Assembly (NCBI GenBank): GCA_001773215.1 | Contig: MEWB01000001.1 | Location: 478,479 to 542,478 of the forward strand | Source: a candidate division WWE3 bacterium RIFOXYC1_FULL_40_10 | GTDB taxonomy: Bacteria; Patescibacteriota; WWE3; UBA101185; UBA10185 | DNA length: 64,000 nt | Reading direction: 5' to 3' | Part shown: positions 1 to 64,000 of the stretch, one piece after another | How the letters are laid out: every line of letters begins with the position of its first letter | How positions within the stretch are numbered: the stretch's first letter is position 1 | Notes under the pieces: generated by a model | Databases searched by the model: none | Told to the model about the DNA's origin: nothing | What the model saw: the letters and a program-made list of their open reading frames with translations, nothing else | Made by a program: the position numbers and the translations under genes

Positions 1-66
1 TAACACTAAGAATAGTGTGTAGACAAAATGATAGACACTAGAGGAGTGTGGTGTCAAGAGGAACTT

Positions 67-2496
67 TTAGTATTTAATACCCACCCATTCCAAAATAGTC
101 TGCCAAAAGGCTTTTTTGCCTTGAGTTATATTCTCACTCACCTCTTGGGTGCTTATTCCCTCAACTGTTGGTTGAATAATCTGTGGTTTTATTTCTTCTG
201 TAGTGTTAACTGCAATTTCAACAGCTTGAGTTGAAGGATCTATTGTAAGTGTAAATTCTATCTTTTCTTCTCCTGATTCAATCTTCACATTGCTTTTACC
301 TGTAAGAAATTCGTGGGTGTACTCCCAGTGATTTGAGTAAGGGGTGACCCTGCTAATTTCAGTCCCGTTCACCGTAATTACCACGGTATCTTCTGAGTTT
401 CCAATCAACCTCACCAAGTTCTCAGTGTAAAAATAGTTCTTGTATATAGAAAAGTCGGGTACGAATGTTCCTATCTGCGTAATTTCCAGATCAGGTGTGG
501 TATTAACTTTTATTGTTTGTTTAAAGGTATCAGAAACATTCCCTGCTTCATCCTTAAATCTAATGTAAAAGTTCTTTTTTCCATCGTAATCAAATCCAAG
601 TTTTACATCACCATCATAGTCTCTCCATCTAGCATCCTTAAAATCTTCATTTTGAGCTAGCATAATGTATTTAACTCCCGTCGTTGAATCTCTAGTATCA
701 AAATATAATTTGAACTCCCTGCTAGGTGAATTAATTGTGCTAGACCCTATCTCCTTTAGGCTTGATTTACTTAATCCAATTAATTGACCATTTTCTCCAG
801 GTGCATCTTTGTCTAAAATAAAACCTTTATTTAAAAATAGGTTTGATGGCATGTAAACATCATTTTGATCATAAGATCTTATGTATACAGATCTGTCTCC
901 TTCTTCAAGAGAAGAAATATCGCAGGAAAACTCCTCAGTAGATTCGTCGAAGGCACCATTAGCTGAGGTACAAGCCGTCCATGTTCCTGGAGTGGCACTT
1001 GAGGTGCTCCACTCAACCCCTTTAATTGTATATCCGGATTCTCCTGATATAGCAGTACCCTCAAGATCCGTGTTACTTGCAGTTCCGGAAACTTCTATAG
1101 TAGGATTCCCATGAGAAATCTCGTACATATTAATAATACTTGCTCCCGAACCTCCAGAAGCACCCCCGCCTTGTACAATAGCAACGTCCTTCCAGCCGTC
1201 AGCATCAAGATCTCCTGTTTCAATCATATTTCCAAAAGCTGTATTCCCACTGGTTTTAATAATTGAAATCCAAGCTGAGGTTGTATCTAATCCGGATGCC
1301 GAATTTTTATAAACATAAAACTTGCCGTGCCTGCTGCCTGATGCCGCAGTTGTTTGATAAGCACCCACCAATAGTTCCGGATAGCCATCATTGTTTAAGT
1401 CTTCGATATGGACAGCCCTGCCATAGCTGTCGTATGCTGTACTACCGTTAAGAGTAATATTTGCTGTTGAAAAATTGTAGGAGCTGGAAAATGTTTCTCT
1501 CCCATACCAACAAAATACCCGGCCGGCTGACGTACTAATATTGTAAGCACCACCACAATAATCGTCCTTGCCATCATTATTTAAATCTCCAATACCATGG
1601 GAATAACTTCGCCCAAAATAATCTGCACCTGCAGTAGTAGTAAAATCCACCTCACTAAAGGTACCATCTCCATTACTAAGCAACATGAAAACATCCTTAC
1701 CAATATAGCCCGTGTAAAAGTAATTATCCCCGCTAAGAATATCGTCGTAACCATCGCCGTTGAAATCTCCAGACTTGATGCCGTTATAATAAGCTCCAAA
1801 TCTAACATTACTTAAGGTAGTTTGTGCCCAAGGATCGTTAAAATCGTAAGACCCATTATTATTTTGATATACAAATATAGAGATGGTATTAAAATCACTA
1901 TTAGGAATTGACGAAACAGCAATATCACTATCCCCATCTCCGTCATAATCCCCTGATCCAACTCCGTAACCGAAATATTTCCTATCGGTGGAATTACCTA
2001 TTATTCTTAAATCTGCCGAAGCCGCCGAAGTATTACTCGTAAATTGCTTATTATAAAAAGCGTATAGCATTCCGGTCCCGGTAGAATAATTCCACCCTGT
2101 AGTTAATAGATCTATTTTATTATCATTGGTAATATCTTCAAGAATAATCGGATCATTTAACGAATCTCCGAAATAATCGTTAGCGACCTCACCTGTGAAA
2201 GTAGCATCGTTAGTGTTATCAAAAGAAGCTCCTCCATAATAGACATAAACTCTTCCTGCAAAGCTTCCATAAGAATAGTAACTTGCCGCCACATCATCGT
2301 AACCATCACCATTTATATCACCAATGGAGGTAGGAAGTCCAAAGAATGTACCACCATTGGTAATTGTACCCACCTGTGTTAGTGACGCCGCACCACTAGA
2401 ATTAATGCGAAATAAAAACACTACCAAAACTAAAAAAATAACCCTACTTAAATATCTCACACCTTTATTCTCACATTTTACTGAAAGATATTCCAT
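67..2496 (-). CDS. Large secreted/surface protein with FG-GAP (integrin-alpha-like) beta-propeller repeats plus the shared C-terminal module and WQTILEWVGIKY tail
   Basis: 809-aa ORF. Hydrophobic N-terminal signal/anchor. Repeated DxNxDGxxD (DINGDGYDDV-type) Ca-binding FG-GAP motifs. ~180-aa module with a Cys pair and the YIRFKDEAGNVSD motif, shared with the 5755..7908 and 7944..10433 proteins (and partly with the NHL protein). Pro/Gln-rich linker, then a conserved C-terminal tail. Confidence 0.75.
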   Translation of the reverse strand: MEYLSVKCENKGVRYLSRVIFLVLVVFLFRINSSGAASLTQVGTITNGGTFFGLPTSIGDINGDGYDDVAASYYSYGSFAGRVYVYYGGASFDNTNDATFTGEVANDYFGDSLNDPIILEDITNDNKIDLLTTGWNYSTGTGMLYAFYNKQFTSNTSAASADLRIIGNSTDRKYFGYGVGSGDYDGDGDSDIAVSSIPNSDFNTISIFVYQNNNGSYDFNDPWAQTTLSNVRFGAYYNGIKSGDFNGDGYDDILSGDNYFYTGYIGKDVFMLLSNGDGTFSEVDFTTTAGADYFGRSYSHGIGDLNNDGKDDYCGGAYNISTSAGRVFCWYGRETFSSSYNFSTANITLNGSTAYDSYGRAVHIEDLNNDGYPELLVGAYQTTAASGSRHGKFYVYKNSASGLDTTSAWISIIKTSGNTAFGNMIETGDLDADGWKDVAIVQGGGASGGSGASIINMYEISHGNPTIEVSGTASNTDLEGTAISGESGYTIKGVEWSTSSATPGTWTACTSANGAFDESTEEFSCDISSLEEGDRSVYIRSYDQNDVYMPSNLFLNKGFILDKDAPGENGQLIGLSKSSLKEIGSSTINSPSREFKLYFDTRDSTTGVKYIMLAQNEDFKDARWRDYDGDVKLGFDYDGKKNFYIRFKDEAGNVSDTFKQTIKVNTTPDLEITQIGTFVPDFSIYKNYFYTENLVRLIGNSEDTVVITVNGTEISRVTPYSNHWEYTHEFLTGKSNVKIESGEEKIEFTLTIDPSTQAVEIAVNTTEEIKPQIIQPTVEGISTQEVSENITQGKKAFWQTILEWVGIKY

Positions 2497-2516
2497 AATC
2501 TTAGTTAATGAGTTGG

Positions 2517-5500
2517 TTATAGTTTCAAATCCCTGCCGATTCTGCCGAAGGCTTTTTTAATTGGTATGGTTGAGGATATAAAACTTTTTATCACACCCAA
2601 GGCCGGCTGAGAGTCGACTCTAATTTGGTAATTTCCCTTTTCTACTAAAAAGTTATATCTCCCTTTGTAATCCGCTACACTAACTTGGCCTCTAAATTCC
2701 GGCGCTACGCTGTTTACTAATCTAACAATACAACCCGGAACAAATTTACCGGCATGATTTTTTATCACTCCCCAGCTTTTTACATAAGCCTCTAGAGTCC
2801 GATATATAAATAACAACAAGAATATTATAGAAATAAAGATGTTTGTTGGAGTAGGGCTTTTGGTTATCACTACGATACTCCACACTAAGCCGGCATAGTA
2901 GGCGATTGTTGTGACAAAGGCAAATACCGGATTCGTACCACCTATACCTCTCCTAATTTTCTCCAATTGATTCCAATTGCTAGCCAAAGCATCCATAGGA
3001 ATATTTAGATCCAACTTGCCGGATGTTGGTACAACAACCTCCGTTGCTGTTAAAATGTCAGAATATACAGGTTCTACCAATTGACTTGTAATTTTAGCCG
3101 AAGGAAATAGATAGGATGTCTTTCTCGCCGAAATTGTGTAAGTTCCAGGCTCAACTAAAAACTGATATCTGCCATACATATCTGTTACGGTTTGTATCAC
3201 TTTCCCTGCAGCAGATGTTAGTGTAAGAACGACCGGATCTAAAGGTTGTTTATTTTTTGAATCATAAACCACTCCCCACGGGTGATCTTTCTTCCTAAAG
3301 AACCCCGAAATTAGCGAGGGAAGAGCCCATGGATTTATGTAAGGTATGGTGCTTAACGAACTTAATAGTCCGGTAAATAAAAGTGGAGATACTGATAGTG
3401 CCGCCGTGCTAATACCTACGCCAAGCGAAGTGAAAAATCCCACCAGCTTCTCCGCGCTCAAAGCCAAAATATTCCCCATAGGTTTACCTATATGAGGCTT
3501 AGGTTGCTGTACGTCACCTTTTGGAAATATTTCTACAGGAGGTTCTGTCACTTCAACCTCTATTCTGGGCAGCTCGGGGACAATGACTAATGCGGGAACA
3601 GAATCCCCTGTGTAATTTATCCCTCGGGATATTTTATCGCTAACATTGCCTTTAGTGTCTTTAAATCTAACGTACACAGTGTAACCGGCAAGTACATCAG
3701 GAAGCTTATAGTCTTTTGTGGTGCGATAACTTTCCCAAGATGCTTCCGACAAATCACTCTTCGTTGATATCTTCATTTGCTCCACCTTGGCAACATCCCC
3801 GCTTGCTCTTAAATAAAGCCTGATATAAGGCGACTTAGTAGTAGTTGCAGAACTTCCGTCTATTGTCCCATCCGATGAGTTTATTACTAATTTTCCCTTG
3901 CTAAAGTTGTCGTCCTCATCATCTTCATCCTCTTCGTCATCGTCTCCACCAGACACCGCCGGATATTCATAGTACAAAATCCTATTGTTAAAAGTATCAA
4001 CTACATAGATATTACCTGATGAGGTTATAGCTGTTGCATAGGGATAATTGAATTGACTGGTGGAACTGCCAAGTGCTCCCCACCCGGCTAGGTAGGTACC
4101 CGAGAGTGTGAACTTTTTGATCATATGATTATAGGTATCGGTCACGTATACGTAGGATCCGTAGACATCTACATCCTGGGGTTCATCCATCCCTCCGCTA
4201 TGATCCCACTGAGATATATAAACTCCACCTGCAGTGAATTTCTGAATTCTGTTATTGTACGTATCTGCTACATAAATGTGTCCATATCCATCCATTCCAA
4301 GATTGTAAGGAGTGTCCAGCTGCCCATCCCCGGAACCTGACTCCCCAAACTTATTCACATACACACCCGCTGTTGTGAATTCCTGGACTCGATTATTGTT
4401 GCTGTCTGACACATACACTCTCCCTGTGGGTGAGACTACTATTCCTATAGGGCCGTTAAATTGACCGTTCCCTGCCCCACTACTACCCCACTGGGATAGA
4501 TAGTTTCCGCTCGTATCAAAAACCTGAACCCTATCGTTCGACATATCCGTAACGAAAATTTTATTATCGTAGAAAAAGCACCCCTGGGGATATGAAAACT
4601 GCCCATCACCGGATCCTTCACTCCCCCACGTACTAATAAAGTTTCCGGCACCATCGAACTTTTGAACTCGGTGGGTCTCACCGTCTGACACATAAAGTGT
4701 GTCATTGCCATCCAAACAGGCTCCTGCAGGATTATAGAACTCACCGTTTTCGCCTCCCATTAACCCCCATTTATAAACGAAGCCTCCTGCCAATGTGAAT
4801 TTGGTTACTCTATTAATTGTATTATCAACCATGTATAAGTATCCGCCGTTTAATACAATCGAATAGGCCGATTCGTGATCACCATTAGAGTTTCCCAAGG
4901 TACCCCACTTACTTTGGTACACACCGCTTGAGTTAAATTTCTGCACCCGGGCACCACCCTCGGAAATATAAATGTTGTCATCTTCGTCAACTGCAACCCC
5001 TAACGAGTATACAAGCTCTCCATCACCTGTACCGTATGATCCTATAGACAACTCGTGAACTCCACTACTTGTAAACCTTTGAACCCTACTATTCGAATAA
5101 TCGGAAACGTATATTTTATCGTCAGAGTCGATAGCCATTCTCCCCGGTGAGCTAAATTGCCCATTCCCCGAGCCTGTAGTACCCCATTTTGCGCTATAAT
5201 CCCCATCTGGTTCAAATTTCATTACTCTGTTCAGCACTATATCTGTGACATATACATAACCTGCTGAATCAACTACAACATCTCCCGGTGAAGAAAACTG
5301 GCCATCCCCTGTCCCAGCCGATCCAAATGTCATTTCATAGACAAGAGAAGAGCTGTATTTTTCAACTCTTTTGTTTGTAGTATCTACCACATACAACTTG
5401 TCTGAGGAATCCAAAAAAAGGCCGTGGGGAAAATTAAATTTCCCGTGTGTTGCCCCTTGGCTACCGAACGTAGTTATTGTTTGATCCGATGTAATCTTTA

Positions 5501-5726
5501 CTAGCCTGTGATTGCTGGCGTCGGAAATAAATATGTTTCCGTCGGAGTCGAAAACGATATCTCTCGGAGCGTACAAGTATACTTGAGTGGTGTTGGGAAT
5601 AGAACTTGGTGTCGTCCTCTCATAAGCAGGCAAGTCACTATCCGCTGCAAATGCGAGAGAACTAAAAAAAGATGCAATCAATCCGAATAGCAAAAAACGC
5701 TTAGGGCACATGATAAAAGTATACAT
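2517..5726 (-). CDS. Giant NHL-repeat beta-propeller surface protein with acidic linker, shared module, hydrophobic (multi-TM?) region and two carboxypeptidase-regulatory-like (CarbopepD_reg/Cna-B-type) domains
   Basis: 1069-aa ORF. Signal peptide. About 12 NHL-like repeats (YVxDxxNxRVxKF pattern). DDDEEDEDDEDD run. Module with YVRFKDTKGNVSD. KPMGNILAL segment followed by hydrophobic stretches. Two GxYxF/YQI beta-sandwich-like segments flanking further TM helices. Confidence 0.7.
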   Translation of the reverse strand: MYTFIMCPKRFLLFGLIASFFSSLAFAADSDLPAYERTTPSSIPNTTQVYLYAPRDIVFDSDGNIFISDASNHRLVKITSDQTITTFGSQGATHGKFNFPHGLFLDSSDKLYVVDTTNKRVEKYSSSLVYEMTFGSAGTGDGQFSSPGDVVVDSAGYVYVTDIVLNRVMKFEPDGDYSAKWGTTGSGNGQFSSPGRMAIDSDDKIYVSDYSNSRVQRFTSSGVHELSIGSYGTGDGELVYSLGVAVDEDDNIYISEGGARVQKFNSSGVYQSKWGTLGNSNGDHESAYSIVLNGGYLYMVDNTINRVTKFTLAGGFVYKWGLMGGENGEFYNPAGACLDGNDTLYVSDGETHRVQKFDGAGNFISTWGSEGSGDGQFSYPQGCFFYDNKIFVTDMSNDRVQVFDTSGNYLSQWGSSGAGNGQFNGPIGIVVSPTGRVYVSDSNNNRVQEFTTAGVYVNKFGESGSGDGQLDTPYNLGMDGYGHIYVADTYNNRIQKFTAGGVYISQWDHSGGMDEPQDVDVYGSYVYVTDTYNHMIKKFTLSGTYLAGWGALGSSTSQFNYPYATAITSSGNIYVVDTFNNRILYYEYPAVSGGDDDEEDEDDEDDNFSKGKLVINSSDGTIDGSSATTTKSPYIRLYLRASGDVAKVEQMKISTKSDLSEASWESYRTTKDYKLPDVLAGYTVYVRFKDTKGNVSDKISRGINYTGDSVPALVIVPELPRIEVEVTEPPVEIFPKGDVQQPKPHIGKPMGNILALSAEKLVGFFTSLGVGISTAALSVSPLLFTGLLSSLSTIPYINPWALPSLISGFFRKKDHPWGVVYDSKNKQPLDPVVLTLTSAAGKVIQTVTDMYGRYQFLVEPGTYTISARKTSYLFPSAKITSQLVEPVYSDILTATEVVVPTSGKLDLNIPMDALASNWNQLEKIRRGIGGTNPVFAFVTTIAYYAGLVWSIVVITKSPTPTNIFISIIFLLLFIYRTLEAYVKSWGVIKNHAGKFVPGCIVRLVNSVAPEFRGQVSVADYKGRYNFLVEKGNYQIRVDSQPALGVIKSFISSTIPIKKAFGRIGRDLKL

Positions 5727-5754
5727 GGGGGGTAGAACCTTGCAAGGGAAAATA

Positions 5755-7908
5755 CTAGTAATTTATCCCAAACCACCCAAGGATATTCTGCCACAAGGAT
5801 TTCCTTAGTGGTTTTGTTTCCTCAACAACCGGTACCTGTATTCCCTGAGCCTGAGGCTGCACCTCCAAAGGCTGAATCTCCTCTATTGGGGCAGTTACTT
5901 GAATCTGCTCCACAGGTTGGATCACCTCCTCAACCAGCACCGGCGGGGTTGGCTCTATCGCGAGTTTTGTATTTACCTCGATGATTTGCTTAAAAGTATG
6001 GCTAACATTTCCTGCCTCATCTTTTAACCTGATGTATAAATTCTTTTTCCCATCATAATCGAACCCTAACTGAATATCCCCATCGTATTCTTTCCACTTC
6101 GCATTCTTGAAATCCTTGTTTTGGGAAACCTTTATATACTCAACTTTCGTTGTGGAATCGCGAGTATCAAAATATAACTTGAAAGATCTCTCATCAGCTT
6201 CTAGAGTTTTTGTGCCTATCTCAATTAAGTTATTTCTGGACAATCCAACCAACTGATTGTTCTCTCCCGGACCCTCTTTATCTAACGTAAAATCCTTGTG
6301 AGTAAATAAACTTTCCGGCATATAAATATCATTTTGGTCGAACGATCTTAGGAATATCCCATTTTCCCCCTCATTAAACGAGGACACGTCGCATGAAAAT
6401 TCCTCGGTGGATTCGTCGAAGGTTCCATCAGATGGAATACAAGCTACCCATACCCCCGGTACCGCACTTGATGTACTCCATTCTACCCCCTTTACAGAGT
6501 ATCCGGGCTCACCGGAAACAGCAGTACCTTCTAGTCCTACATTACTGGCAGTGCCTGATACAGTAAGAGTAGGATTACCGTGTGATAACTCATAGATGTT
6601 TGCCTGGGACACTCCAGTTGCGCTTGCGGCTCCACCTGCCTGAGTAACTGCAATGTCCATCCAGTCATCATTGTCAATATCCCCTGCAGTTACATAAGCG
6701 CCAAAGGCAGTGTTTCCACTAGTCTTTATTTCCGATAACCAAGCCGATGATATGTCTAACTCTCCGACTTCGTTCTTATAAATAAAAAGCTTACCGTGCC
6801 GACTCCCACCAGCTTTGCTTGCTTGGTAGGCACCTACCATTAATTCTGGATAGCCATCGTTAGTAACATCTCGAATGTCGATGCTCCTTCCGAAATTATC
6901 ATTAGCACCTACGCCATCAGCTGCTCCACTGATAGTCAAGTCGGCAGTTGCATTTGTATAAGAAGCTGAGAAACTTGCTCTACCGTACCAACACAATACG
7001 CGCCCTGTACTACCAGAGTAACCATATGCCCCTACACAAAAATCGTCTTTTCCGTCGGAATTTAAATCACCAACGGCTTCGGTGAAACCACGGCCAAAGT
7101 TATCTTCCGCGGCGGCGGCCACAAAGTCCACTTCACTAAAATTCCCGGCCCCATCACTCAAAAGCAACACACCGTCTTTTCCCGAAGCACCAGCGAAAAA
7201 ATCGAAAACTAGGATGTCGTCGTTTCCATCACCGTTAAAATCCCCCGAAAGCATACCTCCATACCCCTCCGATGAACCCCCTGTGATGCTTATTGTCGCC
7301 CAAGGTGCGGCAAAATTAAAAGTGTCACTCGAATTCTGATAAACACGTATTTTATTAATTCCCCCAGTAGCCCAGGATAACACTGCAATATCCCTTCCAC
7401 CCGCACCATCGAAATTACCCGAGGTAGACGCCGGTCCGGTCCATTTCATATCTGTCGCATTTCCCACTTTACTTAAATCAGCAGTTGAAGCAGAGATATT
7501 TCCGGAAAAATCATCCCCATAGAAAGTATAAAATTTTCCATAATTAGTGTTATATGCATAGGCACCTGTGAGAATGTCCTTTTTACCATCACTATTAACG
7601 TCCCCCAATGAAAAACCGCCAAATTCAAAATAGGCCATATATGTTGTCGCCTCATCAATGAATGTTGCGTCTACCACATTATTAAAAGCAGCTCCCCCAT
7701 AATAAACGTAAATTCTGCCAATAGATTCAGGCGCATATCCTACGAGAACATCATCGTAACCATCTCCGTTAATATCATCAATTTTTACAGGGAATCCAAA
7801 ATAATTAGAACTATTTGAAAGTGTGCTCATTGTTGTTAGAGTAGGAGCCGCGTAAACCGTTCCAGTAATCATTATGAGCAGAAATAACGATAACAGTTTT
7901 TTATTCAC
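5755..7908 (-). CDS. Large surface protein with FG-GAP beta-propeller repeats, shared C-terminal module and WQNILGWFGINY tail (GTG start in ORF track; alternative ATG at codon 13)
   Basis: 717-aa ORF with signal peptide and DINGDGYDDV/DFNGDGNDD motifs. Module roughly 70% identical by eye to that of 67..2496. Pro/Gln/Val-rich linker. Conserved C-terminus. Confidence 0.75.
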   Translation of the reverse strand: MNKKLLSLFLLIMITGTVYAAPTLTTMSTLSNSSNYFGFPVKIDDINGDGYDDVLVGYAPESIGRIYVYYGGAAFNNVVDATFIDEATTYMAYFEFGGFSLGDVNSDGKKDILTGAYAYNTNYGKFYTFYGDDFSGNISASTADLSKVGNATDMKWTGPASTSGNFDGAGGRDIAVLSWATGGINKIRVYQNSSDTFNFAAPWATISITGGSSEGYGGMLSGDFNGDGNDDILVFDFFAGASGKDGVLLLSDGAGNFSEVDFVAAAAEDNFGRGFTEAVGDLNSDGKDDFCVGAYGYSGSTGRVLCWYGRASFSASYTNATADLTISGAADGVGANDNFGRSIDIRDVTNDGYPELMVGAYQASKAGGSRHGKLFIYKNEVGELDISSAWLSEIKTSGNTAFGAYVTAGDIDNDDWMDIAVTQAGGAASATGVSQANIYELSHGNPTLTVSGTASNVGLEGTAVSGEPGYSVKGVEWSTSSAVPGVWVACIPSDGTFDESTEEFSCDVSSFNEGENGIFLRSFDQNDIYMPESLFTHKDFTLDKEGPGENNQLVGLSRNNLIEIGTKTLEADERSFKLYFDTRDSTTKVEYIKVSQNKDFKNAKWKEYDGDIQLGFDYDGKKNLYIRLKDEAGNVSHTFKQIIEVNTKLAIEPTPPVLVEEVIQPVEQIQVTAPIEEIQPLEVQPQAQGIQVPVVEETKPLRKSLWQNILGWFGINY

Positions 7909-7943
7909 ACAATTAGTTTAACAAAAAATTCCAATTAGCAATA

Positions 7944-10433
7944 CTAGTAACTAATCCCAAACCACCCGAGAATATTCTGCCACAAGGGTTTTTTAGTGGG
8001 TATAAAGTTTGATTGTAAACTTTTTACTTGTGGGCGTGGCTCGATTATTTGCTGTGGCGCAGCAGGTTTTAGCTCAGCTTCACTGCTCGACGAAGTTTCC
8101 CGTCCTAAAACAGCTCTCAAACCATCGGGAAAGCTAATTCCTGCGGGATCTATAATAAGCATGAATTCAACTGAAGACTTATTACTCATGCTGTCAGTGC
8201 TTACTATTTTGATCTTGTGGTCTCCATTTGGGAAACTCAAGTCGGTAAACTTCCACTTTCCCTCGGCATTCAAATCCTTAAGCTCCTTCACCAGCTTGTC
8301 ATTAATGTACAACTTCAAATCTGCTTTTTCTTCCGAAGTTCCTTCAATGGTAAGGGCATTCTCAGTATAGAAATACCTTTTGAACTTCGATAAATCAGCA
8401 TCAATAAACCCTATCTTTTCGATATTAAGTATGGGGGCGTGAGTATCAATCTTCACAGTTTGTTCTAAAACATCCGAAATATTCCCAGCTTCGTCTTTAA
8501 ACTTAATATACAGATGCTTAGTACCATCCCTTTCAAAGCTCATATTCACATTCCCGTCATAATTTTTCCAATTTGCACCTTCAAAGTCCTTACTTTGAGA
8601 CATCATAATTTGATCTACAGATGTTGTTGCGTCGGAAGTATCAAAATATAATTTAAAATCTCTATCACGCATTTTTAAAACGCGAGAACCTATACTCTTT
8701 TTGTTTTCCTCACTCCCTACCCAAATCCTTTGACTATCTGTTGACGATGAGGGGGCAGTTACATCCAGATCAAAGGTCGCATATGAATAATTAGATGAAT
8801 AGGAACAAGATCCAAACTGATCACAAGAGCGCACGTATATTTCTGCAGATCCGTCGGAAACGGGAGATATATCACATGTGAAATCTTCTGCTAATGAATT
8901 GTATGTTCCATCATCTGCAGTACATGCAGTCCAGGTACCCCCGCTATTTGTGGTATTCCAGGACACACTCCCAATGGTCGTTGTGGATTTTGGAGCAGCT
9001 ACACTCCCTGTAACAACAGCACTATTGGTTAAAGAAGGCATTTCATCAAGAGTAATTGTATGTGGGTAATCAAGTACCACCATTAACATCATGTCATAAT
9101 AAGAACTGGAGGTGGCATAAGTGTAACCCGTTAGGGCAAACACTCCATCACCTGACGCAGCCAACCCATAGAGCACATCATCACCGGCATAAGTATTCAA
9201 GGGATAATATACATAACCTACACCATTAAACGTGGTATCCAGAACTCCTGTCGGTGTCAATCGTATAATTCCAAAATCGGCGGTTGTATAAACACGTTTC
9301 ATGTGACCACCGGCAATAATACGCCCAAACTCATCTTCATAAATTGCTGAATACCCCCACATAGCATCATTTAGGTTACCTTTATTAGAAAAATTATTGT
9401 AATAGATGCCGGTTCCGTTAAAGGTTGTATCTAAACTACCGTCTAATTTGTAACGCCAAACTACAAAATCCTGATTACCTGCGGCATTCGTACTATAACC
9501 TCCCAGTAATATTTTACCGTCTCTTTGGACATAAATGGAATACGCATAATCGGAGCTATTAGTACCTCCGGCAACATTGGCCGTCACTGCGTAACCTGTG
9601 GAACTAAAAGTGGTATCCAAAGTTCCATCGGTATTAAATCTCCAAACCACAGCGTCGAAATTACCCAAGGAGTTAGTACTTTCACCGGCGACAACATACT
9701 TCCCATCTGATTGTAGTGCCAAGCCAAAACCGTAATCGTTTGTTGTTCCTCCTGCAGCACCGCCGTGAGTAACATAGCCGACCGAATTGAATGAAGTGTC
9801 CAAACTACCGTTAGAGTTGTACCGCCAAAGTGCCATATCCTGGTTACCAGCTCCTGCTCCACTTGCCCCAGCCACCACAATCTTCCCATCTGATTGCACA
9901 ACTACACTATAGCCAGTATCCCCAACATTTCCCCCGGCAGCATTGTTGTGTGTTGCGTACCCCGTTGAGTTAAATGTAGTATCCAAAGTTCCATCGGTAT
10001 TATATCTAAGTAGTATCATGTCGAGATTCGTCGTTAAGGAACCTCCACATACTACGTACTTTCCATCCGCTTGGATAGCCAACCCATTGCCTATGTCACT
10101 GCCATTGCTGGAGCCGTTAAAAGTTACATAACCTACAGAGTTAAACGAAGTGTCAAGAAGACCATTTGTGTTATATCTCCAGAGCGTACTATCATAATTA
10201 TTAGTCAGGGATTTGCTGAAACCTGTAACTAAATATTTGCCATCCGGCAGAATAAGTACTTTGTATCCCAAGTCGTAGTTATTCCCTCCCGCTGCACTAT
10301 TATGTGACGTATAACCAACACTATTAAAGTCGGTATCGAGATTAATTGTTGCTGCCTGGGCAAATATTTGAAAAACAGCAACTAGTGCTAACAAGGGAAC
10401 TAACTTAAGACAGGATTTCAGATAATCTTTCAC
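7944..10433 (-). CDS. Large surface protein with delta-60-type beta-propeller repeats (LDTSFNSVGY...GG...DGK motif repeated ~7x), shared module and WQNILGWFGISY tail
   Basis: 829-aa ORF. Signal peptide. Repeated RYNxDGxLDTTFNxxGY units resembling the delta-60 repeat family. Module with KLYFDTSDATT / YIKFKDEAGNISD. Same C-terminal tail. Only 19 nt downstream of ftsZ. Confidence 0.7.
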   Translation of the reverse strand: MKDYLKSCLKLVPLLALVAVFQIFAQAATINLDTDFNSVGYTSHNSAAGGNNYDLGYKVLILPDGKYLVTGFSKSLTNNYDSTLWRYNTNGLLDTSFNSVGYVTFNGSSNGSDIGNGLAIQADGKYVVCGGSLTTNLDMILLRYNTDGTLDTTFNSTGYATHNNAAGGNVGDTGYSVVVQSDGKIVVAGASGAGAGNQDMALWRYNSNGSLDTSFNSVGYVTHGGAAGGTTNDYGFGLALQSDGKYVVAGESTNSLGNFDAVVWRFNTDGTLDTTFSSTGYAVTANVAGGTNSSDYAYSIYVQRDGKILLGGYSTNAAGNQDFVVWRYKLDGSLDTTFNGTGIYYNNFSNKGNLNDAMWGYSAIYEDEFGRIIAGGHMKRVYTTADFGIIRLTPTGVLDTTFNGVGYVYYPLNTYAGDDVLYGLAASGDGVFALTGYTYATSSSYYDMMLMVVLDYPHTITLDEMPSLTNSAVVTGSVAAPKSTTTIGSVSWNTTNSGGTWTACTADDGTYNSLAEDFTCDISPVSDGSAEIYVRSCDQFGSCSYSSNYSYATFDLDVTAPSSSTDSQRIWVGSEENKKSIGSRVLKMRDRDFKLYFDTSDATTSVDQIMMSQSKDFEGANWKNYDGNVNMSFERDGTKHLYIKFKDEAGNISDVLEQTVKIDTHAPILNIEKIGFIDADLSKFKRYFYTENALTIEGTSEEKADLKLYINDKLVKELKDLNAEGKWKFTDLSFPNGDHKIKIVSTDSMSNKSSVEFMLIIDPAGISFPDGLRAVLGRETSSSSEAELKPAAPQQIIEPRPQVKSLQSNFIPTKKPLWQNILGWFGISY

Positions 10434-10452
10434 ATAATAATACTAGCAGATC

Positions 10453-11640
10453 TTACCTCCCCCGCAAGAAAGCAGGGATATCATATTTGTCATCGAAGTC
10501 ACCGTCAAAGTCCTCGGGTTTAAAGACATTTTTTGGAGGTACATGCTTGTGGATTGGCTCTACAGGAACCGCGGGTTTAGTCACTCCTTGAGTCTGAGCA
10601 TTTTTTAACACCTCATCAACCGCGAAACTTTTTGGCCTTGTGGGAGCTGAAAACCCAAAATCATCTTTTCCACCCTCATAAGCATCAAAACCGGTAGCTA
10701 TGACTGTAATTTTCACTTGCCCGTCTAAACGGCGATCAATGCTTGTACCAAATATAATGTTTGCATCCTGCCGGGCGATATCTCGAATTATATTAGCGGC
10801 TTTATCCACCTCTTTCATCGACAAATCTATTCCGCCCACAATATTGAAAAGTATGCCAGTGGCACCTTCAATAGACTGCTCAATTAAAGGAGACGAAATA
10901 GCATCTCGGGCGGCTTTTTCGGCTCTATTTTCACCGGTGCCAATACCAATTCCCATAAGTGCGGTGCCGGCTCCCTTCATAATCGTTTTTACATCGGCAA
11001 AATCCACATTTATCAATCCCGGCATAACAATTAAATCCGAAATACCCTGAACCCCCTGGTTTAAAATACTATCCGACATTTTAAACGCCTCCATAATTGA
11101 AGTGTTTTCGTCGGAAATTTCCAAAAGCTTTTGATTAGGTATAGTTATTAGCGCATCAACCTGAGTTTTAAGTTCGGAAATACCTTTTTGAGCATTGGTT
11201 TTTCTTTGGGCACCTTCAAATTCAAAAGGCTTTGTCACAACACCTATTGTTAGTGCACCCAACTCCCTTGCAATAGACGCGACTACAGGGGAAGCTCCGG
11301 TTCCGGTTCCCCCACCCATTCCTGCAGTAATAAAAACCATGTCGGCACCTTCTAAATTTTCTTTAATAAGATCCGTGGATTCCTCCGCGGCTGCTCGGCC
11401 AACTTCTGGATTGGCTCCTGCACCCAAACCATTAGTAAGTTTTTGGCCAATTGGAATTTTAACGACTGATTTATTAATAGAAAGATCTTGCGCGTCAGTA
11501 TTAATTGCCACATATTCAACACCGGATATTTGATCCGATTCTATCATTGAGTTGATGACATTACCGCCGGCTCCGCCTACACCAACGACTTTAATTCGAG
11601 CAAAACGCTCTATTTCAGGTTTTACTAGCATATAGTTCAA
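10453..11640 (-). CDS. ftsZ: Cell division GTPase FtsZ
   Basis: GGGTGTG tubulin signature (GMGGGTGTGASPVVA) and typical N-terminal VGVGGAGGN. The ORF-track start is TTG; an in-frame ATG lies at 11631. Confidence 0.95.
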   Translation of the reverse strand: MNYMLVKPEIERFARIKVVGVGGAGGNVINSMIESDQISGVEYVAINTDAQDLSINKSVVKIPIGQKLTNGLGAGANPEVGRAAAEESTDLIKENLEGADMVFITAGMGGGTGTGASPVVASIARELGALTIGVVTKPFEFEGAQRKTNAQKGISELKTQVDALITIPNQKLLEISDENTSIMEAFKMSDSILNQGVQGISDLIVMPGLINVDFADVKTIMKGAGTALMGIGIGTGENRAEKAARDAISSPLIEQSIEGATGILFNIVGGIDLSMKEVDKAANIIRDIARQDANIIFGTSIDRRLDGQVKITVIATGFDAYEGGKDDFGFSAPTRPKSFAVDEVLKNAQTQGVTKPAVPVEPIHKHVPPKNVFKPEDFDGDFDDKYDIPAFLRGR

Positions 11641-11687
11641 ATAGTATATATGAAACTACAAGTGGTGGATACTGTAATATCTATATA

Positions 11688-12947
11688 TTAGGGCAGAAAC
11701 GATCTAAGTTTATCAAAAATCCCTCCCATTTTCTTCTTCATATCACCTCGTCGAGCATTCATTGATAGCAAGTCCGTGCCACGATAAAGCTTGGCTCCGT
11801 ATAAAACAGCACCTACACAAGAAGCTGAATCGGGACCTTGGATCTCATCTATTAATCCTGTTACTCCTCTAGGAGAGCCTATTCTTACAGGCATCTTTAA
11901 GTTGGTTTTTGCGCATTTTTCCATCCCTACTGTTGAGGCAGCTCCACCGGTTAAAATGATACCCGCGGGTAGTTTCCCTGCCAAATTAGCCTTTGTTAGT
12001 TCAAGGCTTAACAATCTAAAAATCTCCTCGAGTCTGGCATCTATTATTTTATTAAGCATATTTCTGGGTACAGCATCAATTTCCAAACCAAATTCGGTTA
12101 AGTCGAAATCTTCGTCTTTTCTAAGTTCCACGGATGATTTGGATATCAAGGCTTCGTTGCCAAGCCTTATTTTAATTTTCTCCGCATCTTCCATTCGAGA
12201 TCTAAGGCCTATTGCCAAATCCGATGTAATATATTTACCTCCAATGGGCAAAACCACCGAATGCACAGGGCTACCATCGATAAAAGCAATAACTGAGGTA
12301 GTTCCTCCTCCTATATCTACCAACAAAGCCCCAAGCTCCTTTTCGGTATCTGTTAAAACTGCCTCTCCGGATGCAATTCCTGTATAAACCAACTCTTCAA
12401 CATCAATATCTACCTGGTTTACACATCTGATAATATTTTTAACTGCTGTGGAAGAACCGTGGATGATATTAGTTTCAACCTCAAGCCTAATACCAGACAT
12501 ACCTACAGGGTCTTTAATACCATCCTGAGAATTGACTATAAAATCGCGGGGAATGACATGAATTATGTCTCTGGTGGTCGGCAGCGAAACAGCCTGGGCG
12601 GCTTCAATTACTCGGGCAACATCATCCTTTGCAATTTCGGAATCTACATTGTTCGGTGAAACGGCAACCACCCCATGTGAATTTAGATTTTCGATATGGC
12701 TACCATTTACAGTTACAAACGCCTTTGATACAGAAACTCCTGCCATTCTTTCAGCTTTTTCTATACTAGCTGATATCGCCTCTACGACCCCATCTATGTC
12801 GACAACATTTCCTTTATTAATGCCCTTCGAAGGTATGTTTCCGGACACCCCTACAACTGAAATTCGCTCTTCGGAAACTGCAGCTATTGTAGTTGCGACT
12901 TTTGTGGATCCTATATCAATTCCGGTAATTATTTTTTCTTTGGGCAT
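11688..12947 (-). CDS. ftsA: Cell division protein FtsA (actin-like ATPase)
   Basis: N-terminal IITGIDIGSTKV actin-fold phosphate-1 motif. Position between ftsQ and ftsZ. Confidence 0.9.
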   Translation of the reverse strand: MPKEKIITGIDIGSTKVATTIAAVSEERISVVGVSGNIPSKGINKGNVVDIDGVVEAISASIEKAERMAGVSVSKAFVTVNGSHIENLNSHGVVAVSPNNVDSEIAKDDVARVIEAAQAVSLPTTRDIIHVIPRDFIVNSQDGIKDPVGMSGIRLEVETNIIHGSSTAVKNIIRCVNQVDIDVEELVYTGIASGEAVLTDTEKELGALLVDIGGGTTSVIAFIDGSPVHSVVLPIGGKYITSDLAIGLRSRMEDAEKIKIRLGNEALISKSSVELRKDEDFDLTEFGLEIDAVPRNMLNKIIDARLEEIFRLLSLELTKANLAGKLPAGIILTGGAASTVGMEKCAKTNLKMPVRIGSPRGVTGLIDEIQGPDSASCVGAVLYGAKLYRGTDLLSMNARRGDMKKKMGGIFDKLRSFLP

Positions 12948-12953
12948 AAGTTG

Positions 12954-13793
12954 CTAATCGTATAATACTATTACTTTATCATAACGTAAATCAATCATAC
13001 TAACTTTCTTCCCCTGTGTCTTTAATTCGTTAACAAAAGCCGCTAGTACAGCAAAGGATTTTCTTATTTCCTTTAGATTTGATATGTACGTTTTAATACC
13101 TAATACATATAGTTCGGTGAAATTATCGTGGTAACTCATACTAGTGACTTTAATCTGGTGTTCCGAGGCAGAGCTAATAATCTCTTTTGCAACTGGAACT
13201 ATCCTATTATTTACAAAATACCCCACATCTATCTGCCCTGAGTACTCTATTTTTGTAAGACTCTGCGCCTCATCTGAACTCTTATCAACCAAGCCCAGTA
13301 CATAGCCTTCGGAATCAATTAAATATTCCTGTTCCAAGTTTTCGCTGCGGGTAACAACGGCCAATGGTTTCCTTTCGTCAACTTTAACTTCAACAGTTCT
13401 CGGATACACTTTTTTTAGTCTTATATCCGCCGCACCCAGAAAGTTCTGGTCCAAATTAGGTAAAATTTTAGCAAGATTTAGGAATAGTAAGTTTTTGCCT
13501 GATACGTTATAGGCCACAACGTTATGTAAGTCGCTTTGATTCACATACTTCCCCGCTCCCCTTACTATAACGCTGTCCACAGAAAAGTGGTTTGATCTAA
13601 ACAGAAAAAAATAAACGATATATATCATGCTGACAGTTGTAATTACCAATAAGGCTAGCTTTATAAAGTGTTTAGCTTTAAACCAGCCAAATTTAAAGCT
13701 CTTTGTGAACCTTTTTTTTTCCAAGGGATTAACAAAGTATAAAAAGCGCTTCGGCTTAGTTACCTTTTGTTTGCTTAATAATTTCATCTGCAA
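12954..13793 (-). CDS. ftsQ: Cell division protein FtsQ/DivIB (N-terminal TM + POTRA domain)
   Basis: Single TM followed by a POTRA-like segment (VxVxGxxxxSxxxL ... PxTVxVxVxERKP). Synteny murG-ftsQ-ftsA. Confidence 0.75.
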   Translation of the reverse strand: MQMKLLSKQKVTKPKRFLYFVNPLEKKRFTKSFKFGWFKAKHFIKLALLVITTVSMIYIVYFFLFRSNHFSVDSVIVRGAGKYVNQSDLHNVVAYNVSGKNLLFLNLAKILPNLDQNFLGAADIRLKKVYPRTVEVKVDERKPLAVVTRSENLEQEYLIDSEGYVLGLVDKSSDEAQSLTKIEYSGQIDVGYFVNNRIVPVAKEIISSASEHQIKVTSMSYHDNFTELYVLGIKTYISNLKEIRKSFAVLAAFVNELKTQGKKVSMIDLRYDKVIVLYD

Positions 13794-14889
13794 TTAATCC
13801 TGCCGAGTAAATAAACTTCTTCTTCGTGTCAAACTTTACGGAGTATTTTGAAGGGTCCGCCAATATCCTTTTTACAAAGAGAATGAACTCCTCTGCATTC
13901 AGGTTAGTCTCGTCGAGATCTAAGGCAATTCCGAGTTTTTTTAGCATTTCCGCATTTTTTCGCTGCTCATCGTGAGAAACCCAAGGTATCGGTATCAAAA
14001 TACAGGGCTTGTTAAGGGCAAACAATTCACTAACAATGTGGGCCCCTGCCCTTGATACAACTAATTTGGCTTTGGAAAATACTTCACCGATATTGTTATC
14101 AAAAACAAACTTTTCTAAAAAATATTCTCCCGGCAGGTCCGACGATAAAAGCACCTGATGGTAATCAGTCAACAAGGCGTAATCATTGTATACCGAGTAG
14201 TCCCCGCACTGGTGAATTACATTACAAAAAGTTAGCAATTCCGCCAAAGAGTCTTTTATAAGCATGTTTATCTTGTGAGCCCCGCTTTTTCCCCCCGTTA
14301 CATAGATAGTAGGAAGCTCATTGACAATATTAAACCTCTGGGATTGAGACCCGAATATCGAATTCCTCAGCGGAATCCCGGTAATCACTGTTTTATTTTT
14401 GGGTAAAAACTTAAGTGATTCCTCCCATGAAACTAGTATTTTGCTTGCAAAAAAAGAAATTACCCTATTTGCGTATCCGACAGTAACAGTTTGCTCATGT
14501 GTGATAATAGGTACCCTCTGGAACCAGCCGGCCAAAACAACAGGAACTGCTAGATAACCGCCATACGACATTATCAAATCGGGCTTGTATGCCCTTAAGA
14601 CTTTATATATATCACCGAATGCTTCAAAGAAGGTTTTTACCGAAGATAATTTTAGATTTTTGTAAAACTTAGCAGTTTTGAGCTCGTAAAAAGGAATATT
14701 CAACGCTACAATTTCTTTATATTCCAAGCTCTCGTTTTTATCTTCTTTAAGAGAAAATTTGTGTCCAACCCATAAAAATTCAGGATTGCTCAGTCTTTTT
14801 TTCAGCTCTTCAATTACCGGAAGGGCCGAGCTGTGATGACCCCCGGTCATTACTATTTTCATACAACGATTATACCTTTCTTTTCTCAA
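13756..14889 (-). CDS. murG: UDP-GlcNAc:lipid I N-acetylglucosaminyltransferase MurG
   Basis: N-terminal KIVMTGGHHSSALPV (GT28 N-domain motif) and a C-terminal GT-B domain. Synteny ftsW-murG-ftsQ. Confidence 0.85.
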   Translation of the reverse strand: MRKERYNRCMKIVMTGGHHSSALPVIEELKKRLSNPEFLWVGHKFSLKEDKNESLEYKEIVALNIPFYELKTAKFYKNLKLSSVKTFFEAFGDIYKVLRAYKPDLIMSYGGYLAVPVVLAGWFQRVPIITHEQTVTVGYANRVISFFASKILVSWEESLKFLPKNKTVITGIPLRNSIFGSQSQRFNIVNELPTIYVTGGKSGAHKINMLIKDSLAELLTFCNVIHQCGDYSVYNDYALLTDYHQVLLSSDLPGEYFLEKFVFDNNIGEVFSKAKLVVSRAGAHIVSELFALNKPCILIPIPWVSHDEQRKNAEMLKKLGIALDLDETNLNAEEFILFVKRILADPSKYSVKFDTKKKFIYSAGLIADEIIKQTKGN

Positions 14890-16000
14890 TACCGGCTAGA
14901 ATTCCTAATCCTGCCATCGTAAAAACCATTGACGAGCCTCCATAAGATACAAGCGGCAACGGGATTCCGGTGAGAGGAATTAACCTGACCATCGCGGCGA
15001 CATTAATGAAGACCTGTAAACCAATCCAAAACGTGATCCCTGCCGCGAGGACTCTCTCTAACACATCATTGGCTTGCAACGACAATGTAAAACCTTTGAA
15101 CAGCAGGTACCCGAATAAACTTATTAAGGAAAGCGTACCAACCAGCCCAAATTCTTCTCCTATTACTGCAAAAATTGAATCAGCCGCTACTTCCGGAAGA
15201 TAGCTATACTTTTGTTTAGACTGCCCGTATCCGACTCCGGTAACTCCCCCAGACCCCAGTGATATAAGTATTTGCCTCACATGATAATCCTCAGAGCCCT
15301 CCCCAGCAATAAAGTCTTTGAATCTGTCTAGCCGATAGGAATAAGCAAAAATAAAAATAAGACCCAATATTAAAGCGACAGGGATTACATATGCAAACTT
15401 TTTAAGAGACTGCCCGGAAACGAAATACACAACCGATCCAATAAGAAATAAAATTACTGCTGTCGACATGTTAGGCTGCAGCATAACTAAAAACGAAACT
15501 AAACCGGTGATTAGTAAATAAACCCAAAATCCCTCTTCCCGCCTTTTTATCAGTTTAGACAGCTGAACAGACAAATACATTATTAGTCCAAGTTTCATGA
15601 ACTCACTAGGTTGAAACCCTAAAACTCCGATAAAAGGAATCGCGGGCAATGGAGACGGGTTAATAAACAACCACCGACGCGCTCCTTTGATACAAGGCGC
15701 AAAGGGAATGTTCCACTCACAAGGCATTAATCCTGCGATTGCTAATATTAACAAAAACCCTATACCTAAAACAAAAGTCAAATATGCTATTTTATCCAGT
15801 TTCTCCAGCCGAATTTTATAGAAATACCAAAAAAACGCCGAACCTACCGGTATCCAACCTATTTGTAACAAAAGCAAGTGATATGGGACGCCGTATACTT
15901 CCTGGGAATAAATTTGAGAGGAACTGGCCATAAAAATCACCCCGACAGCCAAGAGTAGGTAGGTTAGTAATGGTATACTGGCAGGTTTTGTTACTTTCAT
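14870..16000 (-). CDS. ftsW: SEDS-family lipid II flippase/peptidoglycan polymerase FtsW
   Basis: 10-TM profile. Conserved SEDS C-terminal motif PLPLVSYGGSSM. Confidence 0.85.
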   Translation of the reverse strand: MKVTKPASIPLLTYLLLAVGVIFMASSSQIYSQEVYGVPYHLLLLQIGWIPVGSAFFWYFYKIRLEKLDKIAYLTFVLGIGFLLILAIAGLMPCEWNIPFAPCIKGARRWLFINPSPLPAIPFIGVLGFQPSEFMKLGLIMYLSVQLSKLIKRREEGFWVYLLITGLVSFLVMLQPNMSTAVILFLIGSVVYFVSGQSLKKFAYVIPVALILGLIFIFAYSYRLDRFKDFIAGEGSEDYHVRQILISLGSGGVTGVGYGQSKQKYSYLPEVAADSIFAVIGEEFGLVGTLSLISLFGYLLFKGFTLSLQANDVLERVLAAGITFWIGLQVFINVAAMVRLIPLTGIPLPLVSYGGSSMVFTMAGLGILAGIEKRKV

Positions 16001-17110
16001 TTACAACAAAGCTATAAATAAGCCTAGCAAAGTAAAAAAAGTCCCGGCAAGCCAAAACCTTAATGTCACTTTAGTTTCGGGCCACCCTAGCAATTCAAAA
16101 TGATGATGAACAGGTGCCATTCTGAATAATCTTTTTTTGGTGAGTTTTACAGATAGCTGTTGTAAGGGACTTGATAAGCCATCCAGCAAAAATACCATTG
16201 CCATCACAATAAAAGCTATTTCTCTGTGCATAACAATTGCCAACATAAGTAAAAATGCCCCAAGAAAGTGTGATCCTACATTGCCCATCAAAACCCTAGC
16301 TGGGAATATATTAAAATACAAAAAAGGAAGCAGTGCACCTATAAATGTGGCCGTAAACGTTGAAAGTGAGTTATACCCAAGATAGGAAGCTACAACCCAA
16401 AGACCTACTGCGGTAATTACGGCAAGCCCGCCGGCCAGGCCGTCTAAACCATCCGTAAAGGCAACAAGATTTAGAACAACTAAAAAAAGTACGAAAATTA
16501 TTATCGGATACAAAAAACCAATGTGAACATATCCAATAAGCGGAAGCCAAAGGTAATCCCAGCCAAGTTTAAAATATGTCCAATAGGCAACAAACAGAGC
16601 CAGCATTCCCTGCATAACAATTTTATGGTGGGATTGAACACCTGAGGACTCACTGCTCCCTAAAATCCTAAAAAACTCTTTAAAATATGCCAAGGGTTTC
16701 TTCCAAAAAGGCATCTTCTTGTCGGATATCGTAATAAGTGATGGCCTTTTAAACAGGGCTCCAAAGTGATACTCCAAAAACCCTGGAAGGCCGGAGCGAC
16801 GGTAAACCTTCGTAAAATCCTCGAATATTCCAAGTAATCCCGACAACGACGCCACGAATATTGGCAACAAAGTTTGGGTTCGGGAAGTATTAAAAATCAG
16901 TGTAAGCAAGGCTATTACACCAACGAAAACCAAACCTCCCATAGTGGGAGTACCGGCTTTTTTAAGATGGGTTAGTGGCCCATCTGTTCTTACATCTTCC
17001 CCCATTTGGAATTTATATACGAAATTGATCCACAAGGGATAAAAAACAAAAGAGAGAAAACCAGCGGATATCAAAAAGATTAAATCTATTATTATTTCTG
17101 AACCTTCCAT
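16001..17110 (-). CDS. mraY: Phospho-N-acetylmuramoyl-pentapeptide transferase MraY
   Basis: Polytopic membrane protein with the PVHHHFE signature (MraY/WecA superfamily His-rich loop). Position in the dcw cluster. Confidence 0.85.
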   Translation of the reverse strand: MEGSEIIIDLIFLISAGFLSFVFYPLWINFVYKFQMGEDVRTDGPLTHLKKAGTPTMGGLVFVGVIALLTLIFNTSRTQTLLPIFVASLSGLLGIFEDFTKVYRRSGLPGFLEYHFGALFKRPSLITISDKKMPFWKKPLAYFKEFFRILGSSESSGVQSHHKIVMQGMLALFVAYWTYFKLGWDYLWLPLIGYVHIGFLYPIIIFVLFLVVLNLVAFTDGLDGLAGGLAVITAVGLWVVASYLGYNSLSTFTATFIGALLPFLYFNIFPARVLMGNVGSHFLGAFLLMLAIVMHREIAFIVMAMVFLLDGLSSPLQQLSVKLTKKRLFRMAPVHHHFELLGWPETKVTLRFWLAGTFFTLLGLFIALL

Positions 17111-18420
17111 ATCCTAGCTCCTAAACTTTCTAATTTGGGAATAAAGCATTCCATGTACTTTGCAACCTTTTCTATACCACTTACTTCACTCTTCCCCTCT
17201 GCGGCCAATGCTGCTGCCACCTGTACGGCCCCGTATCGAAAATCAGATATCTCAAGTCGAGTGCCCTTTAGTTTTGTCGGGCCTTCAACTCTTGCTACAC
17301 TCAACGGTTCTCCCATTTTCTCCAAGTCATATAACTCATCGCTAATAACAGGCACCAACCCAACCTCTGTCGGCTTCGCTAAGTTAATTCTAGCACCCAT
17401 TCTGTTTAAGTCTTTAACAAACCCGAACCCATTAATAGTTACTGTATCATGAACGAAACTTTCTCCGTTTGCCTGAGTAAGTAGCAATGTAACCATCGAC
17501 TGCCAAGCCGAATTTATCCCTGGGGTTGGAGTTATATCTACGTTAACATGACTTAAAATTTCTCCATTTGACCACACTTTTAGGTCATTTCCTTCAAAAG
17601 CGAACTTGGCGCCCATTTTATCCAATAAATGGACAAGCGGAATAACCACGGTTTTATTCACACCCTGAATAGTTATATTTCCCTGTGTAAGGATCGCCAA
17701 AATTGCGAAAGTTGCTATTTCGATTTTATCAGGCTGAACTAAGAATTTAGCCCCCTTGAAATTAGACGCACACTTTATTTTTATTTTCTTGGGCTCCGGG
17801 TTGGAAATGTCTGCACCTATCAACCTGCAAAAATTGATTAAATCCTCAACTTCGCCTTCTTCAGATGCATTTGTGATTTCCGTTTCTCCATTAGCAAATA
17901 TGGAAGATAAAATCGCGTTATCTGTCCCTATGTGACTCGGAATTTTAAAGTGTATCTGCCCACCCTTGGCCTCAGATCCATCTAGTAGAAAGTGATCTCC
18001 TGTATCGATTACTTTGATACCTAACGATTCCCATGTGTCTAGCAATCTATTATAGGGCTGCTCAGAGAATTCCCCTAAGTACTTGGGCAGTAGCGCTTTA
18101 CCAAATCGATATAAGAGCGGACCTGCTATTAACATCGCGGTTCTATAACGTGACCCTATTTCTTGGGGCACTTCGTAACTTGAGATTCCCGCCCCACTTA
18201 TAATAAGTCTATTGTTTCCGCTCCACTCTGCCATGGCACCAATACTTCTTATTACGGCTAAATCCTCGTCGATGGAAATAACGTCGGGAACATTTTCGAG
18301 TACAACCTCTTCGGAACTAAACAATGCCGCATATATTAATTTCAATGCTGAATTTCGGGAACCTGCCGGCTTTATAAATCCTGAGAGAGGTTTACCTCCT
18401 TCAATGGCTAGAGTATCCAT
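17092..18420 (-). CDS. murA: UDP-N-acetylglucosamine 1-carboxyvinyltransferase MurA-like (enolpyruvyl transferase fold; active-site loop lacks Cys)
   Basis: N-terminal GGKPLSGFIKPAGSRNSALKLIYAAL (K22-type motif) and C-terminal KLESLGARIWKV (MurA-like end). In the loop aligned to E. coli PGGCTIGARPVD the sequence is PKYLGEFSEQPYN, with no Cys. Confidence 0.7.
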   Translation of the reverse strand: MDTLAIEGGKPLSGFIKPAGSRNSALKLIYAALFSSEEVVLENVPDVISIDEDLAVIRSIGAMAEWSGNNRLIISGAGISSYEVPQEIGSRYRTAMLIAGPLLYRFGKALLPKYLGEFSEQPYNRLLDTWESLGIKVIDTGDHFLLDGSEAKGGQIHFKIPSHIGTDNAILSSIFANGETEITNASEEGEVEDLINFCRLIGADISNPEPKKIKIKCASNFKGAKFLVQPDKIEIATFAILAILTQGNITIQGVNKTVVIPLVHLLDKMGAKFAFEGNDLKVWSNGEILSHVNVDITPTPGINSAWQSMVTLLLTQANGESFVHDTVTINGFGFVKDLNRMGARINLAKPTEVGLVPVISDELYDLEKMGEPLSVARVEGPTKLKGTRLEISDFRYGAVQVAAALAAEGKSEVSGIEKVAKYMECFIPKLESLGARIWKVQK

Positions 18421-18421
18421 A

Positions 18422-18676
18422 CTAGGATAGAAGCATCAGAATGAACGAATTAATTACCAACAGCACTCCGAGTGCTATTGTTGTGTACAATATTAATTTC
18501 TCAACCCCACGCAACGACCTATACGCACCAAATGACCCTTTAAGCCCTTGAGTTAACCCTGCGTTTTTGGACTGAATTAATACGAGTACTGTTATAAGGA
18601 CCCCCAGTACAATTTGTGCTATTTTACTAATTATTAAATAATTCATAATGTCACTTTTTTGAAGCCAGCCAATCAA
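18422..18676 (-). CDS. secG: Preprotein translocase subunit SecG (probable)
   Basis: 84-aa two-TM protein with LIQSKNAGLTQGLKGSFGA, a Gly-rich loop similar to the SecG LLQ..G.G..GG motif. Confidence 0.5.
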   Translation of the reverse strand: MIGWLQKSDIMNYLIISKIAQIVLGVLITVLVLIQSKNAGLTQGLKGSFGAYRSLRGVEKLILYTTIALGVLLVINSFILMLLS

Positions 18677-19082
18677 AATATCCGTAAAATAAACTTACTG
18701 ATAAGGAGCTGACAACAAGAGCCGTTAGTCCTGTAAAGCTTTTAGATGGTAACACAAAGCCAAAAATTATCAAATTTTCCAAGTAGGCACTTTTAGCGCT
18801 AAACTCCGAAACTACTACAGAAAGCACGTATACAATAGCTAAAGTTAACACGAAGGACATAAACGAATAACCGAATCCTTTTGCCGGCAATGAAACAATT
18901 CCTAGTAGCGGTCGAAGGAAAAGGTAAAGGATAGTTAGTGCCAAAACAAATAGAAAATAAGCCTTAAATGGATTCGACCCGTAAACAAAAGATGAAAGTA
19001 AGCCTTGGGTAAATCCCAAAGAGAGGATAACGTAAGTTAGGGTTCTAACAAAGGATTTCATAACGTACCAATATTGTCCCAC
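18651..19082 (-). CDS. Small 4-TM membrane protein, DUF360/'phage holin family 4'-like
   Basis: 143-aa ORF, hydrophobic. LRPLLGIVSLP...LTLAIVYVL resembles the PF04020 pattern. The start may be an internal Met. Confidence 0.4.
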   Translation of the reverse strand: MGQYWYVMKSFVRTLTYVILSLGFTQGLLSSFVYGSNPFKAYFLFVLALTILYLFLRPLLGIVSLPAKGFGYSFMSFVLTLAIVYVLSVVVSEFSAKSAYLENLIIFGFVLPSKSFTGLTALVVSSLSVSLFYGYFDWLASKK

Positions 19083-19136
19083 GATAAAGATCCTGTTTCA
19101 AATTTCGGTTCAAAACAGGATCTTCATAAACAGCTG

Positions 19137-19424
19137 TCAGGGAAGCTTTTCGAATTCCAGGGTGTACCCTGCCTGTTCAAAAGCTGTTATCACGTCCTCT
19201 TCGCGGTTGCCAAGGAAGATTGCTGTGAAATGTTCTCCATACTCCTCTACCTTTCCCCCTGTGGTTCTTGGAGAACCCTTTATTACGTCCTCTACAATAT
19301 CCCTCTCTGTAGAAAAGATCGTGAAAATACAGTTTCCAAACCTTACCAAAATATAATTTGGTCTTTCGGGTAACTGACGCCGGGTTGGTGCAGAATATAC
19401 CTTTTTACCATGCAGTTTGGCCAT
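19137..19424 (-). CDS. Hypothetical small protein (95 aa), GC-rich relative to flanks
   Basis: ATG at 19424 preceded by AGGAGG (spacer 5). Contains LPERP and ILVRFGN motifs resembling the other small GC-rich proteins in the window. Confidence 0.55.
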   Translation of the reverse strand: MAKLHGKKVYSAPTRRQLPERPNYILVRFGNCIFTIFSTERDIVEDVIKGSPRTTGGKVEEYGEHFTAIFLGNREEDVITAFEQAGYTLEFEKLP

Positions 19425-19553
19425 TTGTTCCTCCTTTTTCCTGTACCTACCGGTATTGTACCCCATAGCTCATTTGTTGCCAACACTATTTCCAAATTAG
19501 CTATGGGTTGTTTGACCTATCAAAGTATGCTAGAATGCACAAAAGGAGCTAAA

Positions 19554-19760
19554 ATGGTAAAAGACTACACTCGTATGCCTAGATCCACGGAGTTTGTGCT
19601 GATGCAGTCTCATGAATTTACTGTAGCTGGGTTCAAAGGAACTTTTTTCCTGCAAAAAGGTTATGATTCTCTTCCGGAAAAGTTCGCTCAGGCCCAAATG
19701 TGTGAGACCTGCGTCCGGGACGGAGTGATTTATACAATCTATCACTTGGTCCTTGCCTAA
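19554..19760 (+). CDS. Hypothetical small protein (68 aa)
   Basis: ATG at 19554 with AGGAG RBS. Divergent from 19137..19424. Followed by the hairpin terminator at 19778. Confidence 0.5.
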   Translation: MVKDYTRMPRSTEFVLMQSHEFTVAGFKGTFFLQKGYDSLPEKFAQAQMCETCVRDGVIYTIYHLVLA

Positions 19761-19777
19761 CGCCTACCCATCCATAA

Positions 19778-19812
19778 CCTTCGGGCAATTAACCACCCGA
19801 AGGTATTTTATT
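19778..19812. terminator. Bidirectional rho-independent terminator between convergent genes (19554..19760 + and uvrC -)
   Basis: 8-bp stem CCTTCGGG/CCCGAAGG with a 10-nt loop, followed by TATTTTATTTG. Confidence 0.6.
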
Positions 19813-21109
19813 TGTATAACTCTTTCTTTCGCAACTCGTGGTGGTATTTTTGGGCAAAGCGATGTGCCTCATCACGTAAAGACATTAATAACTGCAAACC
19901 CTTATTCTTTTTCCCCAGTCTCACTTCAAAAAATTCATTTTCTTTTTTGTACACCAGGGTTTCGAACTTCTTGGCCAATCCAACAACCGGAAAATTAACC
20001 CCTAAAGTATCCATCACTTTTAATACAGCAGAAAGCTGCCCCTTCCCACCATCCAGCACTATTAGGTCAGGAACGGGCCAGTCAGAATGGCCTAACCTTC
20101 TCTCCAAAACCTCTGCCAGCATTCCAAAATCATCAGGCTGTTCTTTTAATCTAATCTTAAACTTTTTATATTCGTTTTTATCTATTTTTCCATTTGTCGC
20201 TACAACAAGTGAACCAACTGAATCTTTTCCCGAAATATTCGAAATATCATAGCACTCTATCCTCTCCAAACTATTAAGTTGTAGGGGCAGCTGTAACTTT
20301 AACTCCTCCAAGCTTTGGAAAGCCAGATCGTTAACTAAATAGGGATTATCAACGTATTCCTGGGGGGTATGAAAAGTTTGGGTCAGATACTCAAATTTCG
20401 ATATAACATCCTTTACGGAACCTGCTTTCTCGTATTCAAGTTCAGCGGAATATTTTTTCATCTGTCTTGATAGCGTCTTTATTAATGCCGTGGACTTGCC
20501 TGCTAAAATCTTTTTAATTTTTTCGCTATTTTGTTTGTTTTGATCGATATTGCCAACACAGGGGGCAGGACATAGCCCTAAATGGCCATATAGGCATGGA
20601 GTGTGCAACCTGGCGTAGCGCGAAAACTTCGCCGGGCTACAATCACAGTAAGGAAAAACTTTACGTAATAACCTCAAGACTTGTTTTGCGTTTCTACCGT
20701 CGTTGTAAGGCCCAAAGATAGTGTCCCTTTTTGAGATAGTACCAAGGTCAGTTTCCCGCAATACTCCAATTCTTGGTACTTTTCCATTCCGAACTACTAT
20801 ATATAAAAAAGACTTATCGTCTTTCATTAAGATGTTGTATTTGGGGTAATACTTCTTTATTAACTGCGCCTCAAGGATAATGGCTTCGAATTCAGTTTGC
20901 GCCAGTATGTAATCCATTTCTGCAATATTTTGAACTAATGTATAAGTTTTTGAGGCTGGGTCCAGATTTTTTAAAAAGTAACTGCCGACTCTGCTTTTAA
21001 GACTTTTTGCTTTCCCAACATATATAACCTTCCCTTGTGCATTTTTGTAAATATACACTCCCGGAGATTTTGGCAAGTTCTTCACTTTTTCTGTAAGCAC
21101 ACTTTTCAT
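19808..21109 (-). CDS. uvrC: Excinuclease ABC subunit C (short form, no C-terminal HhH region evident)
   Basis: N-terminal GIY-YIG nuclease motif (PGVYIYKN...VIYVGKAKSLKSRV). Cys-rich UvrB-interacting segment. 433 aa versus a typical ~600 aa. Confidence 0.85.
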   Translation of the reverse strand: MKSVLTEKVKNLPKSPGVYIYKNAQGKVIYVGKAKSLKSRVGSYFLKNLDPASKTYTLVQNIAEMDYILAQTEFEAIILEAQLIKKYYPKYNILMKDDKSFLYIVVRNGKVPRIGVLRETDLGTISKRDTIFGPYNDGRNAKQVLRLLRKVFPYCDCSPAKFSRYARLHTPCLYGHLGLCPAPCVGNIDQNKQNSEKIKKILAGKSTALIKTLSRQMKKYSAELEYEKAGSVKDVISKFEYLTQTFHTPQEYVDNPYLVNDLAFQSLEELKLQLPLQLNSLERIECYDISNISGKDSVGSLVVATNGKIDKNEYKKFKIRLKEQPDDFGMLAEVLERRLGHSDWPVPDLIVLDGGKGQLSAVLKVMDTLGVNFPVVGLAKKFETLVYKKENEFFEVRLGKKNKGLQLLMSLRDEAHRFAQKYHHELRKKELYK

Positions 21110-21144
21110 AACTACATAATACTATTTTCGTGTAAAATAACGCT

Positions 21145-22854
21145 ATGAAAGCCAGACAATATCTTTATTTTGTATTCTCGGTAATATTGCTAAGTCATAT
21201 ACAAGTTGCGGCGTTTGAGGCTCAGTTCGCAACCGAATATCTGGTTGATTTCAGCATCCAACAAAACGGCGAAACCCAGGTTAACCAGCAAATTAACATA
21301 ACCAACCTAAAAGACGATGTAATCGCAACTAGCTATAGCTTTACCATAAAGTACTTCGAAATATTCGACGTAAGTGCCCAAGCTAACGGTAACAAGGCAA
21401 CTCCCAAAGTTGAGACTTCCGGAAACGAAACTACCATAGTTGTAAATATTGACGACTACGTAATAGGCAAAGGCAGACAAAACAAAATCGAGTTAACATA
21501 TAAGACACTGGATATAGCAACTAAGGTGGGTGAGGTGTGGAACATTAATATCCCAAAAACCCAGCTTAACAATGATACTTCCTCATATAACGTAACACTT
21601 GAGGTTAAGGAGTCATTGGGACCGAAAATATTCATCTCTCCTGTGCCCGACACCGAAAAATCCTCAGATGGAAACCATGTTTTTAATTTCACAAAAGAGT
21701 CGCTACGCAATACCGGAATTTCCGCATCCTTTGGAAGCTATCAAGTATTAAATTTTAAATTGAAATATCAAATTTCCAACCCTAACTATTTTTATGCAAA
21801 CTATGAGGTTGCACTTCCCCCGGACATTAAGATGCTACAGCAAGTTAAATACAGCACCATTACTCCATCCCCAAATAGCATAAAACTGGATGAAGATGGA
21901 AATGCTATTGCTACCTTTAGACTTAAACCAAAGCAGAAACTTCAAATTGAGTTAAATGGGGCAGCACGCTTAACAGGTAGGCAAATAAATCCGGCTTTCG
22001 GAGGTAAATTTGAATCCTTACCAAATACTTTGATTGAAAAGTATACAAAAGCTCAAAAATATTGGGAATCTGACTCAAAAGAAATAAAAGCAATTAGTAA
22101 CAAAATTATAGATACCAACCTTAATGTAAGCCAGAACGCTCAAAAAGCATACGATTACGTTACTGAAACATTATCCTATAACTTTGATGCACTAAAGGAA
22201 AACTTCATCGAAAGGGAAGGAGCGGTTGCCGCGGCGAACAATAAAAAACCTTTCACATGTATGGAATTTACGGACCTATTTGTAGCACTTGCCCGATCAA
22301 TGGGGATCCCTGCCCGGGAAATTAATGGATACGCTATTAACTCGGGAGAAACCACCAAACCTGTGTCGATTCAATTAAAGAATGGGGATTTGCTCCATTC
22401 GTGGGCTGAGTACTATGATCCTTTTTACGGTTGGGTACAGGTTGATCCAACTTGGGGAAATACATCCGGCATTGATTACTTCACCAAGTTAGATACTAAT
22501 CATCTCGCATTTGTAGTTAAAGGTATAGATTCTGAATATCCCTACCCGGCAGGCAGTTATAGGTTCAGCGATGAAGGCAAGTTAGTTGAGGTCGACTATG
22601 CACTTCAGGGCAGTCAAACACCGTTTGATACTTCACTTGAATTTAAGAAGTCGTTAAGCCTAAATTTAATCAAAATTATAAACGGAAACCAAAAGTACGA
22701 GGTTGAGAATTCTGGTGAGACTTTTGTATACGATATAGATAAAACCGGGCTAAATTTAGCTCCCAAACAAAAAGCCACAATCTGGATAAATAATACTGTG
22801 AAAGGGGTAAGTTATAAGGATTATGAGGATAAGGAATCTTTCTGGCCGTTATAA
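21145..22854 (+). CDS. Secreted transglutaminase-like (Cys-protease fold) domain protein
   Basis: Signal peptide. Core motif KPFTCMEFTDLFVALARSMGIPAREINGYA (TGase-like Cys). Downstream HSWAEYY/D and WVQVDPTW (His/Asp of the triad). Confidence 0.6.
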   Translation: MKARQYLYFVFSVILLSHIQVAAFEAQFATEYLVDFSIQQNGETQVNQQINITNLKDDVIATSYSFTIKYFEIFDVSAQANGNKATPKVETSGNETTIVVNIDDYVIGKGRQNKIELTYKTLDIATKVGEVWNINIPKTQLNNDTSSYNVTLEVKESLGPKIFISPVPDTEKSSDGNHVFNFTKESLRNTGISASFGSYQVLNFKLKYQISNPNYFYANYEVALPPDIKMLQQVKYSTITPSPNSIKLDEDGNAIATFRLKPKQKLQIELNGAARLTGRQINPAFGGKFESLPNTLIEKYTKAQKYWESDSKEIKAISNKIIDTNLNVSQNAQKAYDYVTETLSYNFDALKENFIEREGAVAAANNKKPFTCMEFTDLFVALARSMGIPAREINGYAINSGETTKPVSIQLKNGDLLHSWAEYYDPFYGWVQVDPTWGNTSGIDYFTKLDTNHLAFVVKGIDSEYPYPAGSYRFSDEGKLVEVDYALQGSQTPFDTSLEFKKSLSLNLIKIINGNQKYEVENSGETFVYDIDKTGLNLAPKQKATIWINNTVKGVSYKDYEDKESFWPL

Positions 22855-22897
22855 AAATACCACCCGTAAAATAAACTACGGGTGGAGAAATCGAAAT

Positions 22898-23287
22898 CTA
22901 GCGTCCACGCATTCGAGCAAGTGCCCGAGTAACATAAGATGCCGCCCGGCTCTGAACTTTCTGGAATTTCCGTTTATCCTCCCCATCCAGACCCAGTTCA
23001 AGACTCATAAGAACAGAGGCCAAGGAGTCCGGCGCATTCGACCACCCACGGGAAACAAAGGGTTCGAACTTCAACACCTTCACAGTAACTGTGACCTGAG
23101 TCCGATCCGAGTTAACTTCGCAGGACAGCACTTGGAATTGGCCAACACCGGTTCTGATCACAAACCCATGCTTAGCGGCAGGCTTGTAATGACCCAGAAT
23201 TTTTCCCAAAGATTCACCTTGGAAGATTACCCAATCCAGCTGATAACCCGTTTCGCTATTGATCAGTTCAACAAGGGCATTTTCCAT
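22898..23287 (-). CDS. Hypothetical protein (130 aa) in a ~52% GC islet
   Basis: The minus frame has protein-like composition (MENALVELINSETGYQLDWVIFQG...). The overlapping + ORF 22823..23296 is Arg-rich junk. Lies 19 nt downstream of 23307..23678. Confidence 0.5.
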   Translation of the reverse strand: MENALVELINSETGYQLDWVIFQGESLGKILGHYKPAAKHGFVIRTGVGQFQVLSCEVNSDRTQVTVTVKVLKFEPFVSRGWSNAPDSLASVLMSLELGLDGEDKRKFQKVQSRAASYVTRALARMRGR

Positions 23288-23306
23288 TTTTTCTAACCGC
23301 CTTTTT

Positions 23307-23678
23307 TTACCGAACTGGTTTTCCGCGCCCAAGGTCGGGGTTTGCCGGTGCGACTGAGAGGGGCTTAACATTCAGAACAACAACATAGTATTTCGAGGGA
23401 ATTTCAACAAAATCAGCCCCGCCCGAAGATACGCATTCTTCTACCTGTCCCGGCTCAAACACGTCGGCATGATCGTACTCTCGAATATAGGTGCTTTGCG
23501 GGGGTTTGAACTGTGTCCCTGGCATCAGCACCCCGTCAAAAAAGGCCTGGGCAATTTTTCCCACTTCGAGTGATTCAGGGGAGTGAAACAGAGTCGGCAA
23601 ACCATCCCTTCTTCCCTGCCTATCCCGCTCCTGCACCAACAATACGGTATTCTTTTCAGTCATTTCAGATACTGGCAT
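23307..23678 (-). CDS. Hypothetical protein (~124 aa) in the GC-rich islet, sharing motifs with the small GC-rich protein family
   Basis: Start chosen at MPVSEMTEKN (GGAGG 5 nt upstream). GLPTLFHSPESLEVG and IPSKYYVVVLNV resemble the motifs of 49046..49288 and 49302..49526. Confidence 0.5.
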   Translation of the reverse strand: MPVSEMTEKNTVLLVQERDRQGRRDGLPTLFHSPESLEVGKIAQAFFDGVLMPGTQFKPPQSTYIREYDHADVFEPGQVEECVSSGGADFVEIPSKYYVVVLNVKPLSVAPANPDLGRGKPVR

Positions 23679-23748
23679 TGGGTCCTCCATCTAAAGTTTG
23701 GTTGGAATTTCTATCGGCAATTGTATAATATCAATGACTATAAGTCAA

Positions 23749-26742
23749 TTACGCCCATTGAGTTAGGGCCTGTGCTGTGTAGGATTCCTTACACTTTCTG
23801 AGTCCGGGCAAATCCCCGCTATAGATGAGTTTGCCGCCCTCATCGCCTCCTTCGGGCCCCAGATCAATCACCCAGTCGCTATTAGAAATAACATCCAGAT
23901 TGTGCTCTATTACTAAAACTGTATTCCCACGCGCCGTCAACTTCTTAAAAATGGCAATCAAGTTCTCCAAATCGGCAAAGTGCAACCCAGTAGTAGGCTC
24001 ATCTAATATATACAACGTGCTTCCGGTTGATCTCTTACTTAACTCCAAAGCTAGTTTCACTCTTTGAGCCTCACCGCCCGACAAAGTTGGTGCTGGCTGA
24101 CCAAGTTTTATGTAGCCCAAGCCAACCTCCCACAAAGTTTCTATTTTTCTTTTTATGGCCGGCTGATTTTCAAAAAAACCCAGAGCCTCCTCAACAGTCA
24201 TGTCTAAAACCTCGGAAATATTTTTCCCCTTATATTCTATTTCCAATGCCTCACGGTTATATCTTTTTCCGCCGCAAACATCGCATTTAACATATACATC
24301 AGGCATGAATTGCATTTCTATTTTAATTTGGCCTTCACCTGAGCACGACTCACATCTCCCACCTTTTACGTTGAAACTAAATCTACCAGGGCCATATCCA
24401 CGAATCTTAGCCTCTTGCGTTTGAGCAAATAACTCACGAATATGATCAAATGTTTTTGTATAGGTAGCAGGATTAGACTTTGGAGTACGGCCAATCGGTG
24501 ATTGATCTATAGCTATTAAATTTGTGATATTTTCTATTCCAAGTAATTCTTTTATCGGTTCCGGCTTGTTTTCAATTTTCAATCCGAACATTTGGCGGAG
24601 AGTTTGATACAAGGAATCCATTACTAAAGTGGATTTCCCTGAGCCCGACACTCCTGTAACACAAACTAATTTACCCAAAGGAATTTCCACCGTTATATTC
24701 TTTAGGTTACGGCCCGATGCTTTTACGATTTTTAACGATTTTCCGGCTACTTTTTTCTTGTATCTCTCGTTTTCCGCCAAATCAATTAGCAGCTGTTCGT
24801 CCACTTCTTTTTTTCTAAATACATGCCCAACTTTCAGTTTTCGTGATAAGTACTTTCCAGTGAGTGATTCGGGGTTCTGCTTAATTTCTTCGGGGGTACC
24901 CTCGGCTATCACTCTGCCTCCGTGTTCCCCGGCACCCGGGCCAAAATCAAAGATATAATCACTCTCCAGCATCGTTTCTGTATCATGTTCAACAACCACC
25001 ACGCTATTACCCAAATCTCGCAGGTGATGGAGTGTTGCAATTAGTTTACTTTGGTCATTTTGATGTAAACCAATCGATGGCTCATCCAAGACATATAAAA
25101 CTCCCGAGAGTCCGGCTCCGATTTGGGAAGCTAACCTGATTCTTTGTGCCTCCCCTCCTGATAACTGCCCGGCATTCCTCGCCAATGTTAGGTAGGATAA
25201 CCCCACATCAAGTAAGAATTTAGTTCGATAGGCTATCTCCTTAAGCATTGTCCCTGCTATTTGCTTTTCTCTTTCGGTAAACCTTGCAGGTAAGTTTTTA
25301 ACCCATTCCGCAAAGTCTTTTATTGAAAGCTGAGATATATCGTTAATCGTTAAACTATCAATCACTACCGACAATGCCTCTTTGCTAAGACGCGCACCCT
25401 TGCAAACATCGCAGGGTTCATTGATCATGTACTTTTCAATTTCCTGACGAATGTAGTCTGAGTTGGTTTCCTTATATCTACGCATTAAATTTGGAATTAC
25501 GCCTTCGTATTTGGCATCATAGGTATGTTTACGTCCATGGACATTTGTATAGGTTACTCTAAATCGTTCTTTGCCCGGAACACCATGAAGCAAAATTTCA
25601 ACAGCCTTGCGTTCAAGATCCTTGATAGGCGTGTTTAAATCATAATTATAATTAGAAAATACAGTCTCGATCACTTGTTTAGTCCAGGTATTATGTTCAA
25701 ACATTCTCATCCAAGGCAAAACTCCGCCCTCTGAAACTGAAAGGCGGGGATTTAATAGTAAATCCTCTACTATTGTCTGCTGGATACCTAATCCGTCGCA
25801 TGCACTGCAGGCTCCATGAGGGGAGTTGAATGAAAATGTTCTTGGTTCAATATCCGACAAACTTATATTACAAACAGGGCATGAAAAGTTTTCCGAAAAT
25901 AGATGGTCGGTAAAATCTTTGGGGGTCTGGGTGAAATCAAACTCTTTATCGTTAACAATACTCAAAATTATCGCTCCTTCACTTAATCGCAAGGCCGACT
26001 CAACAGATTGATACACTGCACTTAGCAGAGATTTCTCCGACTCGGAATCTTTTATGCTTTTTCTGCTGACTATATGCCTTGATACTAGAGCCTCAATAGT
26101 ATGCTTGTTCGTTTTTATTAATGTAATATCTTTGGAGACATCTAATATGTTTCCGTCAACTCTCGCTCTCAAAATTCCTTTTTTTCTAAGATTCTCGAAT
26201 AAACCTGAGTACTCCCCTTTTCTATCTCGAACAACCGGAGAGAAAATCATAAACCTAACGCCCCTTTCGGTTGCAAAGTCCGGGTGCTCTTTTACGGTCT
26301 GCATCATTCCATTGGCAATTTCTTCAGAACTTTGTCTTTGTATCTCCCTTCCGCATTGTGGGCAATGCGGATGGCCTACACGAGCATATAATAATCTTAG
26401 GAAGTCGTATATCTCGGTAATAGTTCCAACAGTTGATCTGGGATTTTTGGAGGTCGTCTTTTGGTCAATAGCAATCGCGGGAGAAAGTCCTTCAATTTTA
26501 TCAACATCCGGCTTATCCATAACCCCCAAAAATTGTCTGGCGTAGGCAGATAAGCTTTCCACATATCGCCTCTGTCCTTCTGCATAAATAGTATCCATAG
26601 CTAAAGATGACTTGCCTGATCCTGACACGCCGGTAAAAACGACCATCTTATTTTTTGGAATATTAAGATCTATATTTTTTAAGTTATGCTGTCGAGCGCC
26701 TCGAACCAGAATATGTGTAATAGGTGTAACTTGGTCTGTCAT
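23749..26742 (-). CDS. uvrA: Excinuclease ABC subunit A
   Basis: Two ABC ATPase modules (GVSGSGKSSLA and GVSGSGKSTLV Walker A; LSGGEAQR signatures) and Zn-finger Cys clusters. 997 aa. Confidence 0.95.
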   Translation of the reverse strand: MTDQVTPITHILVRGARQHNLKNIDLNIPKNKMVVFTGVSGSGKSSLAMDTIYAEGQRRYVESLSAYARQFLGVMDKPDVDKIEGLSPAIAIDQKTTSKNPRSTVGTITEIYDFLRLLYARVGHPHCPQCGREIQRQSSEEIANGMMQTVKEHPDFATERGVRFMIFSPVVRDRKGEYSGLFENLRKKGILRARVDGNILDVSKDITLIKTNKHTIEALVSRHIVSRKSIKDSESEKSLLSAVYQSVESALRLSEGAIILSIVNDKEFDFTQTPKDFTDHLFSENFSCPVCNISLSDIEPRTFSFNSPHGACSACDGLGIQQTIVEDLLLNPRLSVSEGGVLPWMRMFEHNTWTKQVIETVFSNYNYDLNTPIKDLERKAVEILLHGVPGKERFRVTYTNVHGRKHTYDAKYEGVIPNLMRRYKETNSDYIRQEIEKYMINEPCDVCKGARLSKEALSVVIDSLTINDISQLSIKDFAEWVKNLPARFTEREKQIAGTMLKEIAYRTKFLLDVGLSYLTLARNAGQLSGGEAQRIRLASQIGAGLSGVLYVLDEPSIGLHQNDQSKLIATLHHLRDLGNSVVVVEHDTETMLESDYIFDFGPGAGEHGGRVIAEGTPEEIKQNPESLTGKYLSRKLKVGHVFRKKEVDEQLLIDLAENERYKKKVAGKSLKIVKASGRNLKNITVEIPLGKLVCVTGVSGSGKSTLVMDSLYQTLRQMFGLKIENKPEPIKELLGIENITNLIAIDQSPIGRTPKSNPATYTKTFDHIRELFAQTQEAKIRGYGPGRFSFNVKGGRCESCSGEGQIKIEMQFMPDVYVKCDVCGGKRYNREALEIEYKGKNISEVLDMTVEEALGFFENQPAIKRKIETLWEVGLGYIKLGQPAPTLSGGEAQRVKLALELSKRSTGSTLYILDEPTTGLHFADLENLIAIFKKLTARGNTVLVIEHNLDVISNSDWVIDLGPEGGDEGGKLIYSGDLPGLRKCKESYTAQALTQWA

Positions 26743-26767
26743 ATAGTTATAAAGTCAAACGAACTAC

Positions 26768-26796
26768 ATTATACAAAGGTGTCAACATATTGTCTA
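26768..26796 (-). promoter_or_regulatory. Putative sigma70-type promoter of uvrA (-35 TAGACA, 17-nt spacer, extended -10 TGTATAAT)
   Basis: Read on the minus strand ~25 nt upstream of the uvrA ATG. Followed by GTAGTTCG, a motif also present directly upstream of uvrC. Confidence 0.4.
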
Positions 26797-26821
26797 CGGG
26801 TTTTATTTGGGTAATAAATAT

Positions 26822-26849
26822 CCCGGAATGCAACGATAGTGCATCCGGG
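26822..26849 (-). terminator. Imperfect hairpin (CCCGGA(A)TGCA / TGCATCCGGG) downstream of the Zn-finger gene and upstream of the uvrA promoter; terminator or operator
   Basis: 10-bp stem with one bulge and a 7-nt loop, followed on the minus strand by TATTTATT. Confidence 0.35.
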
Positions 26850-26856
26850 ATTGTTT

Positions 26857-27051
26857 TCACTCATACTTACTTCCTTCCAACATCCACTCTTTCACCCCTC
26901 TTCGTCCCTTTAGTTTCAATTTTTTAGGCAATTTCCCGTGATGACATAGAATGTGAAAAACCAGATCTTTATCTGTGCGTGCACGGCTGTTACAAAAAGG
27001 ACACTTGAACTTCCCCTTTAAACCAACTCTAAAAGGACGCCTTGCATTCAT
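26857..27051 (-). CDS. Small basic C2H2-type zinc-finger-like protein (64 aa)
   Basis: CPFC-x12-HILCHH matches C-x2-C-x12-H-x3-H. Lys/Arg-rich. AGGAG RBS 8 nt upstream of the ATG. Confidence 0.55.
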   Translation of the reverse strand: MNARRPFRVGLKGKFKCPFCNSRARTDKDLVFHILCHHGKLPKKLKLKGRRGVKEWMLEGSKYE

Positions 27052-27124
27052 GGTTGCTGCTCCTTATTGATGGTATGTATTACTAATATAAATATAGTTG
27101 TTCAAAAAGGAAATGTCACCAAAT

Positions 27125-29221
27125 TCAATCCTTGTCTTTATCTTCTTTCTTCTCTTTGTCTTCGTCTTTTTTGTCTTCCACAGGCTTGGGACATATCGTT
27201 TGAGGTACCACACTGCCTTTAATAAAAAATTCGGATCTGTTTCCACACTGAGGATAAAGTTTCGCAAACACGTTATCCGGCATTTCCATTTTTTCATTCT
27301 CGCTTCCTTTTTGATCTAAAACATAAGCAAATATTTTGTGCCACAAGGGAGCTGCCCCACTTATCCCTGAGGCAAGGTATTGGTTCATAGGGCTGTTATC
27401 GTTGTTTCCCACCCAAACTCCCACAACATACTGAGGTGTGTACCCCATCGTCCAGTTATCCCTTTTAGAATCAGTCGTCCCTGTTTTTGCAGCAACTGTG
27501 TGGCCAGGAAAGCTTAGATAATGCTGAGTACCAAATGCTGGTATACGAGAGAAATTATCACTTAAAATACTCCATATTAAATAACAAACATCAGCACCCA
27601 ATACTCTCTTTTCTGTCTTTGGTATATTATCGTAAATTTCATACCCCTTTGAATCCTTTACCGACAAATAGGGCTTTAGCTCTTTTGCTACTCCTCCTCT
27701 GGCTAATGTGGCGAATAGGTTTGTGTGATCTACAAGCCTAACCTCTTCGCCCCCCAGTGTAACGGAAAGCCCGTAAGCATCTGAAGGATCCCAGTTTGTT
27801 AGACCCATGTCTTTGCCTTTTTGTACTATATTTTCGGCTCCCACATCGCGCGCCAGCCTAACGGCCGGAATGTTGTATGAGTTGGCAAGAGCGCTTCTTA
27901 GGGTCACGTTGCCATGGTAACGATTATCGTAATTTTTAGGTGAATAGGCTTCTGATCCCGGAACCTGAAACGTAACCGGAGTATCTTTTATGATCGAGGC
28001 GGGTGTGTACTTCCCCGATAAAGCCAGGGCATAGGTAACGGGCTTTATCGAAGAGCCCGGCTGGCGGTAGGCAGAAGCCACATCAAATGCTCCCCACCCT
28101 GCCCTGTAATAGTCTACCGATCCGACATAAGCCAGAATTTCAGAGTTTTTTACGTCCATAACAACAGCGGCACCATTTGTGATATTTAGTTTCAAGTTGG
28201 CCGCTATCTCTTCCTTTACAATCTGCTGAACTTGTTCCTGTAAATCGAGATCTAGAGTTGTGGTTACTGTTAGTCCTCCCAAATCAACATATCTTTTCCC
28301 ATATTTACTTTCTAAATCTCTTCTTACAAAATCTACAAAATGAGGGGCTCTAAGGTAGGAGATTTCGTCCACAAAAGTAAGATTTTCAGCTAAGGCAACT
28401 TCCTCCTCGGCTTGCGTCAAGTAACCAACCTCAACCATCCTGTCCAGCACATGTTGTTGCCGTATTTTTGCTATATCAGGCTCAGTTATCGGAGAGTAGG
28501 CTGACGGAGCTGTTGGCAACCCGGCCAGCATTGCTGCCTCGGCTAAACTTAACTCCCAAACATCCTTTCCGTAATATCTATGGGATGCCGCTTGTATACC
28601 CCACGATGTCCCTCCATAAGGGATATTATTTAAATACATCTCAAGTATTTCGTCTTTTGAGTACTTTGTTTCAACAAGCAAAGCTAATGCTACCTCTTTA
28701 AGCTTTCGCTCCAGGGTCCTATCGGTTGATAAAAGGGCATTTTTTATTAATTGTTGGGTTACAGTCGACCCGCCTTGGAAGGATTCTTTTGTAATAATTT
28801 TAAAAGCAGCTCTTATCATACCTTTAACGCTAATACCGGGATGATTGTAAAAATCTTCATCCTCAACAGCCAAAGTAGCTTTTATTACATGTTCGGGTAC
28901 CTGGTCTAGCTTTACAGGCTCAAATTTTTTATCAACAAATATTTCATACAGCAAAACTCCCTTTCTATCTAATATTCTTGTTGGTTTTTGGGAAGCTGCC
29001 ACAATCAGCAACTCGGGATTTGGGAGCTCTTTCCACCATTGCCAAACAACATAGGGCGCCATAACAATCACTAAGGCTGAAATAAACCCTAAAACATAAA
29101 TAAGGTAAAATTTAAAAACTCGCCCGCCTATTATCCTTATTTCAACAAACAGCCAAGATATAAGCAGAAAAGTTTTTTGCATTCGGAATTTGGGTGATGT
29201 GCGGAATATAGGTACTTGCAT
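27125..29221 (-). CDS. Class A penicillin-binding protein (bifunctional transglycosylase/transpeptidase, PBP1A-type) with a Lys/Asp/Glu-rich C-terminal tail
   Basis: GT51 motifs EDEDFYNHPG, GGSTVTQQLIKN and RKLKE. Transpeptidase motifs SxxK, SxN and KTG present (e.g. KTGTT). N-terminal TM. The ORF-track start at 29449 is probably too far upstream; the start is uncertain between 29182 and 29221. Tail KKDEDKEKKEDKDKD. Confidence 0.85.
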   Translation of the reverse strand: MQVPIFRTSPKFRMQKTFLLISWLFVEIRIIGGRVFKFYLIYVLGFISALVIVMAPYVVWQWWKELPNPELLIVAASQKPTRILDRKGVLLYEIFVDKKFEPVKLDQVPEHVIKATLAVEDEDFYNHPGISVKGMIRAAFKIITKESFQGGSTVTQQLIKNALLSTDRTLERKLKEVALALLVETKYSKDEILEMYLNNIPYGGTSWGIQAASHRYYGKDVWELSLAEAAMLAGLPTAPSAYSPITEPDIAKIRQQHVLDRMVEVGYLTQAEEEVALAENLTFVDEISYLRAPHFVDFVRRDLESKYGKRYVDLGGLTVTTTLDLDLQEQVQQIVKEEIAANLKLNITNGAAVVMDVKNSEILAYVGSVDYYRAGWGAFDVASAYRQPGSSIKPVTYALALSGKYTPASIIKDTPVTFQVPGSEAYSPKNYDNRYHGNVTLRSALANSYNIPAVRLARDVGAENIVQKGKDMGLTNWDPSDAYGLSVTLGGEEVRLVDHTNLFATLARGGVAKELKPYLSVKDSKGYEIYDNIPKTEKRVLGADVCYLIWSILSDNFSRIPAFGTQHYLSFPGHTVAAKTGTTDSKRDNWTMGYTPQYVVGVWVGNNDNSPMNQYLASGISGAAPLWHKIFAYVLDQKGSENEKMEMPDNVFAKLYPQCGNRSEFFIKGSVVPQTICPKPVEDKKDEDKEKKEDKDKD

Positions 29222-29515
29222 CGGCTTCTTAACATGCTTTATTTTCGGGAGTACCAGTTTGCTTTTGATCTTGCTAAGCCTTCCAAGAAATCTACCAAAC
29301 TCAAGTAACAAACCGGATTTTAGGGAGTGTAATGCGGGGCTAATATTTGGCTTAATACGGGATATTTTTGCAAAAATAAAGGGAAGTCCCTTTTCAAAGG
29401 GAAACAAGACTAACCTGCCAATTTTTATTAATAGAATAAGGAGAAACATTGGCGGGATTATATTCTAAAGGAAAAAAATGGGCAAGGCCTAATAAAAGCA
29501 CCTTGCCCGGTAAAT

Positions 29516-30382
29516 CTATTCAAGATATTCACAAGCCAGTTTGAACTCTTTCTTTAGAAGACCTGCTTTGATCAACCGGTCTACCAACCCAAGGAATTCC
29601 TTAAACGCCTCGGGGATACCCTTCAAAAGGACCATCAAACTTTTAAAGCTTTCGATCTGTTCTTTAGTCCTTTTCCCATCCTCGCCAGAACCCAAGAAAT
29701 AACCGTTCCAAAGCTCAAAGGCTCCTGGACAGGACTGCAGGAAAGCAATTAACTCCTGCACGACTTTAGTTTCCATCTCTTCCGCTTTTGCCTGTTCCAA
29801 TTCTTCAGGAGTGTCGACCATGTAGGTGTCCATATCCTGCTGAAGATCCCATTCCTCCTTGGTGATGTTAAAAATCAAACCAAGCCCTTGCTTGTATTCC
29901 CCGATGATCCCCCAGTCAGAGGTGAGATACATAAAATCCCATCTCCCGGGACCCTGGGGTTTAGCCATATTGACTGGATCATATATAAGTTGCCGGGCCT
30001 GACCCTGTTCTCGCCCAAAGAAATCCGGCGAGTTGGCAAGCCCAAGTGCCAATTCATACACCTCCTTATTTTCTTCAGGAACCAGGTTACGAATTGACTC
30101 AAAGTATTCTATCCAAATTATTGCGGATGCCTCCTGTGACAAGTCATCGCCTGTTGCCCTTTTTGGAGGAGTTATGTCTGCTCCCTTATATGGGGTCAAA
30201 AACTCGGCCACATATTCTGCTACATCCTCGCTGACAAGCACTTTCTTCAGCCCCTTCTTGGTTAAATCTTTACCAAGCAAGCCTTCGATCAGCGACCTCT
30301 CCTCCAAGCTCAATCGAGGTATCCATTTTTCGATTTTTGCCCGTAGTGTTGCACTCAAAGGCTTTCCTGTAATCTGATTCAT
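29516..30382 (-). CDS. Hypothetical acidic cytoplasmic protein (288 aa), GC-rich
   Basis: GGAGGA RBS 5 nt upstream of the ATG. N-terminal IPRLSLEERSLIEG weakly resembles the LPRFPVREDSLTLIG motif of the small GC-rich proteins. Confidence 0.55.
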   Translation of the reverse strand: MNQITGKPLSATLRAKIEKWIPRLSLEERSLIEGLLGKDLTKKGLKKVLVSEDVAEYVAEFLTPYKGADITPPKRATGDDLSQEASAIIWIEYFESIRNLVPEENKEVYELALGLANSPDFFGREQGQARQLIYDPVNMAKPQGPGRWDFMYLTSDWGIIGEYKQGLGLIFNITKEEWDLQQDMDTYMVDTPEELEQAKAEEMETKVVQELIAFLQSCPGAFELWNGYFLGSGEDGKRTKEQIESFKSLMVLLKGIPEAFKEFLGLVDRLIKAGLLKKEFKLACEYLE

Positions 30383-30474
30383 TTTATCCTCCTCTAGGAT
30401 ACTTATTAAGTAATCGGATTAATTATATTTGCGGGCATTATATCTCAAAAACGGTGTTACGTCAACCTATAGTC

Positions 30475-32475
30475 TTATAGAAGAGCACGCATTTTTTTGA
30501 TTTTATCTCTTAACTTGGCGGCTTCTTCAAAGTTAAGCACCTCTGCCTCGTATTTCATCATCTGCTCAAGCTTTTTTATTTCCCGTTTAAGTTCTGTTGG
30601 AGGTAACACAGAATAATCAACCTCCAAAGCTTTTCTTACTTTAACTTCATCACTCTGTTCATCTTCGGGTAAATCCTCAATAATCTTATCTCTAAACGGT
30701 TTCGTTATCTGAACAGGAGTAATTCCATGCTCCTTGTTATAAATTAACTGCTTTTCGCGACGACGGTCAACCTCTTCAATGGCCTCCTTCATACTGTCCG
30801 TAAAGTTGTCAGCATACATTACTACCCTACCGGATATATGCCTGGCGGCTCTACCCATAATCTGAATTAAGGAGGATCGTGATCTCAAAAAACCTTCCTT
30901 GTCAGCATCCAAGATTGCTACCAAAGAAACCTCCGGCAGATCTAGTCCTTCTCTTAAAAGATTTATCCCAACCAACACATCATAATTACCTTTTCTAAGG
31001 TCATCCAAAACATTGGTTCTTTCCAGAGTATCGATGTCGGAATGCAAATAAGTTACCTTTAGCCCTTTTTCCTTTAAATATCCCGATAGCTCCTCAGCCA
31101 TCCGTTTGGTCAAAGTCGTAACTAATGCACGCTGACCTTTAGCTATCAAGCCCTGCAATTTATTAAATAAATCCTCTATCTGTCCTTTTGTGGGTAATAC
31201 TTCTATCTGAGGATCAATAATTCCTGTAGGCCTAATTAAAATTTCCGCAACTTGTCCTTTTGCTTTTGTAAGTTCATATTCACTAGGAGTGGCGCTAACA
31301 TAAATAGCTTGAGTTACCCTTTGCATAAATTCGGTAAAATTCAAAGGTCTGTTATCTAACGCCGAAGGCAGTCTAAAACCGTATTCAATCAGTGTTTGTT
31401 TTCTGGCCTGATCACCGTTAAACATCCCTCTAACCTGAGGGAGAGTTATATGCGATTCATCAATAACAAGCAAAAAGTTTTTGGCAAAAAAGTCCATTAA
31501 AGTATAAGGTGGTTCCCCCGGCTTTCGGCCATCGAAGTATCTCGAATAATTTTCTATGCCTTTGCAATAACCTATCTCGTTGATCATCTCAATATCATGC
31601 AAAGTTCTTTGCTGAAGGCGGTAAGGCTCTACAATTCGCCCCCGCGATTTCATGTCTGCAATTCTTGCTTGCAAGTCCACGGAAATTTGCTCTAAAGCTG
31701 TTTTTCGGGTAGCCTCCGGTGTGATGTAGTGCTTTGCAGGATAAATCACTACTAACTCTGAGTTGTTGACACCTTTTGGAACCGCGCTTTCGCCTGAAAT
31801 AGGATTAAAGTAAGATATTCCCACCAAAGTATCAGCCAAAAACTCTAATCTTACCGCGTATTCCTCGTATGCAAAAAAAACATCGATAACATCCCCCACA
31901 ACCCTATACGCACCCCTCTTAAAATCGAAGTCATTTCTACTATATTGAACCTGAGTTAGCCGTTTCATCAAATCAACCGGGCGAAGACGCATACCCCGGC
32001 GGATTTCTACGGCAACTCGTTCGTATTCAGCCGGAGAACCCAAATTATAGATACACGAGACAGAAGCGATGACAATTACATCTTTCCGTGTCATTAGAGA
32101 AGTGGTCGTTGAAAGGCGCAATCTATCTATTTTTTCATTTATATCTGAATCCTTTTCGATATAAGTGTCGGTAGCGGGGATATAACTTTCCGGTTGGAAA
32201 TAGTCGTAATAGCTGACAAAATATTCAACGGCATTTTCAGGGAAGAACTCATGCAACTCTTGGTAATTTTGGGCTGCCAAAGTTTTATTGTGACACAAAA
32301 TTAGTGTAGGTCGCTGAGTTTGGGCTATAACATTTGCAATAGAAAAAGTTTTGCCGCTCCCGGTAACTCCCAGTAACACTTGGTCTTTTACCCCGCTATT
32401 CAATCCGGCTACCAACTGCTCAATAGCCCGCGGCTGATCCCCTGTTGGTTTGTAACTGGATTTTAATTTGAACAT
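30475..32475 (-). CDS. uvrB: Excinuclease ABC subunit B
   Basis: N-terminal helicase motif LLGVTGSGKTF, DESH box and C-terminal UVR coiled-coil (EEAAKLRDKIKKM). 666 aa. Confidence 0.95.
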   Translation of the reverse strand: MFKLKSSYKPTGDQPRAIEQLVAGLNSGVKDQVLLGVTGSGKTFSIANVIAQTQRPTLILCHNKTLAAQNYQELHEFFPENAVEYFVSYYDYFQPESYIPATDTYIEKDSDINEKIDRLRLSTTTSLMTRKDVIVIASVSCIYNLGSPAEYERVAVEIRRGMRLRPVDLMKRLTQVQYSRNDFDFKRGAYRVVGDVIDVFFAYEEYAVRLEFLADTLVGISYFNPISGESAVPKGVNNSELVVIYPAKHYITPEATRKTALEQISVDLQARIADMKSRGRIVEPYRLQQRTLHDIEMINEIGYCKGIENYSRYFDGRKPGEPPYTLMDFFAKNFLLVIDESHITLPQVRGMFNGDQARKQTLIEYGFRLPSALDNRPLNFTEFMQRVTQAIYVSATPSEYELTKAKGQVAEILIRPTGIIDPQIEVLPTKGQIEDLFNKLQGLIAKGQRALVTTLTKRMAEELSGYLKEKGLKVTYLHSDIDTLERTNVLDDLRKGNYDVLVGINLLREGLDLPEVSLVAILDADKEGFLRSRSSLIQIMGRAARHISGRVVMYADNFTDSMKEAIEEVDRRREKQLIYNKEHGITPVQITKPFRDKIIEDLPEDEQSDEVKVRKALEVDYSVLPPTELKREIKKLEQMMKYEAEVLNFEEAAKLRDKIKKMRALL

Positions 32476-32575
32476 AACAAACTAAGTTTATCATAGTTTT
32501 GGGTTTTATTTGGTATATTGAATTCTATCGCAAGTGGGTTATCATTTATCAAAACACGATTGAAAGGAGATGACT

Positions 32576-33010
32576 ATGAGTATCTTTAAGATTGGTAAAT
32601 GCTACTCTGCAATTCGAGACGGGGTTTTGCTTGCACCATTTTATGGGCACCAGTCTCCGGTCCTAAAAAGTGGTGACTTGGTACTCGTAACCGGTACTCG
32701 AGGTATGGAACCCGGCTGGTCGGGAACAATCGTAAGAGGAAACAACTGTAATAAGGACGTCACCTTATATGGAAGTGACGGAAACAACTTCGTGGAACAT
32801 AAACTTGAAGATGGTGGCATGTATCGGCTAACTTCCGTAGTCACAGGACACAAGATCGGGCCCACAGCAGATTCCGAGCCAATCCGAGATGTCGTTTTTA
32901 CATTCATATCGCTGGTAGGTATCCGAGGATTTTGGACTTTAATAGAAATCGATAAAATCCGATACTACATCGCATCCGAAGACCTGGGAATACAATTTGA
33001 AAAGGTTTAG
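32576..33010 (+). CDS. Hypothetical beta-rich small protein (~144 aa)
   Basis: AGGAG RBS. The second ATG was chosen because the first has zero spacer. GDLVLVTGTRG motif. Confidence 0.5.
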   Translation: MSIFKIGKCYSAIRDGVLLAPFYGHQSPVLKSGDLVLVTGTRGMEPGWSGTIVRGNNCNKDVTLYGSDGNNFVEHKLEDGGMYRLTSVVTGHKIGPTADSEPIRDVVFTFISLVGIRGFWTLIEIDKIRYYIASEDLGIQFEKV

Positions 33011-33066
33011 ACCTTGCTAAATAAATTCAAGTAACCTATAATACGTATGCCTAACTGGAGGAGTAA

Positions 33067-33396
33067 ATGGACCCCTATCAGATTGAGAATGAAAACAATA
33101 ATACGTACATCCTCAAGCTAATAACTCCGACTACTTTCACAAAAAGAGACGGAACTAAGGTGTATTTAACACCAGGAATCGAGCTCCGAGTCCAAAAGTG
33201 CTGGCCATCTGGGGAGGCGCCTGAGAAACCGACTTGCTGGAAAACTTTCGACTGGCCAATTGTCCAGGTTGTAGTACATACCGGAGCATACAAGGGCACA
33301 GAGTTTGGAATTAACCCTGAATGTCTTGGAAAGTACACATTAAGCAGAGTGATACCCATCCAAATCCAAAAAGCGGAACAATTAAGAATGTTCTAA
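33067..33396 (+). CDS. Hypothetical small Cys-containing protein (109 aa), small GC-rich family member
   Basis: GGAGG RBS. YQIENENNNTYILKLITPT...WPIVQVVVHTG aligns position-for-position with 49046..49288 at Y, I, N, ITP and PxΦΦVΦxTG. Confidence 0.5.
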   Translation: MDPYQIENENNNTYILKLITPTTFTKRDGTKVYLTPGIELRVQKCWPSGEAPEKPTCWKTFDWPIVQVVVHTGAYKGTEFGINPECLGKYTLSRVIPIQIQKAEQLRMF

Positions 33397-33401
33397 CCAA
33401 T

Positions 33402-33434
33402 AAGACCAAGAAAACACTTCTTGGTCTTTTTTTC
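33402..33434 (+). terminator. Rho-independent terminator after the two small genes, upstream of lexA
   Basis: Perfect 11-bp stem AAGACCAAGAA/TTCTTGGTCTT, 5-nt loop, then TTTTTTT. Confidence 0.75.
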
Positions 33435-33527
33435 ATATAAATTCACACTTGACATGTTCGGGTATTATTCGCTACCATAGAAATACCGAAAAGTACTAAT
33501 TTCTGCCATGCAGAGTAAGGATCAAAC

Positions 33528-34154
33528 ATGAGTCCTGTAACACTTTATAAAAAACAAAAACAAATATTAGACTTTATCTCACAATATATCCAAACAAATG
33601 GATCCTCCCCTACTTTACAAGAAATTGCCGACGCCATGGGACTTTCTTCTTTGGCCACAGTACACGAACACCTTCAGGCTCTAGAAAAAAAACATGTTAT
33701 CCGCCGATTCGAAGGCGCAGTCAGAGGAATCGAAGTTATATCCGAAGCCATTAATGCAACACTCAACGCAATCGAACTTCCTCTTGTAGGCTATATTGCA
33801 GCTGGGGAACCCATCGAGGCTATCGAAAACCCACTTGAGACTGTAGCAGTATCCGCTGATTTAGTATCAAAAACCAAAAGATGCTTTGTTCTACAGGTTA
33901 AAGGCGATTCCATGATAGATGAGGCAATACGCGATGGAGACCACGTAGTTATTCAGCAACAAGATACAGCCCATAATGGCCAAATCGTAGTGGCATTAAT
34001 TGACAATGAATTTGCCACGCTGAAAACCTATTATAGAGAGAAAAACGGGAAAATTCGGCTACAGCCAGCCAACATAAACATGGATCCGATTATAGTGGAC
34101 GAAAAGTCACTAAAAATCCAAGGAGTAGTAACCGGAGTGGTTAGAAGATACTAG
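33528..34154 (+). CDS. lexA: SOS repressor LexA (S24 peptidase)
   Basis: N-terminal winged HTH. Ala-Gly autocleavage site (YIAAGEP). Ser/Lys dyad region (KGDSM ... RLQPAN). AAGGA RBS. Confidence 0.9.
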   Translation: MSPVTLYKKQKQILDFISQYIQTNGSSPTLQEIADAMGLSSLATVHEHLQALEKKHVIRRFEGAVRGIEVISEAINATLNAIELPLVGYIAAGEPIEAIENPLETVAVSADLVSKTKRCFVLQVKGDSMIDEAIRDGDHVVIQQQDTAHNGQIVVALIDNEFATLKTYYREKNGKIRLQPANINMDPIIVDEKSLKIQGVVTGVVRRY

Positions 34155-34835
34155 CTACTTGAACACTCTGTACTTAATAAGGTGAAGAAGCTTCTCTTTT
34201 AGTTTCTCCCAAAGAGACTTTTGATTCTCCTTATATATATGGTAAATCGGCGGGGCTATAGAGAGAACAATTATCACCAGAACAATAGGTAAAATGTACT
34301 TATCGGCATCAGGAATTACACTTCCTAAGAAATACCCTAGTGCAACCATACCCCAAACCCAAACAGTTCCTCCTATGAAATTGAAGAAGGTGAATTTTTT
34401 GTGATCCATTTTTCCAATACCCGCAACAATAGGGGCGAATGTTCTAACTACCGGTATAAATCTAGCCAAGGTAATAGCTTTACCACCATGCTTTTCATAA
34501 AACTCTTGGGCTTTTAGTATGTTTTTGGGGTTAAAGAATAAAGATTGTTCACGTCGAAATAAGGCCGGTCCTACTCTCCTGCCGAATTCATATCCAACAT
34601 TGTCACCGGCTACAGCCGCTATCCAAGCACCTATCGCAAGAACCCAAAAGTTAAACAAACCAAAATCAGGGGACGATAACAGACCGGCAGTAAACAATAA
34701 ACTATCCCCCGGGAGAAAAAAGCCGATCAACAATCCCGACTCTGCAAAAATAATGCTGAAAACTCCAATCAATCCTACTGCTTGTATTAGTGCCATCAGG
34801 TCGTGGCTAAAAACCGCATTTAGTACTTCTTGCAT
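34155..34835 (-). CDS. DedA/SNARE-associated (VTT domain) membrane protein
   Basis: GFFLPGDSLLFTAGLL motif and multi-TM profile. 226 aa. Confidence 0.75.
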   Translation of the reverse strand: MQEVLNAVFSHDLMALIQAVGLIGVFSIIFAESGLLIGFFLPGDSLLFTAGLLSSPDFGLFNFWVLAIGAWIAAVAGDNVGYEFGRRVGPALFRREQSLFFNPKNILKAQEFYEKHGGKAITLARFIPVVRTFAPIVAGIGKMDHKKFTFFNFIGGTVWVWGMVALGYFLGSVIPDADKYILPIVLVIIVLSIAPPIYHIYKENQKSLWEKLKEKLLHLIKYRVFK

Positions 34836-34876
34836 GTGTTACATGGTAACACATTTAGTGATATTCTTAGAAGAGG

Positions 34877-35593
34877 ATGAATGACTATCTAATCAAAGCC
34901 AAGGAAATTCTAGGAGATAAGTATAATTCTTATTCGGAAACTAAAATCATCGAAGCGATGGAGTATTTAAGCTACAAAACAGCCGTGACCGAATTACCAA
35001 AAACAACTGATACCGAATATCCCATCCTTTATGTTTTCAGACACGGCCAAACTGAAGATAACGAGAGTATGATCTTCAGCGGCTGGAGAGATTCGCCCTT
35101 AACTCAGAAAGGGAAAGATCAAGCTTTATCACTCGCTCCCAAACTGGCAAATAAAAAAATCCAGCTGTTAGTTTCTTCTCCCCAGATTAGAGCCATTGAA
35201 ACTATGAAAATAGCTATTTCACATAACGAAAAGGCGAAGGATCTTACGATCCAAACCGACCCAAGGATTATGGAGCGTAATTATGGAGAATACCAGGGTA
35301 AAAGTAAGTTAGAGATCCAACTGGAAGATCCAGAAAAACTTATGCTTGTTAGAAGATCTTTTTCTGTGCCTCCGGAAGGTGGTGAAAGCATTGAAACAGT
35401 GTGTAAACGGGTGACTGACTTTTGTGAAGAGATCGTTCCCTTGATGAAAAGAGATAATATTAGTGTTGCAGTATCGTGCCATGGAAACTCGATTCGGGGA
35501 TTTCGAAGGTATTTCGAAAAACTAACCGACGAAGAAACTGCACAGATCGAAACACCTTTGGGCCAGAATTACGCGGCATATTCCGTAATATAA
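34877..35593 (+). CDS. Histidine phosphatase superfamily (phosphoglycerate mutase-like) protein
   Basis: RHG catalytic motif (YVFRHGQTEDN) and a downstream His (SCHGNSIRG). Confidence 0.8.
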   Translation: MNDYLIKAKEILGDKYNSYSETKIIEAMEYLSYKTAVTELPKTTDTEYPILYVFRHGQTEDNESMIFSGWRDSPLTQKGKDQALSLAPKLANKKIQLLVSSPQIRAIETMKIAISHNEKAKDLTIQTDPRIMERNYGEYQGKSKLEIQLEDPEKLMLVRRSFSVPPEGGESIETVCKRVTDFCEEIVPLMKRDNISVAVSCHGNSIRGFRRYFEKLTDEETAQIETPLGQNYAAYSVI

Positions 35594-35595
35594 GG

Positions 35596-36828
35596 CTATC
35601 CATTAATATCAGAATAAATGTCTAACAACCGATTGTACTTCACTACTCTTTCGCCTCTTACTGGGGAACCCGCTTTTAGAAAATCTGCCTCCACCGCAAT
35701 CGCCAAGTCTGCTATAAACGAATCCTCTGCTGTGTCACCGCTTCGATGTGACACAATGATACTCATTTTGTTATTCCTTGCCAGTCTAATAAAATCAAAG
35801 GTTTCGCTAAGAGTTCCAACTTGATTGGGCTTTACAATTACCGAATTCGCCATTTTTTTGGATATTGTTGCTTCAAGCAACTTAGCGTTGGTGACAACCA
35901 AATCATCTGCTACCAGCATTATTTTTTTACTAAACCTGGAATAAGCATCCACCCAGCCCTTATAATCTCGCTCGTAAAAAGGATCCTCCAAGTATATTAT
36001 TTCGTACTCATTGAGAATTTTTTCGTAATAATCATTCAGCTGGGAAGGCTCCAACTCCAAACTTTCCTCAGGAATTACGTATTTGTCTTGGTGATGAAAG
36101 GATTCTGCGGCGGCATCCAAACCGAAGAATATGTCAGTACCAACAACAAAATTTTCACCGGCCGCAGACTTTATAAGCTCCAAGGCTCTTGGTAATGTTA
36201 AACCCTCTGGTGCAAAACCTCCTTCATCTCCCACCCCGGTTGAAAATCCTTTTTCCTCCAGATTTTTTTTAAGTGTTTTATAAACAGAAGTACCCATTTC
36301 TAGTGCCTCAACTATAGTCTTGCTTGTAGAAGGGATAACCATAAATTCCTGGAAAGACAACCCATTGGAAGCGTGCTTTCCCCCGTTTATTACATTAAAT
36401 AATGGTGTCGGAAATTTCAGGAAACTTGTGTCCGGGACCCTTCCTGAATACAAAAAAGCCAAGTGCTCATATAACTCAAGCTTCCGCGATTCAGCAACCG
36501 CCTTGGCCACTCCCAAAGAAACAGACAGCATACTGTTGCCTCCTAAGTGCTGTTTGTTTGGAGTGCCGTCCATATCTATTAGTATTCTATCGATTTTTTC
36601 CTGATCTTCAGCATCTTCACCTACTAAAGCATCGTTAATGGCATGACTAACTATCTCAACGGCAGTTTCAACAGGAATACTAATAGCTTCAAGCTCACCT
36701 TTTGAGGCACCCTCGGGAACAGTTTGGGAAACTACAGTACCATCATCCAGATGAATAACCGTGTCGATTGTCCAGTCACCCCTGGAATTCAGGTTTTTGT
36801 GGCACTTTATTAGCTGAATTTTTGGCAT
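35596..36828 (-). CDS. eno: Enolase (phosphopyruvate hydratase)
   Basis: SHRSGDTAEDSFIADLAIAV signature and KPNQVGTLSE. The start overlaps the ppsA stop (TAATG). Confidence 0.95.
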   Translation of the reverse strand: MPKIQLIKCHKNLNSRGDWTIDTVIHLDDGTVVSQTVPEGASKGELEAISIPVETAVEIVSHAINDALVGEDAEDQEKIDRILIDMDGTPNKQHLGGNSMLSVSLGVAKAVAESRKLELYEHLAFLYSGRVPDTSFLKFPTPLFNVINGGKHASNGLSFQEFMVIPSTSKTIVEALEMGTSVYKTLKKNLEEKGFSTGVGDEGGFAPEGLTLPRALELIKSAAGENFVVGTDIFFGLDAAAESFHHQDKYVIPEESLELEPSQLNDYYEKILNEYEIIYLEDPFYERDYKGWVDAYSRFSKKIMLVADDLVVTNAKLLEATISKKMANSVIVKPNQVGTLSETFDFIRLARNNKMSIIVSHRSGDTAEDSFIADLAIAVEADFLKAGSPVRGERVVKYNRLLDIYSDING

Positions 36829-39086
36829 TATTTTTTACCTGATAAAACCTTTTTCTCTGCCTCGTAAACTATTTTTCGAGTTTTATCTATAACGTCAGGG
36901 CTAACTGACACCGAAGTGATACCCCACTGTACCAGCATTTCAACAAGAGCCGGAAAGACCGAAGGGGCTTGCCCGCACATCGAGCATGTTATTTGTCTTT
37001 TCCTGCACGAAGTGACTAGCTTCTTTAGGGAGTCCAATACGGCCGGATTCATTTCATTGTAAGTATCCGCAACTCTTTCATTATCCCTGTCTACACCTAA
37101 GGTGAGCATCGTTAGGTCGTTGGACCCAATAGAAATACCATCTATACCCACATCTATAAAGTCGTCGATTAGTATTACGTTCGAAGGGATCTCCGCCATC
37201 ATCCAAAGCTTAAAGTTGGCACTTCTTCTCAAATCATGCGCGGACAAAACTTTTTTTACATCCTCCATCTGTTCTACCGTTCTAACAAAGGGCATCATCA
37301 CCCATAGATTCTTATACCCCATTTTGTTTCTAACTCTCTTTATAGCCTCAATCTCCATTAAAAACACTTCGGGCTCTTTTAGATACCTCGACACTCCTCT
37401 ATAACCAATCATCGGATTAGGTTCAGCTGTCTCATACTTATGACCCCATTTAAGATTCGCATACTCGTTGGATTTGAAGTCGGTAAATCTATATACAACA
37501 GGTCGTTCTCCAAAAGCTTCCGCAAACTTTGCCAAGCCTTCAGATAGCTGCTCGATGTATTCCTTCTTTTTACCGGTATCAACATATCTTCTAGGATGTG
37601 TGCCTATGTTTGCCATAATAAACTCCGCCCTTAACAACCCGACACCATCCACATTACGCTTCGCCATATCTCCCGCCAATTCCGGTTCCGCCAGGTTCAC
37701 GTATATTTTGGTGGCTGTTTTTAATTGCAAGGAAGATAGTGTTTCTTTTACCATTTTTTTCGTAGTAACATCTCCCTCATAAACCCTACCGTCCGAACCA
37801 TCCACAGTGATCTCCTCGCCCGTTGACAACATCTTAGTAGCGTTTGTTGTTCCAACAACCGCAGGTACTCCAAGTTCCCTGCTAACTATAGCCGCGTGGC
37901 TGGTTCTCCCTCCCAAATCTGTTACGATTGCTGATGCTCGTTTCATAGCGGGCACATAATCGGGATTAGTCATTTCGGCAACCAATATATCCCCGGGAGT
38001 TATTTTATTTATCTCGGACGAACGTTTTATAATTTGCACTTTTCCACTGGCAATACCGGGAGAAGCAGCCAGGCCTTCAAGTAAAAGCTTCATTCTTTTC
38101 GAATCATCCAAGGAAACTTCTTCGTGCTCCTTCTGCTTCAATGTAGTAACAGGCCGAGACTGGACGATATACAAAATTCCATTCTCTATACCCCATTCAA
38201 TATCCTGTGGTTTACCATAATGTTTCTCGATTTTCATTCCCATCGCTGCAACTTCCAACGCCTTTTTATCACTAATCTTTTGTTTCTTCTGGTGCATTTT
38301 AGAAATTTTTGTCACTCCTGCCAAGGTAAGTTGCCAATCCTGTTTGGATATAAATTTCGATGTTATTTTTCCGGTTTTTTTATTAATAATAAACTGGTCA
38401 GGTGTTACCTCTCCAGAAACTACCGGCTGACCTAACCCATAAGCTGCTTCTACCGAAACCTCATCTCTATTATTAGTTAAGGGGTTTACCGTAAATAGTA
38501 TCCCGGATATATCTGATTGCACCATTAATTGCACCGGCACGGCTATTCCTACCTTAAAGTGGGAATACCCATTGGTAGATCTATAAAATATTGCACGTGC
38601 TTCAAACAAAGAAGCCCAACACATCTGAACATGCTTAACTACGTCTGCCCAACCCTTAATATTTAAGTAAGTTTCCTGCTGCCCTGCAAAGGAGGCATCC
38701 GGAAGGTCTTCGGCAGTTGCAGATGACCTCACCGCAACCAACCTATCATATTCTCCAGAAAGTTGGTGGTAGCTATCTTTTATTTCTTCGGCAAGCTCCT
38801 CGGGCATTTCAGCGGCTTTAACTGCCACCTTAATCCTGCGTGAAGCTTCCTGAAGTTTTTTGGAATCATTTACATCAAGTCCGCCTAATTCTTCCAATAT
38901 TTTCTTTTTAAGTGAGGTAGTTTTCAAAAAGTCAAAATATGCAGTAGCCGTTACTACAAAGCCGTTTGGCACTGGAATCTTCGCATTAGTCATCTCACCA
39001 AGGTTGGCCCCTTTTCCGCCAACTAATGGAATATCGTTTTTATGAATATCCTTAAACCAAAGGATTTGGGCAGTATTTTTGTTCAT
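36828..39086 (-). CDS. ppsA: Phosphoenolpyruvate synthase (pyruvate, water dikinase)
   Basis: N-terminal PEP/pyruvate-binding ATP-grasp region. Mobile phospho-His domain GGRTSHAAIVSRELGVPAVVG. C-terminal PEP-utilizing TIM barrel. Confidence 0.85.
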   Translation of the reverse strand: MNKNTAQILWFKDIHKNDIPLVGGKGANLGEMTNAKIPVPNGFVVTATAYFDFLKTTSLKKKILEELGGLDVNDSKKLQEASRRIKVAVKAAEMPEELAEEIKDSYHQLSGEYDRLVAVRSSATAEDLPDASFAGQQETYLNIKGWADVVKHVQMCWASLFEARAIFYRSTNGYSHFKVGIAVPVQLMVQSDISGILFTVNPLTNNRDEVSVEAAYGLGQPVVSGEVTPDQFIINKKTGKITSKFISKQDWQLTLAGVTKISKMHQKKQKISDKKALEVAAMGMKIEKHYGKPQDIEWGIENGILYIVQSRPVTTLKQKEHEEVSLDDSKRMKLLLEGLAASPGIASGKVQIIKRSSEINKITPGDILVAEMTNPDYVPAMKRASAIVTDLGGRTSHAAIVSRELGVPAVVGTTNATKMLSTGEEITVDGSDGRVYEGDVTTKKMVKETLSSLQLKTATKIYVNLAEPELAGDMAKRNVDGVGLLRAEFIMANIGTHPRRYVDTGKKKEYIEQLSEGLAKFAEAFGERPVVYRFTDFKSNEYANLKWGHKYETAEPNPMIGYRGVSRYLKEPEVFLMEIEAIKRVRNKMGYKNLWVMMPFVRTVEQMEDVKKVLSAHDLRRSANFKLWMMAEIPSNVILIDDFIDVGIDGISIGSNDLTMLTLGVDRDNERVADTYNEMNPAVLDSLKKLVTSCRKRQITCSMCGQAPSVFPALVEMLVQWGITSVSVSPDVIDKTRKIVYEAEKKVLSGKK

Positions 39087-39098
39087 ATATCTATGCTA

Positions 39099-40481
39099 TC
39101 ACAGATCGAAATTAATCTTAATATCGAATCCTTTGAATAGTTGCTCAACTTTGTTTATAAGAGCGGCCTTCTCCCGTTCCGAAGAACCGCCTAGTCTAAC
39201 ACTAATGTTAGGTGTTGTATTTGAGGCTCTGATTAGAAACCACGCGGTCGGAGAAATATTTGCTCTAATACCGTCAAGTTCAATATAATTTTCAACATCC
39301 TCATCATTCTTAACCTTCTCGGAGAGGCTTTTTACCAGCCTAAATTTGTCCTCATCTCGCACAGGTACCTTTACCTCCGGAGTTGAAAATTGTCTAGGAA
39401 CAATTTTCAACAGCTCTGACAAAGTTTTGGGCTGATTGCTAATTATTTCGGCTATTCGACAAGCTGAATAAATCCCATCATCATACCCATAATACCTGTC
39501 TGCGAAAAACATATGTCCCGAATACTCGGCGCCTACACTCCCTCCATTTTTCACTTCTTCAAAAACATATGGATGCCCTGTTCTAGTCATAACCGGAATC
39601 CCATGACGAGACTTAATAAAATTGTCAATCTCTCCTGAACCTTTAACATCGTAAACTATTTTTTCATGGGGATTCCTATGTAATAGATCAGCGGCCACAA
39701 GCATTAAAATTTCATCTGTACTATAAGAAACACCTTTTTCATCCACAACCCCAAATCTATCAGCATCAGTATCAAATCCGAAACCCACATCAGCCTTATT
39801 TTCCAGTACTTGCTTCTCCAGTGACTTTAAAAAGAGAGGATTTTCCGGATCAGGAATTCCATGGGGAAACTTACTGTTATACTCGCAATAAAGGGGTACT
39901 ACTTCGTAGCCCATACCTTGGAAAACCTGCTGTGCTAGCTCACTTGCTGTTCCGTTTCCACAGTCGAGTACTACCTTTAGCTTCCTTTTAGCCTTAAATT
40001 TCTCGATCAAAAAGCCAATATATTTCTTTGTTAAATCTTCCTCATCGTAGTCACCAGATCCCGTATCGAAATCCTCCTTTTCTATCATATTCAATAGCTT
40101 TTTTATATCCGCCCCATAAACAGGCTCTGCACCGGCATAATCCAATCTAAATCCATTAAATTCCTCCGGATTGTGGCTAGCGGTAACTTCAGTACCCGCA
40201 TCAAATGCGGAACCACATGTTAAAAAGTGAATTACAGGGGTAGCGGTTATTCCAATGTGTGTTACATTAATCCCTGTTGATAAAAGGCCTTTTATATAGC
40301 TTTGTGTTAGAAACAAGGAACTCTTCCTATTATCTCTGCCAACCACTATTGATTTACCCATTCTTCTCTTAACCATGCTTCCAAAGGCTCTCCCTATAAC
40401 ATATGAAACCTCTTCATTCAGATCCGTTGGATATACACCTCTGATATCGTAATCCCTAAAAATTTGTGGTTTTATTTTCAT
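39099..40481 (-). CDS. Phosphoglucomutase/phosphomannomutase family protein (alpha-D-phosphohexomutase)
   Basis: TASHNPEEFNGF phosphoserine motif, Mg-binding DxDxDR (GFDTDADR) and sugar-binding GEESG-like region. Start set at MKIKPQ (GGAGGAG RBS); its ATG overlaps the HK stop (ATGA). Confidence 0.85.
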   Translation of the reverse strand: MKIKPQIFRDYDIRGVYPTDLNEEVSYVIGRAFGSMVKRRMGKSIVVGRDNRKSSLFLTQSYIKGLLSTGINVTHIGITATPVIHFLTCGSAFDAGTEVTASHNPEEFNGFRLDYAGAEPVYGADIKKLLNMIEKEDFDTGSGDYDEEDLTKKYIGFLIEKFKAKRKLKVVLDCGNGTASELAQQVFQGMGYEVVPLYCEYNSKFPHGIPDPENPLFLKSLEKQVLENKADVGFGFDTDADRFGVVDEKGVSYSTDEILMLVAADLLHRNPHEKIVYDVKGSGEIDNFIKSRHGIPVMTRTGHPYVFEEVKNGGSVGAEYSGHMFFADRYYGYDDGIYSACRIAEIISNQPKTLSELLKIVPRQFSTPEVKVPVRDEDKFRLVKSLSEKVKNDEDVENYIELDGIRANISPTAWFLIRASNTTPNISVRLGGSSEREKAALINKVEQLFKGFDIKINFDL

Positions 40482-41344
40482 AGAGCTACTTCTCCTCCAA
40501 AGGAATTTATTGGGAGGTCGAAAATGAAACATGCTCCTTTAGGCTTATTGTCCTCAATCCATATCTTGCCTCCATGAGCTTCTATTATCCCCTTCGCAAT
40601 TACCAAACCCAATCCGGTACCTTTGTCCTTATCCGAATTACCATTGTTATGCCCTTGCATAAATTTATGAAATAAGGTTTCTTTGTCCATATCAGGAATC
40701 CCAATACCGGTATCACTTACTCGAATTTCAATCCCATTAGCTATTTGAATAACCCGTATAGTAATTTCGCCGTCCTTAGGAGTAAATTTTATTGCATTAC
40801 TCAGTAAATTATTTAATACCTGTCTTAGTCTCTCGGCATCGAATGCCAACTCATTGTAATCTGACTTTACATCAAGAGTTAAATGTATCCCCTTAACTTG
40901 AATTAGCGGATCAATATACGAGGTTACTTCTTTAATTAGCTCTATTAAGTTCCCTCTAACCTTATGTATCTCAAATTTCCCAGCCTTCATTTTGGATACA
41001 TCCAATATGTCATTTACCAATCCCAACAATCCGGTGGATGACTTTCGTATTTGGGAAAGCAGCATATGAATCTGATTAGCCTCGAGAGTGGCCAACTCTT
41101 TAATTAGTAAGTCTGATGCCCCTCTGATAACCGATAACGGGGACCTGAGTTCATGCACGAGCATCGCGATATAGTCATTATTTCCGGTTTGAATTTCGGG
41201 TGATGACGAAATATCCTTTTGAGATTCAAAAGCTACAAACTTCTTATAGGCCTCAGTGTATTCTTTTGACTTTTTATGAACTAAAACAAGTAGGAGAGTA
41301 ATTACAAAGGCCTCTAAAATTACACAGACTAAGAGCACCTGCAT
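40478..41344 (-). CDS. Sensor histidine kinase (single TM, no extracytoplasmic sensor domain)
   Basis: HisKA H-box LVHELRSPL. N, G1 and G2 boxes (LLSNAIKFT, DTGIGI, GTGLGL). Confidence 0.9.
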   Translation of the reverse strand: MQVLLVCVILEAFVITLLLVLVHKKSKEYTEAYKKFVAFESQKDISSSPEIQTGNNDYIAMLVHELRSPLSVIRGASDLLIKELATLEANQIHMLLSQIRKSSTGLLGLVNDILDVSKMKAGKFEIHKVRGNLIELIKEVTSYIDPLIQVKGIHLTLDVKSDYNELAFDAERLRQVLNNLLSNAIKFTPKDGEITIRVIQIANGIEIRVSDTGIGIPDMDKETLFHKFMQGHNNGNSDKDKGTGLGLVIAKGIIEAHGGKIWIEDNKPKGACFIFDLPINSFGGEVAL

Positions 41345-41350
41345 TTATTA

Positions 41351-41755
41351 TTATGAAACAACCTTAATACCTGACTCTTCCGGAGTTTCTCCCAAAAGAA
41401 CCGCAACCTTTTCAGGTAATTCGGAAGGAACTACATTATACTTGGAATAATAATCATCAGCCCCCAACTCCATGGCCCTTTTTACGTTGTCCTCCGTTCC
41501 AAAATTAGTGAGCATCACAACTTTCATATTTTTCGTTTCGTCCTTCTCGCGCAATTCTTTTAAGATGTCTAACCCATTCACACCAGGAAGTACTATATCC
41601 AAAAATATAAGATCAGGCTTCTCAACAAGAACTTTTTCAACGGCTTGAAAGCCTTCACTAACACGGACAACATTATAACCTTTAGCGTTTAGTGGGATAG
41701 AGAATGTATAGAAAAAGCTATCGTCATCTTCAATAAATAATACTTTTTTAGGCAT
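41351..41755 (-). CDS. Single-domain response regulator (CheY-like receiver)
   Basis: KVLFIEDDD...LDIVLPGVNGLD...MLT receiver motifs. The ORF-track N-terminal extension was rejected and the start set at MPKKVLFIEDDD (41755). Confidence 0.8.
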   Translation of the reverse strand: MPKKVLFIEDDDSFFYTFSIPLNAKGYNVVRVSEGFQAVEKVLVEKPDLIFLDIVLPGVNGLDILKELREKDETKNMKVVMLTNFGTEDNVKRAMELGADDYYSKYNVVPSELPEKVAVLLGETPEESGIKVVS

Positions 41756-41780
41756 ATATTGAATATTACATAAGTACCTT

Positions 41781-42839
41781 GTGTCTATCAAGAGGAAGAT
41801 ATATTCTAATAAAATGATTAAAAAAGTAGGACTGGCGGTTTTTGCATTGGGCGTTACTCTGGCTACAACCTTTCTAATATTAAACTTCATGGTATTTGGA
41901 AAATTTAAGCTCGAGAATCTCAATCCATTCGGATCGGCAGGACCAATTAGTAAAGCCATAGAAAAGATCGAACTTGCTAAAGAAGGTGATAATTCGAAGC
42001 TTAAGGCTAAAGAAATAGTAAACATTTTATTAATCGGAATTGACCGTAGAAATAAGTCTCAAACTGGATTTAATACGGATGTAATGATCCTAGTGTCAAT
42101 AGACACACAAACTAAAAGGGTTCTACTTACGTCAGTTCCTCGAGACGTTTGGATAAACGGAAACAAAATCAACGCTCTCTATACAGTATTTGGGGAAGAG
42201 ACACTTGTGGACGCTTTTGAAAAAATTACCGGCCAAGACGTGGACGGATACATTAGGTGTGATTTTGAAGATTTCAGATGGATTATCGATGCAATGGGTG
42301 GAGTCCCGATCGATGTTGAGCGCTCCTTTACAGACAACACATTCCCTAATAACTCAGACACGGCAGTGGTTAGCGTAACCTTTACCCAAGGAAAAGAAAC
42401 GATGCCGGGAGATAGGGCCTTGATTTTTGCCCGATCGAGAAAAGGCAACAATGGTGAAGGCAGTGATTTAATGAGGGCTAAAAGACAACACTTGATACTT
42501 AAAGGAATGATCGAAGGTATTAGCCAGAGCAAAAGCCAATTTTGGCCCATGGATGTGGACTCCTTCTTTGGTACTGTGACGGCGACCGGGAAGATGCTTA
42601 CCACTTTAGAATTAGAAGACATCTATTATCTCTGGAGATTCTACGACGAAAGAGACCAATACAACATAGAGAGCTTTGTAATAGGCGACGACTATATATA
42701 CCACCCGGGATTATATCCGGCTAGCGACTATCACGCATGGGTATTTATACCACGTGACCCCACTTGGACGGTTTTACATACAGACATACGTAACAAACTG
42801 GATGGTACCTTTGTTGAGGAAATGGCACCAGCGAATTAA
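41781..42839 (+). CDS. LytR-CpsA-Psr (LCP) family cell-wall glycopolymer transferase
   Basis: N-terminal TM and LCP core LLIGIDRR...TDVMILVSID...LTSVPRDVWI. GTG start at 41781 or ATG at 41814. Confidence 0.85.
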   Translation: MSIKRKIYSNKMIKKVGLAVFALGVTLATTFLILNFMVFGKFKLENLNPFGSAGPISKAIEKIELAKEGDNSKLKAKEIVNILLIGIDRRNKSQTGFNTDVMILVSIDTQTKRVLLTSVPRDVWINGNKINALYTVFGEETLVDAFEKITGQDVDGYIRCDFEDFRWIIDAMGGVPIDVERSFTDNTFPNNSDTAVVSVTFTQGKETMPGDRALIFARSRKGNNGEGSDLMRAKRQHLILKGMIEGISQSKSQFWPMDVDSFFGTVTATGKMLTTLELEDIYYLWRFYDERDQYNIESFVIGDDYIYHPGLYPASDYHAWVFIPRDPTWTVLHTDIRNKLDGTFVEEMAPAN

Positions 42840-43228
42840 CTTGCGTGTAGAACATCCTCAAAATGCTCGATAACATACCGGCCGGGGACTTTGGTCAAGC
42901 AGATCAGATCCAGTCTCCAATCCTGTCCGTAATACTGAATAAGAGAAAGATATTTGTTTATTGCTCTTAACAACTTCCGCTGTTTTCTATACCCAAATAG
43001 CTCATATGGAGCGCAAAAGCCTGTTATTCCTATTGACTTCACTTCCACGAACACAGGGGGCTTAGCCCGCCCACAATCGACATCTAGTACTCCACAAGGA
43101 TCCGAAGCAATTAGATCAAGCTCACCCCCGTGGCAAGTCCAATTTCTCTCCAAGATCCGGTATCCTTTCTTTATTAGATATCTTTCCGCCAGCTTCTCCG
43201 CGCTCCTACCAAGCTCCCTTGTGTTCAC
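42836..43228 (-). CDS. yraN: YraN/UPF0102 family endonuclease-like protein
   Basis: 130 aa. AEKLAERYLIKKGYRILERNW...GELDLIA...VFVEVK matches the UPF0102 PD-(D/E)xK pattern. Confidence 0.75.
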   Translation of the reverse strand: MNTRELGRSAEKLAERYLIKKGYRILERNWTCHGGELDLIASDPCGVLDVDCGRAKPPVFVEVKSIGITGFCAPYELFGYRKQRKLLRAINKYLSLIQYYGQDWRLDLICLTKVPGRYVIEHFEDVLHAS

Positions 43229-43294
43229 AAAAATACAATAACAGATAGCGTTATTTTTAAAAGTAAGGAAATTCCACGAGCACTAGAATCAATA

Positions 43295-45106
43295 TTATAG
43301 GGTTTCGGAAGACCCCACCCTGTCCGGAGCAATTCCATAGAACTTAACCAGTTGGGTAACGATTTCCATCCACAATGGAACTGCCGTTTCTGCTGCATAT
43401 ATTGAAGCTTTTGGCTCTTCCAGTTTAACTATCATCGAAATTTTTCTGTCGCCCGATAAAAAACCCACGAAAGTAGCGTTAGTTCGATCAGGAGAGTATC
43501 TTCCGTTTTCCGGTATTTGAGCAGTTCCGGTCTTCCCGGCTATTTTATAATCCTTTATCACAAAGTATTTTGCCTCTCCACCACTGACAGCGGATTCCAA
43601 CAGATTAATTAACGTATCCGAGGTTTCTCTGGAAATCACTTGTCTAATACTTTTGGTGGGGATCTGGATTATTCTTCCTCCTTCATTTATCTTGTCTATA
43701 ATCTTAGGCTTCAGTAAAAATCCGCCGTTTGCCAAAACGTTAAACGCATTCACAACCTGTAGAGGAGACGCTGATACACCCTGCCCAAAGGCAATTGTAG
43801 CCAAATCTATATCTGTCCATGTGTTCTGGTCTCTAATAACTCCGGTATCCTCTCCCTCCAATGAAATCCCTGTTTTAGATCCTAAGCCAAAATCACTAAA
43901 GTATTGTGACAAGGTTTTACTCCCAACTCTGTGTCCAACCCATGCCGCACCGATGTTGTTAGACTTCTGCAAAAGCTGGATTATCGTTTGGGTACCATAA
44001 TGGGCTCCATCCCAGTTATTTATCACGTAATCAGAATATTGGACCGGTCCATTATCTTCAAATGTGGTCTGGGGTGTTACAAGCTTTTTATCGACTGCAG
44101 TGGCTATTGTTAGAGGCTTAATTACGGAGCCCGGTTCATATACACCAAGTGCATTGTTCCTTCGATCATATGGCACCCTATGCAACTCTTCTGGAAATTC
44201 CTGCTCGGCTAAATAGAACTCAGCTGGTGAATAAGACGGGTAATTTGCCAGTGCAACTATTTCTCCCGTGAAGGGATCCATAACAATTACTGTGCCCGAT
44301 TTTGCATTATATTTTTCTACACCTTCCATTAAACTCTTTTCCACCAAATACTGAACCGAACTGTTAAGAGTTAGGTAGATATCCCTTCCCGGAACAGGTT
44401 CTATCTTCTTGTAACCACCGATTAAGATAGGATGCCCTTTAGCATCTCTTTCCTCGATAATTTTCCCGGGTTTCCCTTTGAGTTCTTCATCTAAACTGCC
44501 CTCAATGCCAAAATAACCTCTGGTGGTGTTCTCATCTCCCGCAACAAAACCTAAAACATGAGCCATTAGTGAGTCTTCGGGATAGTAACGAGCGGATTCC
44601 TCTTCAAATCCAATCCCGTCGATACCCAACTCCTCGATTTTTTCCTTGTAGCTTAGCTTAACAGCATGTTCCAAGGGCACCCAGTACAAGTCCTCCTCAA
44701 GACTAGTTTGATACTCCGGCCACAACAATTTGTAAAATTCATCTGAGTTTTTATAGTCGGGATCCGAATGGGAAGATTGTTGAGTTTCAAATTTTAATTC
44801 CGACAAAATAGTCGCCAAATCCTTTGCAATATTCGACGGCGATGCAATTTTCTTCGGCTCACCATACATTAAGTAATTAATTACTGTGCCCGCCATTACT
44901 CTTCCGTCAGTTGAATAAATTGTGCCCCTTCTTGCCGGAATCTCTTGGGTACTCCAATACTGCTCGTGTGCCATGGAAGAGTATTTTGAGTGATAAATTA
45001 ACTGGATTATTACAAGCTTTGTGATGATCAGTAAATAGAGAACGAGAAAAACTCCCATTAATGACACAATTCTCATATTAGTACCAGTTTTTTGGTTTCT
45101 CTTCAT
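43295..45106 (-). CDS. ftsI: Class B penicillin-binding protein (FtsI/PBP2-type transpeptidase)
   Basis: N-terminal TM and dimerisation domain. SVIKP (SxxK), SNN and KTGTA motifs. Located after ftsL. Confidence 0.9.
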   Translation of the reverse strand: MKRNQKTGTNMRIVSLMGVFLVLYLLIITKLVIIQLIYHSKYSSMAHEQYWSTQEIPARRGTIYSTDGRVMAGTVINYLMYGEPKKIASPSNIAKDLATILSELKFETQQSSHSDPDYKNSDEFYKLLWPEYQTSLEEDLYWVPLEHAVKLSYKEKIEELGIDGIGFEEESARYYPEDSLMAHVLGFVAGDENTTRGYFGIEGSLDEELKGKPGKIIEERDAKGHPILIGGYKKIEPVPGRDIYLTLNSSVQYLVEKSLMEGVEKYNAKSGTVIVMDPFTGEIVALANYPSYSPAEFYLAEQEFPEELHRVPYDRRNNALGVYEPGSVIKPLTIATAVDKKLVTPQTTFEDNGPVQYSDYVINNWDGAHYGTQTIIQLLQKSNNIGAAWVGHRVGSKTLSQYFSDFGLGSKTGISLEGEDTGVIRDQNTWTDIDLATIAFGQGVSASPLQVVNAFNVLANGGFLLKPKIIDKINEGGRIIQIPTKSIRQVISRETSDTLINLLESAVSGGEAKYFVIKDYKIAGKTGTAQIPENGRYSPDRTNATFVGFLSGDRKISMIVKLEEPKASIYAAETAVPLWMEIVTQLVKFYGIAPDRVGSSETL

Positions 45107-45125
45107 AACTCTACTAATGATAAGT

Positions 45126-45458
45126 TTATTGTATTAAGCTAGCAACCTTTGATTGGAAACTTACGTCGATTGAGGATATTTTTTCAGTCAGCTCAACAAA
45201 ACCCAAACTGCCTGCTCTGTCCTCTATAGATTTTAACGAGGCTTTCTCACTGTTAACATAGGTTAAGCCTGAAATTTGCTTCTCTAACTCTAGCTTCTCT
45301 GCCCTTAACCCAGCGAGCTCTTCATTACCCACTGTTATCGTAGAAGAAATAACGAGTCTTATCCCAATGCATAGTACAAACATAACTATAGAAGCCTTGT
45401 AAACTGATTTAATTAGTTTTGTGCTATCTATGTTAATTTTCTTAATAAATTTTTTCAT
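45126..45458 (-). CDS. ftsL: Cell division protein FtsL-like (single TM + coiled coil)
   Basis: 110 aa with a TM helix, then LRAEKLELEKQISGL heptad region. Position between rsmH and ftsI. Confidence 0.55.
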   Translation of the reverse strand: MKKFIKKINIDSTKLIKSVYKASIVMFVLCIGIRLVISSTITVGNEELAGLRAEKLELEKQISGLTYVNSEKASLKSIEDRAGSLGFVELTEKISSIDVSFQSKVASLIQ

Positions 45459-46323
45459 ATGTTCTTAGCTTCGCACTTCTCGATCTTGGGTTGTTCACAA
45501 TTTCCTCATTTGAGGGAACAACCGGCTTGTCGTTCACAGGCTTTATGTTGGGCTGCGCGCTTTGACCAAATTCCTTGGTCAATCTATCTTCCAAAGACTG
45601 AAAAGATAAAACTGACATTCTTCCACCAGGCAGTAATGTGCGCGCAGCCCGGGGCAGCGCATCTCTCAAATTTTCAAGTTCATTATTCACTGCTATCCTC
45701 AGAGCCTGAAAGGTTCTGGTTGCAGGATGTATTCTCCCATTCTCATAGTTAGAAGGAGCCTCGGAAACCAGCACTTCTACAAGTTGTGCGGTTGTCTGAA
45801 TCTTCTTCTTATTACGAGCTTCTACAATGGCTTTCGCAAATCTTTTGGCATACTTTTCATCCGACAGATCAAAAATTAGTTTGGCTAACTCTTTTTCGGA
45901 TAAAGCATTAATAAAATCCGAAGCGTTAACCCCCAGGGTTTTATCTAATCTCATATCCAAAAACTGGTCCTTCTGGAAGCTAAGACCTAAGTCATCTTCA
46001 TCGAGCTGGCTTGAACTGTATCCCAAGTCGAATAGTATCCCGTGAACCTGATCAAAACCGTGTGCGCGGGCAATTTCATCGATTTTAGAAAAGTTGCCGG
46101 TCGCGGATACGAAGTTGCCGGATAACCCAAGGTTTTGGATTCTGTACAGGGCTCTATTAATACTTCCTTCATTAACATCAATTCCCAAAACTTTGGACCC
46201 TTTTTTTAGCATTTCAATCGAATGCCCGCCATCTCCCAATGTAGCATCAATATATGTGCGATCTTTTTGAACTTGTAAATGTTCTAAAATCTCATTTAAA
46301 AGAATTGGTTTGTGATAATCCAT
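45442..46323 (-). CDS. rsmH: 16S rRNA (cytosine1402-N4)-methyltransferase RsmH (MraW)
   Basis: YIDATLGDGGHS SAM-binding motif. Conserved position after mraZ. Confidence 0.9.
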   Translation of the reverse strand: MDYHKPILLNEILEHLQVQKDRTYIDATLGDGGHSIEMLKKGSKVLGIDVNEGSINRALYRIQNLGLSGNFVSATGNFSKIDEIARAHGFDQVHGILFDLGYSSSQLDEDDLGLSFQKDQFLDMRLDKTLGVNASDFINALSEKELAKLIFDLSDEKYAKRFAKAIVEARNKKKIQTTAQLVEVLVSEAPSNYENGRIHPATRTFQALRIAVNNELENLRDALPRAARTLLPGGRMSVLSFQSLEDRLTKEFGQSAQPNIKPVNDKPVVPSNEEIVNNPRSRSAKLRTYEKIY

Positions 46324-46717
46324 TAGTTATTTCCTCTAAGTGAGATACCCATGTGTCTTTATCCCAAATTTCGATATGATCTCCTACTCCGATAACCGCC
46401 GTCTCCGATTTTATTCCTGCGAATTCCTTTAAAGGTGTGGGAATTACCAATCTTCCTTGAGAATCCACAGAAGCTTCGGAAGCAGACGTGAACAAATATC
46501 TTTCCAAATCACTTCTTTTTACCTGATCTTTTAAGTTTTCAACCTGCTTTTCGACTTTTTCAGCCCAATCTTGTTTTTCGTACAGCAAAACACACTTTTC
46601 AAAACCTTTCGCAAGGACTATGTCGTCGCTAACTATCTGTTCGCGCAGTTTCTTGGGCAGGGCAATGCGTGAACCTTCTGTAATATTCGGGTTATATTCC
46701 CCAAGAAACATTTTCAT
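46292..46717 (-). CDS. mraZ: Transcriptional regulator MraZ
   Basis: Two MraZ/SpoVT-AbrB repeats (GSRIALPKKLRE / GRLVIPTPLKE). First gene of the dcw operon. Confidence 0.85.
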   Translation of the reverse strand: MKMFLGEYNPNITEGSRIALPKKLREQIVSDDIVLAKGFEKCVLLYEKQDWAEKVEKQVENLKDQVKRSDLERYLFTSASEASVDSQGRLVIPTPLKEFAGIKSETAVIGVGDHIEIWDKDTWVSHLEEITNGLSQTNSFK

Positions 46718-46746
46718 ATATAGTCAGTAAGCAAAATACTGTACTT

Positions 46747-46765
46747 TCACCATTTCTCACCATTT
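46747..46765 (-). promoter_or_regulatory. Two direct repeats AAATGGTGA at 10-bp periodicity in the mraZ leader: candidate MraZ operator
   Basis: Repeats at 46747-46755 and 46757-46765, just downstream of the putative -10. MraZ proteins are known to bind GTG-containing direct repeats spaced ~10 bp upstream of mraZ. Confidence 0.4.
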
Positions 46766-46772
46766 AAACCCT

Positions 46773-46801
46773 ATATTCCTCCATAAGTACTCCTTAGTCA
46801 A
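46773..46801 (-). promoter_or_regulatory. Putative mraZ promoter (-35 TTGACT, 17 nt, -10 GAATAT)
   Basis: Hexamers read on the minus strand between the upstream terminator and the MraZ-box repeats. Confidence 0.35.
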
Positions 46802-46821
46802 GACAAATAAAACCCGAAAGT

Positions 46822-46858
46822 ACAAAAAAAAGACCGGCAAAAATTAATTTACCGGTCA
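46822..46858 (-). terminator. Strong rho-independent terminator after the small peptide gene
   Basis: 10-bp stem GACCGGTAAA/TTTGCCGGTC (one G-U), loop TTAATT, then U8. Confidence 0.8.
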
Positions 46859-46877
46859 GGAACGTATCAAAGCTCAG

Positions 46878-46994
46878 TCATTTGATCACCCCAGGCAGAA
46901 TTTGGGAAGCGGCAGCCAGGCAGACAAAAGAAAGCCCGATAACTGCCACCAACATAGCATAAAGTACCACCTTCATAGCTTTTTTGGTTTTCAT
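46878..46994 (-). CDS. Unannotated 38-aa hydrophobic peptide (MKTKKAMKVVLYAMLVAVIGLSFVCLAAASQILPGVIK), single TM
   Basis: Below the ORF-track cutoff. ATG preceded by AAAGGAGG (spacer 8). Own -35/-10 promoter and own terminator. Confidence 0.55.
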   Translation of the reverse strand: MKTKKAMKVVLYAMLVAVIGLSFVCLAAASQILPGVIK

Positions 46995-47024
46995 TGGTGA
47001 AGCCTCCTTTTTTTAGATGGGCAA

Positions 47025-47053
47025 ATTATACCCTATAATATGTGAGGTGTCTA
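47025..47053 (-). promoter_or_regulatory. Canonical promoter for the small peptide gene (-35 TAGACA, 17 nt, -10 TATAAT)
   Basis: Minus-strand TAGACA-N17-TATAAT. The -35 overlaps the glyQS stop codon. Confidence 0.5.
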
Positions 47054-48397
47054 ACCTTGGATTTTGCTTGAAATGGTCTCAATCGTAATTCGTTCCTGTT
47101 TTGCTGTGTCCCTATCACGAATTGTCACCGTTCCATCTTCTAGAGTTTGAAAGTCTACTGTGATGCAATAAGGGGTTCCTATTTCATCTTGCGAGTAATA
47201 TCTCTTCCCAATATTACCTCTATCATCCCAAGCTGTGCTTATCCCTTTTTCTACCAAATCCTCGAAGATATTTTTCGCCTTGATAACAAGCTCGTCTTTA
47301 TTTTTTAACAATGGAAAAACTGCAACTTTGTATGGAGCTACCTTAGGATCCAATTTTAATACAATGCGGTCTCCGTCTTCACTGTAGGCGTTAAACAATA
47401 AAACCAACATTAGTCTGCTTAAACCTATCGAATATTCTGCCACATGTGGAATAAACTTTTCCCCGGTTTCCGGATCTGTGTATGTAAAATCTTGGCCCGA
47501 AAACTCGCCGTGCCTTCGCAAATCCCAGTCTGTTCTATAATGAATTCCTTGGAACTCCTTCCACCCGAAGGGGAATTCGTATTCTAAGTCATGGGCGATT
47601 TTATTGTAATGCGCCCTTTCTTTTTGAGCTTGCTCCCTGAATCTCAATTTCTTTTCATCGATTCCCAAGCCAATTAACCAGCTCTTACTCACTGTTTTTA
47701 GCTCCTCAAATGTACTTGCGGCATCGTTAGGGTGAATGAACATTTCAAGTTCCATTTGCTCAAACTCTCGTGTTCTAAAAAAGTAAGGGCCCACCTTAAT
47801 TTCGTTTCTAAACGACTTGCCAATTTGCGCAATACCGAAGGGTATTTTCTTCCTCATTGAGTCTTTGACTAATTCGTAATTATAAAAAATTGGCTGGCAT
47901 GTTTCTCCCCGTAAATAGGCACTTGTTTTAGCGTCTTCCACAGTACCAACCATAACTTCAACTAGCTGATTAAAATACTTAGCTTTTCCTAATTTATTGC
48001 CTTCCGGGCTTTTTATGTTGTTCTTTTGGATTATTTCGTCTATTTCCTCGGGTTTAGAGCCATCTACATTTTCTCCGGTCGCGTCTTCTATCAGGTGATC
48101 TGCTCTATATCTTTTGTTGGTGATAGTATCCTCGACCATCACATCTGCAAATAGATCGGTATGCCCACTGGCTTCCCAAACTCTTGGATGAGATATAATA
48201 GCCCCGTCTAAACCTACAACGTCAGGACGCTTTGTTACAAATTCTTTCCACCAGAGATTTCGCAAATTCCTTAAAATTTCAGCACCAAGCGGGCCAAAAT
48301 CATATGCTGCTTCCCACCCCCCATAAATCTCAGAAGAGGGAAAAACAAAGCCTCGGCGTTTACATAAACTAGTTATTTTTTGTAAATTATCTTGCAT
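47051..48397 (-). CDS. glyQS: Glycine--tRNA ligase (alpha2 homodimeric type, class II)
   Basis: N-terminal RRGFVFPSSEIYGGWEAAYDFGPLG, class II motifs and C-terminal anticodon-binding domain. 448 aa. Confidence 0.9.
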   Translation of the reverse strand: MQDNLQKITSLCKRRGFVFPSSEIYGGWEAAYDFGPLGAEILRNLRNLWWKEFVTKRPDVVGLDGAIISHPRVWEASGHTDLFADVMVEDTITNKRYRADHLIEDATGENVDGSKPEEIDEIIQKNNIKSPEGNKLGKAKYFNQLVEVMVGTVEDAKTSAYLRGETCQPIFYNYELVKDSMRKKIPFGIAQIGKSFRNEIKVGPYFFRTREFEQMELEMFIHPNDAASTFEELKTVSKSWLIGLGIDEKKLRFREQAQKERAHYNKIAHDLEYEFPFGWKEFQGIHYRTDWDLRRHGEFSGQDFTYTDPETGEKFIPHVAEYSIGLSRLMLVLLFNAYSEDGDRIVLKLDPKVAPYKVAVFPLLKNKDELVIKAKNIFEDLVEKGISTAWDDRGNIGKRYYSQDEIGTPYCITVDFQTLEDGTVTIRDRDTAKQERITIETISSKIQG

Positions 48398-48423
48398 AGT
48401 AACCTAATAAAGGGGATTATACC

Positions 48424-48978
48424 TTACATCTCTAAACTTTTAAACGATTCATCTAAAGTGAGAGAAATATGACTTTTAACTTTCTCCTTAAATTTAGCGA
48501 ATTTCTTTTCTTTGAGTATATTCAAATCAACTCCGTATCCAAGGTGCTTAAGCAAATTTAATTCAAATTTACTTACAATTAAATCCGCATTATCTGCCGA
48601 ATCATTAAGAGCCTGGAGAGATTTTTCGAAAATATTGTAAATGAGTTCGGAGTCGATTTCTTCAAATACAGTTTTATTTACTAACTCAGCCAGATAAAGC
48701 GCTTTTTTAACTTTTTCATAGTCTTTTTTTAGACGGGGAAATGATTCTATGAGCTGTACTTCATTGATGAATTTAAATCCTGAATCGCTTTGTGATATGG
48801 CAAGCTTTATTTTGTTAAGAGTGTCCAGGCTTCCTGATCTTCTAGAAGTTATCTTGCGCACTCCTTTGGCAATTGCAATTATCTTTCCATTTTCCTGTGA
48901 CAGCATTGTAAATAGTTTGTCTGCATCTTTATGGGCTGAATTTTTAAGTACTATTGCAGTAACATTGTATTTACGCAT
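48424..48978 (-). CDS. recO: DNA repair protein RecO (short form)
   Basis: N-terminal OB-fold pattern (VTAIVLKNSAHKDADKLFTMLSQENGKI). 184 aa, so the C-terminal Zn-binding domain appears reduced. recO-glyQS synteny as in Firmicutes. Confidence 0.65.
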   Translation of the reverse strand: MRKYNVTAIVLKNSAHKDADKLFTMLSQENGKIIAIAKGVRKITSRRSGSLDTLNKIKLAISQSDSGFKFINEVQLIESFPRLKKDYEKVKKALYLAELVNKTVFEEIDSELIYNIFEKSLQALNDSADNADLIVSKFELNLLKHLGYGVDLNILKEKKFAKFKEKVKSHISLTLDESFKSLEM

Positions 48979-49045
48979 ATCTGCATTTTACAAGCATCGC
49001 ACGAGGCTGTACACTATGGGAAACATTTTTAAAAGGAGTGTACTA

Positions 49046-49288
49046 ATGAAAGTCGAATATGTTATCGTCGACAGTAATATGAAAGAAATCCACAGTGGAA
49101 TAACGCCCTCATTGCCAAGATTTCCTGTCAGAGAAGACTCCCTAACTCTTATAGGGCCTGGGGGATTAAAAGCAAAGTTTGCTGTTATCGATGCCAGTCT
49201 CATCCCTCCCTATATCATTGTGATGGAAACGGGTGATCCAGAGGCACTAAGGGCGGCATTATTGACATCAAGCCGAATAACAATTTAA
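49046..49288 (+). CDS. Small protein (80 aa), GC-rich, TPxLPRFP family, tandem paralog 1
   Basis: AGGAG RBS. Motifs GITPSLPRFPVREDSLTLIG and LIPPYIIVMETGD. Confidence 0.6.
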   Translation: MKVEYVIVDSNMKEIHSGITPSLPRFPVREDSLTLIGPGGLKAKFAVIDASLIPPYIIVMETGDPEALRAALLTSSRITI

Positions 49289-49301
49289 GAGGAGCATAGT
49301 T

Positions 49302-49526
49302 ATGGTTTACGATTACATTATTATCGACAGGTATGGGAATGAGCTGTTCCGGGGGACTACTCCCAGGTTACCGAGGTTTCCCTCAATGGGAGATACCCTT
49401 CGCATCTCCACTCACAACCCTGAAGGGAACATGCTCAAATATGTTGTAGTGGAGGCTCAGTTATTCCCTCCGGTCATCTACCTAACCGAGAAAAAAGAGT
49501 ACCAGAGAGGTGAAGTTTTGGCGTAA
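49302..49526 (+). CDS. Small protein (74 aa), GC-rich, TPxLPRFP family, tandem paralog 2
   Basis: GAGGAG RBS. Motifs GTTPRLPRFPSMGDTLRIST and LFPPVIYLTEKKE, clearly paralogous to 49046..49288. Confidence 0.6.
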   Translation: MVYDYIIIDRYGNELFRGTTPRLPRFPSMGDTLRISTHNPEGNMLKYVVVEAQLFPPVIYLTEKKEYQRGEVLA

Positions 49527-49532
49527 CGAAAT

Positions 49533-49574
49533 AAAGACTCTCCCGTTTATTCCAGGAGAGTCTTTCTTTTTTTC
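49533..49574. terminator. Strong (bidirectional) rho-independent terminator between convergent genes
   Basis: Perfect 11-bp stem AAAGACTCTCC/GGAGAGTCTTT, 11-nt loop, then CTTTTTTTT. Confidence 0.8.
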
Positions 49575-49586
49575 AATTAAATCAAA

Positions 49587-51554
49587 CTACAATCCAAAGT
49601 TTAGAGAAGTATCCATCTTTAGATTAAGCTCTTTAGTCACACCGTTTACGGTAACACTATGCTTTTCGGTATCTATACCCGCCTGTTTTTGAATGGTTAG
49701 GCTGTATTTATCCGTTACGATCTCTGCGGGCAAGTAATACTTAAAGGTGAGAGTTTTCGACTCAGCAGGTCCCATCTCAACATACCCGCTATACCACACT
49801 TTATTTCTTTCCTCGCCTTGCAGGCTTCCATCCTCCGAGCCTTCTATCGTAGCAATTTCCGACCCTTTAGGCATATAGACCCTAACCCAATCTCTAAATC
49901 TCTTCACAAACGGATCATAATCAGCGGCAGGCTGTGGATAATCGTACTTAATGCTCACCGTCCTCAACCATCTATCTCCTTCTTTCTCCAACTTATGAGT
50001 TACTTCTTTGGTAACAAACCAGTTTGTTTTGTCTCCCCCCAAGTTGGTAGACACCACCATAGAGTAATCCCCCGCAACATTTTCTATTATTCTTCCACCC
50101 AATCCATATTTTTCTACCAATGCCTGAGCCTGAGGATCAAAGAGATAAGCCTGGATATGCTTTCTTAAAGCCAAATCCACACCCTTGTCTATCATTTTCG
50201 GCCACATATCCTTATCAGTGGATTCAAACACGTTCTTCAACATCGAGTTCATTAAACTGCCCAAAACTCCTTTTCTGTTAGCTTGTTCTCTCAAGGCCAA
50301 GGATGCCATTCTCTCAAGCTCCAGAACAACGTTATCTTGATTATAGGTTATACCATTTACTGTAACCGGCCCTGTAACACCGAGTAATTCTTCAATGACT
50401 CTGGTATCTATAGTAACTATTGCATCCACGGGTTTTATTTGCCACGGTCTAATTCTTCCGGCCATATTGTAGAACACAAGTAACTGATCCATTGAAGTTG
50501 GCAAATCAGGTGAATAGTTCATATCTCTGGCGTACCATCTTTCAACTTTTAAGTAATTGCCGTATGGGGCTGGTGGATCAGGAAAGTCGTATGTTGCGTC
50601 GATATCGTCTAAAACTAAATCGATACTATACATATCCGCAGAAGAAAAGTCTTGATTTTCCAAAACTCCGTTAGCCATTTTAAAGGTTGCAAAATTCGTC
50701 ATAAATCCACCCGTTGGTCGTATTTCTTTATCATTTTGCATAATTATCATGTATCTTTTGGTAGGAGTGTCTACACCAAGTATGCCGGGGAAAATAATTA
50801 ACGCTTGTTTTATATCAGGACCATACTCAGAGGCCTGGGACAAAACATCCTTGGCAAATCTGATATTTTCTCTGATATTAACTCCCTTAATGCTTTCCGG
50901 GTATTTGTCTACATCTATGGGAGACAAAACTTCACCTATTTTGTCGACCTTGGCGATCACAGGATCCATTTGGTTTGCCACCTCAGGCATGATACTCACC
51001 CATATTTGGAATGCTTCCATTAACCCTGTTGTGTCGTCTATTATCTCAGTCTCGTTAACCTTCAATCCTGCAGCATCAGCAAAGGGTTCAACAATATTAG
51101 AGGTTTCCTTCATTGCATCCAGTGCAATAAATCCCGCTTCAATAAACTTATCCGAATCCGAGTAGAATTCGCTGAGTTTAAAATATGAGAAATTTCTCAT
51201 CCACCCAAGATCGGAATCCCTTTCCTGCCGAATTTTATCGAGATCCAACCTTGTCTGTTCAATTACCTTGTCCAAAGTAATCAAATCTCTGTTTTTAACT
51301 GCTGCACCCAAAGCATTTACGTCCTCCTTAAGAACGTTTGTGCTATTTACTAGGGCGAATACAGGTCGTAGCACCTTTACATATACAAACAAGGCTATTA
51401 CACACCCCAAAGCAATTGCCGCAACACCCGCGACTCCTATGCTCCCCAAAATTTTCTTGTAAGACGGTTTTTTTATTCCATTATTCATATTTGGTAAACT
51501 TTCGATATTAGTGCTGCTTGCTGGGGCACTACCCCAAAATTTTGTATTATTCAT
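49587..51554 (-). CDS. Single-pass membrane-anchored large extracytoplasmic protein, possibly DUF4012-like
   Basis: 655 aa with one N-terminal TM. 3 nt downstream of the initiating sugar transferase, next to the glycopolymer cluster. The family assignment is a recollection, not a search. Confidence 0.4.
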   Translation of the reverse strand: MNNTKFWGSAPASSTNIESLPNMNNGIKKPSYKKILGSIGVAGVAAIALGCVIALFVYVKVLRPVFALVNSTNVLKEDVNALGAAVKNRDLITLDKVIEQTRLDLDKIRQERDSDLGWMRNFSYFKLSEFYSDSDKFIEAGFIALDAMKETSNIVEPFADAAGLKVNETEIIDDTTGLMEAFQIWVSIMPEVANQMDPVIAKVDKIGEVLSPIDVDKYPESIKGVNIRENIRFAKDVLSQASEYGPDIKQALIIFPGILGVDTPTKRYMIIMQNDKEIRPTGGFMTNFATFKMANGVLENQDFSSADMYSIDLVLDDIDATYDFPDPPAPYGNYLKVERWYARDMNYSPDLPTSMDQLLVFYNMAGRIRPWQIKPVDAIVTIDTRVIEELLGVTGPVTVNGITYNQDNVVLELERMASLALREQANRKGVLGSLMNSMLKNVFESTDKDMWPKMIDKGVDLALRKHIQAYLFDPQAQALVEKYGLGGRIIENVAGDYSMVVSTNLGGDKTNWFVTKEVTHKLEKEGDRWLRTVSIKYDYPQPAADYDPFVKRFRDWVRVYMPKGSEIATIEGSEDGSLQGEERNKVWYSGYVEMGPAESKTLTFKYYLPAEIVTDKYSLTIQKQAGIDTEKHSVTVNGVTKELNLKMDTSLNFGL

Positions 51555-51556
51555 AA

Positions 51557-52201
51557 TTAAAAGGCTCCTTTACCTGTAATCACTACATAAGGCGTTTTTA
51601 GTATAATCTTTAAATCATACACTAAGGATTTTTTTTCTGCATACTCAGCGTCCAATTTTACTCTGTTAACAAAACCCAACTGCGACCTTCCGCTGACTTG
51701 CCACAGTCCAGTTATTCCAGGTTTCACAGTGAGGGCTTTCTTCATATACTGCTCTTCTTCAGGATGCCTTGCTAATTGCTCATCAATTTCGTAAAAATAA
51801 TATGCTCTGGGGCCAACAATCGACATATTACCTGCCAGGACATTGAAAAATTGCGGAAGCTCATCAATACTATATTTTCTAAAAAGTTTCGCGCCTTTAA
51901 TTAAACGGGGATCCTCGTCGGCTTCAAGCTTATAATTATTTTCCTCGTATTTTTTGTGTAACTCCGGGTAGTTTTTCTTTAGATAGTCGTAGCCATTAGG
52001 AACCATCGATCTAAATTTAAGTAGTTTAAAGGGCTTTTTGTCTTTTCCAACACGGTTTTTTATATCAGCAAACACCGGACCTTCTGGGGAAACAACCTTA
52101 ACCCAAATGGCCGCCCCTAATAAAATAGGAGAAAATAAAACGATGCCCACTATGGCACCAAATATATCTATGATTCTTTTACCAATGTCGTATAGAGACA
52201 T
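51557..52201 (-). CDS. Polyprenyl-phosphate sugar-1-phosphate transferase (Bac_transf / PglC-WbaP C-terminal type), initiating glycosyltransferase
   Basis: 214 aa with N-terminal re-entrant hydrophobic helix, KLLKFRSM, DELPQ and PGITGLWQV motifs. Confidence 0.9.
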   Translation of the reverse strand: MSLYDIGKRIIDIFGAIVGIVLFSPILLGAAIWVKVVSPEGPVFADIKNRVGKDKKPFKLLKFRSMVPNGYDYLKKNYPELHKKYEENNYKLEADEDPRLIKGAKLFRKYSIDELPQFFNVLAGNMSIVGPRAYYFYEIDEQLARHPEEEQYMKKALTVKPGITGLWQVSGRSQLGFVNRVKLDAEYAEKKSLVYDLKIILKTPYVVITGKGAF

Positions 52202-52219
52202 AACGTTTGATAGTGGCTA

Positions 52220-53329
52220 TTAGTATACTACAGATTTAATTTGATTTTCAAAGCTTTCTTGGCTAAATAACCGAGCTCTATCCTTACATCCTTGGGAACT
52301 GAAGTCACTGGGATTAAACCCGCGCAAGACAGTTACCAGAGAATCCTCTGTTTGCTCATCAAAAAAAGTGCCGGTTTCTCCTTCAACTACCGTTTCCAAA
52401 ACCCCACCCTTTCTATAAGCAATAACAGGTTTCCCACAAGCCATTGCCTCAATAGGCACAATGCCAAAGTCCTCAAACTGGGTGACAATTAGCGCCCTGC
52501 ACTTGGAATAATAACCCGCTAACTCTTCATCAGAAACTTTGTCCAAAAATTCAGTATGCTTTTTAGCCAATTTCTTAAGCCGAGCACTATCAGGACCCTT
52601 TCCAACAATTTTAAGATCCAGGTTCAGCCTCTCACACGCCTTAATGGCAATATCCACACGCTTCCAAGACACAAGCCTAGTAACTACCAAAAAGTACTCT
52701 CCCTGCGAACCAGCACTGCTTTCGAATTTAGCTAGATCAACAAAAGGGTAAATAATTCGAGATTCTCGATTATAGTATTTTTTAATTCTATCTTGCGGTG
52801 TTTTGGAATTAGCAATAAGCATATCAATCCTTTGAGCTGCAGCGTAATCCAACATTCGGAGATAATTTAATGGCAAGCTTAAAAAAGGCTTAGCGAGCTT
52901 TCGAATCGGGCTTAAATATCCATAAGATTCACTTTCAAAATAACTGCCCGATTCCCAAAACATTCTGCCCGGAGTGTTCATATAACAGATGTGGCGAGTC
53001 TGCGGCCGGGTTATTATGTGGTGCGCGTAACGGCTGGATATTGAGATGACAAGGTCGAATTTGGAAAAATCAAATGATTCAAAAGCCAGGACATGGAACA
53101 AAAAAGGCGAGTAATATCTATTAAGTTTTTCTATAAAAGGAAACTTTTGGATAAACGAGGTAACAAACTTTATCTTCTTATCTTTTAGTTGCTTTTGCCA
53201 CTTTTTAGAAACAACACTTGTAAAAAGTGGGGCATCGGGAAACATTTTACATATTGCCATAACTAGCCTCTCCTGCCCTCCAAACTGGATTAAGTCATCC
53301 GTAACAATGGCAATTTTTGGGTATAGCAT
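52220..53329 (-). CDS. GT4-family glycosyltransferase
   Basis: GT-B fold and EX7E motif (FEDFGIVPIEAMACGKPVIA). Confidence 0.8.
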   Translation of the reverse strand: MLYPKIAIVTDDLIQFGGQERLVMAICKMFPDAPLFTSVVSKKWQKQLKDKKIKFVTSFIQKFPFIEKLNRYYSPFLFHVLAFESFDFSKFDLVISISSRYAHHIITRPQTRHICYMNTPGRMFWESGSYFESESYGYLSPIRKLAKPFLSLPLNYLRMLDYAAAQRIDMLIANSKTPQDRIKKYYNRESRIIYPFVDLAKFESSAGSQGEYFLVVTRLVSWKRVDIAIKACERLNLDLKIVGKGPDSARLKKLAKKHTEFLDKVSDEELAGYYSKCRALIVTQFEDFGIVPIEAMACGKPVIAYRKGGVLETVVEGETGTFFDEQTEDSLVTVLRGFNPSDFSSQGCKDRARLFSQESFENQIKSVVY

Positions 53330-53393
53330 ATTCTAATAATATCACCACAAAGAAAAGTTCCCCGAATGTAATTCTATCGGGGAACTATACCAA

Positions 53394-53735
53394 TCAAACT
53401 ACGACTTTGAAATGATCATCCAAAGCCTGTCGAACAGAATCTACGGTAAGAGGACAAACCAATAGTACGACCCCTATTTCTGCATGCCTCATTTTTTTAA
53501 GCTTTATGGTTTGCCCCTTGTCCAACTGCCGCTCAGAGATAAGCAAATTGGATCTAAGGTTATAGGAATTTATCAGATATAAGGCATAATCAATGCTCTC
53601 TAGCCTCAATACGGACATGTTTATGCCTTTTTCCCTGAGCTCTTTCACTCTCTCTTCAAGGAAGTTCAGCAAATCCTTATGGGTAAGCTTCTGTTCACCA
53701 TCATAAACAAGTACCAGCATGTGATTTTTTCCCAT
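53394..53735 (-). CDS. Hypothetical small cytoplasmic protein (113 aa), tandem paralog
   Basis: AGGAG RBS overlapping the end of the upstream gene. Pattern MLVLVYDG...SVLRLES...YLINS...ISE similar to 53745..54083. Confidence 0.5.
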   Translation of the reverse strand: MGKNHMLVLVYDGEQKLTHKDLLNFLEERVKELREKGINMSVLRLESIDYALYLINSYNLRSNLLISERQLDKGQTIKLKKMRHAEIGVVLLVCPLTVDSVRQALDDHFKVVV

Positions 53736-53744
53736 GCCTCACTC

Positions 53745-54083
53745 CTATAGCTTTCCATCGACAAAATCCGACGCTAAGTCTCTTATCCATGCAAACTGCA
53801 TCACAATGTTGGGGACAAAAGTCACCTTAGCTCCGGCGCCGGCTAGTTTAGTAGTTATTTCCGTCGATAGGTCTATTTCCGAAACAAACAAAATCCTGCC
53901 GAACTTATCCAAGTTTCCCAATATATAATCGGCTGCTGCGTTTGGATCTAAATATCTAATAAAACTGAGATCCTTGCCAAGAATGTTCGCAGCAAGACGT
54001 AGGGCTTGGAGATTTCTAACCAAATCCGGATCTTCTGCATTTTTTTGGCTATAGAAATACAAAACTATTAGGTACCTTCCCAT
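53745..54083 (-). CDS. Hypothetical small cytoplasmic protein (112 aa), tandem paralog
   Basis: Start set at MGRYLIVLYFY (AGGAGG RBS). The ORF-track N-terminal extension overlaps the divergent GT and was rejected. Confidence 0.5.
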   Translation of the reverse strand: MGRYLIVLYFYSQKNAEDPDLVRNLQALRLAANILGKDLSFIRYLDPNAAADYILGNLDKFGRILFVSEIDLSTEITTKLAGAGAKVTFVPNIVMQFAWIRDLASDFVDGKL

Positions 54084-54174
54084 TTGAGGCTCCTCCTTAA
54101 CGGTTTTTAGCTGGATTATGGGTATAGTACTCCAAAACTTGCTATAATTCAAAAATGAAAAGGGGTTTTCAAAT

Positions 54175-55323
54175 ATGAAGATAGGGTTAAACGGCCAGTT
54201 GCTATCCAACCCAAACCCGGCGGGGCCAGAAGTATTTGCATCCAGACTATATAAAACAATGGTTAGCACCGATAGCCAAAACGATTACGTTCTCTATCTT
54301 GAAGATAAAGCAAAAACTGAACTTATAGACCAGGTAATAAGATCTAACCCAAAGCTTGAAGTAGTAATACTAAGAAAAGTACTTTCGTGGACACAAATTA
54401 GTTTGGCTATAGAACTCATAAGAAACCCGGTAGATGTATTTTTTACCCCCATCCATACAATTCCCGGACTAACTTCAATTGTCACTCTCGGAAAATTCAG
54501 GCCTGTAACAATGATTCATGGACTGGAGTACAAGGTAAACAAAGAATATGAAAACAAGCACATCAAAAAATTGCTACATCCCCTGATACTTTTTTGGACT
54601 ACTCAGGTATCTAGAAAAATAGTTGTCCCTTCTCAGGCAACAAGAGATGCGCTAATAAGAGATAAGTTCTTAAACGTAAAGCCTGACAAAATTTCAGTGA
54701 TTCCCGAAGGTGTCGACAAAGGTTTTTTTAGTAAAGATGAAACCGAAGTTGCCAAAATTACTTCTAAGTACGGCTTAGTTCCGGGTAAGTACCTTTTTTT
54801 CATTTCAACTATTCAACCTAGAAAAAACATCCCTAATACAATTAAGGCTTTTTCTGACGCCTTAAAAGAAACAGGCTTAATAGATCATAAACTTGTCCTT
54901 GCCGGTAAATTCGGCTGGGATTATCAAGGAATCTTGGAAGAACCGAAAAAACAAAATATCGAGGCGAACGTTAAATTTTTAGGTTGGACACCTGACGAGG
55001 ATATCAAAGCACTCTTGTGGGGTAGCAAGGGATTTGTAAATTTTTCTTTAGAGGAAGGTTTCGGACTACCTTTACTCGAGGCACTTGCGTCGGGCATTCC
55101 CTGTGCGGTATCCGACATTCAAGCCTATAAGGATTTGGGGAAGAACTTCCCAATCTATGCAAATCCCACTAGTATTAATGAAATGAAGGAAGCTTTGAGT
55201 AAATTACTGACCTCAACGAATTACATTGGTACGGAACAAGTAAAGTACGCCGGCAATTATAATTGGGAGAACACTGCTACAAAGCTACTTCAAGTTCTCC
55301 AAAATGTTGTTAAGCACTCTTAG
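54175..55323 (+). CDS. GT4-family glycosyltransferase
   Basis: EEGFGLPLLEALASGIPCAVSD (EX7E). Confidence 0.8.
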   Translation: MKIGLNGQLLSNPNPAGPEVFASRLYKTMVSTDSQNDYVLYLEDKAKTELIDQVIRSNPKLEVVILRKVLSWTQISLAIELIRNPVDVFFTPIHTIPGLTSIVTLGKFRPVTMIHGLEYKVNKEYENKHIKKLLHPLILFWTTQVSRKIVVPSQATRDALIRDKFLNVKPDKISVIPEGVDKGFFSKDETEVAKITSKYGLVPGKYLFFISTIQPRKNIPNTIKAFSDALKETGLIDHKLVLAGKFGWDYQGILEEPKKQNIEANVKFLGWTPDEDIKALLWGSKGFVNFSLEEGFGLPLLEALASGIPCAVSDIQAYKDLGKNFPIYANPTSINEMKEALSKLLTSTNYIGTEQVKYAGNYNWENTATKLLQVLQNVVKHS

Positions 55324-56418
55324 AGTAATTTCTCCGGTAGTTTTCCAATCATATAGCTTTTGCAATTCATACCCTTTTCCAATCAACTCCTTCATTTTTT
55401 CGGCGTTGTGCAAAGTCCCAGCTATTTTTTGAGCAATATCTTCGGGATTTAAAGGGTCAAAATACTCAACCGAATCCCCATACACCTCTTTATGCACCGG
55501 AATATCCGAAATAACACAGGGCAAACCTACAGCCTGAGCTTCCAGGGGTGTTAAACTGAAGCCTTCTTTTAATGATGGAAACACACAAAGCTCAGCCTTT
55601 CTTCTCAATCCTACAACTTCGCAGTCTGATACGGGCCTTTTGTTCCCCGGTATTAAGACAAACTCGGTCAAACCTTTTTTAGCTATAAAGTTGCTGACAT
55701 CAGAGGAGAATTTGTCTTTTTTTCCTATCAACACAAGTTTCCCCGAGTAGTTGTACTTGCTTCGCAATAGTTCAAAAGCGGCAATAAGCCGGTATATATT
55801 TTTGTGCTCGTACATGCTCCCGACATGCAAAATAAAATTTCCCCTAATCCCCAAGTCGGAATCCGTTTCCTCAATGCAAGAAGGGTCTAAGCCTTCGTAC
55901 GCAACCACATACTTATCCGTTTCGAATAGTTTTAAAAATTCTTGTCTAACCGATTGCGATGGAACTATTACCTTTTCCGATCTATTAACTGCAATCGAAA
56001 ACACGATTTTATATATTACTTTTTTAAACCAAAAATAGGGCTTGGGAAGTGTGGTGCCCTTTTGTGTACTAAATGTATGCATGATCAAATCCGGAATAGC
56101 TGTTACGATTTTTTGCGGATATAAAACCGGAATATTAAAGTGGGGAACATACAATAAGTCTGCCTTAAGCTTCAGCATCAACAATAGAAGCTTTGTCTGC
56201 TCGGCCCAACTGTACCAGGGGATATCGGCAAGAACTTTTGTAAAGTGCAAATTTGCAGGTGTATACAGATCCCAATTCTTTTTCTTGAGGAGCACATAGT
56301 ACTCATTATAATTATCCAGCTTCTCAAGTGCCGATAACACGTTCTTGGTATATCTTCCCGGTCCTGCTTCTCCAAAAAATCGGGCATCAAAAATTATTTT
56401 GTTTTTTCGCATACACAT
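55285..56418 (-). CDS. GT4-family glycosyltransferase
   Basis: KEGFSLTPLEAQAVGLPCVISD (EX7E). Confidence 0.8.
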   Translation of the reverse strand: MCMRKNKIIFDARFFGEAGPGRYTKNVLSALEKLDNYNEYYVLLKKKNWDLYTPANLHFTKVLADIPWYSWAEQTKLLLLMLKLKADLLYVPHFNIPVLYPQKIVTAIPDLIMHTFSTQKGTTLPKPYFWFKKVIYKIVFSIAVNRSEKVIVPSQSVRQEFLKLFETDKYVVAYEGLDPSCIEETDSDLGIRGNFILHVGSMYEHKNIYRLIAAFELLRSKYNYSGKLVLIGKKDKFSSDVSNFIAKKGLTEFVLIPGNKRPVSDCEVVGLRRKAELCVFPSLKEGFSLTPLEAQAVGLPCVISDIPVHKEVYGDSVEYFDPLNPEDIAQKIAGTLHNAEKMKELIGKGYELQKLYDWKTTGEITLRVLNNILENLK

Positions 56419-56452
56419 AGTATATCAGGCTCTACATGATAAACTTACATCA

Positions 56453-57685
56453 GTGCTCAATTTACTTAGTGCAATACAAAAACGCCCTTCTCTCAAAAAC
56501 GCTATTTTTGTTAGCGGAGGGAATATCTTCAATTCAGTTCTGGGGTTTATATACCTTACTGCGATCGCCCGAGCTTTAACTCTCAACGACTTTGGAAAGT
56601 ACTCACTCTTAATAAGCCTCCTTATGCTCGCTGCAAAGGGAAGTGATTTTGGAACAAATAATATATATGTCACGAAGTCTATTACACAGGATTCAAAAGA
56701 CATCCTCGGCACTTTTATAAGTTCCAAGCTACTTCTAACTCTTATAGTAATATTAGCAACCCCATTTGTTATGAAACTAACTAACATATGGGATATAAAA
56801 TTGTTTCTGGTTTTTACACTCGCCTTCTTAGCTTATGTGGTGAGTTTTCTTTTGCAGGCTTTGTTCCAAAAAGAGGAACGATTTTTTTCCTACTTACTTA
56901 CTAACTTAATTCCCGCTTTAATAAAAGGTGTTTTCTCCGCTGTATTTTTACTCGGATTTGTTGTCCCAAATCTCCAGCTGGCATTTGCGATTTTCGGGTT
57001 ATCGATTATGCCGGTTATGCTTATGGTTCCCTTTTCGGGGCTTGTAAAAAACTTTAGAATCAGATCAAAAGGCGTAGCGGAGTATCTAAAAGAAGCCGTC
57101 CCGGCCGGATTATCACAAATAATTCTCGAGGGCTGGCCGGCAATAAACAACTCTCTTACCAGTTTGGCTTCCAATTTTTCTAATGTGGGAGTGTTTAGCC
57201 TTGCAAATAAAATCAGTAATATTTTCGGCATTATTGCCCATTCCTTGTTTACTGTTCTACTGCCAAAAAATGCCATTCTAAAAAAGGCAAGCAAGTCTTA
57301 CGATCTTACTGAGATGAAAATTATTTCTGTGGGCATACTTATTCTGGCGGGAATTGCTACGGTAGTATCTCAAATTTTTATAAAAGTGTTTTTTGGAACT
57401 AAATTTGCAGGGTCGATTACAATCTTACATATTTTAATTTTCTCAAGCGCCATCTCCGCTATCCACGTTTTTATGGAGAGTTACTTTTATGCCGCTCAAA
57501 AGATAATACTAGTGGCAAAAATAAACTTGGTAAAACTTGCAACTTTTGTACTTCTTGCCATCCCGGCAACCTTTCAGTACTCCATCACCGGTCTTGCCAT
57601 AACTAACCTGATCTGCAGCTCGCTTTTTCTAATAGTTCTACTAAGCTACTACATCAAACTCAACTTCCATATCTCGAAAGCTTAG
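56453..57685 (+). CDS. Wzx-type polysaccharide flippase (MOP superfamily)
   Basis: ~12 TM helices with a typical N-terminal region (KNAIFVSGGNIFNSVLGFIYLTAIARALTLNDFGKY). Start uncertain: the ORF track gives 56345, and the in-frame GTG at 56453 avoids overlap with the divergent GT. Confidence 0.7.
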   Translation: MLNLLSAIQKRPSLKNAIFVSGGNIFNSVLGFIYLTAIARALTLNDFGKYSLLISLLMLAAKGSDFGTNNIYVTKSITQDSKDILGTFISSKLLLTLIVILATPFVMKLTNIWDIKLFLVFTLAFLAYVVSFLLQALFQKEERFFSYLLTNLIPALIKGVFSAVFLLGFVVPNLQLAFAIFGLSIMPVMLMVPFSGLVKNFRIRSKGVAEYLKEAVPAGLSQIILEGWPAINNSLTSLASNFSNVGVFSLANKISNIFGIIAHSLFTVLLPKNAILKKASKSYDLTEMKIISVGILILAGIATVVSQIFIKVFFGTKFAGSITILHILIFSSAISAIHVFMESYFYAAQKIILVAKINLVKLATFVLLAIPATFQYSITGLAITNLICSSLFLIVLLSYYIKLNFHISKA

Positions 57686-60657
57686 TTCCTACTTTCGGTT
57701 ATCCTCAAATCTATCTCGAATAACTCCTTGGCAACATCCTGGTATTGCTGGAAATAGGACTTGTCTCCGGATAATACCAGCTCCTGGAGACGTGCCTGCT
57801 CTTTTCTGAGATAGCTCGCCCTATCTTTATCTTGTTCGTAAGGGGATTCAAAATACCATAATACCCAATCCCCATCCTCTTGCACTACCACAGGCTCGTA
57901 TGTAAACCCCGAAACTTTTTGGCCGAATCTGCCCTTTTTTGTTAGTAGAACAGTTCTCTCTTTGTACGTAGGAAAGGGCAGCTGGCCATCCCTATCAGGG
58001 TTAAAATCCAGAATCTCATAAGGGCCTTCGTTGTAGAAAAGTACCAAGGGCAATTCGATTCTATCGGCAAATAATTTTTGATCAACACCGAATTTTTGAT
58101 TTTTTAGCTGCATAAGCCTGGATTGAGATCCCGTTAAATCAGATGTGTAAGCAAGTTCTCTAATGCTAAATAAATAAAACAACGACACGCATAAGACACC
58201 AAACATAAATAGAGATTTAGCCACAAAATAGTGCTTTTTAATCACCAAGGAGTAAATGAAATTAAAAAACTCAGATAGAAAAAGGGCAGCAATGATTGAA
58301 GTGGCAGGGTACATGGGTATTACATACCAAGCAAGTTTCGACTTTGCCAGCGAAAAAAGGCTGAAAACCAGCACAAACCACACTACAAGCAAAAGATGTT
58401 TAGCAGATTTCTTCCATAGCTCTCGCGCGAAAATGACGAGACCGGGTAAAAAGGCGAGGAACCACAAGCGCATACTAACTTTCATCACAATTAGATACCA
58501 CCAAAACGGCCTGCCCTTATCTTCAATGGCAGCTGTTGCTCTATCCCAAACGTGGTAACCGAAATAGTTACCGAGGAATGCAACTCCATACTTGTTGAAC
58601 ATCACCCAATGCCACGGCAAAGAAATAAGCAAGATTCCGACTAACATAACGATCCAACTCAATAAAACTCTTTTCACATGGAACGACTTGTTATACAGGG
58701 CAGTGACTAATTCAAAGATGGCAAGTACTCCCAATGGGAACAAGCCTACAACACCTTTGACCATCGCCGACGTACCGATAAGCATACCAATAATTAGGAA
58801 TCTGATAATCGATCTACTTTTGACCTCGTACGCCAGGTAATAGGCATAAATGCTCGCCAATATAAAAAATGTGGATGTAACGTCAAGCATTGACGCTCGC
58901 GAGTAATACAAAAAATGGATGTTGGTAAGCAGTGCTAATCCCGATAAAAAACCCACGGTTTTGCCGAATAATTTTTTCCCAAAAAGATAAGTAATATATA
59001 CCGTTCCAAGCCCGAAGAGTGCACTCGGCAACCGTGCCATCAAAGATGTAAAGCCGCCTATATTCATAAATAAAGCCATCAACCACATATACAAAGGGGG
59101 CTTTTCATACCAAACAATGCCTTCTTTCCACGTTTGAGAGATATAATCCCCTGAGATCACCATATTTTTCGCTATTTTGGCATATATAGCCTCATCCCAA
59201 GGGATTAGATGATTTGTACCTAATCCTACAAAAATCAAAACCAGGCCAAGAATGCCTATCAACAAAGCATAAAATTTCTTGGATGTTACAAAAAACCTCA
59301 GAATATCCATATATGAATAGTTTCGAGCCACTATGTTTAATCCATACAAATAATAAAGTATTAGAATAATCCAAAAAAACTCTGCGTTATATGAATAAAA
59401 TACGCCGGCAATTAGCCATCCCATTAGGGTAGCCAACATCGCCGTAACTGTAAGCAATTCTTGGCGAGTACTGGCTTTAGAAACTGCAAAAATTAGAACT
59501 CCTATAAGTACACCGGTTAATCCGATAAAAGCTATTAAACCTAACGATCCGGTCTCTGCCATAAGCTCTCCCCAAATAGTGTGAGCCGGAACTCGGGTAT
59601 TTAACGCCGCAGGATCTCTCCCAAAAAAAGTGGGGGCTATTGAGGTAGTACTAAAGTGCTCGAAAAAAGATCCATACCCCCCACCTATAATAGGATACTT
59701 TTCGAATACCTGATAAGTACCGGTTAATAGCATGATGTGAGAAGCAAATGAATCGAGCCGGTAATGAAAGAACTGCTTTATTTCCGCTCTAAAAGGGCTT
59801 GATTTAATATTGTATTCTCTTACTAACGGAACACAGATCAGGATCAAACAAATAATAACACCCAATATACTTCTAAATCCGAATTTGCGAACTAGCAAGA
59901 TACATATAAACCCAAGCAAGGATACGAAGGCCATTATCCAAGCCGTTCGAGAACTTGTTAAAAACAGCGAAGCCGTCATAGATATTATCATTGCTACTCG
60001 CAACAGTGCTTCTTTGAAATTTTTAGAGTACAAGAGCTTCACGCCGAGTATCGGCAAAAACGCCGCTAACAAAGCAGCATAGTGATTAACATCCCAAAAA
60101 GTGGTACCTACCCTTGGTAGGTTGTTGGGCACATTCCACAAAGCTCCAACAATAATCCCGGTTTTAAAATACAACAGCATTTGGAAAAAGCCCAAAACCG
60201 AAAGAACAAAAGCGCAATAGGTGAAAAAATCTATGATTTTGTTTATACCGAGTTGATTGTTTTTGAAGTATACAAACAAGTAGAAACACAAAAACACTAC
60301 AGTAACAAAAAAAGAGTACAGAAAGATACTGGCCGCGAGATTTTTTGAATTGATGATTGAAATTCCTCTAATTAACGCTAAAACAACCAAAAATATCAAA
60401 AAGGGATCTTTAAAATAGGCTTTTATATTTCTTAACCTGTTCTGTCTAAATTCCTGATATAAAAACCACACACTCATCAACAGATACGAAAACATTAGTA
60501 TCCTTACAGGCAGTAGGTCCCACTTATAAATACTAAATACTTCCTTGTGGAGTAACAAAGAGCAAAATACCAAAAAATAAAAGGACGTCCTGATATCCCT
60601 TTTTATTAAAATTAGGCAAAGTATTAAAAAAAGTACGGCTAGAATAATTTCGATCAT
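57682..60657 (-). CDS. Fusion membrane protein: N-terminal O-antigen ligase/polymerase-like (Wzy_C) domain + GT-C family 39/83 (ArnT/PMT-like) glycosyltransferase domain
   Basis: 991 aa with more than 20 TM helices. The central WDEAIYAKIAKNM...YEKPPLYMWLMALF matches the GT39/ArnT first-loop DE motif and PMT pattern. The N-terminal half has the Wzy_C-like topology with a large loop. Confidence 0.65.
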   Translation of the reverse strand: MIEIILAVLFLILCLILIKRDIRTSFYFLVFCSLLLHKEVFSIYKWDLLPVRILMFSYLLMSVWFLYQEFRQNRLRNIKAYFKDPFLIFLVVLALIRGISIINSKNLAASIFLYSFFVTVVFLCFYLFVYFKNNQLGINKIIDFFTYCAFVLSVLGFFQMLLYFKTGIIVGALWNVPNNLPRVGTTFWDVNHYAALLAAFLPILGVKLLYSKNFKEALLRVAMIISMTASLFLTSSRTAWIMAFVSLLGFICILLVRKFGFRSILGVIICLILICVPLVREYNIKSSPFRAEIKQFFHYRLDSFASHIMLLTGTYQVFEKYPIIGGGYGSFFEHFSTTSIAPTFFGRDPAALNTRVPAHTIWGELMAETGSLGLIAFIGLTGVLIGVLIFAVSKASTRQELLTVTAMLATLMGWLIAGVFYSYNAEFFWIILILYYLYGLNIVARNYSYMDILRFFVTSKKFYALLIGILGLVLIFVGLGTNHLIPWDEAIYAKIAKNMVISGDYISQTWKEGIVWYEKPPLYMWLMALFMNIGGFTSLMARLPSALFGLGTVYITYLFGKKLFGKTVGFLSGLALLTNIHFLYYSRASMLDVTSTFFILASIYAYYLAYEVKSRSIIRFLIIGMLIGTSAMVKGVVGLFPLGVLAIFELVTALYNKSFHVKRVLLSWIVMLVGILLISLPWHWVMFNKYGVAFLGNYFGYHVWDRATAAIEDKGRPFWWYLIVMKVSMRLWFLAFLPGLVIFARELWKKSAKHLLLVVWFVLVFSLFSLAKSKLAWYVIPMYPATSIIAALFLSEFFNFIYSLVIKKHYFVAKSLFMFGVLCVSLFYLFSIRELAYTSDLTGSQSRLMQLKNQKFGVDQKLFADRIELPLVLFYNEGPYEILDFNPDRDGQLPFPTYKERTVLLTKKGRFGQKVSGFTYEPVVVQEDGDWVLWYFESPYEQDKDRASYLRKEQARLQELVLSGDKSYFQQYQDVAKELFEIDLRITESRN

Positions 60658-61778
60658 TTTAATAGCTTCCTATACTCTTCGGCCGTTTTTTTAGCGGCAT
60701 TTTCCCAGGTATATTCCTTCCTAACTGAGTCATCTATTTTAGGCCGGGGCGCAAAAAGCTCCTTCTTTATGGCCTCCTTTATAGATTCTACATCATTAGG
60801 ATCACAGTAGCTTGCATACCCCCCAAGGTATTCTTTTGCCCGTTCGCCTGACGCTACGGCGTTAGTGCCACAAAACAAGGCTTCCAGCGAAGTTAACCCG
60901 GTGGTTTCGAACCAACTCGCCGAAACCGCGACTTTTGCATAGTGAAAATATGAAGGCATTTCTGAGTTAGGTATCCATTTGATAACTTTAATCCAATCAA
61001 ATTTGGACACTAAACTGGAAAACTTAGCGTTATACTCAAAGTGCTTAATATTGTTGGATGCACCTACGAACACTAGTCTTAAGTCTTTGGCCAGTTCTTT
61101 TCTCAGTTTGGCTACCGCTTCAATCACATTGAGTTGATTCTTTCTTGGTTCTATCCTTCCTACACAAATGATATAGTCGGAAAAACCAAGTTTATTTTCG
61201 GGAACCATAATTGACAAAAAGTGATGTGAAACTCCATTTGGAATTTTCGCCCAATCCATATCCACTCCAAAGCCCTTTAGCAGGTCTGCCGCCTCTAATT
61301 CGGTTTGTACCAACACTTTGTCGACACTTCTGAGAGATTTTTCCTGCATTCTCTTGAAACCATAGAAAATACTAAATACTGTTTGCCTAAAAAGATTAAA
61401 GTCTCCTATAGATCTATAAACATTTTTGAAAACATCACGGTTGTACTGATTTTTAAATAGTACTTTGGAAATCCGTCTAAAATCAAACGCGTAAACGTCG
61501 TCAAACTTTGTGACTTCATCAATATTGTGATGTATAGGAGATAAAATAATGGGTTTACCTGATGGCTTAATTTTCTTGATATAGAAATAATGATCTGTTA
61601 CCCAATCGAGTTGGAAAATGTGGAATAAATCATAATCATTAACATCAAAATTTGTATCAACTTTTATATCGACGCTAATTCCCAACTTCTTAAGCTCGTT
61701 TGCGGTACTTTCCATCTGTAGCCTGTCTCCACCGTAGGCTTTAAACAACCCGCTTCTACCAAGCATGAGGACTTTCAT
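60654..61778 (-). CDS. GT4-like glycosyltransferase
   Basis: GT-B C-terminal domain with FETTGLTSLEALFCGTNAVAS (EX7E). Confidence 0.65.
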   Translation of the reverse strand: MKVLMLGRSGLFKAYGGDRLQMESTANELKKLGISVDIKVDTNFDVNDYDLFHIFQLDWVTDHYFYIKKIKPSGKPIILSPIHHNIDEVTKFDDVYAFDFRRISKVLFKNQYNRDVFKNVYRSIGDFNLFRQTVFSIFYGFKRMQEKSLRSVDKVLVQTELEAADLLKGFGVDMDWAKIPNGVSHHFLSIMVPENKLGFSDYIICVGRIEPRKNQLNVIEAVAKLRKELAKDLRLVFVGASNNIKHFEYNAKFSSLVSKFDWIKVIKWIPNSEMPSYFHYAKVAVSASWFETTGLTSLEALFCGTNAVASGERAKEYLGGYASYCDPNDVESIKEAIKKELFAPRPKIDDSVRKEYTWENAAKKTAEEYRKLLK

Positions 61779-61779
61779 A

Positions 61780-62931
61780 CTAATTACTCCTTCCCAGTAA
61801 CTTGGAATACAGATTCTCGTAATTTTTCACAAACTCATCGTAAGAATACATATTTTCGACTCTTTTTTTGGAACTGCCGACAAAAACTATTTCCCTGTTG
61901 TATAGCGCAAGCATCTTAGAAGCTAAATCCTGATGGTCTCCCACTTCAAAAAAAGCTATCACATCATCCCCAACTTCCTTGAACACATCGATATTACTTG
62001 CGACAACAGGCAATCCTAGATACATCGCTTCAATCAAAACCAATCCAAATCCTTCCGCGACTGAGGGGTGAATAAATGAATCAAAACACGAGTAAATCCC
62101 CAGTTTCATGTCATCTTCAAAAACTCCGGTAACAACAACTCTGTCGCCAATTCCCAGGCTTTCGGCCTCACTTTTCAGGCGACCTTCCAAGTAACCGCCC
62201 CCAGCCAGCATTAAATATGCTACTTTCTCGTTCCCAATACCCTTCATAAACTCTGCAAAGGCCTTTATCAAGGTAATATGCCCTTTCTCGTCCGTTAATC
62301 TGCTGAGATACCCAAAAACATAGGCTTCGGGGGGTATTTTGTATAAGCTTCTGGTCTTTTCCCTCAGATAACCCTTGCTTTCAAAAAAAGAATCAAACCG
62401 CTGTAAATCTAGGCCATTTGGAATGACCTCAATCTTTGAGGAAAGGATGCCTTCATGAAGTTTTGTCTTTCTACGGGATTGCGTTAGTGCAATTTCTTTG
62501 GTCCCAATCAAATTTACCTCCGTGGAATAGCCAATAACTGTTAGCGGCAAAAAAACTTTTTTAATTGTCGAAGTGATCGTCCACTCGGAGATAGGGGTGT
62601 GAACATGAGATATGCGCACAGGAGTTTTCGCTAAAAACCCCGCCAGTAAAGAGTTTGCAGCAGCTTTTAGTTCATGCCCATGAATAACAGCTATCTTTTT
62701 TTTAGCCAAAAACTTTACCAATTTTGAGATGTAAGAGGGATCAATATCCAATCTTATCCTGTTATCTGTTATGACTTCTGCACCTGCCTCGGAGTACCAG
62801 TGGGCAATTTCACCTGGTAAGCACCAAACATACACTTTATTTTTCAGGGAAACCATTCCTCTCACTAAATCTAATATATGCTGTTCCGCTCCACCTGGGG
62901 TTCCCGAGTTGATTGTGTACAAAATATTCAT
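61780..62931 (-). CDS. GT4-family glycosyltransferase
   Basis: AEGFGLVLIEAMYLGLPVVAS (EX7E). Confidence 0.8.
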   Translation of the reverse strand: MNILYTINSGTPGGAEQHILDLVRGMVSLKNKVYVWCLPGEIAHWYSEAGAEVITDNRIRLDIDPSYISKLVKFLAKKKIAVIHGHELKAAANSLLAGFLAKTPVRISHVHTPISEWTITSTIKKVFLPLTVIGYSTEVNLIGTKEIALTQSRRKTKLHEGILSSKIEVIPNGLDLQRFDSFFESKGYLREKTRSLYKIPPEAYVFGYLSRLTDEKGHITLIKAFAEFMKGIGNEKVAYLMLAGGGYLEGRLKSEAESLGIGDRVVVTGVFEDDMKLGIYSCFDSFIHPSVAEGFGLVLIEAMYLGLPVVASNIDVFKEVGDDVIAFFEVGDHQDLASKMLALYNREIVFVGSSKKRVENMYSYDEFVKNYENLYSKLLGRSN

Positions 62932-63920
62932 TTCTTTTTGTACTCTCTAATTATTCTAAACATATTCCCTACCTTATTATCCCAACTATTCTCTTTAGCA
63001 ACTTTCAATCTTTCTTCGACTTTTTCAGGGGAATTTTCTTCTATGGCCTTTTTAACGTTTTCTATAAATTCCACCTCGTTTTTAGAAATGTAAGCAACTT
63101 TTTCGAAAGGTTTATAAGCAGGGAGATTCGTAACAATCACAGGTAAACCGGCAGCCAATGCATCATGAAATTTCACAGGGAAACAACCACCAACAGTATA
63201 ATCATTTAGAACGTATGGAATTATGTAAGCATCAAATCCTGCAAAATAAGTTTCAACTATTTTATACGGAACCACACCCATAAAATGCAAATTCGGCAAA
63301 GGCTCAAACCCCAAAGCTTCCGGAGAGGCTTCACGATCTTTTAAACCTAAACCGCCTAGAATAACAAAAGAGTAATTAGGATACGAGGCTGCAAGTTTAG
63401 AAATCAACTGAACATCGAGTTTATAGTCCTCTAATGCTCCTGAGTATCCTATCCTAGGAGTCGGGATACTACTTAATTTTTCAGGAATAGCTGTTTGTAA
63501 CTCGCGGAGTTTAGAAAATTTCGCGTAATCTCCCACATTAGGCGTGTAATAAGTGTTTTCATTGAATTTCTTCAGTTTTTCAAAAAGTACCGGTGCTGTT
63601 GCAAACACAATGTCTGCCTTTTGGGCCAATTCCTTTTCCACTTTGTTTATCGCTTCCTTCTTTTGGGGCGTATTATATCTGGAAAAACCTGCGTAGTTGT
63701 CGACACAATCGTAAATTAAAATATCATAGTCTATGTTTCTAAGATAGTTTTCTAAACCGGGAATCTCTACATGATATATCCAAAGAACAGTTCTGAGATT
63801 TTTGTCCATGAACTTTTGACATAATTTGTTGATCTTTGTGGAGTGATGCCTGGCCAGGTAACTTTTTAAAGGCAAACAATTTAAAGGAGAAAAAACCCAA
63901 GCATCCTCGTCTTTGAACAC
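62928..63920 (-). CDS. Glycosyltransferase, GT-B/GT4-like with a divergent EX7E region
   Basis: C-terminal VGGCFPVKFHDALAAGLPVIVTN resembles the GT4 nucleotide-sugar-binding segment but lacks the first Glu. The start lies near the window edge. Confidence 0.5.
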   Translation of the reverse strand: MFKDEDAWVFSPLNCLPLKSYLARHHSTKINKLCQKFMDKNLRTVLWIYHVEIPGLENYLRNIDYDILIYDCVDNYAGFSRYNTPQKKEAINKVEKELAQKADIVFATAPVLFEKLKKFNENTYYTPNVGDYAKFSKLRELQTAIPEKLSSIPTPRIGYSGALEDYKLDVQLISKLAASYPNYSFVILGGLGLKDREASPEALGFEPLPNLHFMGVVPYKIVETYFAGFDAYIIPYVLNDYTVGGCFPVKFHDALAAGLPVIVTNLPAYKPFEKVAYISKNEVEFIENVKKAIEENSPEKVEERLKVAKENSWDNKVGNMFRIIREYKKK

Positions 63921-64000
63921 CTTTGATAATAAACGTCTTAGTGGCCACTCTCCTCTTTTTAGCTGTCTCCAAAAAACTCTGCCGGTATTAATAGGAGGAT

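Follow-up and report, generated by a model that had tools for sequence, protein, structure and literature searches.

Within a 64,000-nt stretch of DNA (hereafter the window) from a candidate division WWE3 bacterium, four neighbouring genes code for proteins that, judged from their sequences, are best read as Sec-exported, adhesin-like cell-surface proteins, and three of the four end in the same kind of 13-residue, Trp-rich peptide. We suggest, with a probability of roughly 0.45, that this peptide is an interfacial helix, flanked by Lys-Lys, which keeps the exported proteins tethered on the outer face of the membrane, and that it is not a general sorting signal. A large share of all bacterial diversity falls to the CPR/Patescibacteria, which apparently live attached to other cells; to our knowledge, the way in which they display their attachment proteins is hardly known. 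The source genome is a metagenome-assembled genome of ~0.9 Mb (WWE3, CPR/Patescibacteria) from groundwater of the Rifle aquifer. The proteins of the family are currently annotated as 'hypothetical' or 'FG-GAP repeat protein', and in our literature searches neither the tail nor the protein family was found described. Six genes (700-1070 aa) with a propeller-plus-stalk design and one common C-terminal peptide, in a genome of this size, would represent a surface-display device missed by annotation pipelines.

A four-gene array and its products

The four genes, here G1 to G4, are minus-strand open reading frames coding for 829 aa (7944-10433), 717 aa (5755-7908), 1069 aa (2517-5726) and 809 aa (67-2496), and are co-directional, as the preliminary description had stated. 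The ftsZ gene (10453-11640, minus strand; the called start gives 392 aa, ending at 11631) lies directly upstream, 19 nt from G1, and is treated here as context only. The intergenic spacers are as narrow as had been claimed (19, 35, 28 and 20 nt), and none of them contains a terminator-like site, in agreement with the statement that no terminator follows ftsZ. Rfam and tRNA scans of the whole window gave no matches. Adjacency to ftsZ is not kept at the other loci where paralogs are found, and since those paralogs occupy unrelated contexts we reject a functional tie between the array and ftsZ. The products had been called giant, which holds in a relative sense only: homologs sharing the stalk repeat domain are up to about 6000 aa long.

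All four proteins begin with a hydrophobic, signal-like segment followed by a putative AxA-type cleavage site (AQA|A in G1; VYA|A, AFA|A or SGA|A in the others); signal peptides and sites were assigned by eye, and a lipobox Cys is absent from all four N-termini. The propeller types proposed earlier, delta-60/DUF5122, FG-GAP, NHL and FG-GAP in G1 to G4, are borne out by several repeats above curated cut-offs, with scores of 90 and 78 bits for FG-GAP, 187 for NHL, 215 for DUF5122 and 307 for TIGR02608 (G1 propeller: TIGR02608, 9e-94; PF17164, 1e-64). In G1 the propeller is followed by two Ig-like domains, a Big_13 domain (aa 693-762, 32.2 bits against a gathering cut-off of 27), a spacer and the tail. 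G2 and G4, both predicted to be exported, have two Ig-like domains, in G4 with a third, and likewise end in a spacer and the tail. G3 departs from this plan: its NHL propeller is followed by an acidic linker and one Ig-like domain (about aa 624-736), and it further contains a polytopic membrane region, hydrophobic at about 757-800 and 936-981, as well as two CarboxypepD_reg-like domains; it carries no tail.

G4 and G2 are 47% identical over their full length. The ~80% DNA identity that had been ascribed to these two FG-GAP genes falls to 67% over 914 nt; a value of 88% is reached only in the last 57 nt of G1 and G2.

Stalk domains and spacer

A C-terminal module of ~180 aa had been attributed to all four proteins. 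It is present, at ~200 aa, in G1 (8439-9065, minus strand), G2 (5959-6585, minus strand) and G4 (496-1116, minus strand) and consists of two Ig-like domains, domain A with a conserved Cys pair and domain B with the sequence FKLYFDT...KDEAGNVS in G2; the G1 and G2 modules are 37% identical (E 1e-41), and those of G1 and G4 are included in the same alignment (A1). The part of the claim concerning G3 did not hold, as this protein lacks the Cys-pair module and overlaps with the others in the second Ig-like domain only (21-28% identity over about 105-116 aa, E 3e-9 to 2e-6). The Cys pair itself proved to be well founded, C49 and C65 being invariant among 18 homologs.

Structure prediction, which had been proposed as a check, gave an all-beta module of two beta-sandwiches with pLDDT above 90. 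The AF2 model covers aa 442-717 of G2, was built on an 18-sequence alignment and has a mean pLDDT of 83.9; it replaced a run with the four window sequences alone (pLDDT 46). Foldseek matched the model to CbhA Fn3-like, SiiE, RbmA, Bap, GhpA and SraP structures (E 4e-8 to 1e-4). Domains A and B of G2 are below Pfam thresholds, yet an Ig/FN3 fold is predicted for them. A profile search with domain B retrieved 5554 cluster representatives, with up to 36 tandem copies per protein, and Big_13 was also matched in the repeat-rich homologs P0010 and P0001 and in the L007 paralog P0060 (29.3 bits). The module is thus a very widespread Ig/FN3-like adhesin stalk repeat and nothing special in itself. Its predicted fold agrees with the stalks of Big_13 proteins, SiiE (BIg), Bap, RbmA and GhpA; unlike these large adhesin stalks, the array proteins have only two or three copies, placed between propeller and tail.

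Between stalk and tail lies a Pro/Gln/Glu/Val-rich spacer, of about 54 aa in G2 (5797-5958, minus strand), which is predicted to be disordered (pLDDT below 50, fragment residues 220-258). Among the paralogs the spacers cannot be aligned, save for short EE[IV][KQ]P and VQG[IT] motifs.

Conservation and interfacial character of the C-terminal peptide

The three near-identical tails described earlier (KKPLWQNILGWFGISY, KSLWQNILGWFGINY and KKAFWQTILEWVGIKY) were recovered, with a stop codon directly after each. On the minus strand they occupy 7947-7985 in G1 (LWQNILGWFGISY, preceded by KKP and followed by TAG), 5758-5796 in G2 (LWQNILGWFGINY, preceded by RKS, followed by TAG) and 70-108 in G4 (FWQTILEWVGIKY, preceded by KKA, followed by TAA). 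They share the pattern [KR]K-x-[LF]WQ[NT]IL[GE]W[FV]GIxY, in which the tail itself has 13 residues, and the corresponding degenerate DNA pattern has three matches in the window against 0.00 expected. Cleavage by trypsin or Lys-C after KK is predicted to release PLWQNILGWFGISY as a C-terminal peptide.

The source genome contains at least six paralogs with the strict tail, at four loci. Over the 13 tail codons of six paralogs we counted 68 synonymous and 52 non-synonymous codon differences; over the 13 codons just upstream the counts were 20 and 155. This comparison points to purifying selection on the tail at the peptide level. Among the paralogs, tail identity is 0.59 versus 0.44-0.49 for the folded domains, and G1 and G2 share 12 of 13 tail residues with a module identity of only 37%. 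Gene conversion or recombination, previously considered plausible, is rejected as the cause of this identity, since the synonymous sites of the tail are scrambled and its amino acids are kept.

A search elsewhere, which had been suggested as a further check, showed that the tail recurs in homologs outside the window and is strictly C-terminal. The strict pattern was looked for in the window, in 185,579 GTDB species genomes, in JGI metagenomes and in the top 150 of the 5554 profile hits; within this scope strict tails occur on one paralog family only, and all six come from one WWE3 genome. The GTDB species collection, which evidently does not include the source species, gave a single strict-pattern match, on a Jidaibacter contig; it is interrupted by an internal stop and was put down to chance. 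In related metagenome proteins, degenerate tails occur in the same register. Across genomes the motif drifts (LNTILKWFGVEM, FLQKILSYFGIKF, IFQKILNFFK), and distant relatives keep only its physico-chemical pattern, again in register (LWSRLGGLFR, IFQKILNFFK, MLSRFLSFLKLY). A tail profile of 21 columns (alignment A2) gave 35-45 bits for eight true tails and 7 bits or less for everything else. This profile did not detect the internal KPMGNILAL segment of the NHL protein G3, formerly regarded as related to the tail, nor did it score the start of the transmembrane (TM) helix of the homolog P0114, whose homology to the tail is likewise not supported.

Neither the length nor the polarity of the tail suits a TM segment: its Kyte-Doolittle value is 0.4-0.6 over 13 aa versus 1.6 or more in real TM segments. 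AF2 places a helix of 8 residues over LWQNILGW of the G2 tail (fragment residues 264-271, pLDDT about 70). When treated as a helix, the first ten tail residues are amphipathic, in the top 1-4% of shuffles on two of three scales, for a ten-residue window that was picked after viewing the helical wheel; over the full-length tail (13-14 aa) the helical hydrophobic moment does not stand out from shuffles on any scale. The strand-type moment (160-180 degrees) is low. The Wimley-White interfacial free energy of the last 13 aa is -5.9 kcal/mol for G1 and G2 and -3.0 kcal/mol for G4; for the anchor of PBP5, in the sequence that we take it to have, it is -5.0 kcal/mol. Among 107 open reading frames of the window and related loci the tails are the most interface-philic C-termini, equalled only by the terminal TM helix of MraY.

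Possible roles of the tail and comparison with known systems

Homologs of the array proteins end, at the place equivalent to the tail, in other kinds of anchor: a TM helix plus basic residues in P0114, P0005 and P0148, and sortase-type signals in P0131 (LAETG) and P0135 (LAATG). This positional equivalence, together with the interfacial character of the peptide, is consistent with the tail being an anchor in its own right. Reading from the N-terminus, a signal peptide cleavable at an AxA-type site would be followed in each protein by a beta-propeller 'head', then by two or three beta-sandwich domains of Ig/FN3-like type that form a 'stalk', then by 40-60 aa of disordered, Pro/Gln/Glu-rich spacer and, in G1, G2 and G4, by the 13-residue peptide. 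After full translocation, the Trp/Phe/Tyr-rich peptide with its flanking Lys-Lys would fold into a short amphipathic helix that settles in the outer leaflet of the cytoplasmic membrane, within its interfacial zone, as a non-covalent tether, and the spacer would allow the propeller to reach through the wall. The tail would thereby replace the TM-plus-basic anchors or LAxTG sortase signals of the homologs, and in G3 genuine TM helices would do the anchoring within the same design. Taken alone, 8-10 helical residues ending in a free carboxylate make a weak anchor, and this counts against the anchor reading. If the tail is a monotopic anchor, further surface proteins might be found by a simple rule: a disordered spacer, Lys-Lys and a short aromatic amphipathic C-terminus.

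The conservation of the tail within one genome exceeds what generic membrane affinity would need, and therefore points to a specific partner. The tail may accordingly be a sequence-specific docking tag for an envelope component (a receptor in the membrane, part of an S-layer or pilus, or the polytopic C-terminal region of G3, for instance), with display through protein-protein rather than lipid contact. Selection on the peptide, a tail better conserved than the folded domains, variation of the motif between genomes, as would occur under co-evolution with a partner, and the presence inside the array of G3, which is a TM protein and has a stalk domain in common with the others, all speak for such a tag. 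However, no gene is a constant neighbour of the six paralogs, which adjoin ftsZ/nrdR, an IS200 transposase with gyrB, an ABC-2 transporter, or lepA/groES, and a G3-like gene adjoins none of the other copies. Furthermore, two Trp, a Phe, a Tyr and a flanking Lys-Lys make up a composition typical of lipid-interface peptides. We consider docking unlikely on balance, though less so than the other rivals to the anchor; if the tail were a partner-specific tag, it would provide a handle for finding that partner.

A broader proposal, that the tail is a new lineage-specific recognition or sorting signal of WWE3 and related CPR, read by a receptor or enzyme encoded elsewhere, seems to us rather improbable. 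If true, host-attachment proteins would carry this signal as the mark of a regulon, in organisms about whose surface biology very little is known. The earlier view that the tail resembles none of the known sorting signals is upheld: no NCBIfam model matched the three C-termini of 41-42 aa at E<=10, whole array proteins gave no match at E<=1 to sorting-signal models (PEP-CTERM, GlyGly-CTERM, PGF-CTERM and other curated CTERM models), and an LPXTG-like motif is absent from the last 60 aa of G1, G2 and G4. Over the last 19 aa the Kyte-Doolittle value is -0.3 to 0.03, and Lys-Lys precedes the tail instead of following it. The T9SS C-terminal domain, a beta-sandwich of about 80-100 aa, was searched for with Por_Secre_tail models and gave no match; the element described here has 13 aa and follows a disordered spacer.

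In its enzymatic form the proposal has the tail read, and possibly cleaved, by a dedicated sortase-, exosortase- or rhombosortase-like enzyme. The strictly C-terminal position after a low-complexity spacer, on proteins with differing N-terminal heads, the failure of known signal models to match and a sortase gene about 6 kb from two paralog loci would fit such an enzyme. That sortase, however, is part of a housekeeping block that is itself conserved (pgk-tpi-lytR-holA-srt-murJ-lepA), and the window has no such gene; no processing-enzyme gene is found in the window from 13 to 64 kb or beside the other copies, and the homologs that use sortase carry plain LAxTG. The tail also departs from the tripartite plan, with a motif, a TM helix and a basic cluster, that every known signal of the type follows, and the strict copies found are confined to a single paralog family in a single genome. 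A motif recognised by an enzyme should stay constant, so the drift across related genomes counts against one, and we regard the earlier idea of a recognition tag for a dedicated processing enzyme as quite unlikely. Of the suggestion that the tail is a new anchoring or export signal, the anchoring half is plausible, and for a general export or sorting signal we found no evidence.

Passages of two papers describe cultivated Patescibacteria as obligate episymbionts (PMC12206443, PMC11623550), and with such a lifestyle the tail could be a membrane-active tip that inserts into the membrane of the host bacterium, the proteins being released or else kept by an uncleaved signal anchor. The strongly interface-philic tail and the adhesin-like propeller heads and Ig stalks would suit this role; the good AxA sites in every signal peptide and the ordinary self-anchoring signals of homologs at the equivalent position argue against it, and we judge it very improbable. 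Least credible of all is a functionless remnant peculiar to this lineage, perhaps what is left of a truncated TM anchor, that was duplicated along with the paralogs, as might be imagined from the restriction of the strict motif to six paralogs of one species and from the same W..VL.W spacing at the opening of the P0114 helix: synonymous sites are near saturation with the residues kept, the adjacent spacer has diverged beyond alignment, diverged in-register tails persist in other genomes, and the resemblances of P0114 and G3 receive no tail-profile score.

The interfacial anchor, which we prefer, can be set beside three known kinds of C-terminal element. With the beta-signal of outer membrane proteins the tail shares a terminal aromatic residue (Tyr; Phe in one relative) and hydrophobic residues at -2 and -4, but it has a low strand moment and a predicted helix, and no barrel domain is present; CPR bacteria are, as far as we know, generally regarded as having no outer membrane. 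LPXTG signals and the array tail are both C-terminal, placed after a low-complexity, wall-spanning spacer, and found on surface proteins with Ig-like stalks; unlike LPXTG signals, the tail has no LPXTG-like motif, hydrophobic TM stretch or C-terminal basic cluster, its basic residues preceding the peptide.

The closest likeness is to PBP5 of E. coli, an exported enzyme whose 18-residue C-terminal amphipathic helix is required for function (PMC2909392). Compared with that anchor the array tail is shorter (13 aa, with a helix of 8-10 residues), richer in Trp and ends in GIxY; there is no sequence similarity between them, and PBP5 is an enzyme whereas the array tail closes an adhesin-like protein, after a long disordered spacer. 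What PBP5/DacA, PBP6 and DacD have in common is a cleavable signal peptide, Sec export and a short, non-TM C-terminal tether to the outer side of the cytoplasmic membrane, and the array proteins are predicted to be alike in these respects; if their tail is a monotopic anchor, the PBP5-type tethering principle would extend to adhesin-like proteins.

Propeller genes and a C-terminal peptide common to three of them

Four co-directional ORFs lie on the minus strand directly downstream of ftsZ: G1 (7944-10433, 829 aa), G2 (5755-7908, 717 aa), G3 (2517-5726, 1069 aa) and G4 (67-2496, 809 aa). The differing propeller heads noted in the preliminary description were recovered with curated models as delta-60/DUF5122 in G1 (TIGR02608, 9e-94), FG-GAP in G2 and G4, and NHL, together with CarboxypepD_reg, in G3. 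The close packing reported there was also confirmed, with 19 nt between ftsZ and G1, then 35, 28 and 20 nt between the array genes, and no terminator-like hairpin in any of these four spacers. The proteins belong to known repeat families (FG-GAP, NHL, delta-60, Big_13-like Ig), and their annotations in the candidate division WWE3 MAGs RIFOXYC1_FULL_40_10 and GCA_035290405.1, from the Rifle aquifer, read hypothetical, FG-GAP repeat or Bacterial Ig-like domain protein.

G1, G2 and G4 do end in near-identical tails (KKPLWQNILGWFGISY, KSLWQNILGWFGINY and KKAFWQTILEWVGIKY, respectively), each followed immediately by the stop codon, and a degenerate DNA pattern for tail plus stop has three matches in the window against 0.00 expected. 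The same three proteins share a C-terminal module of about 200 aa with a Cys pair; G3, to which this module had also been attributed, has the second domain alone, at 21-28% identity over about 105-116 aa. A profile built from eight tails, scoring its own members at 35-45 bits and all else at 7 bits or less, did not match the internal KPMGNILAL of G3 that had been proposed as a tail relative, and the likeness is at chance level. The TM start of the homolog P0114, similar by eye, gave no match either. Amino acids 757-1069 of G3 (window 2517-3458, minus strand) form a polytopic membrane region whose hydrophobic stretches flank two CarboxypepD_reg-like beta-sandwich domains; the first hydrophobic block is followed by basic residues (RKK), and a cytoplasmic location is conceivable for one or both of these domains.

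A module profile searched against 1.84 billion cluster representatives retrieved 5554 proteins, and C-termini were inspected in the best 150 of them. Clear versions of the tail end five of these 150: P0016 (...TLWQTVLGWLGIEY), P0020 (...TFWQNILGWFGIKY), P0060 (...PLWQTMLGWFGIKY), P0075 (...LNTILKWFGVEM) and P0141 (...FLQKILSYFGIKF). Four more have looser aromatic or amphipathic ends (P0055, P0112, P0130, P0010), and on alignment LWSRLGGLFR of P0055, IFQKILNFFK of P0112 and MLSRFLSFLKLY of P0130 are in register with the tail. A strict tail DNA pattern found nothing in 185,579 GTDB species genomes except one chance match with an internal stop, and in the JGI metagenome collection it occurred solely on these same family proteins. 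The tail does recur on homologs outside the window, with the strict pattern confined in these searches to this one family; the tail is narrow in distribution.

Genomic settings of the tail copies

Three further strict-tail proteins are encoded in the same WWE3 genome as the window: P0016 (A3K34_01145; contig locus L007, 581-2761, minus strand), P0060 (A3K34_01115; L007, 9230-11650, plus strand) and P0020 (A3K34_04240; contig locus L011, 10001-13066, plus strand), so that this genome of about 0.9 Mb has at least six strict-tail paralogs, spread over four loci. P0075 belongs to a second genome, where the gene order pgk, tpi, lytR, holA, sortase, murJ, lepA is as at L011. On another Rifle contig (L010), tail-bearing P0141 is directly followed by a delta-60 repeat protein (2903-3808, plus strand) that runs off the end of the contig, and consequently the tandem pairing of different propeller types recurs outside the window's genome.

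The other tail copies have unrelated housekeeping neighbours (IS200-like transposase/holB/gyrB/CCA enzyme; ABC-2 transporter; lepA/groES; gap/pgk), and the adjacency of the array to ftsZ is incidental. Two tail copies have a sortase gene about 6 kb away, a member of the conserved pgk-tpi-lytR-holA-sortase-murJ-lepA block; the window has none. In the window and among the neighbours of the other copies, no candidate gene for a partner or for processing accompanies the tail. The IS200-like transposase gene adjoins one of P0016, P0060 and P0020. The P0060 gene separates the ATPase gene of a minus-strand ABC-2 transporter from its two ABC2_membrane_6 permease genes (L007, 7987-13228) and looks as if it had been inserted into that operon.

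Elsewhere the window contains the dcw cluster, uvrABC, PBPs, lexA, glycolysis genes, a two-component pair and a polysaccharide cluster. The division and cell-wall cluster (13000-46323) is in two parts: murA-mraY-ftsW-murG-ftsQ-ftsA-ftsZ occupies 10.4-18.4 kb, and mraW with an ftsI-like PBP is found at 43.3-46.3 kb. The parts are separated by uvrC, uvrA, uvrB, a class A PBP, lexA, enolase, PPDK, phosphoglucomutase, and genes for a histidine kinase and its response regulator. A 991-aa protein (57682-60657, minus strand) combines O-antigen-ligase (Wzy_C) and PMT/PMT_2 protein-mannosyltransferase-like domains within a cluster (51.5-64 kb) of at least six GT4 glycosyltransferases, a flippase and a sugar transferase, and its substrates for glycosylation might be envelope polymers or the surface proteins' Ser/Thr/Pro-rich spacers. 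A 655-aa DUF4012 protein (49587-51554, minus strand) adjoins the polysaccharide cluster. Other ORFs encode a 569-aa transglutaminase-core protein (21145-22854, plus strand) and, on the minus strand, proteins of 288 aa (29516-30382) and 157 aa (22898-23371) that have no Pfam match.

Fold, selection and interfacial character

AF2 modelling of the C-terminal half with 18 homologs reached pLDDT 83.9 (a model from the four window sequences alone was poor, pLDDT 46). It gives two all-beta domains (pLDDT >90), a disordered Pro/Gln/Glu-rich spacer (pLDDT <50) and a short helix over LWQNILGW (pLDDT about 70). Foldseek against PDB returned Fn3/Ig-like stalk modules of bacterial surface proteins (CbhA Fn3-like, SiiE, RbmA, Bap, GhpA, SraP; E 4e-8 to 1e-4), the third domain of G1 and repeat-rich homologs match Big_13, an OmpL47-type match is weak, and domain B, the second domain, matches the Siglec-like Ig domain of streptococcal serine-rich adhesins (1e-5). 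This makes the module an adhesin stalk of ordinary type; the unusual part of the proteins is confined to their last 13 residues. Across the 5554 matches the second domain recurs widely in tandem, reaching 36 copies, and the proteins that carry it are as long as about 6000 aa; the Cys pair of domain A is invariant in 18 sequences. The otherwise unalignable spacers have the short motifs EE[IVL][KQ]P and [QE]V[QE]G[IT] in common (window 5797-5958, 7986-8140 and 109-230, minus strand, and homologs), and in G1 and several homologs ID[PS]xxxSFPxxL forms the end of the third Ig-like domain.

Gene conversion or recombination had been suggested from DNA identity of about 80% between the FG-GAP genes; we measured 67% over 914 nt, and 88% identity is limited to the last 57 nt of G1 and G2. 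Comparison of the 13 tail codons among the six paralogs gives 68 synonymous versus 52 non-synonymous differences; for the 13 codons immediately before them the figures are 20 versus 155. Mean pairwise identity is 0.59 in the tail and 0.44-0.49 in the folded domains. The tail Gly, Leu and Ile codons are scrambled among the paralogs. On this codon comparison the tail peptide is under selection, and gene conversion is therefore not the source of the similarity.

The tail has a mean Kyte-Doolittle value of 0.4-0.6, compared with at least 1.6 in the G3 TM stretches, and at 13 residues it is too short for a TM segment. Its Wimley-White interfacial free energy is -5.9 kcal/mol in G1 and G2 and -3.0 in G4; the C-terminal anchor of E. 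coli PBP5, computed on what we take to be its sequence, gives -5.0 kcal/mol. No C-terminus of the 107 ORFs compared, from the window and related loci, is more interface-philic than these tails, and only the last TM helix of MraY equals them. The helical moment of all 13 residues is not above shuffles; that of the first ten, a window picked after inspection and approximately the portion helical in the AF2 model, falls in the top 1-4% of shuffles on the Eisenberg and Fauchere-Pliska scales and the top 7-10% on Wimley-White. The strand-type moment is low, and amphipathicity as a helix is ambiguous. For internal comparison, the FtsA C-terminus (11688-11750, minus strand), KKKMGGIFDKLRSFLP, resembles the amphipathic helix that usually targets the membrane from its cytoplasmic side.

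Possible roles of the tail

In tail-less relatives the equivalent position is occupied by a TM helix with a basic cluster (P0114, P0005, P0148) or by the sortase signals LAETG or LAATG (P0131, P0135). The best-supported reading, to which we give a probability of about 0.45, is that the tails of G1, G2 and G4 are interfacial tethers of adhesin-like surface proteins. The propeller-stalk proteins would be exported by Sec, presumably with signal-peptide cleavage; the Ig-like stalk and flexible spacer would keep the propeller head away from the cell; and the Lys-Lys-flanked, Trp-rich C-terminal helix would lie in the outer-leaflet interface of the cytoplasmic membrane as a non-covalent, monotopic tether.

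The main rival, a sequence-specific docking tag for an envelope partner, would account better than generic lipid affinity for the very tight conservation within one genome and the genome-specific variants; with no linked partner gene, we consider it rather unlikely. The tail matches no NCBIfam or Pfam model and has neither motif nor TM helix of a sortase- or exosortase-type signal, its basic residues preceding the peptide instead of following it. As first described, it lies outside every sorting-signal family tested. That it is a truly new sorting or recognition signal is nevertheless doubtful, and a new signal read by an enzyme is improbable, given a tail that lacks the usual design, is restricted to one family and drifts from genome to genome. 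A host-directed, membrane-active tip seems to us more improbable still. The selection pattern contradicts a functionless remnant, which is very unlikely indeed.

The tail is genuine, is under selection and has so far gone unannotated; it may account for the display of attachment proteins by these minimal cells. PBP5, an exported protein, is held at the outer face of the inner membrane by a C-terminal amphipathic helix of 18 residues, and its function needs this attachment (PMC2909392). By analogy, we propose that the tail may work most like the anchor of PBP5, from which it differs in being shorter, more aromatic and unrelated in sequence, and in its occurrence on adhesin-like CPR proteins.

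What the first reader, a model, noticed from the sequence alone, without database searches (positions are those of the whole stretch)
22860..23700. Two-gene islet with strongly elevated GC (~50% vs ~38-42% flanks) between the transglutaminase-like gene and uvrA
Sequence composition (many GCC/CGG/CCC codons) and amino-acid usage (Arg/Gly/Pro/Ala-rich, unlike the Lys/Ile/Asn-rich neighbours) change abruptly over ~840 bp. The stretch contains two co-directional genes, 23307..23678 and 22898..23287, 19 nt apart. The upstream protein carries the small-family motifs described in the separate finding (GLPTLFHSPESLEVG and IPSKYYVVVLNV). This is a candidate horizontally acquired module, a toxin/antitoxin pair or a small defense-related pair, of unknown function.
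Basis: seen in the sequence. Interest (0 to 1): 0.5.

Follow-up and report, generated by a model that had tools for sequence, protein, structure and literature searches.

The report
Foreign two-gene orphan cassette beside uvrA
A 0.9-kb, GC-rich unit with its own promoter-like and terminator-like signals, carrying two small protein genes that have no detectable relatives anywhere, was inserted between two core genes in one species of the uncultured WWE3 bacteria; the insertion is real, but it is an ordinary kind of event and the function of the genes is unknown.

Summary
Window 22860-23700 has 49.3% GC against a window mean of 40.5%, the highest of any 841-bp stretch. It holds two co-directional minus-strand genes, A (23307..23678, 123 aa, pI 5.1) and B (22898..23287, 129 aa, pI 9.4), 19 nt apart.

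- **Coding:** both show strong codon periodicity that no random ORF of similar length reached. The antisense ORF shows none.
- **Foreign composition:** GC3 is 0.50 against 0.38 in host genes, and codon choice is foreign (Arg CGG 38% vs 7%, Leu CTG 41% vs 10%).
- **Signals:** the unit has a consensus promoter match, a GGAGGA ribosome-binding site and one of only two strong terminator hairpins in the 64 kb.
- **Gain in this lineage:** in 17 related WWE3 loci the transglutaminase-like gene and uvrA abut or nearly so. An 18th carries an unrelated 445-nt insert.
- **No relatives:** neither protein matches anything in Pfam, NCBIfam, PADLOC, PHROGs, PDB, phage or plasmid records, or 1.84 billion representative proteins.
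- **"Small-family motifs":** not supported.
- **Function:** unresolved. A toxin/antitoxin-like pair is a reasonable guess (about 0.2) with no direct support.

In passing, a second lineage-specific two-gene insert lies at 32570-33428.

The parts
23720..23748 (-). Sigma-70-like promoter, TTGACT-17 nt-TACAAT, starting directly after the uvrA stop codon. A 13-nt perfect palindrome TGACT-TAT-AGTCA (23735-23747) overlaps the -35 hexamer.
   Evidence: Consensus scan gives 10 of 12 matches. The palindrome is unique in the window, but about 1.3 such sites are expected by chance. This is a consensus match only, with no transcript data.
23679..23719 (-). AT-rich 5' UTR with a GGAGGA ribosome-binding site 5 nt upstream of the ATG of gene A.
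   Evidence: Read from the sequence. Only 11 of 34 host genes have even a loose SD-like motif.
23307..23678 (-). Gene A: 123 aa, acidic (pI 5.1), soluble, no transmembrane segment, no known domain, no homologues.
   Evidence: ORF. Identical public protein P0001, annotated hypothetical, candidate division WWE3. Codon periodicity G1 0.39 and GC1-GC2 0.24, with 0 of 1203 random ORFs reaching the latter. GC1/2/3 = 0.63/0.40/0.50. No family or homologue.
23288..23306 (-). 19-nt A-rich spacer between A and B (AAAAAGGCGGTTAGAAAAA), with no clear SD. B is probably translated by coupling or without an SD.
   Evidence: Read from the sequence.
22898..23287 (-). Gene B: 129 aa, basic (pI 9.4), soluble. 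The low-confidence model shows a beta-rich N-terminal part and a long basic C-terminal helix. No known domain, no homologues.
   Evidence: ORF. P0005 and P0002. Periodicity G1 0.36 and GC1-GC2 0.19, 0 of 1203 random ORFs. Most atypical synonymous codon usage of all 125-codon chunks in the window (z -2.9). pI. Model pLDDT 46. No family or homologue.
22860..22885 (-). Intrinsic terminator: 9-10 bp G+C-rich stem (CCACCCGUA / UACGGGUGG) followed by UAUUUUUAU. It is directional for the minus strand, so it ends the A-B transcript.
   Evidence: dG -17.2 kcal/mol, and one of only two such hairpins in the 64-kb window.

Best explanation
This is a recently acquired, self-contained, two-gene accessory cassette.

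An 894-bp piece of foreign DNA sits exactly between the convergent stop codons of a transglutaminase-like gene and uvrA. It arrived in the lineage of one WWE3 (Candidate Phyla Radiation) species, and both flanking genes remain intact.

Inferred expression:
- Transcription starts at the cassette's own promoter just after the uvrA stop. Read-through from uvrA is also possible, because no terminator separates them.
- An SD-led acidic protein A (123 aa) is made first, then a basic protein B (129 aa) starting 19 nt downstream.
- Transcription stops at a strong hairpin before the transglutaminase-like gene.

Shown here: foreign composition, real coding signal, absence from relatives, and complete lack of homologues. 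Inferred: the promoter, the co-transcription, and everything about function.

My functional guess is that A and B act together as an interacting pair of the addiction or abortive-infection type, like a type II toxin/antitoxin, with acidic A neutralising basic B. The cassette would have come from an unsampled phage or other mobile element. I put about 0.85 on 'acquired coding cassette' and only about 0.2 on the TA-like mechanism. The confidence value given (0.6) is for the statement as a whole, weighted toward the acquired-cassette part.
For: Composition:
- GC 0.493 vs 0.405, z 3.7, the highest in the window.
- GC3 0.50 vs 0.38 +/- 0.03 and GC1 0.60-0.63 vs 0.48.
- Foreign synonymous codon choice; B is the most atypical 125-codon chunk in the window.

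Coding:
- G1 and GC1-GC2 periodicity exceed all or nearly all of 1203 random ORFs of at least 120 codons.
- The antisense ORF lacks this signal.

Not RNA:
- No excess RNA folding on either strand.
- No Rfam match.

Signals: promoter, SD and terminator.

Gain in this lineage:
- In 13 loci with the TGase-like protein at 50-52% identity, it abuts uvrA.
- The same holds in the closest relatives known (56-57% identity).
- It also holds in deeper relatives (45-46%). There the gaps run from -18 to +16 nt.
- The C-termini of both flanking proteins are intact.

Not an assembly artefact: the sequence is identical in independent assemblies from ENA, NCBI and JGI.

Pair-like features: acidic A followed by basic B, 19-nt spacing, and a palindrome over the -35 hexamer.
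Against: - Nothing bears directly on function. There is no hit to any TA, defence or phage family.
- There is no homologue among 1.84 billion representative proteins. Genuine TA and defence families are usually widespread.
- No integrase, tRNA, target-site duplication or terminal repeats mark a mobility mechanism.
- The promoter match and the palindrome are each about what chance would give.
- Gain versus ancestral loss rests on parsimony across relatives that are all at most 57% identical in the flanking protein, plus the composition argument.
- All carriers are one near-clonal population, so selection (dN/dS) could not be measured.
- The structure models are too poor to use (pLDDT 38 and 46).
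Confidence: 0.6

Rival explanations
1. Leftover cargo of a phage or other mobile element, in the style of a 'moron'. The unit would have been dropped into the chromosome, and the two proteins would act independently, for example in superinfection exclusion or anti-defence, rather than as a toxin/antidote pair.
For: The unit has its own promoter and terminator, a GC content unlike its neighbours, and is absent from relatives. These match the published description of morons (PMC3594210). Orphan small proteins are typical of phage genomes. The weak Foldseek matches of the B model are all to small uncharacterised phage proteins (best E 2e-3, TMq 0.35).
Against: There are no phage genes nearby; the flanks are uvrA and a conserved TGase-like gene. 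There are no PHROG hits, no tblastn hits in 50,697 phage records and none in IMG/VR. The fold matches rest on a model with pLDDT 46 and are not reliable.
Confidence: 0.25
2. Accessory DNA-damage-response genes expressed with uvrA as part of the SOS or nucleotide-excision-repair neighbourhood (lexA, uvrB, uvrA and uvrC all lie within 14 kb).
For: The genes lie directly downstream of uvrA, in the same direction, with no terminator in between.
Against: Relatives keep the same uvr/lexA neighbourhood without these genes. The cassette has its own promoter. The promoter palindrome occurs nowhere else in the window. A motif shared with the lexA upstream region is not enriched: 12 matches against 7.9 expected.
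Confidence: 0.07
3. Core genes of the lineage that simply have unusual composition.
For: The cassette is present and identical in every contig of this species that was recovered.
Against: It is absent at the junction from all 18 related loci that keep the synteny, both the closest and the deeper-branching ones. GC3 and codon choice are foreign, not only the amino-acid content. There are no homologues anywhere.
Confidence: 0.03
4. Not protein-coding: chance ORFs in an inserted non-coding fragment, a structured RNA, or an assembly chimera.
For: Three long ORFs overlap on both strands. AlphaFold confidence is low. There are no homologues to confirm coding. One public scaffold (L022/L023) is chimeric inside gene B.
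Against: The periodicity test gave 0 of 1203 random ORFs reaching the GC1-GC2 of A or B, and at most 0.8% reaching their G1. The SD is correctly placed. Folding z-scores are +1.4 and -0.3 and there are no Rfam hits. The sequence is identical across independent assemblies of several samples, on contigs of up to 0.9 Mb.
Confidence: 0.04

Closest known systems
Phage 'morons' (independent transcription units added between conserved genes; Cumby et al. 2012, PMC3594210)
   Same: It is an obvious addition relative to related genomes. Its GC content differs from the flanking genes. It has its own promoter-like and terminator-like elements and small genes of unknown function.
   Different: It sits in a bacterial chromosome between uvrA and a conserved TGase-like gene, not in a phage or prophage. 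No phage-related protein lies nearby and there are no PHROG or phage-database matches.
Type II toxin-antitoxin modules
   Same: Two small co-directional genes with a short spacer, an acidic upstream and a basic downstream product. A palindrome overlaps the promoter. The unit is an isolated insert of foreign composition.
   Different: There is no match to any toxin or antitoxin family in Pfam, NCBIfam or PADLOC. No DNA-binding domain is recognisable in A. There are no homologues at all, whereas TA families are normally spread widely by transfer.
Classical genomic islands and integron cassettes
   Same: Lineage-specific DNA of deviating composition.
   Different: It is only 0.9 kb. There is no tRNA, integrase, flanking direct repeats or attC-like imperfect inverted repeat. 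Unlike integron cassettes, it brings its own promoter.
Lineage-specific orphan (ORFan) genes of CPR/Patescibacteria genomes
   Same: Small hypothetical proteins without homologues in a streamlined genome. The same block holds further lineage-specific small genes: p64, p288, p146 and p109.
   Different: A and B deviate much more in GC than the other orphans of the block (0.50 against 0.41-0.46), which suggests a more recent arrival or a different source.

Membership tests
Type II toxin-antitoxin system | Two adjacent, co-directional small genes forming one operon | tested here: met
   A and B are 19 nt apart on the same strand, with one promoter-like site upstream and one terminator downstream.
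Type II toxin-antitoxin system | Toxin and/or antitoxin belongs to a recognised family or fold | tested here: not met
   No hits at E <= 1 in Pfam, NCBIfam or PADLOC. No PDB sequence match. Fold searches were uninformative because the models are poor.
Type II toxin-antitoxin system | Antitoxin with a DNA-binding domain that autoregulates at a palindromic operator | tested here: inconclusive
   A 13-nt palindrome overlaps the -35 hexamer, but about 1.3 such sites are expected by chance in the window. No DNA-binding domain was detected in A.
Type II toxin-antitoxin system | Toxin arrests growth and the antitoxin neutralises it by direct binding | not testable with these tools
   This needs expression experiments.
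Phage moron | Extra DNA relative to related genomes at a conserved position | tested here: met
   The junction is empty (from an 18-nt overlap up to about 50 nt) in 17 of 18 related loci.
Phage moron | GC content different from the surrounding genes | tested here: met
   0.493 vs 0.405, z 3.7; GC3 0.50 vs 0.38.
Phage moron | Own promoter and terminator | tested here: met
   Consensus-level only: TTGACT-17-TACAAT and a hairpin of -17.2 kcal/mol with a U-tract. There is no transcript evidence.
Phage moron | Located within a phage or prophage genome | tested here: not met
   The flanks are uvrA and a conserved TGase-like gene inside a cell-wall and repair gene block. There are no PHROG or phage hits.
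Known anti-phage defence systems (PADLOC-DB) | At least one protein matching a defence-system model | tested here: not met
   No PADLOC hits for A, B or the longer form of B at E <= 1.
Genomic island / integron cassette | Integrase, tRNA target, flanking direct repeats or an attC site | tested here: not met
   There are no tRNAs in the window and no convincing flanking repeats. The only strong inverted repeat inside the unit is the terminator.
SOS (LexA) regulon member | Operator motif shared with lexA and other SOS promoters | tested here: not met
   The palindrome is unique to this promoter. The motif shared with the lexA upstream region is not enriched: 12 matches against 7.9 expected. The LexA box of WWE3 is not known, so this test is weak.

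The most novel reading that the evidence does not exclude
A and B would be a two-protein toxin/antidote or abortive-infection module of an entirely undescribed sequence family. It would be confined, as far as 15 billion public proteins show, to one CPR species. It would also be one of several small foreign cassettes that this streamlined genome has slotted into the junctions of its uvr/lexA block.
Probability: 0.18. Interest if true: 0.55.

Novelty: new member of a known kind. Interest (0 to 1): 0.3.

Why it matters
CPR bacteria have very small genomes and are thought to carry few defence or addiction modules. A clean, datable gain of a self-contained two-gene unit shows that even these genomes pick up and fix small foreign cassettes, here at the junction of two convergent core genes.

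The pair, and the neighbouring p146/p109 pair, are compact candidates for synthesis and toxicity or neutralisation assays. They could reveal protein families that homology-based catalogues cannot see.

Without such an assay, this remains one more orphan islet.

Tried and rejected
- **Family libraries.** Pfam, NCBIfam, PADLOC and PHROGs gave nothing for A, B, the longer form of B, the antisense ORF or the near-open plus-strand frame 1 (stops written as X).
- **Homologue searches.** The word-indexed search of 5.8 billion proteins and the full phmmer scan of 1.84 billion representatives with A+B concatenated returned only the proteins themselves.
- **Other sequence collections.** PDB sequences, phage and plasmid tblastn and IMG/VR gave nothing.
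- **Paralogues.**
  - A vs B gave nothing.
  - A and B against the window gave nothing.
  - A and B vs p146 and p109 gave z <= 2.4.
  - The 'small-family motifs' idea is therefore rejected.
- **SOS operator idea.** Rejected.
- **Structured RNA.** Rejected.
- **Mobility signatures.** None found. A 12-nt perfect inverted repeat (22776-87 / 23893-904) lies inside the two flanking coding sequences, and I treat it as chance.
- **dN/dS.** Not possible. All carriers are at least 99.9% identical, and the few variants (A V78G; B L5H and I21M) were found by looking for variant proteins, so they are biased.
- **A second host?** The B-like protein in MAG RIFOXYA2_FULL_46_9 is a chimeric scaffold end carrying the same species' sequence.

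Full report
**Source and observation.** The window matches genomes annotated as candidate division WWE3 (Candidate Phyla Radiation), for example RIFOXYB2_FULL_41_6. Stretch 22860-23700 has 49.3% GC. The mean for 841-bp windows is 40.5% (sd 2.4), giving z = 3.7, and no other window of that size reaches the value (profile). At 60-nt resolution GC steps from 0.33 to 0.48 at 22860 and falls from 0.57 to 0.38 near 23640.

**Are these real genes?** Three long ORFs overlap in this stretch, including a 157-aa antisense ORF, so I tested coding signal in a way that does not depend on host codon usage.
- A and B have G at codon position 1 in 39% and 36% of codons. GC1 minus GC2 is 0.24 and 0.19.
- Among 1203 ORFs of at least 120 codons taken from 3 Mb of first-order Markov sequence built from the islet, none reached these GC1-GC2 values, and at most 0.8% reached the G1 values.
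- The antisense ORF looks random by the same test.
- GC by codon position is 0.63/0.40/0.50 for A and 0.60/0.40/0.50 for B. The 37 long ORFs of the window average 0.48/0.35/0.38, with sd about 0.035. That is the pattern of genuine genes from a genome of about 50% GC.
- Synonymous codon choice differs from the host: Arg CGG 38% vs 7%, Leu CTG 41% vs 10%, Leu TTA 0% vs 26%. B scores lower than all 123 host chunks of 125 codons.
- Neither strand folds better than shuffled controls (z +1.36 and -0.31), and Rfam finds nothing. A structured RNA is therefore unlikely.

**Anatomy.** Reading along the minus strand:
- The uvrA stop is followed at once by TTGACT-17 nt-TACAAT (23748-23720). A 13-nt palindrome overlaps the -35 hexamer.
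- An AT-rich leader follows, with GGAGGA 5 nt before the ATG of A. Most host genes in the window lack an SD; only 11 of 34 have even a loose one.
- Gene A is followed by a 19-nt A-rich spacer and then gene B.
- A 9-10 bp G+C-rich hairpin with a U-tract comes last (22885-22860, -17.2 kcal/mol). It is one of only two such terminators in the whole 64 kb.
- No terminator separates uvrA from A, so read-through from uvrA is also possible.
- A is acidic (pI 5.1) and B basic (pI 9.4). Both are soluble, with no membrane segment.

**Presence or absence in relatives.**
- All contigs that encode A or B are at least 99.9% identical to the window over 3-20 kb. They come from independent assemblies in ENA, NCBI and JGI, on contigs of up to 0.9 Mb. 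The islet is therefore not an assembly artefact, but it is known from only one near-clonal species.
- The transglutaminase-like neighbour has many WWE3 homologues, and the next best is only 57% identical.
- I examined 18 related loci that keep the uvrC-TGase-uvrA order:
  - six GTDB species genomes and seven JGI contigs at 50-52% TGase identity;
  - the closest known relatives at 56-57%;
  - two deeper ones at 45-46%;
  - one at 54%.
- In 17 of the 18 the stop codons of the TGase-like gene and uvrA abut or overlap, from an 18-nt overlap up to about 50 nt apart. None has a tblastn match to A or B.
- The C-terminal ends of both flanking proteins in the window align to the end with those of relatives.
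- The empty junction is therefore the ancestral state, and the 894-bp unit is a gain. Its composition has not drifted toward the host's, which points to a recent gain.

**Homology.**
- A and B have no hit at E <= 1 in Pfam, NCBIfam, PADLOC or PHROGs.
- They have no PDB sequence relative.
- They have no tblastn hit in phage or plasmid collections and none in IMG/VR.
- The word-indexed search of 5.8 billion proteins and a full phmmer scan of 1.84 billion representatives returned only the proteins themselves.
- A and B are not related to each other and have no paralogue in the window.

**What it most likely is.**
- Shown: a recently acquired, self-contained bicistronic coding cassette of foreign composition, inserted between two convergent core genes.
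- Inferred: the promoter, the operon structure and the function.
- In anatomy it is closest to a phage 'moron'. [quoted passage not shown] This one, however, lies in a chromosome with no phage context.
- The pairing of an acidic upstream protein with a basic downstream one, the short spacer and the promoter palindrome recall type II toxin/antitoxin modules. No TA or defence family is matched, and the total lack of homologues is atypical for such families.
- I rate 'acquired coding cassette' at about 0.85 and the TA-like mechanism at about 0.2. Independent phage-type cargo is about 0.25, and a role in the DNA-damage response below 0.1: relatives keep the uvr/lexA block without these genes, and no shared operator was found.

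**Context noticed in passing.** The same conserved block (uvrC, TGase, uvrA, PBP1, uvrB, lexA) carries further lineage-specific small genes.
- p146 and p109 plus the window's other strong terminator (32570-33428) lie between uvrB and lexA. Those two genes are directly divergent in relatives L011 and L012.
- p288 (GC3 0.50) and p64 fill two more junctions.
- One relative (L030) carries an unrelated 445-nt insert, with a membrane-like ORF, at the very same TGase|uvrA junction.
- Junctions between core genes therefore seem to be permissive landing sites in WWE3 genomes. A/B is the most compositionally deviant of these inserts, and probably the youngest.

**Verdict.** The finding is real, and the 'horizontally acquired' reading is supported. 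The functional labels are untested, and the kind of event is ordinary. Interest is modest (0.3). It would rise if an assay showed a new toxin/antidote or defence family.

Noticed in passing
window 32570-33428 (+): A second lineage-specific two-gene insert. It consists of p146 (32570..33010), p109 (33067..33396) and a strong terminator (33402-33428), and lies between uvrB and lexA. In relatives L011 and L012, uvrB and lexA are directly divergent, 176 and 465 nt apart. Codon usage is as atypical as that of gene B, and GC3 is 0.44-0.46. There are no Pfam or PHROG hits and no detectable relation to A or B.
   Followed up: partly
window 22860-22885 and 33402-33428: These are the only two strong intrinsic-terminator hairpins (perfect stem of at least 8 bp, T-rich tail) in the whole 64 kb. 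Each sits directly after one of the two lineage-specific gene pairs.
   Followed up: partly
window 29516-30382 (-) and 26857-27051 (-): p288 has GC 0.46 and GC3 0.50, a GGAGGA SD, no family hit and no tblastn match in relatives. p64 is a Cys/His-rich small ORF in a 382-nt uvrA|PBP gap that is about 37 nt in L007. Four of the five junctions in the uvrC-TGase-uvrA-PBP-uvrB-lexA block carry lineage-specific small genes.
   Followed up: partly
L030 6717-7161: A WWE3 relative of about 36% GC has a different 445-nt insert at the same TGase|uvrA junction. It holds a 99-112 aa ORF with a hydrophobic N-terminus (GC 0.42), followed by a hairpin. Only a 21-residue weak similarity to B was found (9/21 identical, pairwise E 0.004), probably chance.
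   Followed up: partly
L022 1-430 / L023 1-438 (MAG RIFOXYA2_FULL_46_9, scaffold end): This is a chimeric scaffold end. Unrelated sequence is joined inside gene B, across an N-run in the NCBI copy, to sequence 100% identical to the window. The gene was therefore called as a truncated 103-aa 'B' in a differently named MAG. Several other assemblies also break in or next to the islet.
   Followed up: yes
window, start regions of 34 long ORFs: Most genes lack a Shine-Dalgarno motif (11 of 34 with a loose match). Many have a TA-rich, -10-like element a few bases before the start codon, for example uvrA and uvrC, which suggests leaderless or SD-independent initiation. Gene A and p288 stand out with GGAGGA.
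   Followed up: no
window 22776-22787 and 23893-23904: A 12-nt perfect inverted repeat (CACAATCTGGAT / ATCCAGATTGTG) brackets the islet, but both arms lie inside the TGase-like and uvrA coding sequences. About 0.06 such pairs are expected by chance in 1.4 kb, by my own estimate. I treat it as coincidence.
   Followed up: no
window 6300-7400 (inside ORF 5755..7908, -): The second most GC-rich stretch of the window (0.46-0.48), inside a 717-aa ORF. It was not examined.
   Followed up: no

Follow-up and report, generated by a model that had tools for sequence, protein, structure and literature searches.

Genes for short proteins with no homologues beyond one lineage, annotated only as 'hypothetical protein', are a familiar feature of the CPR/Patescibacteria. 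A large part of CPR genomes consists of such orphan small genes, whose protein-coding status can usually not be demonstrated. We analyzed two adjacent genes of this kind, here called A and B, in a 64-kb stretch of DNA from a WWE3 genome (64,000 nt; "the window" denotes this whole stretch). In contrast to most orphans, they can be shown to be coding from internal evidence, since each has a tandem paralog for comparison. In sequence, this is a new family; as a kind of feature, hypothetical genes for small proteins that are confined to one lineage are common in CPR genomes.

Compact two-gene accessory cassettes are also formed by type II toxin-antitoxin (TA) systems, and one of them, a DUF433/DUF5615 pair in a more distant CPR genome (locus L035), lies like our pair between a DUF4012 gene and recO. 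The differences are that A and B are paralogous partners, that they have no TA domains, and that they lie on the opposite strand.

With respect to predicted structure, the nearest described systems are generic small beta-barrels of the SH3-like or Sm-like type. Structural neighbours include bL25/Ctc, eS6, the C-terminal barrel of MnmA, CooT and the barrel domain of MrfA, with 6-18% identity, hence no sequence relationship, and on the basis of a low-confidence model. The near-neutral pI of A and B sets them apart from RNA-binding small barrels. A loose N-terminal likeness links the pair to the PRC-barrel (PF05239), in the form of a hydrophobic strand, a D, a G and another hydrophobic strand. 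Finally, part of A recalls the armadillo (ARM) repeat (PF00514). ARM repeats are usually found in arrays, and one repeat alone is not stable; here, there would be a single unit, it scores below threshold, it does not extend to B, and the region is predicted to be beta rather than helical.

The reading that we favor, with some reserve, is that the pair is an accessory, taxonomically restricted two-gene orphan cassette that encodes small cytoplasmic beta-rich proteins.

Two small genes with their own translation signals and terminator

The pair is self-contained: each gene has a Shine-Dalgarno site, 13 nt separate the two genes, and a strong intrinsic terminator follows them (Table 1). A first-pass annotation, made from the sequence without database searches, had described two small open reading frames with their own Shine-Dalgarno sites at this spacing, and both coordinates and sequence agree with it. 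The Shine-Dalgarno sequence of B starts immediately past the stop codon of A, and translational coupling is therefore possible.

Table 1. Features of the locus, in window coordinates.
Feature	Position	Strand	Description
recO	48424-48978	-	RecO_N and RecO_C (Pfam)
Insertion	48979-49586	.	608 nt, from recO start to DUF4012 stop
Promoter-like site of recO, TGTACA-17-TAAAAT	48985-49013	-	Consensus scan; back to back with the candidate promoter of the pair
Sigma-70-like promoter candidate, TTTACA-17-TACACT	48987-49015	+	~30 nt upstream of the ATG of A; consensus scan, 9/12 matches
Shine-Dalgarno AAGGAG, gene A	49033-49038	+	7 nt 5' of ATG; read from sequence
Gene A	49046-49288	+	80 aa; ORF list
Shine-Dalgarno GAGGAG, gene B	49289-49294	+	7 nt 5' of ATG; read from sequence
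Gene B	49302-49526	+	74 aa; paralog of A; ORF list
Intrinsic terminator	49533-49573	+	Stem 49533-49543 / 49555-49565, 11 bp; 11-nt loop; then C and T7
DUF4012 gene	49587-51554	-	Pfam; convergent to the pair

The stem of the terminator begins 6 nt past the stop codon of B. On the plus strand, the element has the GC-containing hairpin and the U-tract downstream of the stop codon that are expected of a Rho-independent terminator. The predicted folding energy is -16.6 kcal/mol (z-score -3.45), a value that none of 200 shuffled sequences equalled. The terminator had also been proposed to serve the convergent DUF4012 gene. The hairpin does lie 3' of the DUF4012 stop codon on the minus strand, so that the element is shared as claimed, but the T tract in that direction is poor (ATTTCGTTAC).

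From the consensus scan, we infer that TTTACA-17-TACACT is the promoter of the pair. Transcription from this site would yield a single bicistronic mRNA of ~0.55 kb.

Divergence of the two copies as protein-coding genes

A and B had been called clear paralogs with ~40% identity. BLASTP bears this out, with 38% identity over 66 aa (E-value 2e-14), far more than expected by chance. In a tblastn search of both proteins against the whole 64-kb window, only the reciprocal match was found. The motifs that are invariant in the alignment read Y-I-D, G-T-P-x-L-P-R-F-P, D-x-L and A-x-L-x-P-P-x-I-x-x-x-E. Altogether, 27 residues are invariant, and they fall into four clusters: strand 1 (Y5, I7, D9), a loop (G18-x-T20-P21-x-L23-P24-R25-F26-P27), D31-x-L33, and the C-terminal A-x-L-x-P-P-x-I-x-x-x-E.

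The nucleotide sequences of the two genes have diverged in the manner expected of protein-coding genes, with differences that accumulate at synonymous positions when the genes are read in the proposed frame. At the first, second and third codon positions, nucleotide identity is 0.58, 0.62 and 0.29, respectively, and A and B use different codons for 19 of the 27 residues that they share. In the protein match, the sense frame scored 49 bits and the in-register antisense frame 35 bits, with all others at or below 16.5 bits. From the codon-position pattern it follows that A and B are real genes and that the duplication is old. Judged by these substitutions, synonymous sites are saturated, and both copies are retained under selection on the protein sequence.

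A structured RNA in place of genes was considered and rejected. Fold z-scores were 0.17, 0.06 and 1.41, and there was no Rfam match near a gathering score; the Rfam search returned sub-threshold noise only, at the terminator.

The divergence pattern also bears on the idea that A and B are non-functional or decaying reading frames, the relic of an old insertion that is still open by chance and has no present role. Such a relic would fit with the lack of homologues and the absence from relatives, and since the public copies are clonal, present-day constraint is not measurable. However, both frames are intact, and each start codon has a canonical GGAG 7 nt before it. Moreover, divergence is biased towards third positions (0.29 versus 0.58 and 0.62) while 27 residues are invariant, a pattern that requires both copies to have been under purifying selection for a long time since the duplication. 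The neighbouring genes are tightly packed, and CPR genomes are small and compact. We therefore regard chance survival of decaying frames as quite improbable, and treat A and B as genes in what follows. The tandem paralog here provides internal proof of long-term selection on the protein.

Relatives in sequence databases

Neither A nor B has a match in Pfam, NCBIfam, PHROGs or PADLOC. With the threshold relaxed to an E-value of 10, hmmscan against Pfam-A listed just two families, Arm at 13.5 bits and CDC48_2 at 13.9 bits, each under its cut-off. Word-indexed searches of 5.8 billion proteins found only A and B themselves. A is 100% identical to P0002, the 'hypothetical protein A2264_04065' of candidate division WWE3 bacterium RIFOXYA2_FULL_46_9, and occurs on contigs of up to 903 kb. 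The only database relative of B is P0001 (97% identity), which is encoded on a 1-kb JGI contig. This contig has 99.5% nucleotide identity to the window and thus comes from the same population.

When 1.84 billion cluster representatives were searched exhaustively with a HMMER profile, the matches were A and B together with five long tandem-repeat proteins (P0003-P0007). We tried these five as homologues and rejected them. Their scores are sums of 4-13 stretches of ~6-10 bits each, and in pairwise comparison the summed weak stretches reduce to coincidental matches of 12 residues (NPEG..YVV) and 21 residues (SGIT..DSLT.IG). Apart from these, profile and database searches returned A and B only, and no homologue of the family was detected elsewhere.

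Phage or plasmid origin was likewise rejected, as no relatives were found in PHROGs, IMG/VR, INPHARED, PLSDB or, by fold, in BFVD (E-value threshold 0.001). In particular, neither the IMG/VR viral contigs nor pattern scans of JGI metagenomes yielded anything, and tblastn against INPHARED (phages) and PLSDB (plasmids) gave no match at an E-value of up to 1. A weak tblastn match of B in locus L009 (E-value 0.28) has no matching open reading frame and is spurious.

In five further public assemblies, the nucleotide sequence of the locus is 100% identical. The only variant copy (L001, JGI 3300009285) has two A>C changes in B, at window positions 49395 and 49414, and both are nonsynonymous (T32P and H38P). 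The same copy has a 1-nt deletion inside the DUF4012 gene (window 50040). These differences are probably sequencing or assembly errors rather than real alleles. With this copy set aside and the other five assemblies identical, dN/dS could not be calculated for the population.

Base composition and codon usage

The pair had been described as GC-rich, at ~50%. It does lie above the window mean (44.9%, versus 40.5 +/- 3.0%), with 42.8% for A and 47.1% for B, but the original figure is overstated, and 7% of stretches of the same size reach or exceed the value of the pair. What is unusual is only the GC content at third codon positions (GC3) of B, from which the GC excess of the pair almost wholly derives. 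GC3 of B is 0.58. Host genes cut into 75-codon chunks have a GC3 of 0.38 +/- 0.07, and a value as high as that of B occurs in only 0.4% of the chunks. No overlapping open reading frame or RNA structure was found that would explain it. For A, GC3 is 0.39 and thus ordinary for the host. The host-like composition of A fits poorly with a recent joint import alongside B. Measured by host codon preference, A and B both rank among the lowest 4-7% of host chunks.

Predicted protein properties and fold

Both proteins have a mass of 8.7 kDa, with pI values of 5.7 and 6.6 for A and B, respectively. They have no transmembrane segment, no evident signal peptide, and neither Cys nor Trp. AlphaFold2 (AF2) models of A (five models, pLDDT 44-65, from an input alignment of three sequences) are best represented by one with pLDDT 65, which consists of five strands and a C-terminal helix. 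Within it, residues 42-52 and 55-61 are strands, and the best local confidence (pLDDT 73-77) is found over residues 42-61. The AF2 model of B (pLDDT 47.7) is unusable. The modelling suggests a five-stranded small beta-barrel as the probable fold of A and B, to which A adds a C-terminal helix.

Foldseek searches with the predicted fold gave no significant match. Because of this, a role of the pair as small beta-barrel binders can be drawn from the model only weakly. The first-pass annotation had faintly suggested a small beta-barrel of the PRC type. The barrel as such is plausible from the low-confidence model of A, but PRC membership found no support: PF05239 is absent from the Pfam-A matches of A and B up to an E-value of 10.

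A different view of the fold would be that the C-terminal half is a single ARM-like helical repeat and that A and B are mini alpha/beta proteins, not beta-barrels. Residues 33-69 of A match the ARM repeats of importin-alpha with 22.8 bits (E-value 7.7e-4 in a PDB-sized search), residues 32-78 span the full 42-residue unit of designed ARM proteins with ~36% identity (AVIDA-x-L-x-P ... AL), and Pfam Arm (PF00514) is reported with an E-value of 0.076. However, Pfam Arm reaches 13.5 bits in A, short of the gathering score of 20.6, and has no match in B, and the 43 bits scored by designed ARM proteins add up from six identical stretches of ~7 bits each. B alone has no PDB match up to an E-value of 10, and it ends before helix 3; the ARM likeness is thus not a feature of the family. 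No ARM protein came up in the search of 1.84 billion representatives, and a tandem array is not present, as there is at most one unit, in A. Furthermore, AF2 predicts strands at residues 42-61, exactly where its local confidence is best. Chou-Fasman propensities were indecisive between the ARM-like and the strand assignment. Together, these data make an ARM-like fold very unlikely, and we retain the small beta-barrel as the probable fold.

For reference, the ARM-like stretch of A, which is sub-threshold, corresponds to window positions 49142-49282 (residues 33-79).

A lineage-specific insertion between DUF4012 and recO

The pair is flanked by recO and a DUF4012 gene. Farther out, Pfam identifies Bac_transf and GT4 proteins beyond DUF4012, and GlyRS, MraZ and RsmH beyond recO. 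The 608-nt interval between the two flanking genes consists of the pair, its promoter region and the terminator, on the strand opposite to DUF4012 and recO.

The comparison covered 43 loci from GTDB species representatives, retrieved with GlyRS as the anchor, together with the surroundings of the closest RecO homologues. WWE3-like genomes share the gene order Bac_transf - DUF4012 - RecO - GlyRS - MraZ. Among 24 loci with co-directional DUF4012 and RecO genes, 21 have a distance of -20 to +55 nt from the DUF4012 stop to the RecO start. The closest public relative (L052, RecO 52% identical) belongs to this majority, with DUF4012 ending at 4982 and RecO starting at 5001. As the two genes abut in nearly all sampled related loci, including the closest one, the pair is a lineage-specific insertion of 608 nt.

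The first-pass annotation had named a strain-specific insertion that is absent from all related genomes and not expressed as a finding that would count against it. The absence is borne out: the pair is missing in every sampled relative, both at the syntenic site and elsewhere in 468 kb of related loci, where an unfiltered search of all six-frame open reading frames with the family HMM found nothing. The closest sampled relative is distant (RecO 52%, GlyRS ~55-75% identity), so that 'lineage-specific' may refer to anything from a strain up to a family-level clade.

The three exceptions at the DUF4012|recO junction are all different. In L035, the TA-type pair mentioned above occupies positions 2583-3138 on the plus strand and encodes a DUF433 protein of 72 aa and a DUF5615/PIN-like protein of 118 aa. 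L010 has two orphans at positions 4428-5385, neither with a Pfam match: one of 89 aa, hydrophobic and membrane-like, is encoded on the opposite strand, the other, of 130 aa, on the same strand. L016 has a gap of 326 nt. The RecO|GlyRS junction is also variable, with 3.2-3.3 kb of extra DNA in L013 and L021 and ~2 kb in L031. An unrelated 89-aa orphan lies at this junction in L050 (5602-5871, minus strand) and in L051, again on the opposite strand. The varied insertions at both places show that the junctions of this operon repeatedly take up small accessory cassettes.

Hallmarks of mobile elements were looked for and not found: the insertion has no integrase and no flanking direct repeats, and the window contains no tRNA and no second copy of the insert. 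Since integrase, tRNA and flanking direct repeats were not found, an origin by transfer is unproven.

A 16-nt inverted repeat with 15/16 complementary positions is present at 48425-48440 and 49596-49611 (TACATCTCTAAACTTT / AAAGTTTAGAGAAGTA). Its arms lie in the last codons of recO and of the DUF4012 gene and bracket recO together with the pair. A repeat of this quality arises in 3% of Markov shuffles of the 1.7-kb region. As both arms are coding, the repeat is probably a coincidence.

The TA-type pair of L035 raises the question of whether A and B are themselves a two-gene addiction or conflict cassette (toxin-antitoxin, immunity or anti-defence) that has settled in a permissive operon junction, with one paralog neutralising or modulating either its sister or a partner. 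The format is consistent with this, in that two small genes lie side by side with a promoter and terminator of their own, have an accessory distribution and show atypical codon usage; so is the presence of a TA-type pair at the very same junction. However, A and B are paralogs, unlike the partners of a toxin-antitoxin pair; for type II systems in particular, partners would be non-homologous rather than 38% identical, and no toxin or antitoxin domain was detected with Pfam, NCBIfam or PADLOC. The lack of matches in PADLOC, Pfam and PHROGs, the lack of homologues in phages or plasmids, the near-neutral pI and the lack of a predicted DNA-binding motif also argue against it. We consider a conflict cassette unlikely, and continue with the accessory orphan cassette as the preferred reading.

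Proposed consequences for recO and DUF4012

In relatives, recO is presumably co-transcribed with DUF4012. Because recO abuts DUF4012 there, recO would need a new promoter here. The promoter-like site upstream of recO is a candidate. Its -10 hexamer, TAAAAT, ends 6 nt 5' of the recO ATG, and there is no Shine-Dalgarno sequence before this ATG. The arrangement suggests that the recO mRNA is leaderless and that this was created by the insertion.

Cutting the ancestral DUF4012-recO-glyS operon would be a side effect of the insertion. DUF4012 would have gained a terminator, and recO-glyS a new promoter region. Expression of recO-glyS could then be served either by the new promoter or by read-through that is antisense to B and A.

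Possible role of the cassette

As an accessory orphan cassette, the pair would supply small, near-neutral, Cys-free cytoplasmic proteins. In the model of A, the G-x-T-P-x-L-P-R-F-P loop would lie between strands 2 and 3, at roughly the place of the RT-loop in SH3-like barrels, and this invariant proline-rich loop is the best candidate for a binding surface. A and B would then most likely be a homo- or hetero-oligomeric binding or adaptor module rather than enzymes, and would most likely act in protein-protein or ligand binding via the conserved proline-rich loop. The module may be dispensable cargo, either derived from an unsampled donor or arisen and duplicated within the lineage. As far as the evidence goes, the pair encodes ordinary hypothetical proteins without a link to a known pathway.

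A more far-reaching possibility is that a new mini-protein family was born or radically remodelled in one WWE3 lineage and then duplicated. Its members might form a heteromeric small beta-barrel with a TPxLPRFP loop that docks a host-cell or symbiosis partner; or the pair might be a new two-paralog conflict cassette. We think it quite unlikely that matters go this far. If either were true, CPR genomes would be using the DUF4012|recO junction as a hot spot for trying out such cassettes.

As an accessory orphan cassette, too, the locus is a clean and small test case for lineage-specific gene gain in episymbiotic, reduced genomes. Synteny pinpoints the entry of the cassette into an operon of envelope genes, recO and glyS, and the rewiring of this operon. 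Two proteins as short as these are easily synthesised for structural work.

Other observations in the window and in related loci

In the glycosyltransferase cluster, two further minus-strand open reading frames of 113 and 174 aa (53394-53735 and 53745-54269) have no Pfam match at an E-value of up to 0.001. The gap between mraZ and glyS measures 333 nt (46718-47050), and in other assemblies of the same organism a 38-aa open reading frame is called there (L002, positions 833-949).

Several GTDB records with a GlyRS 69-72% identical to that of the window (L023, L024, L029, L011-L013 and others) are titled 'uncultured Gammaproteobacteria' or 'Candidatus Saccharibacteria'. L011-L013 share the DUF4012-RecO-GlyRS order of the window. 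The titles look like taxonomic labels from automated submissions.
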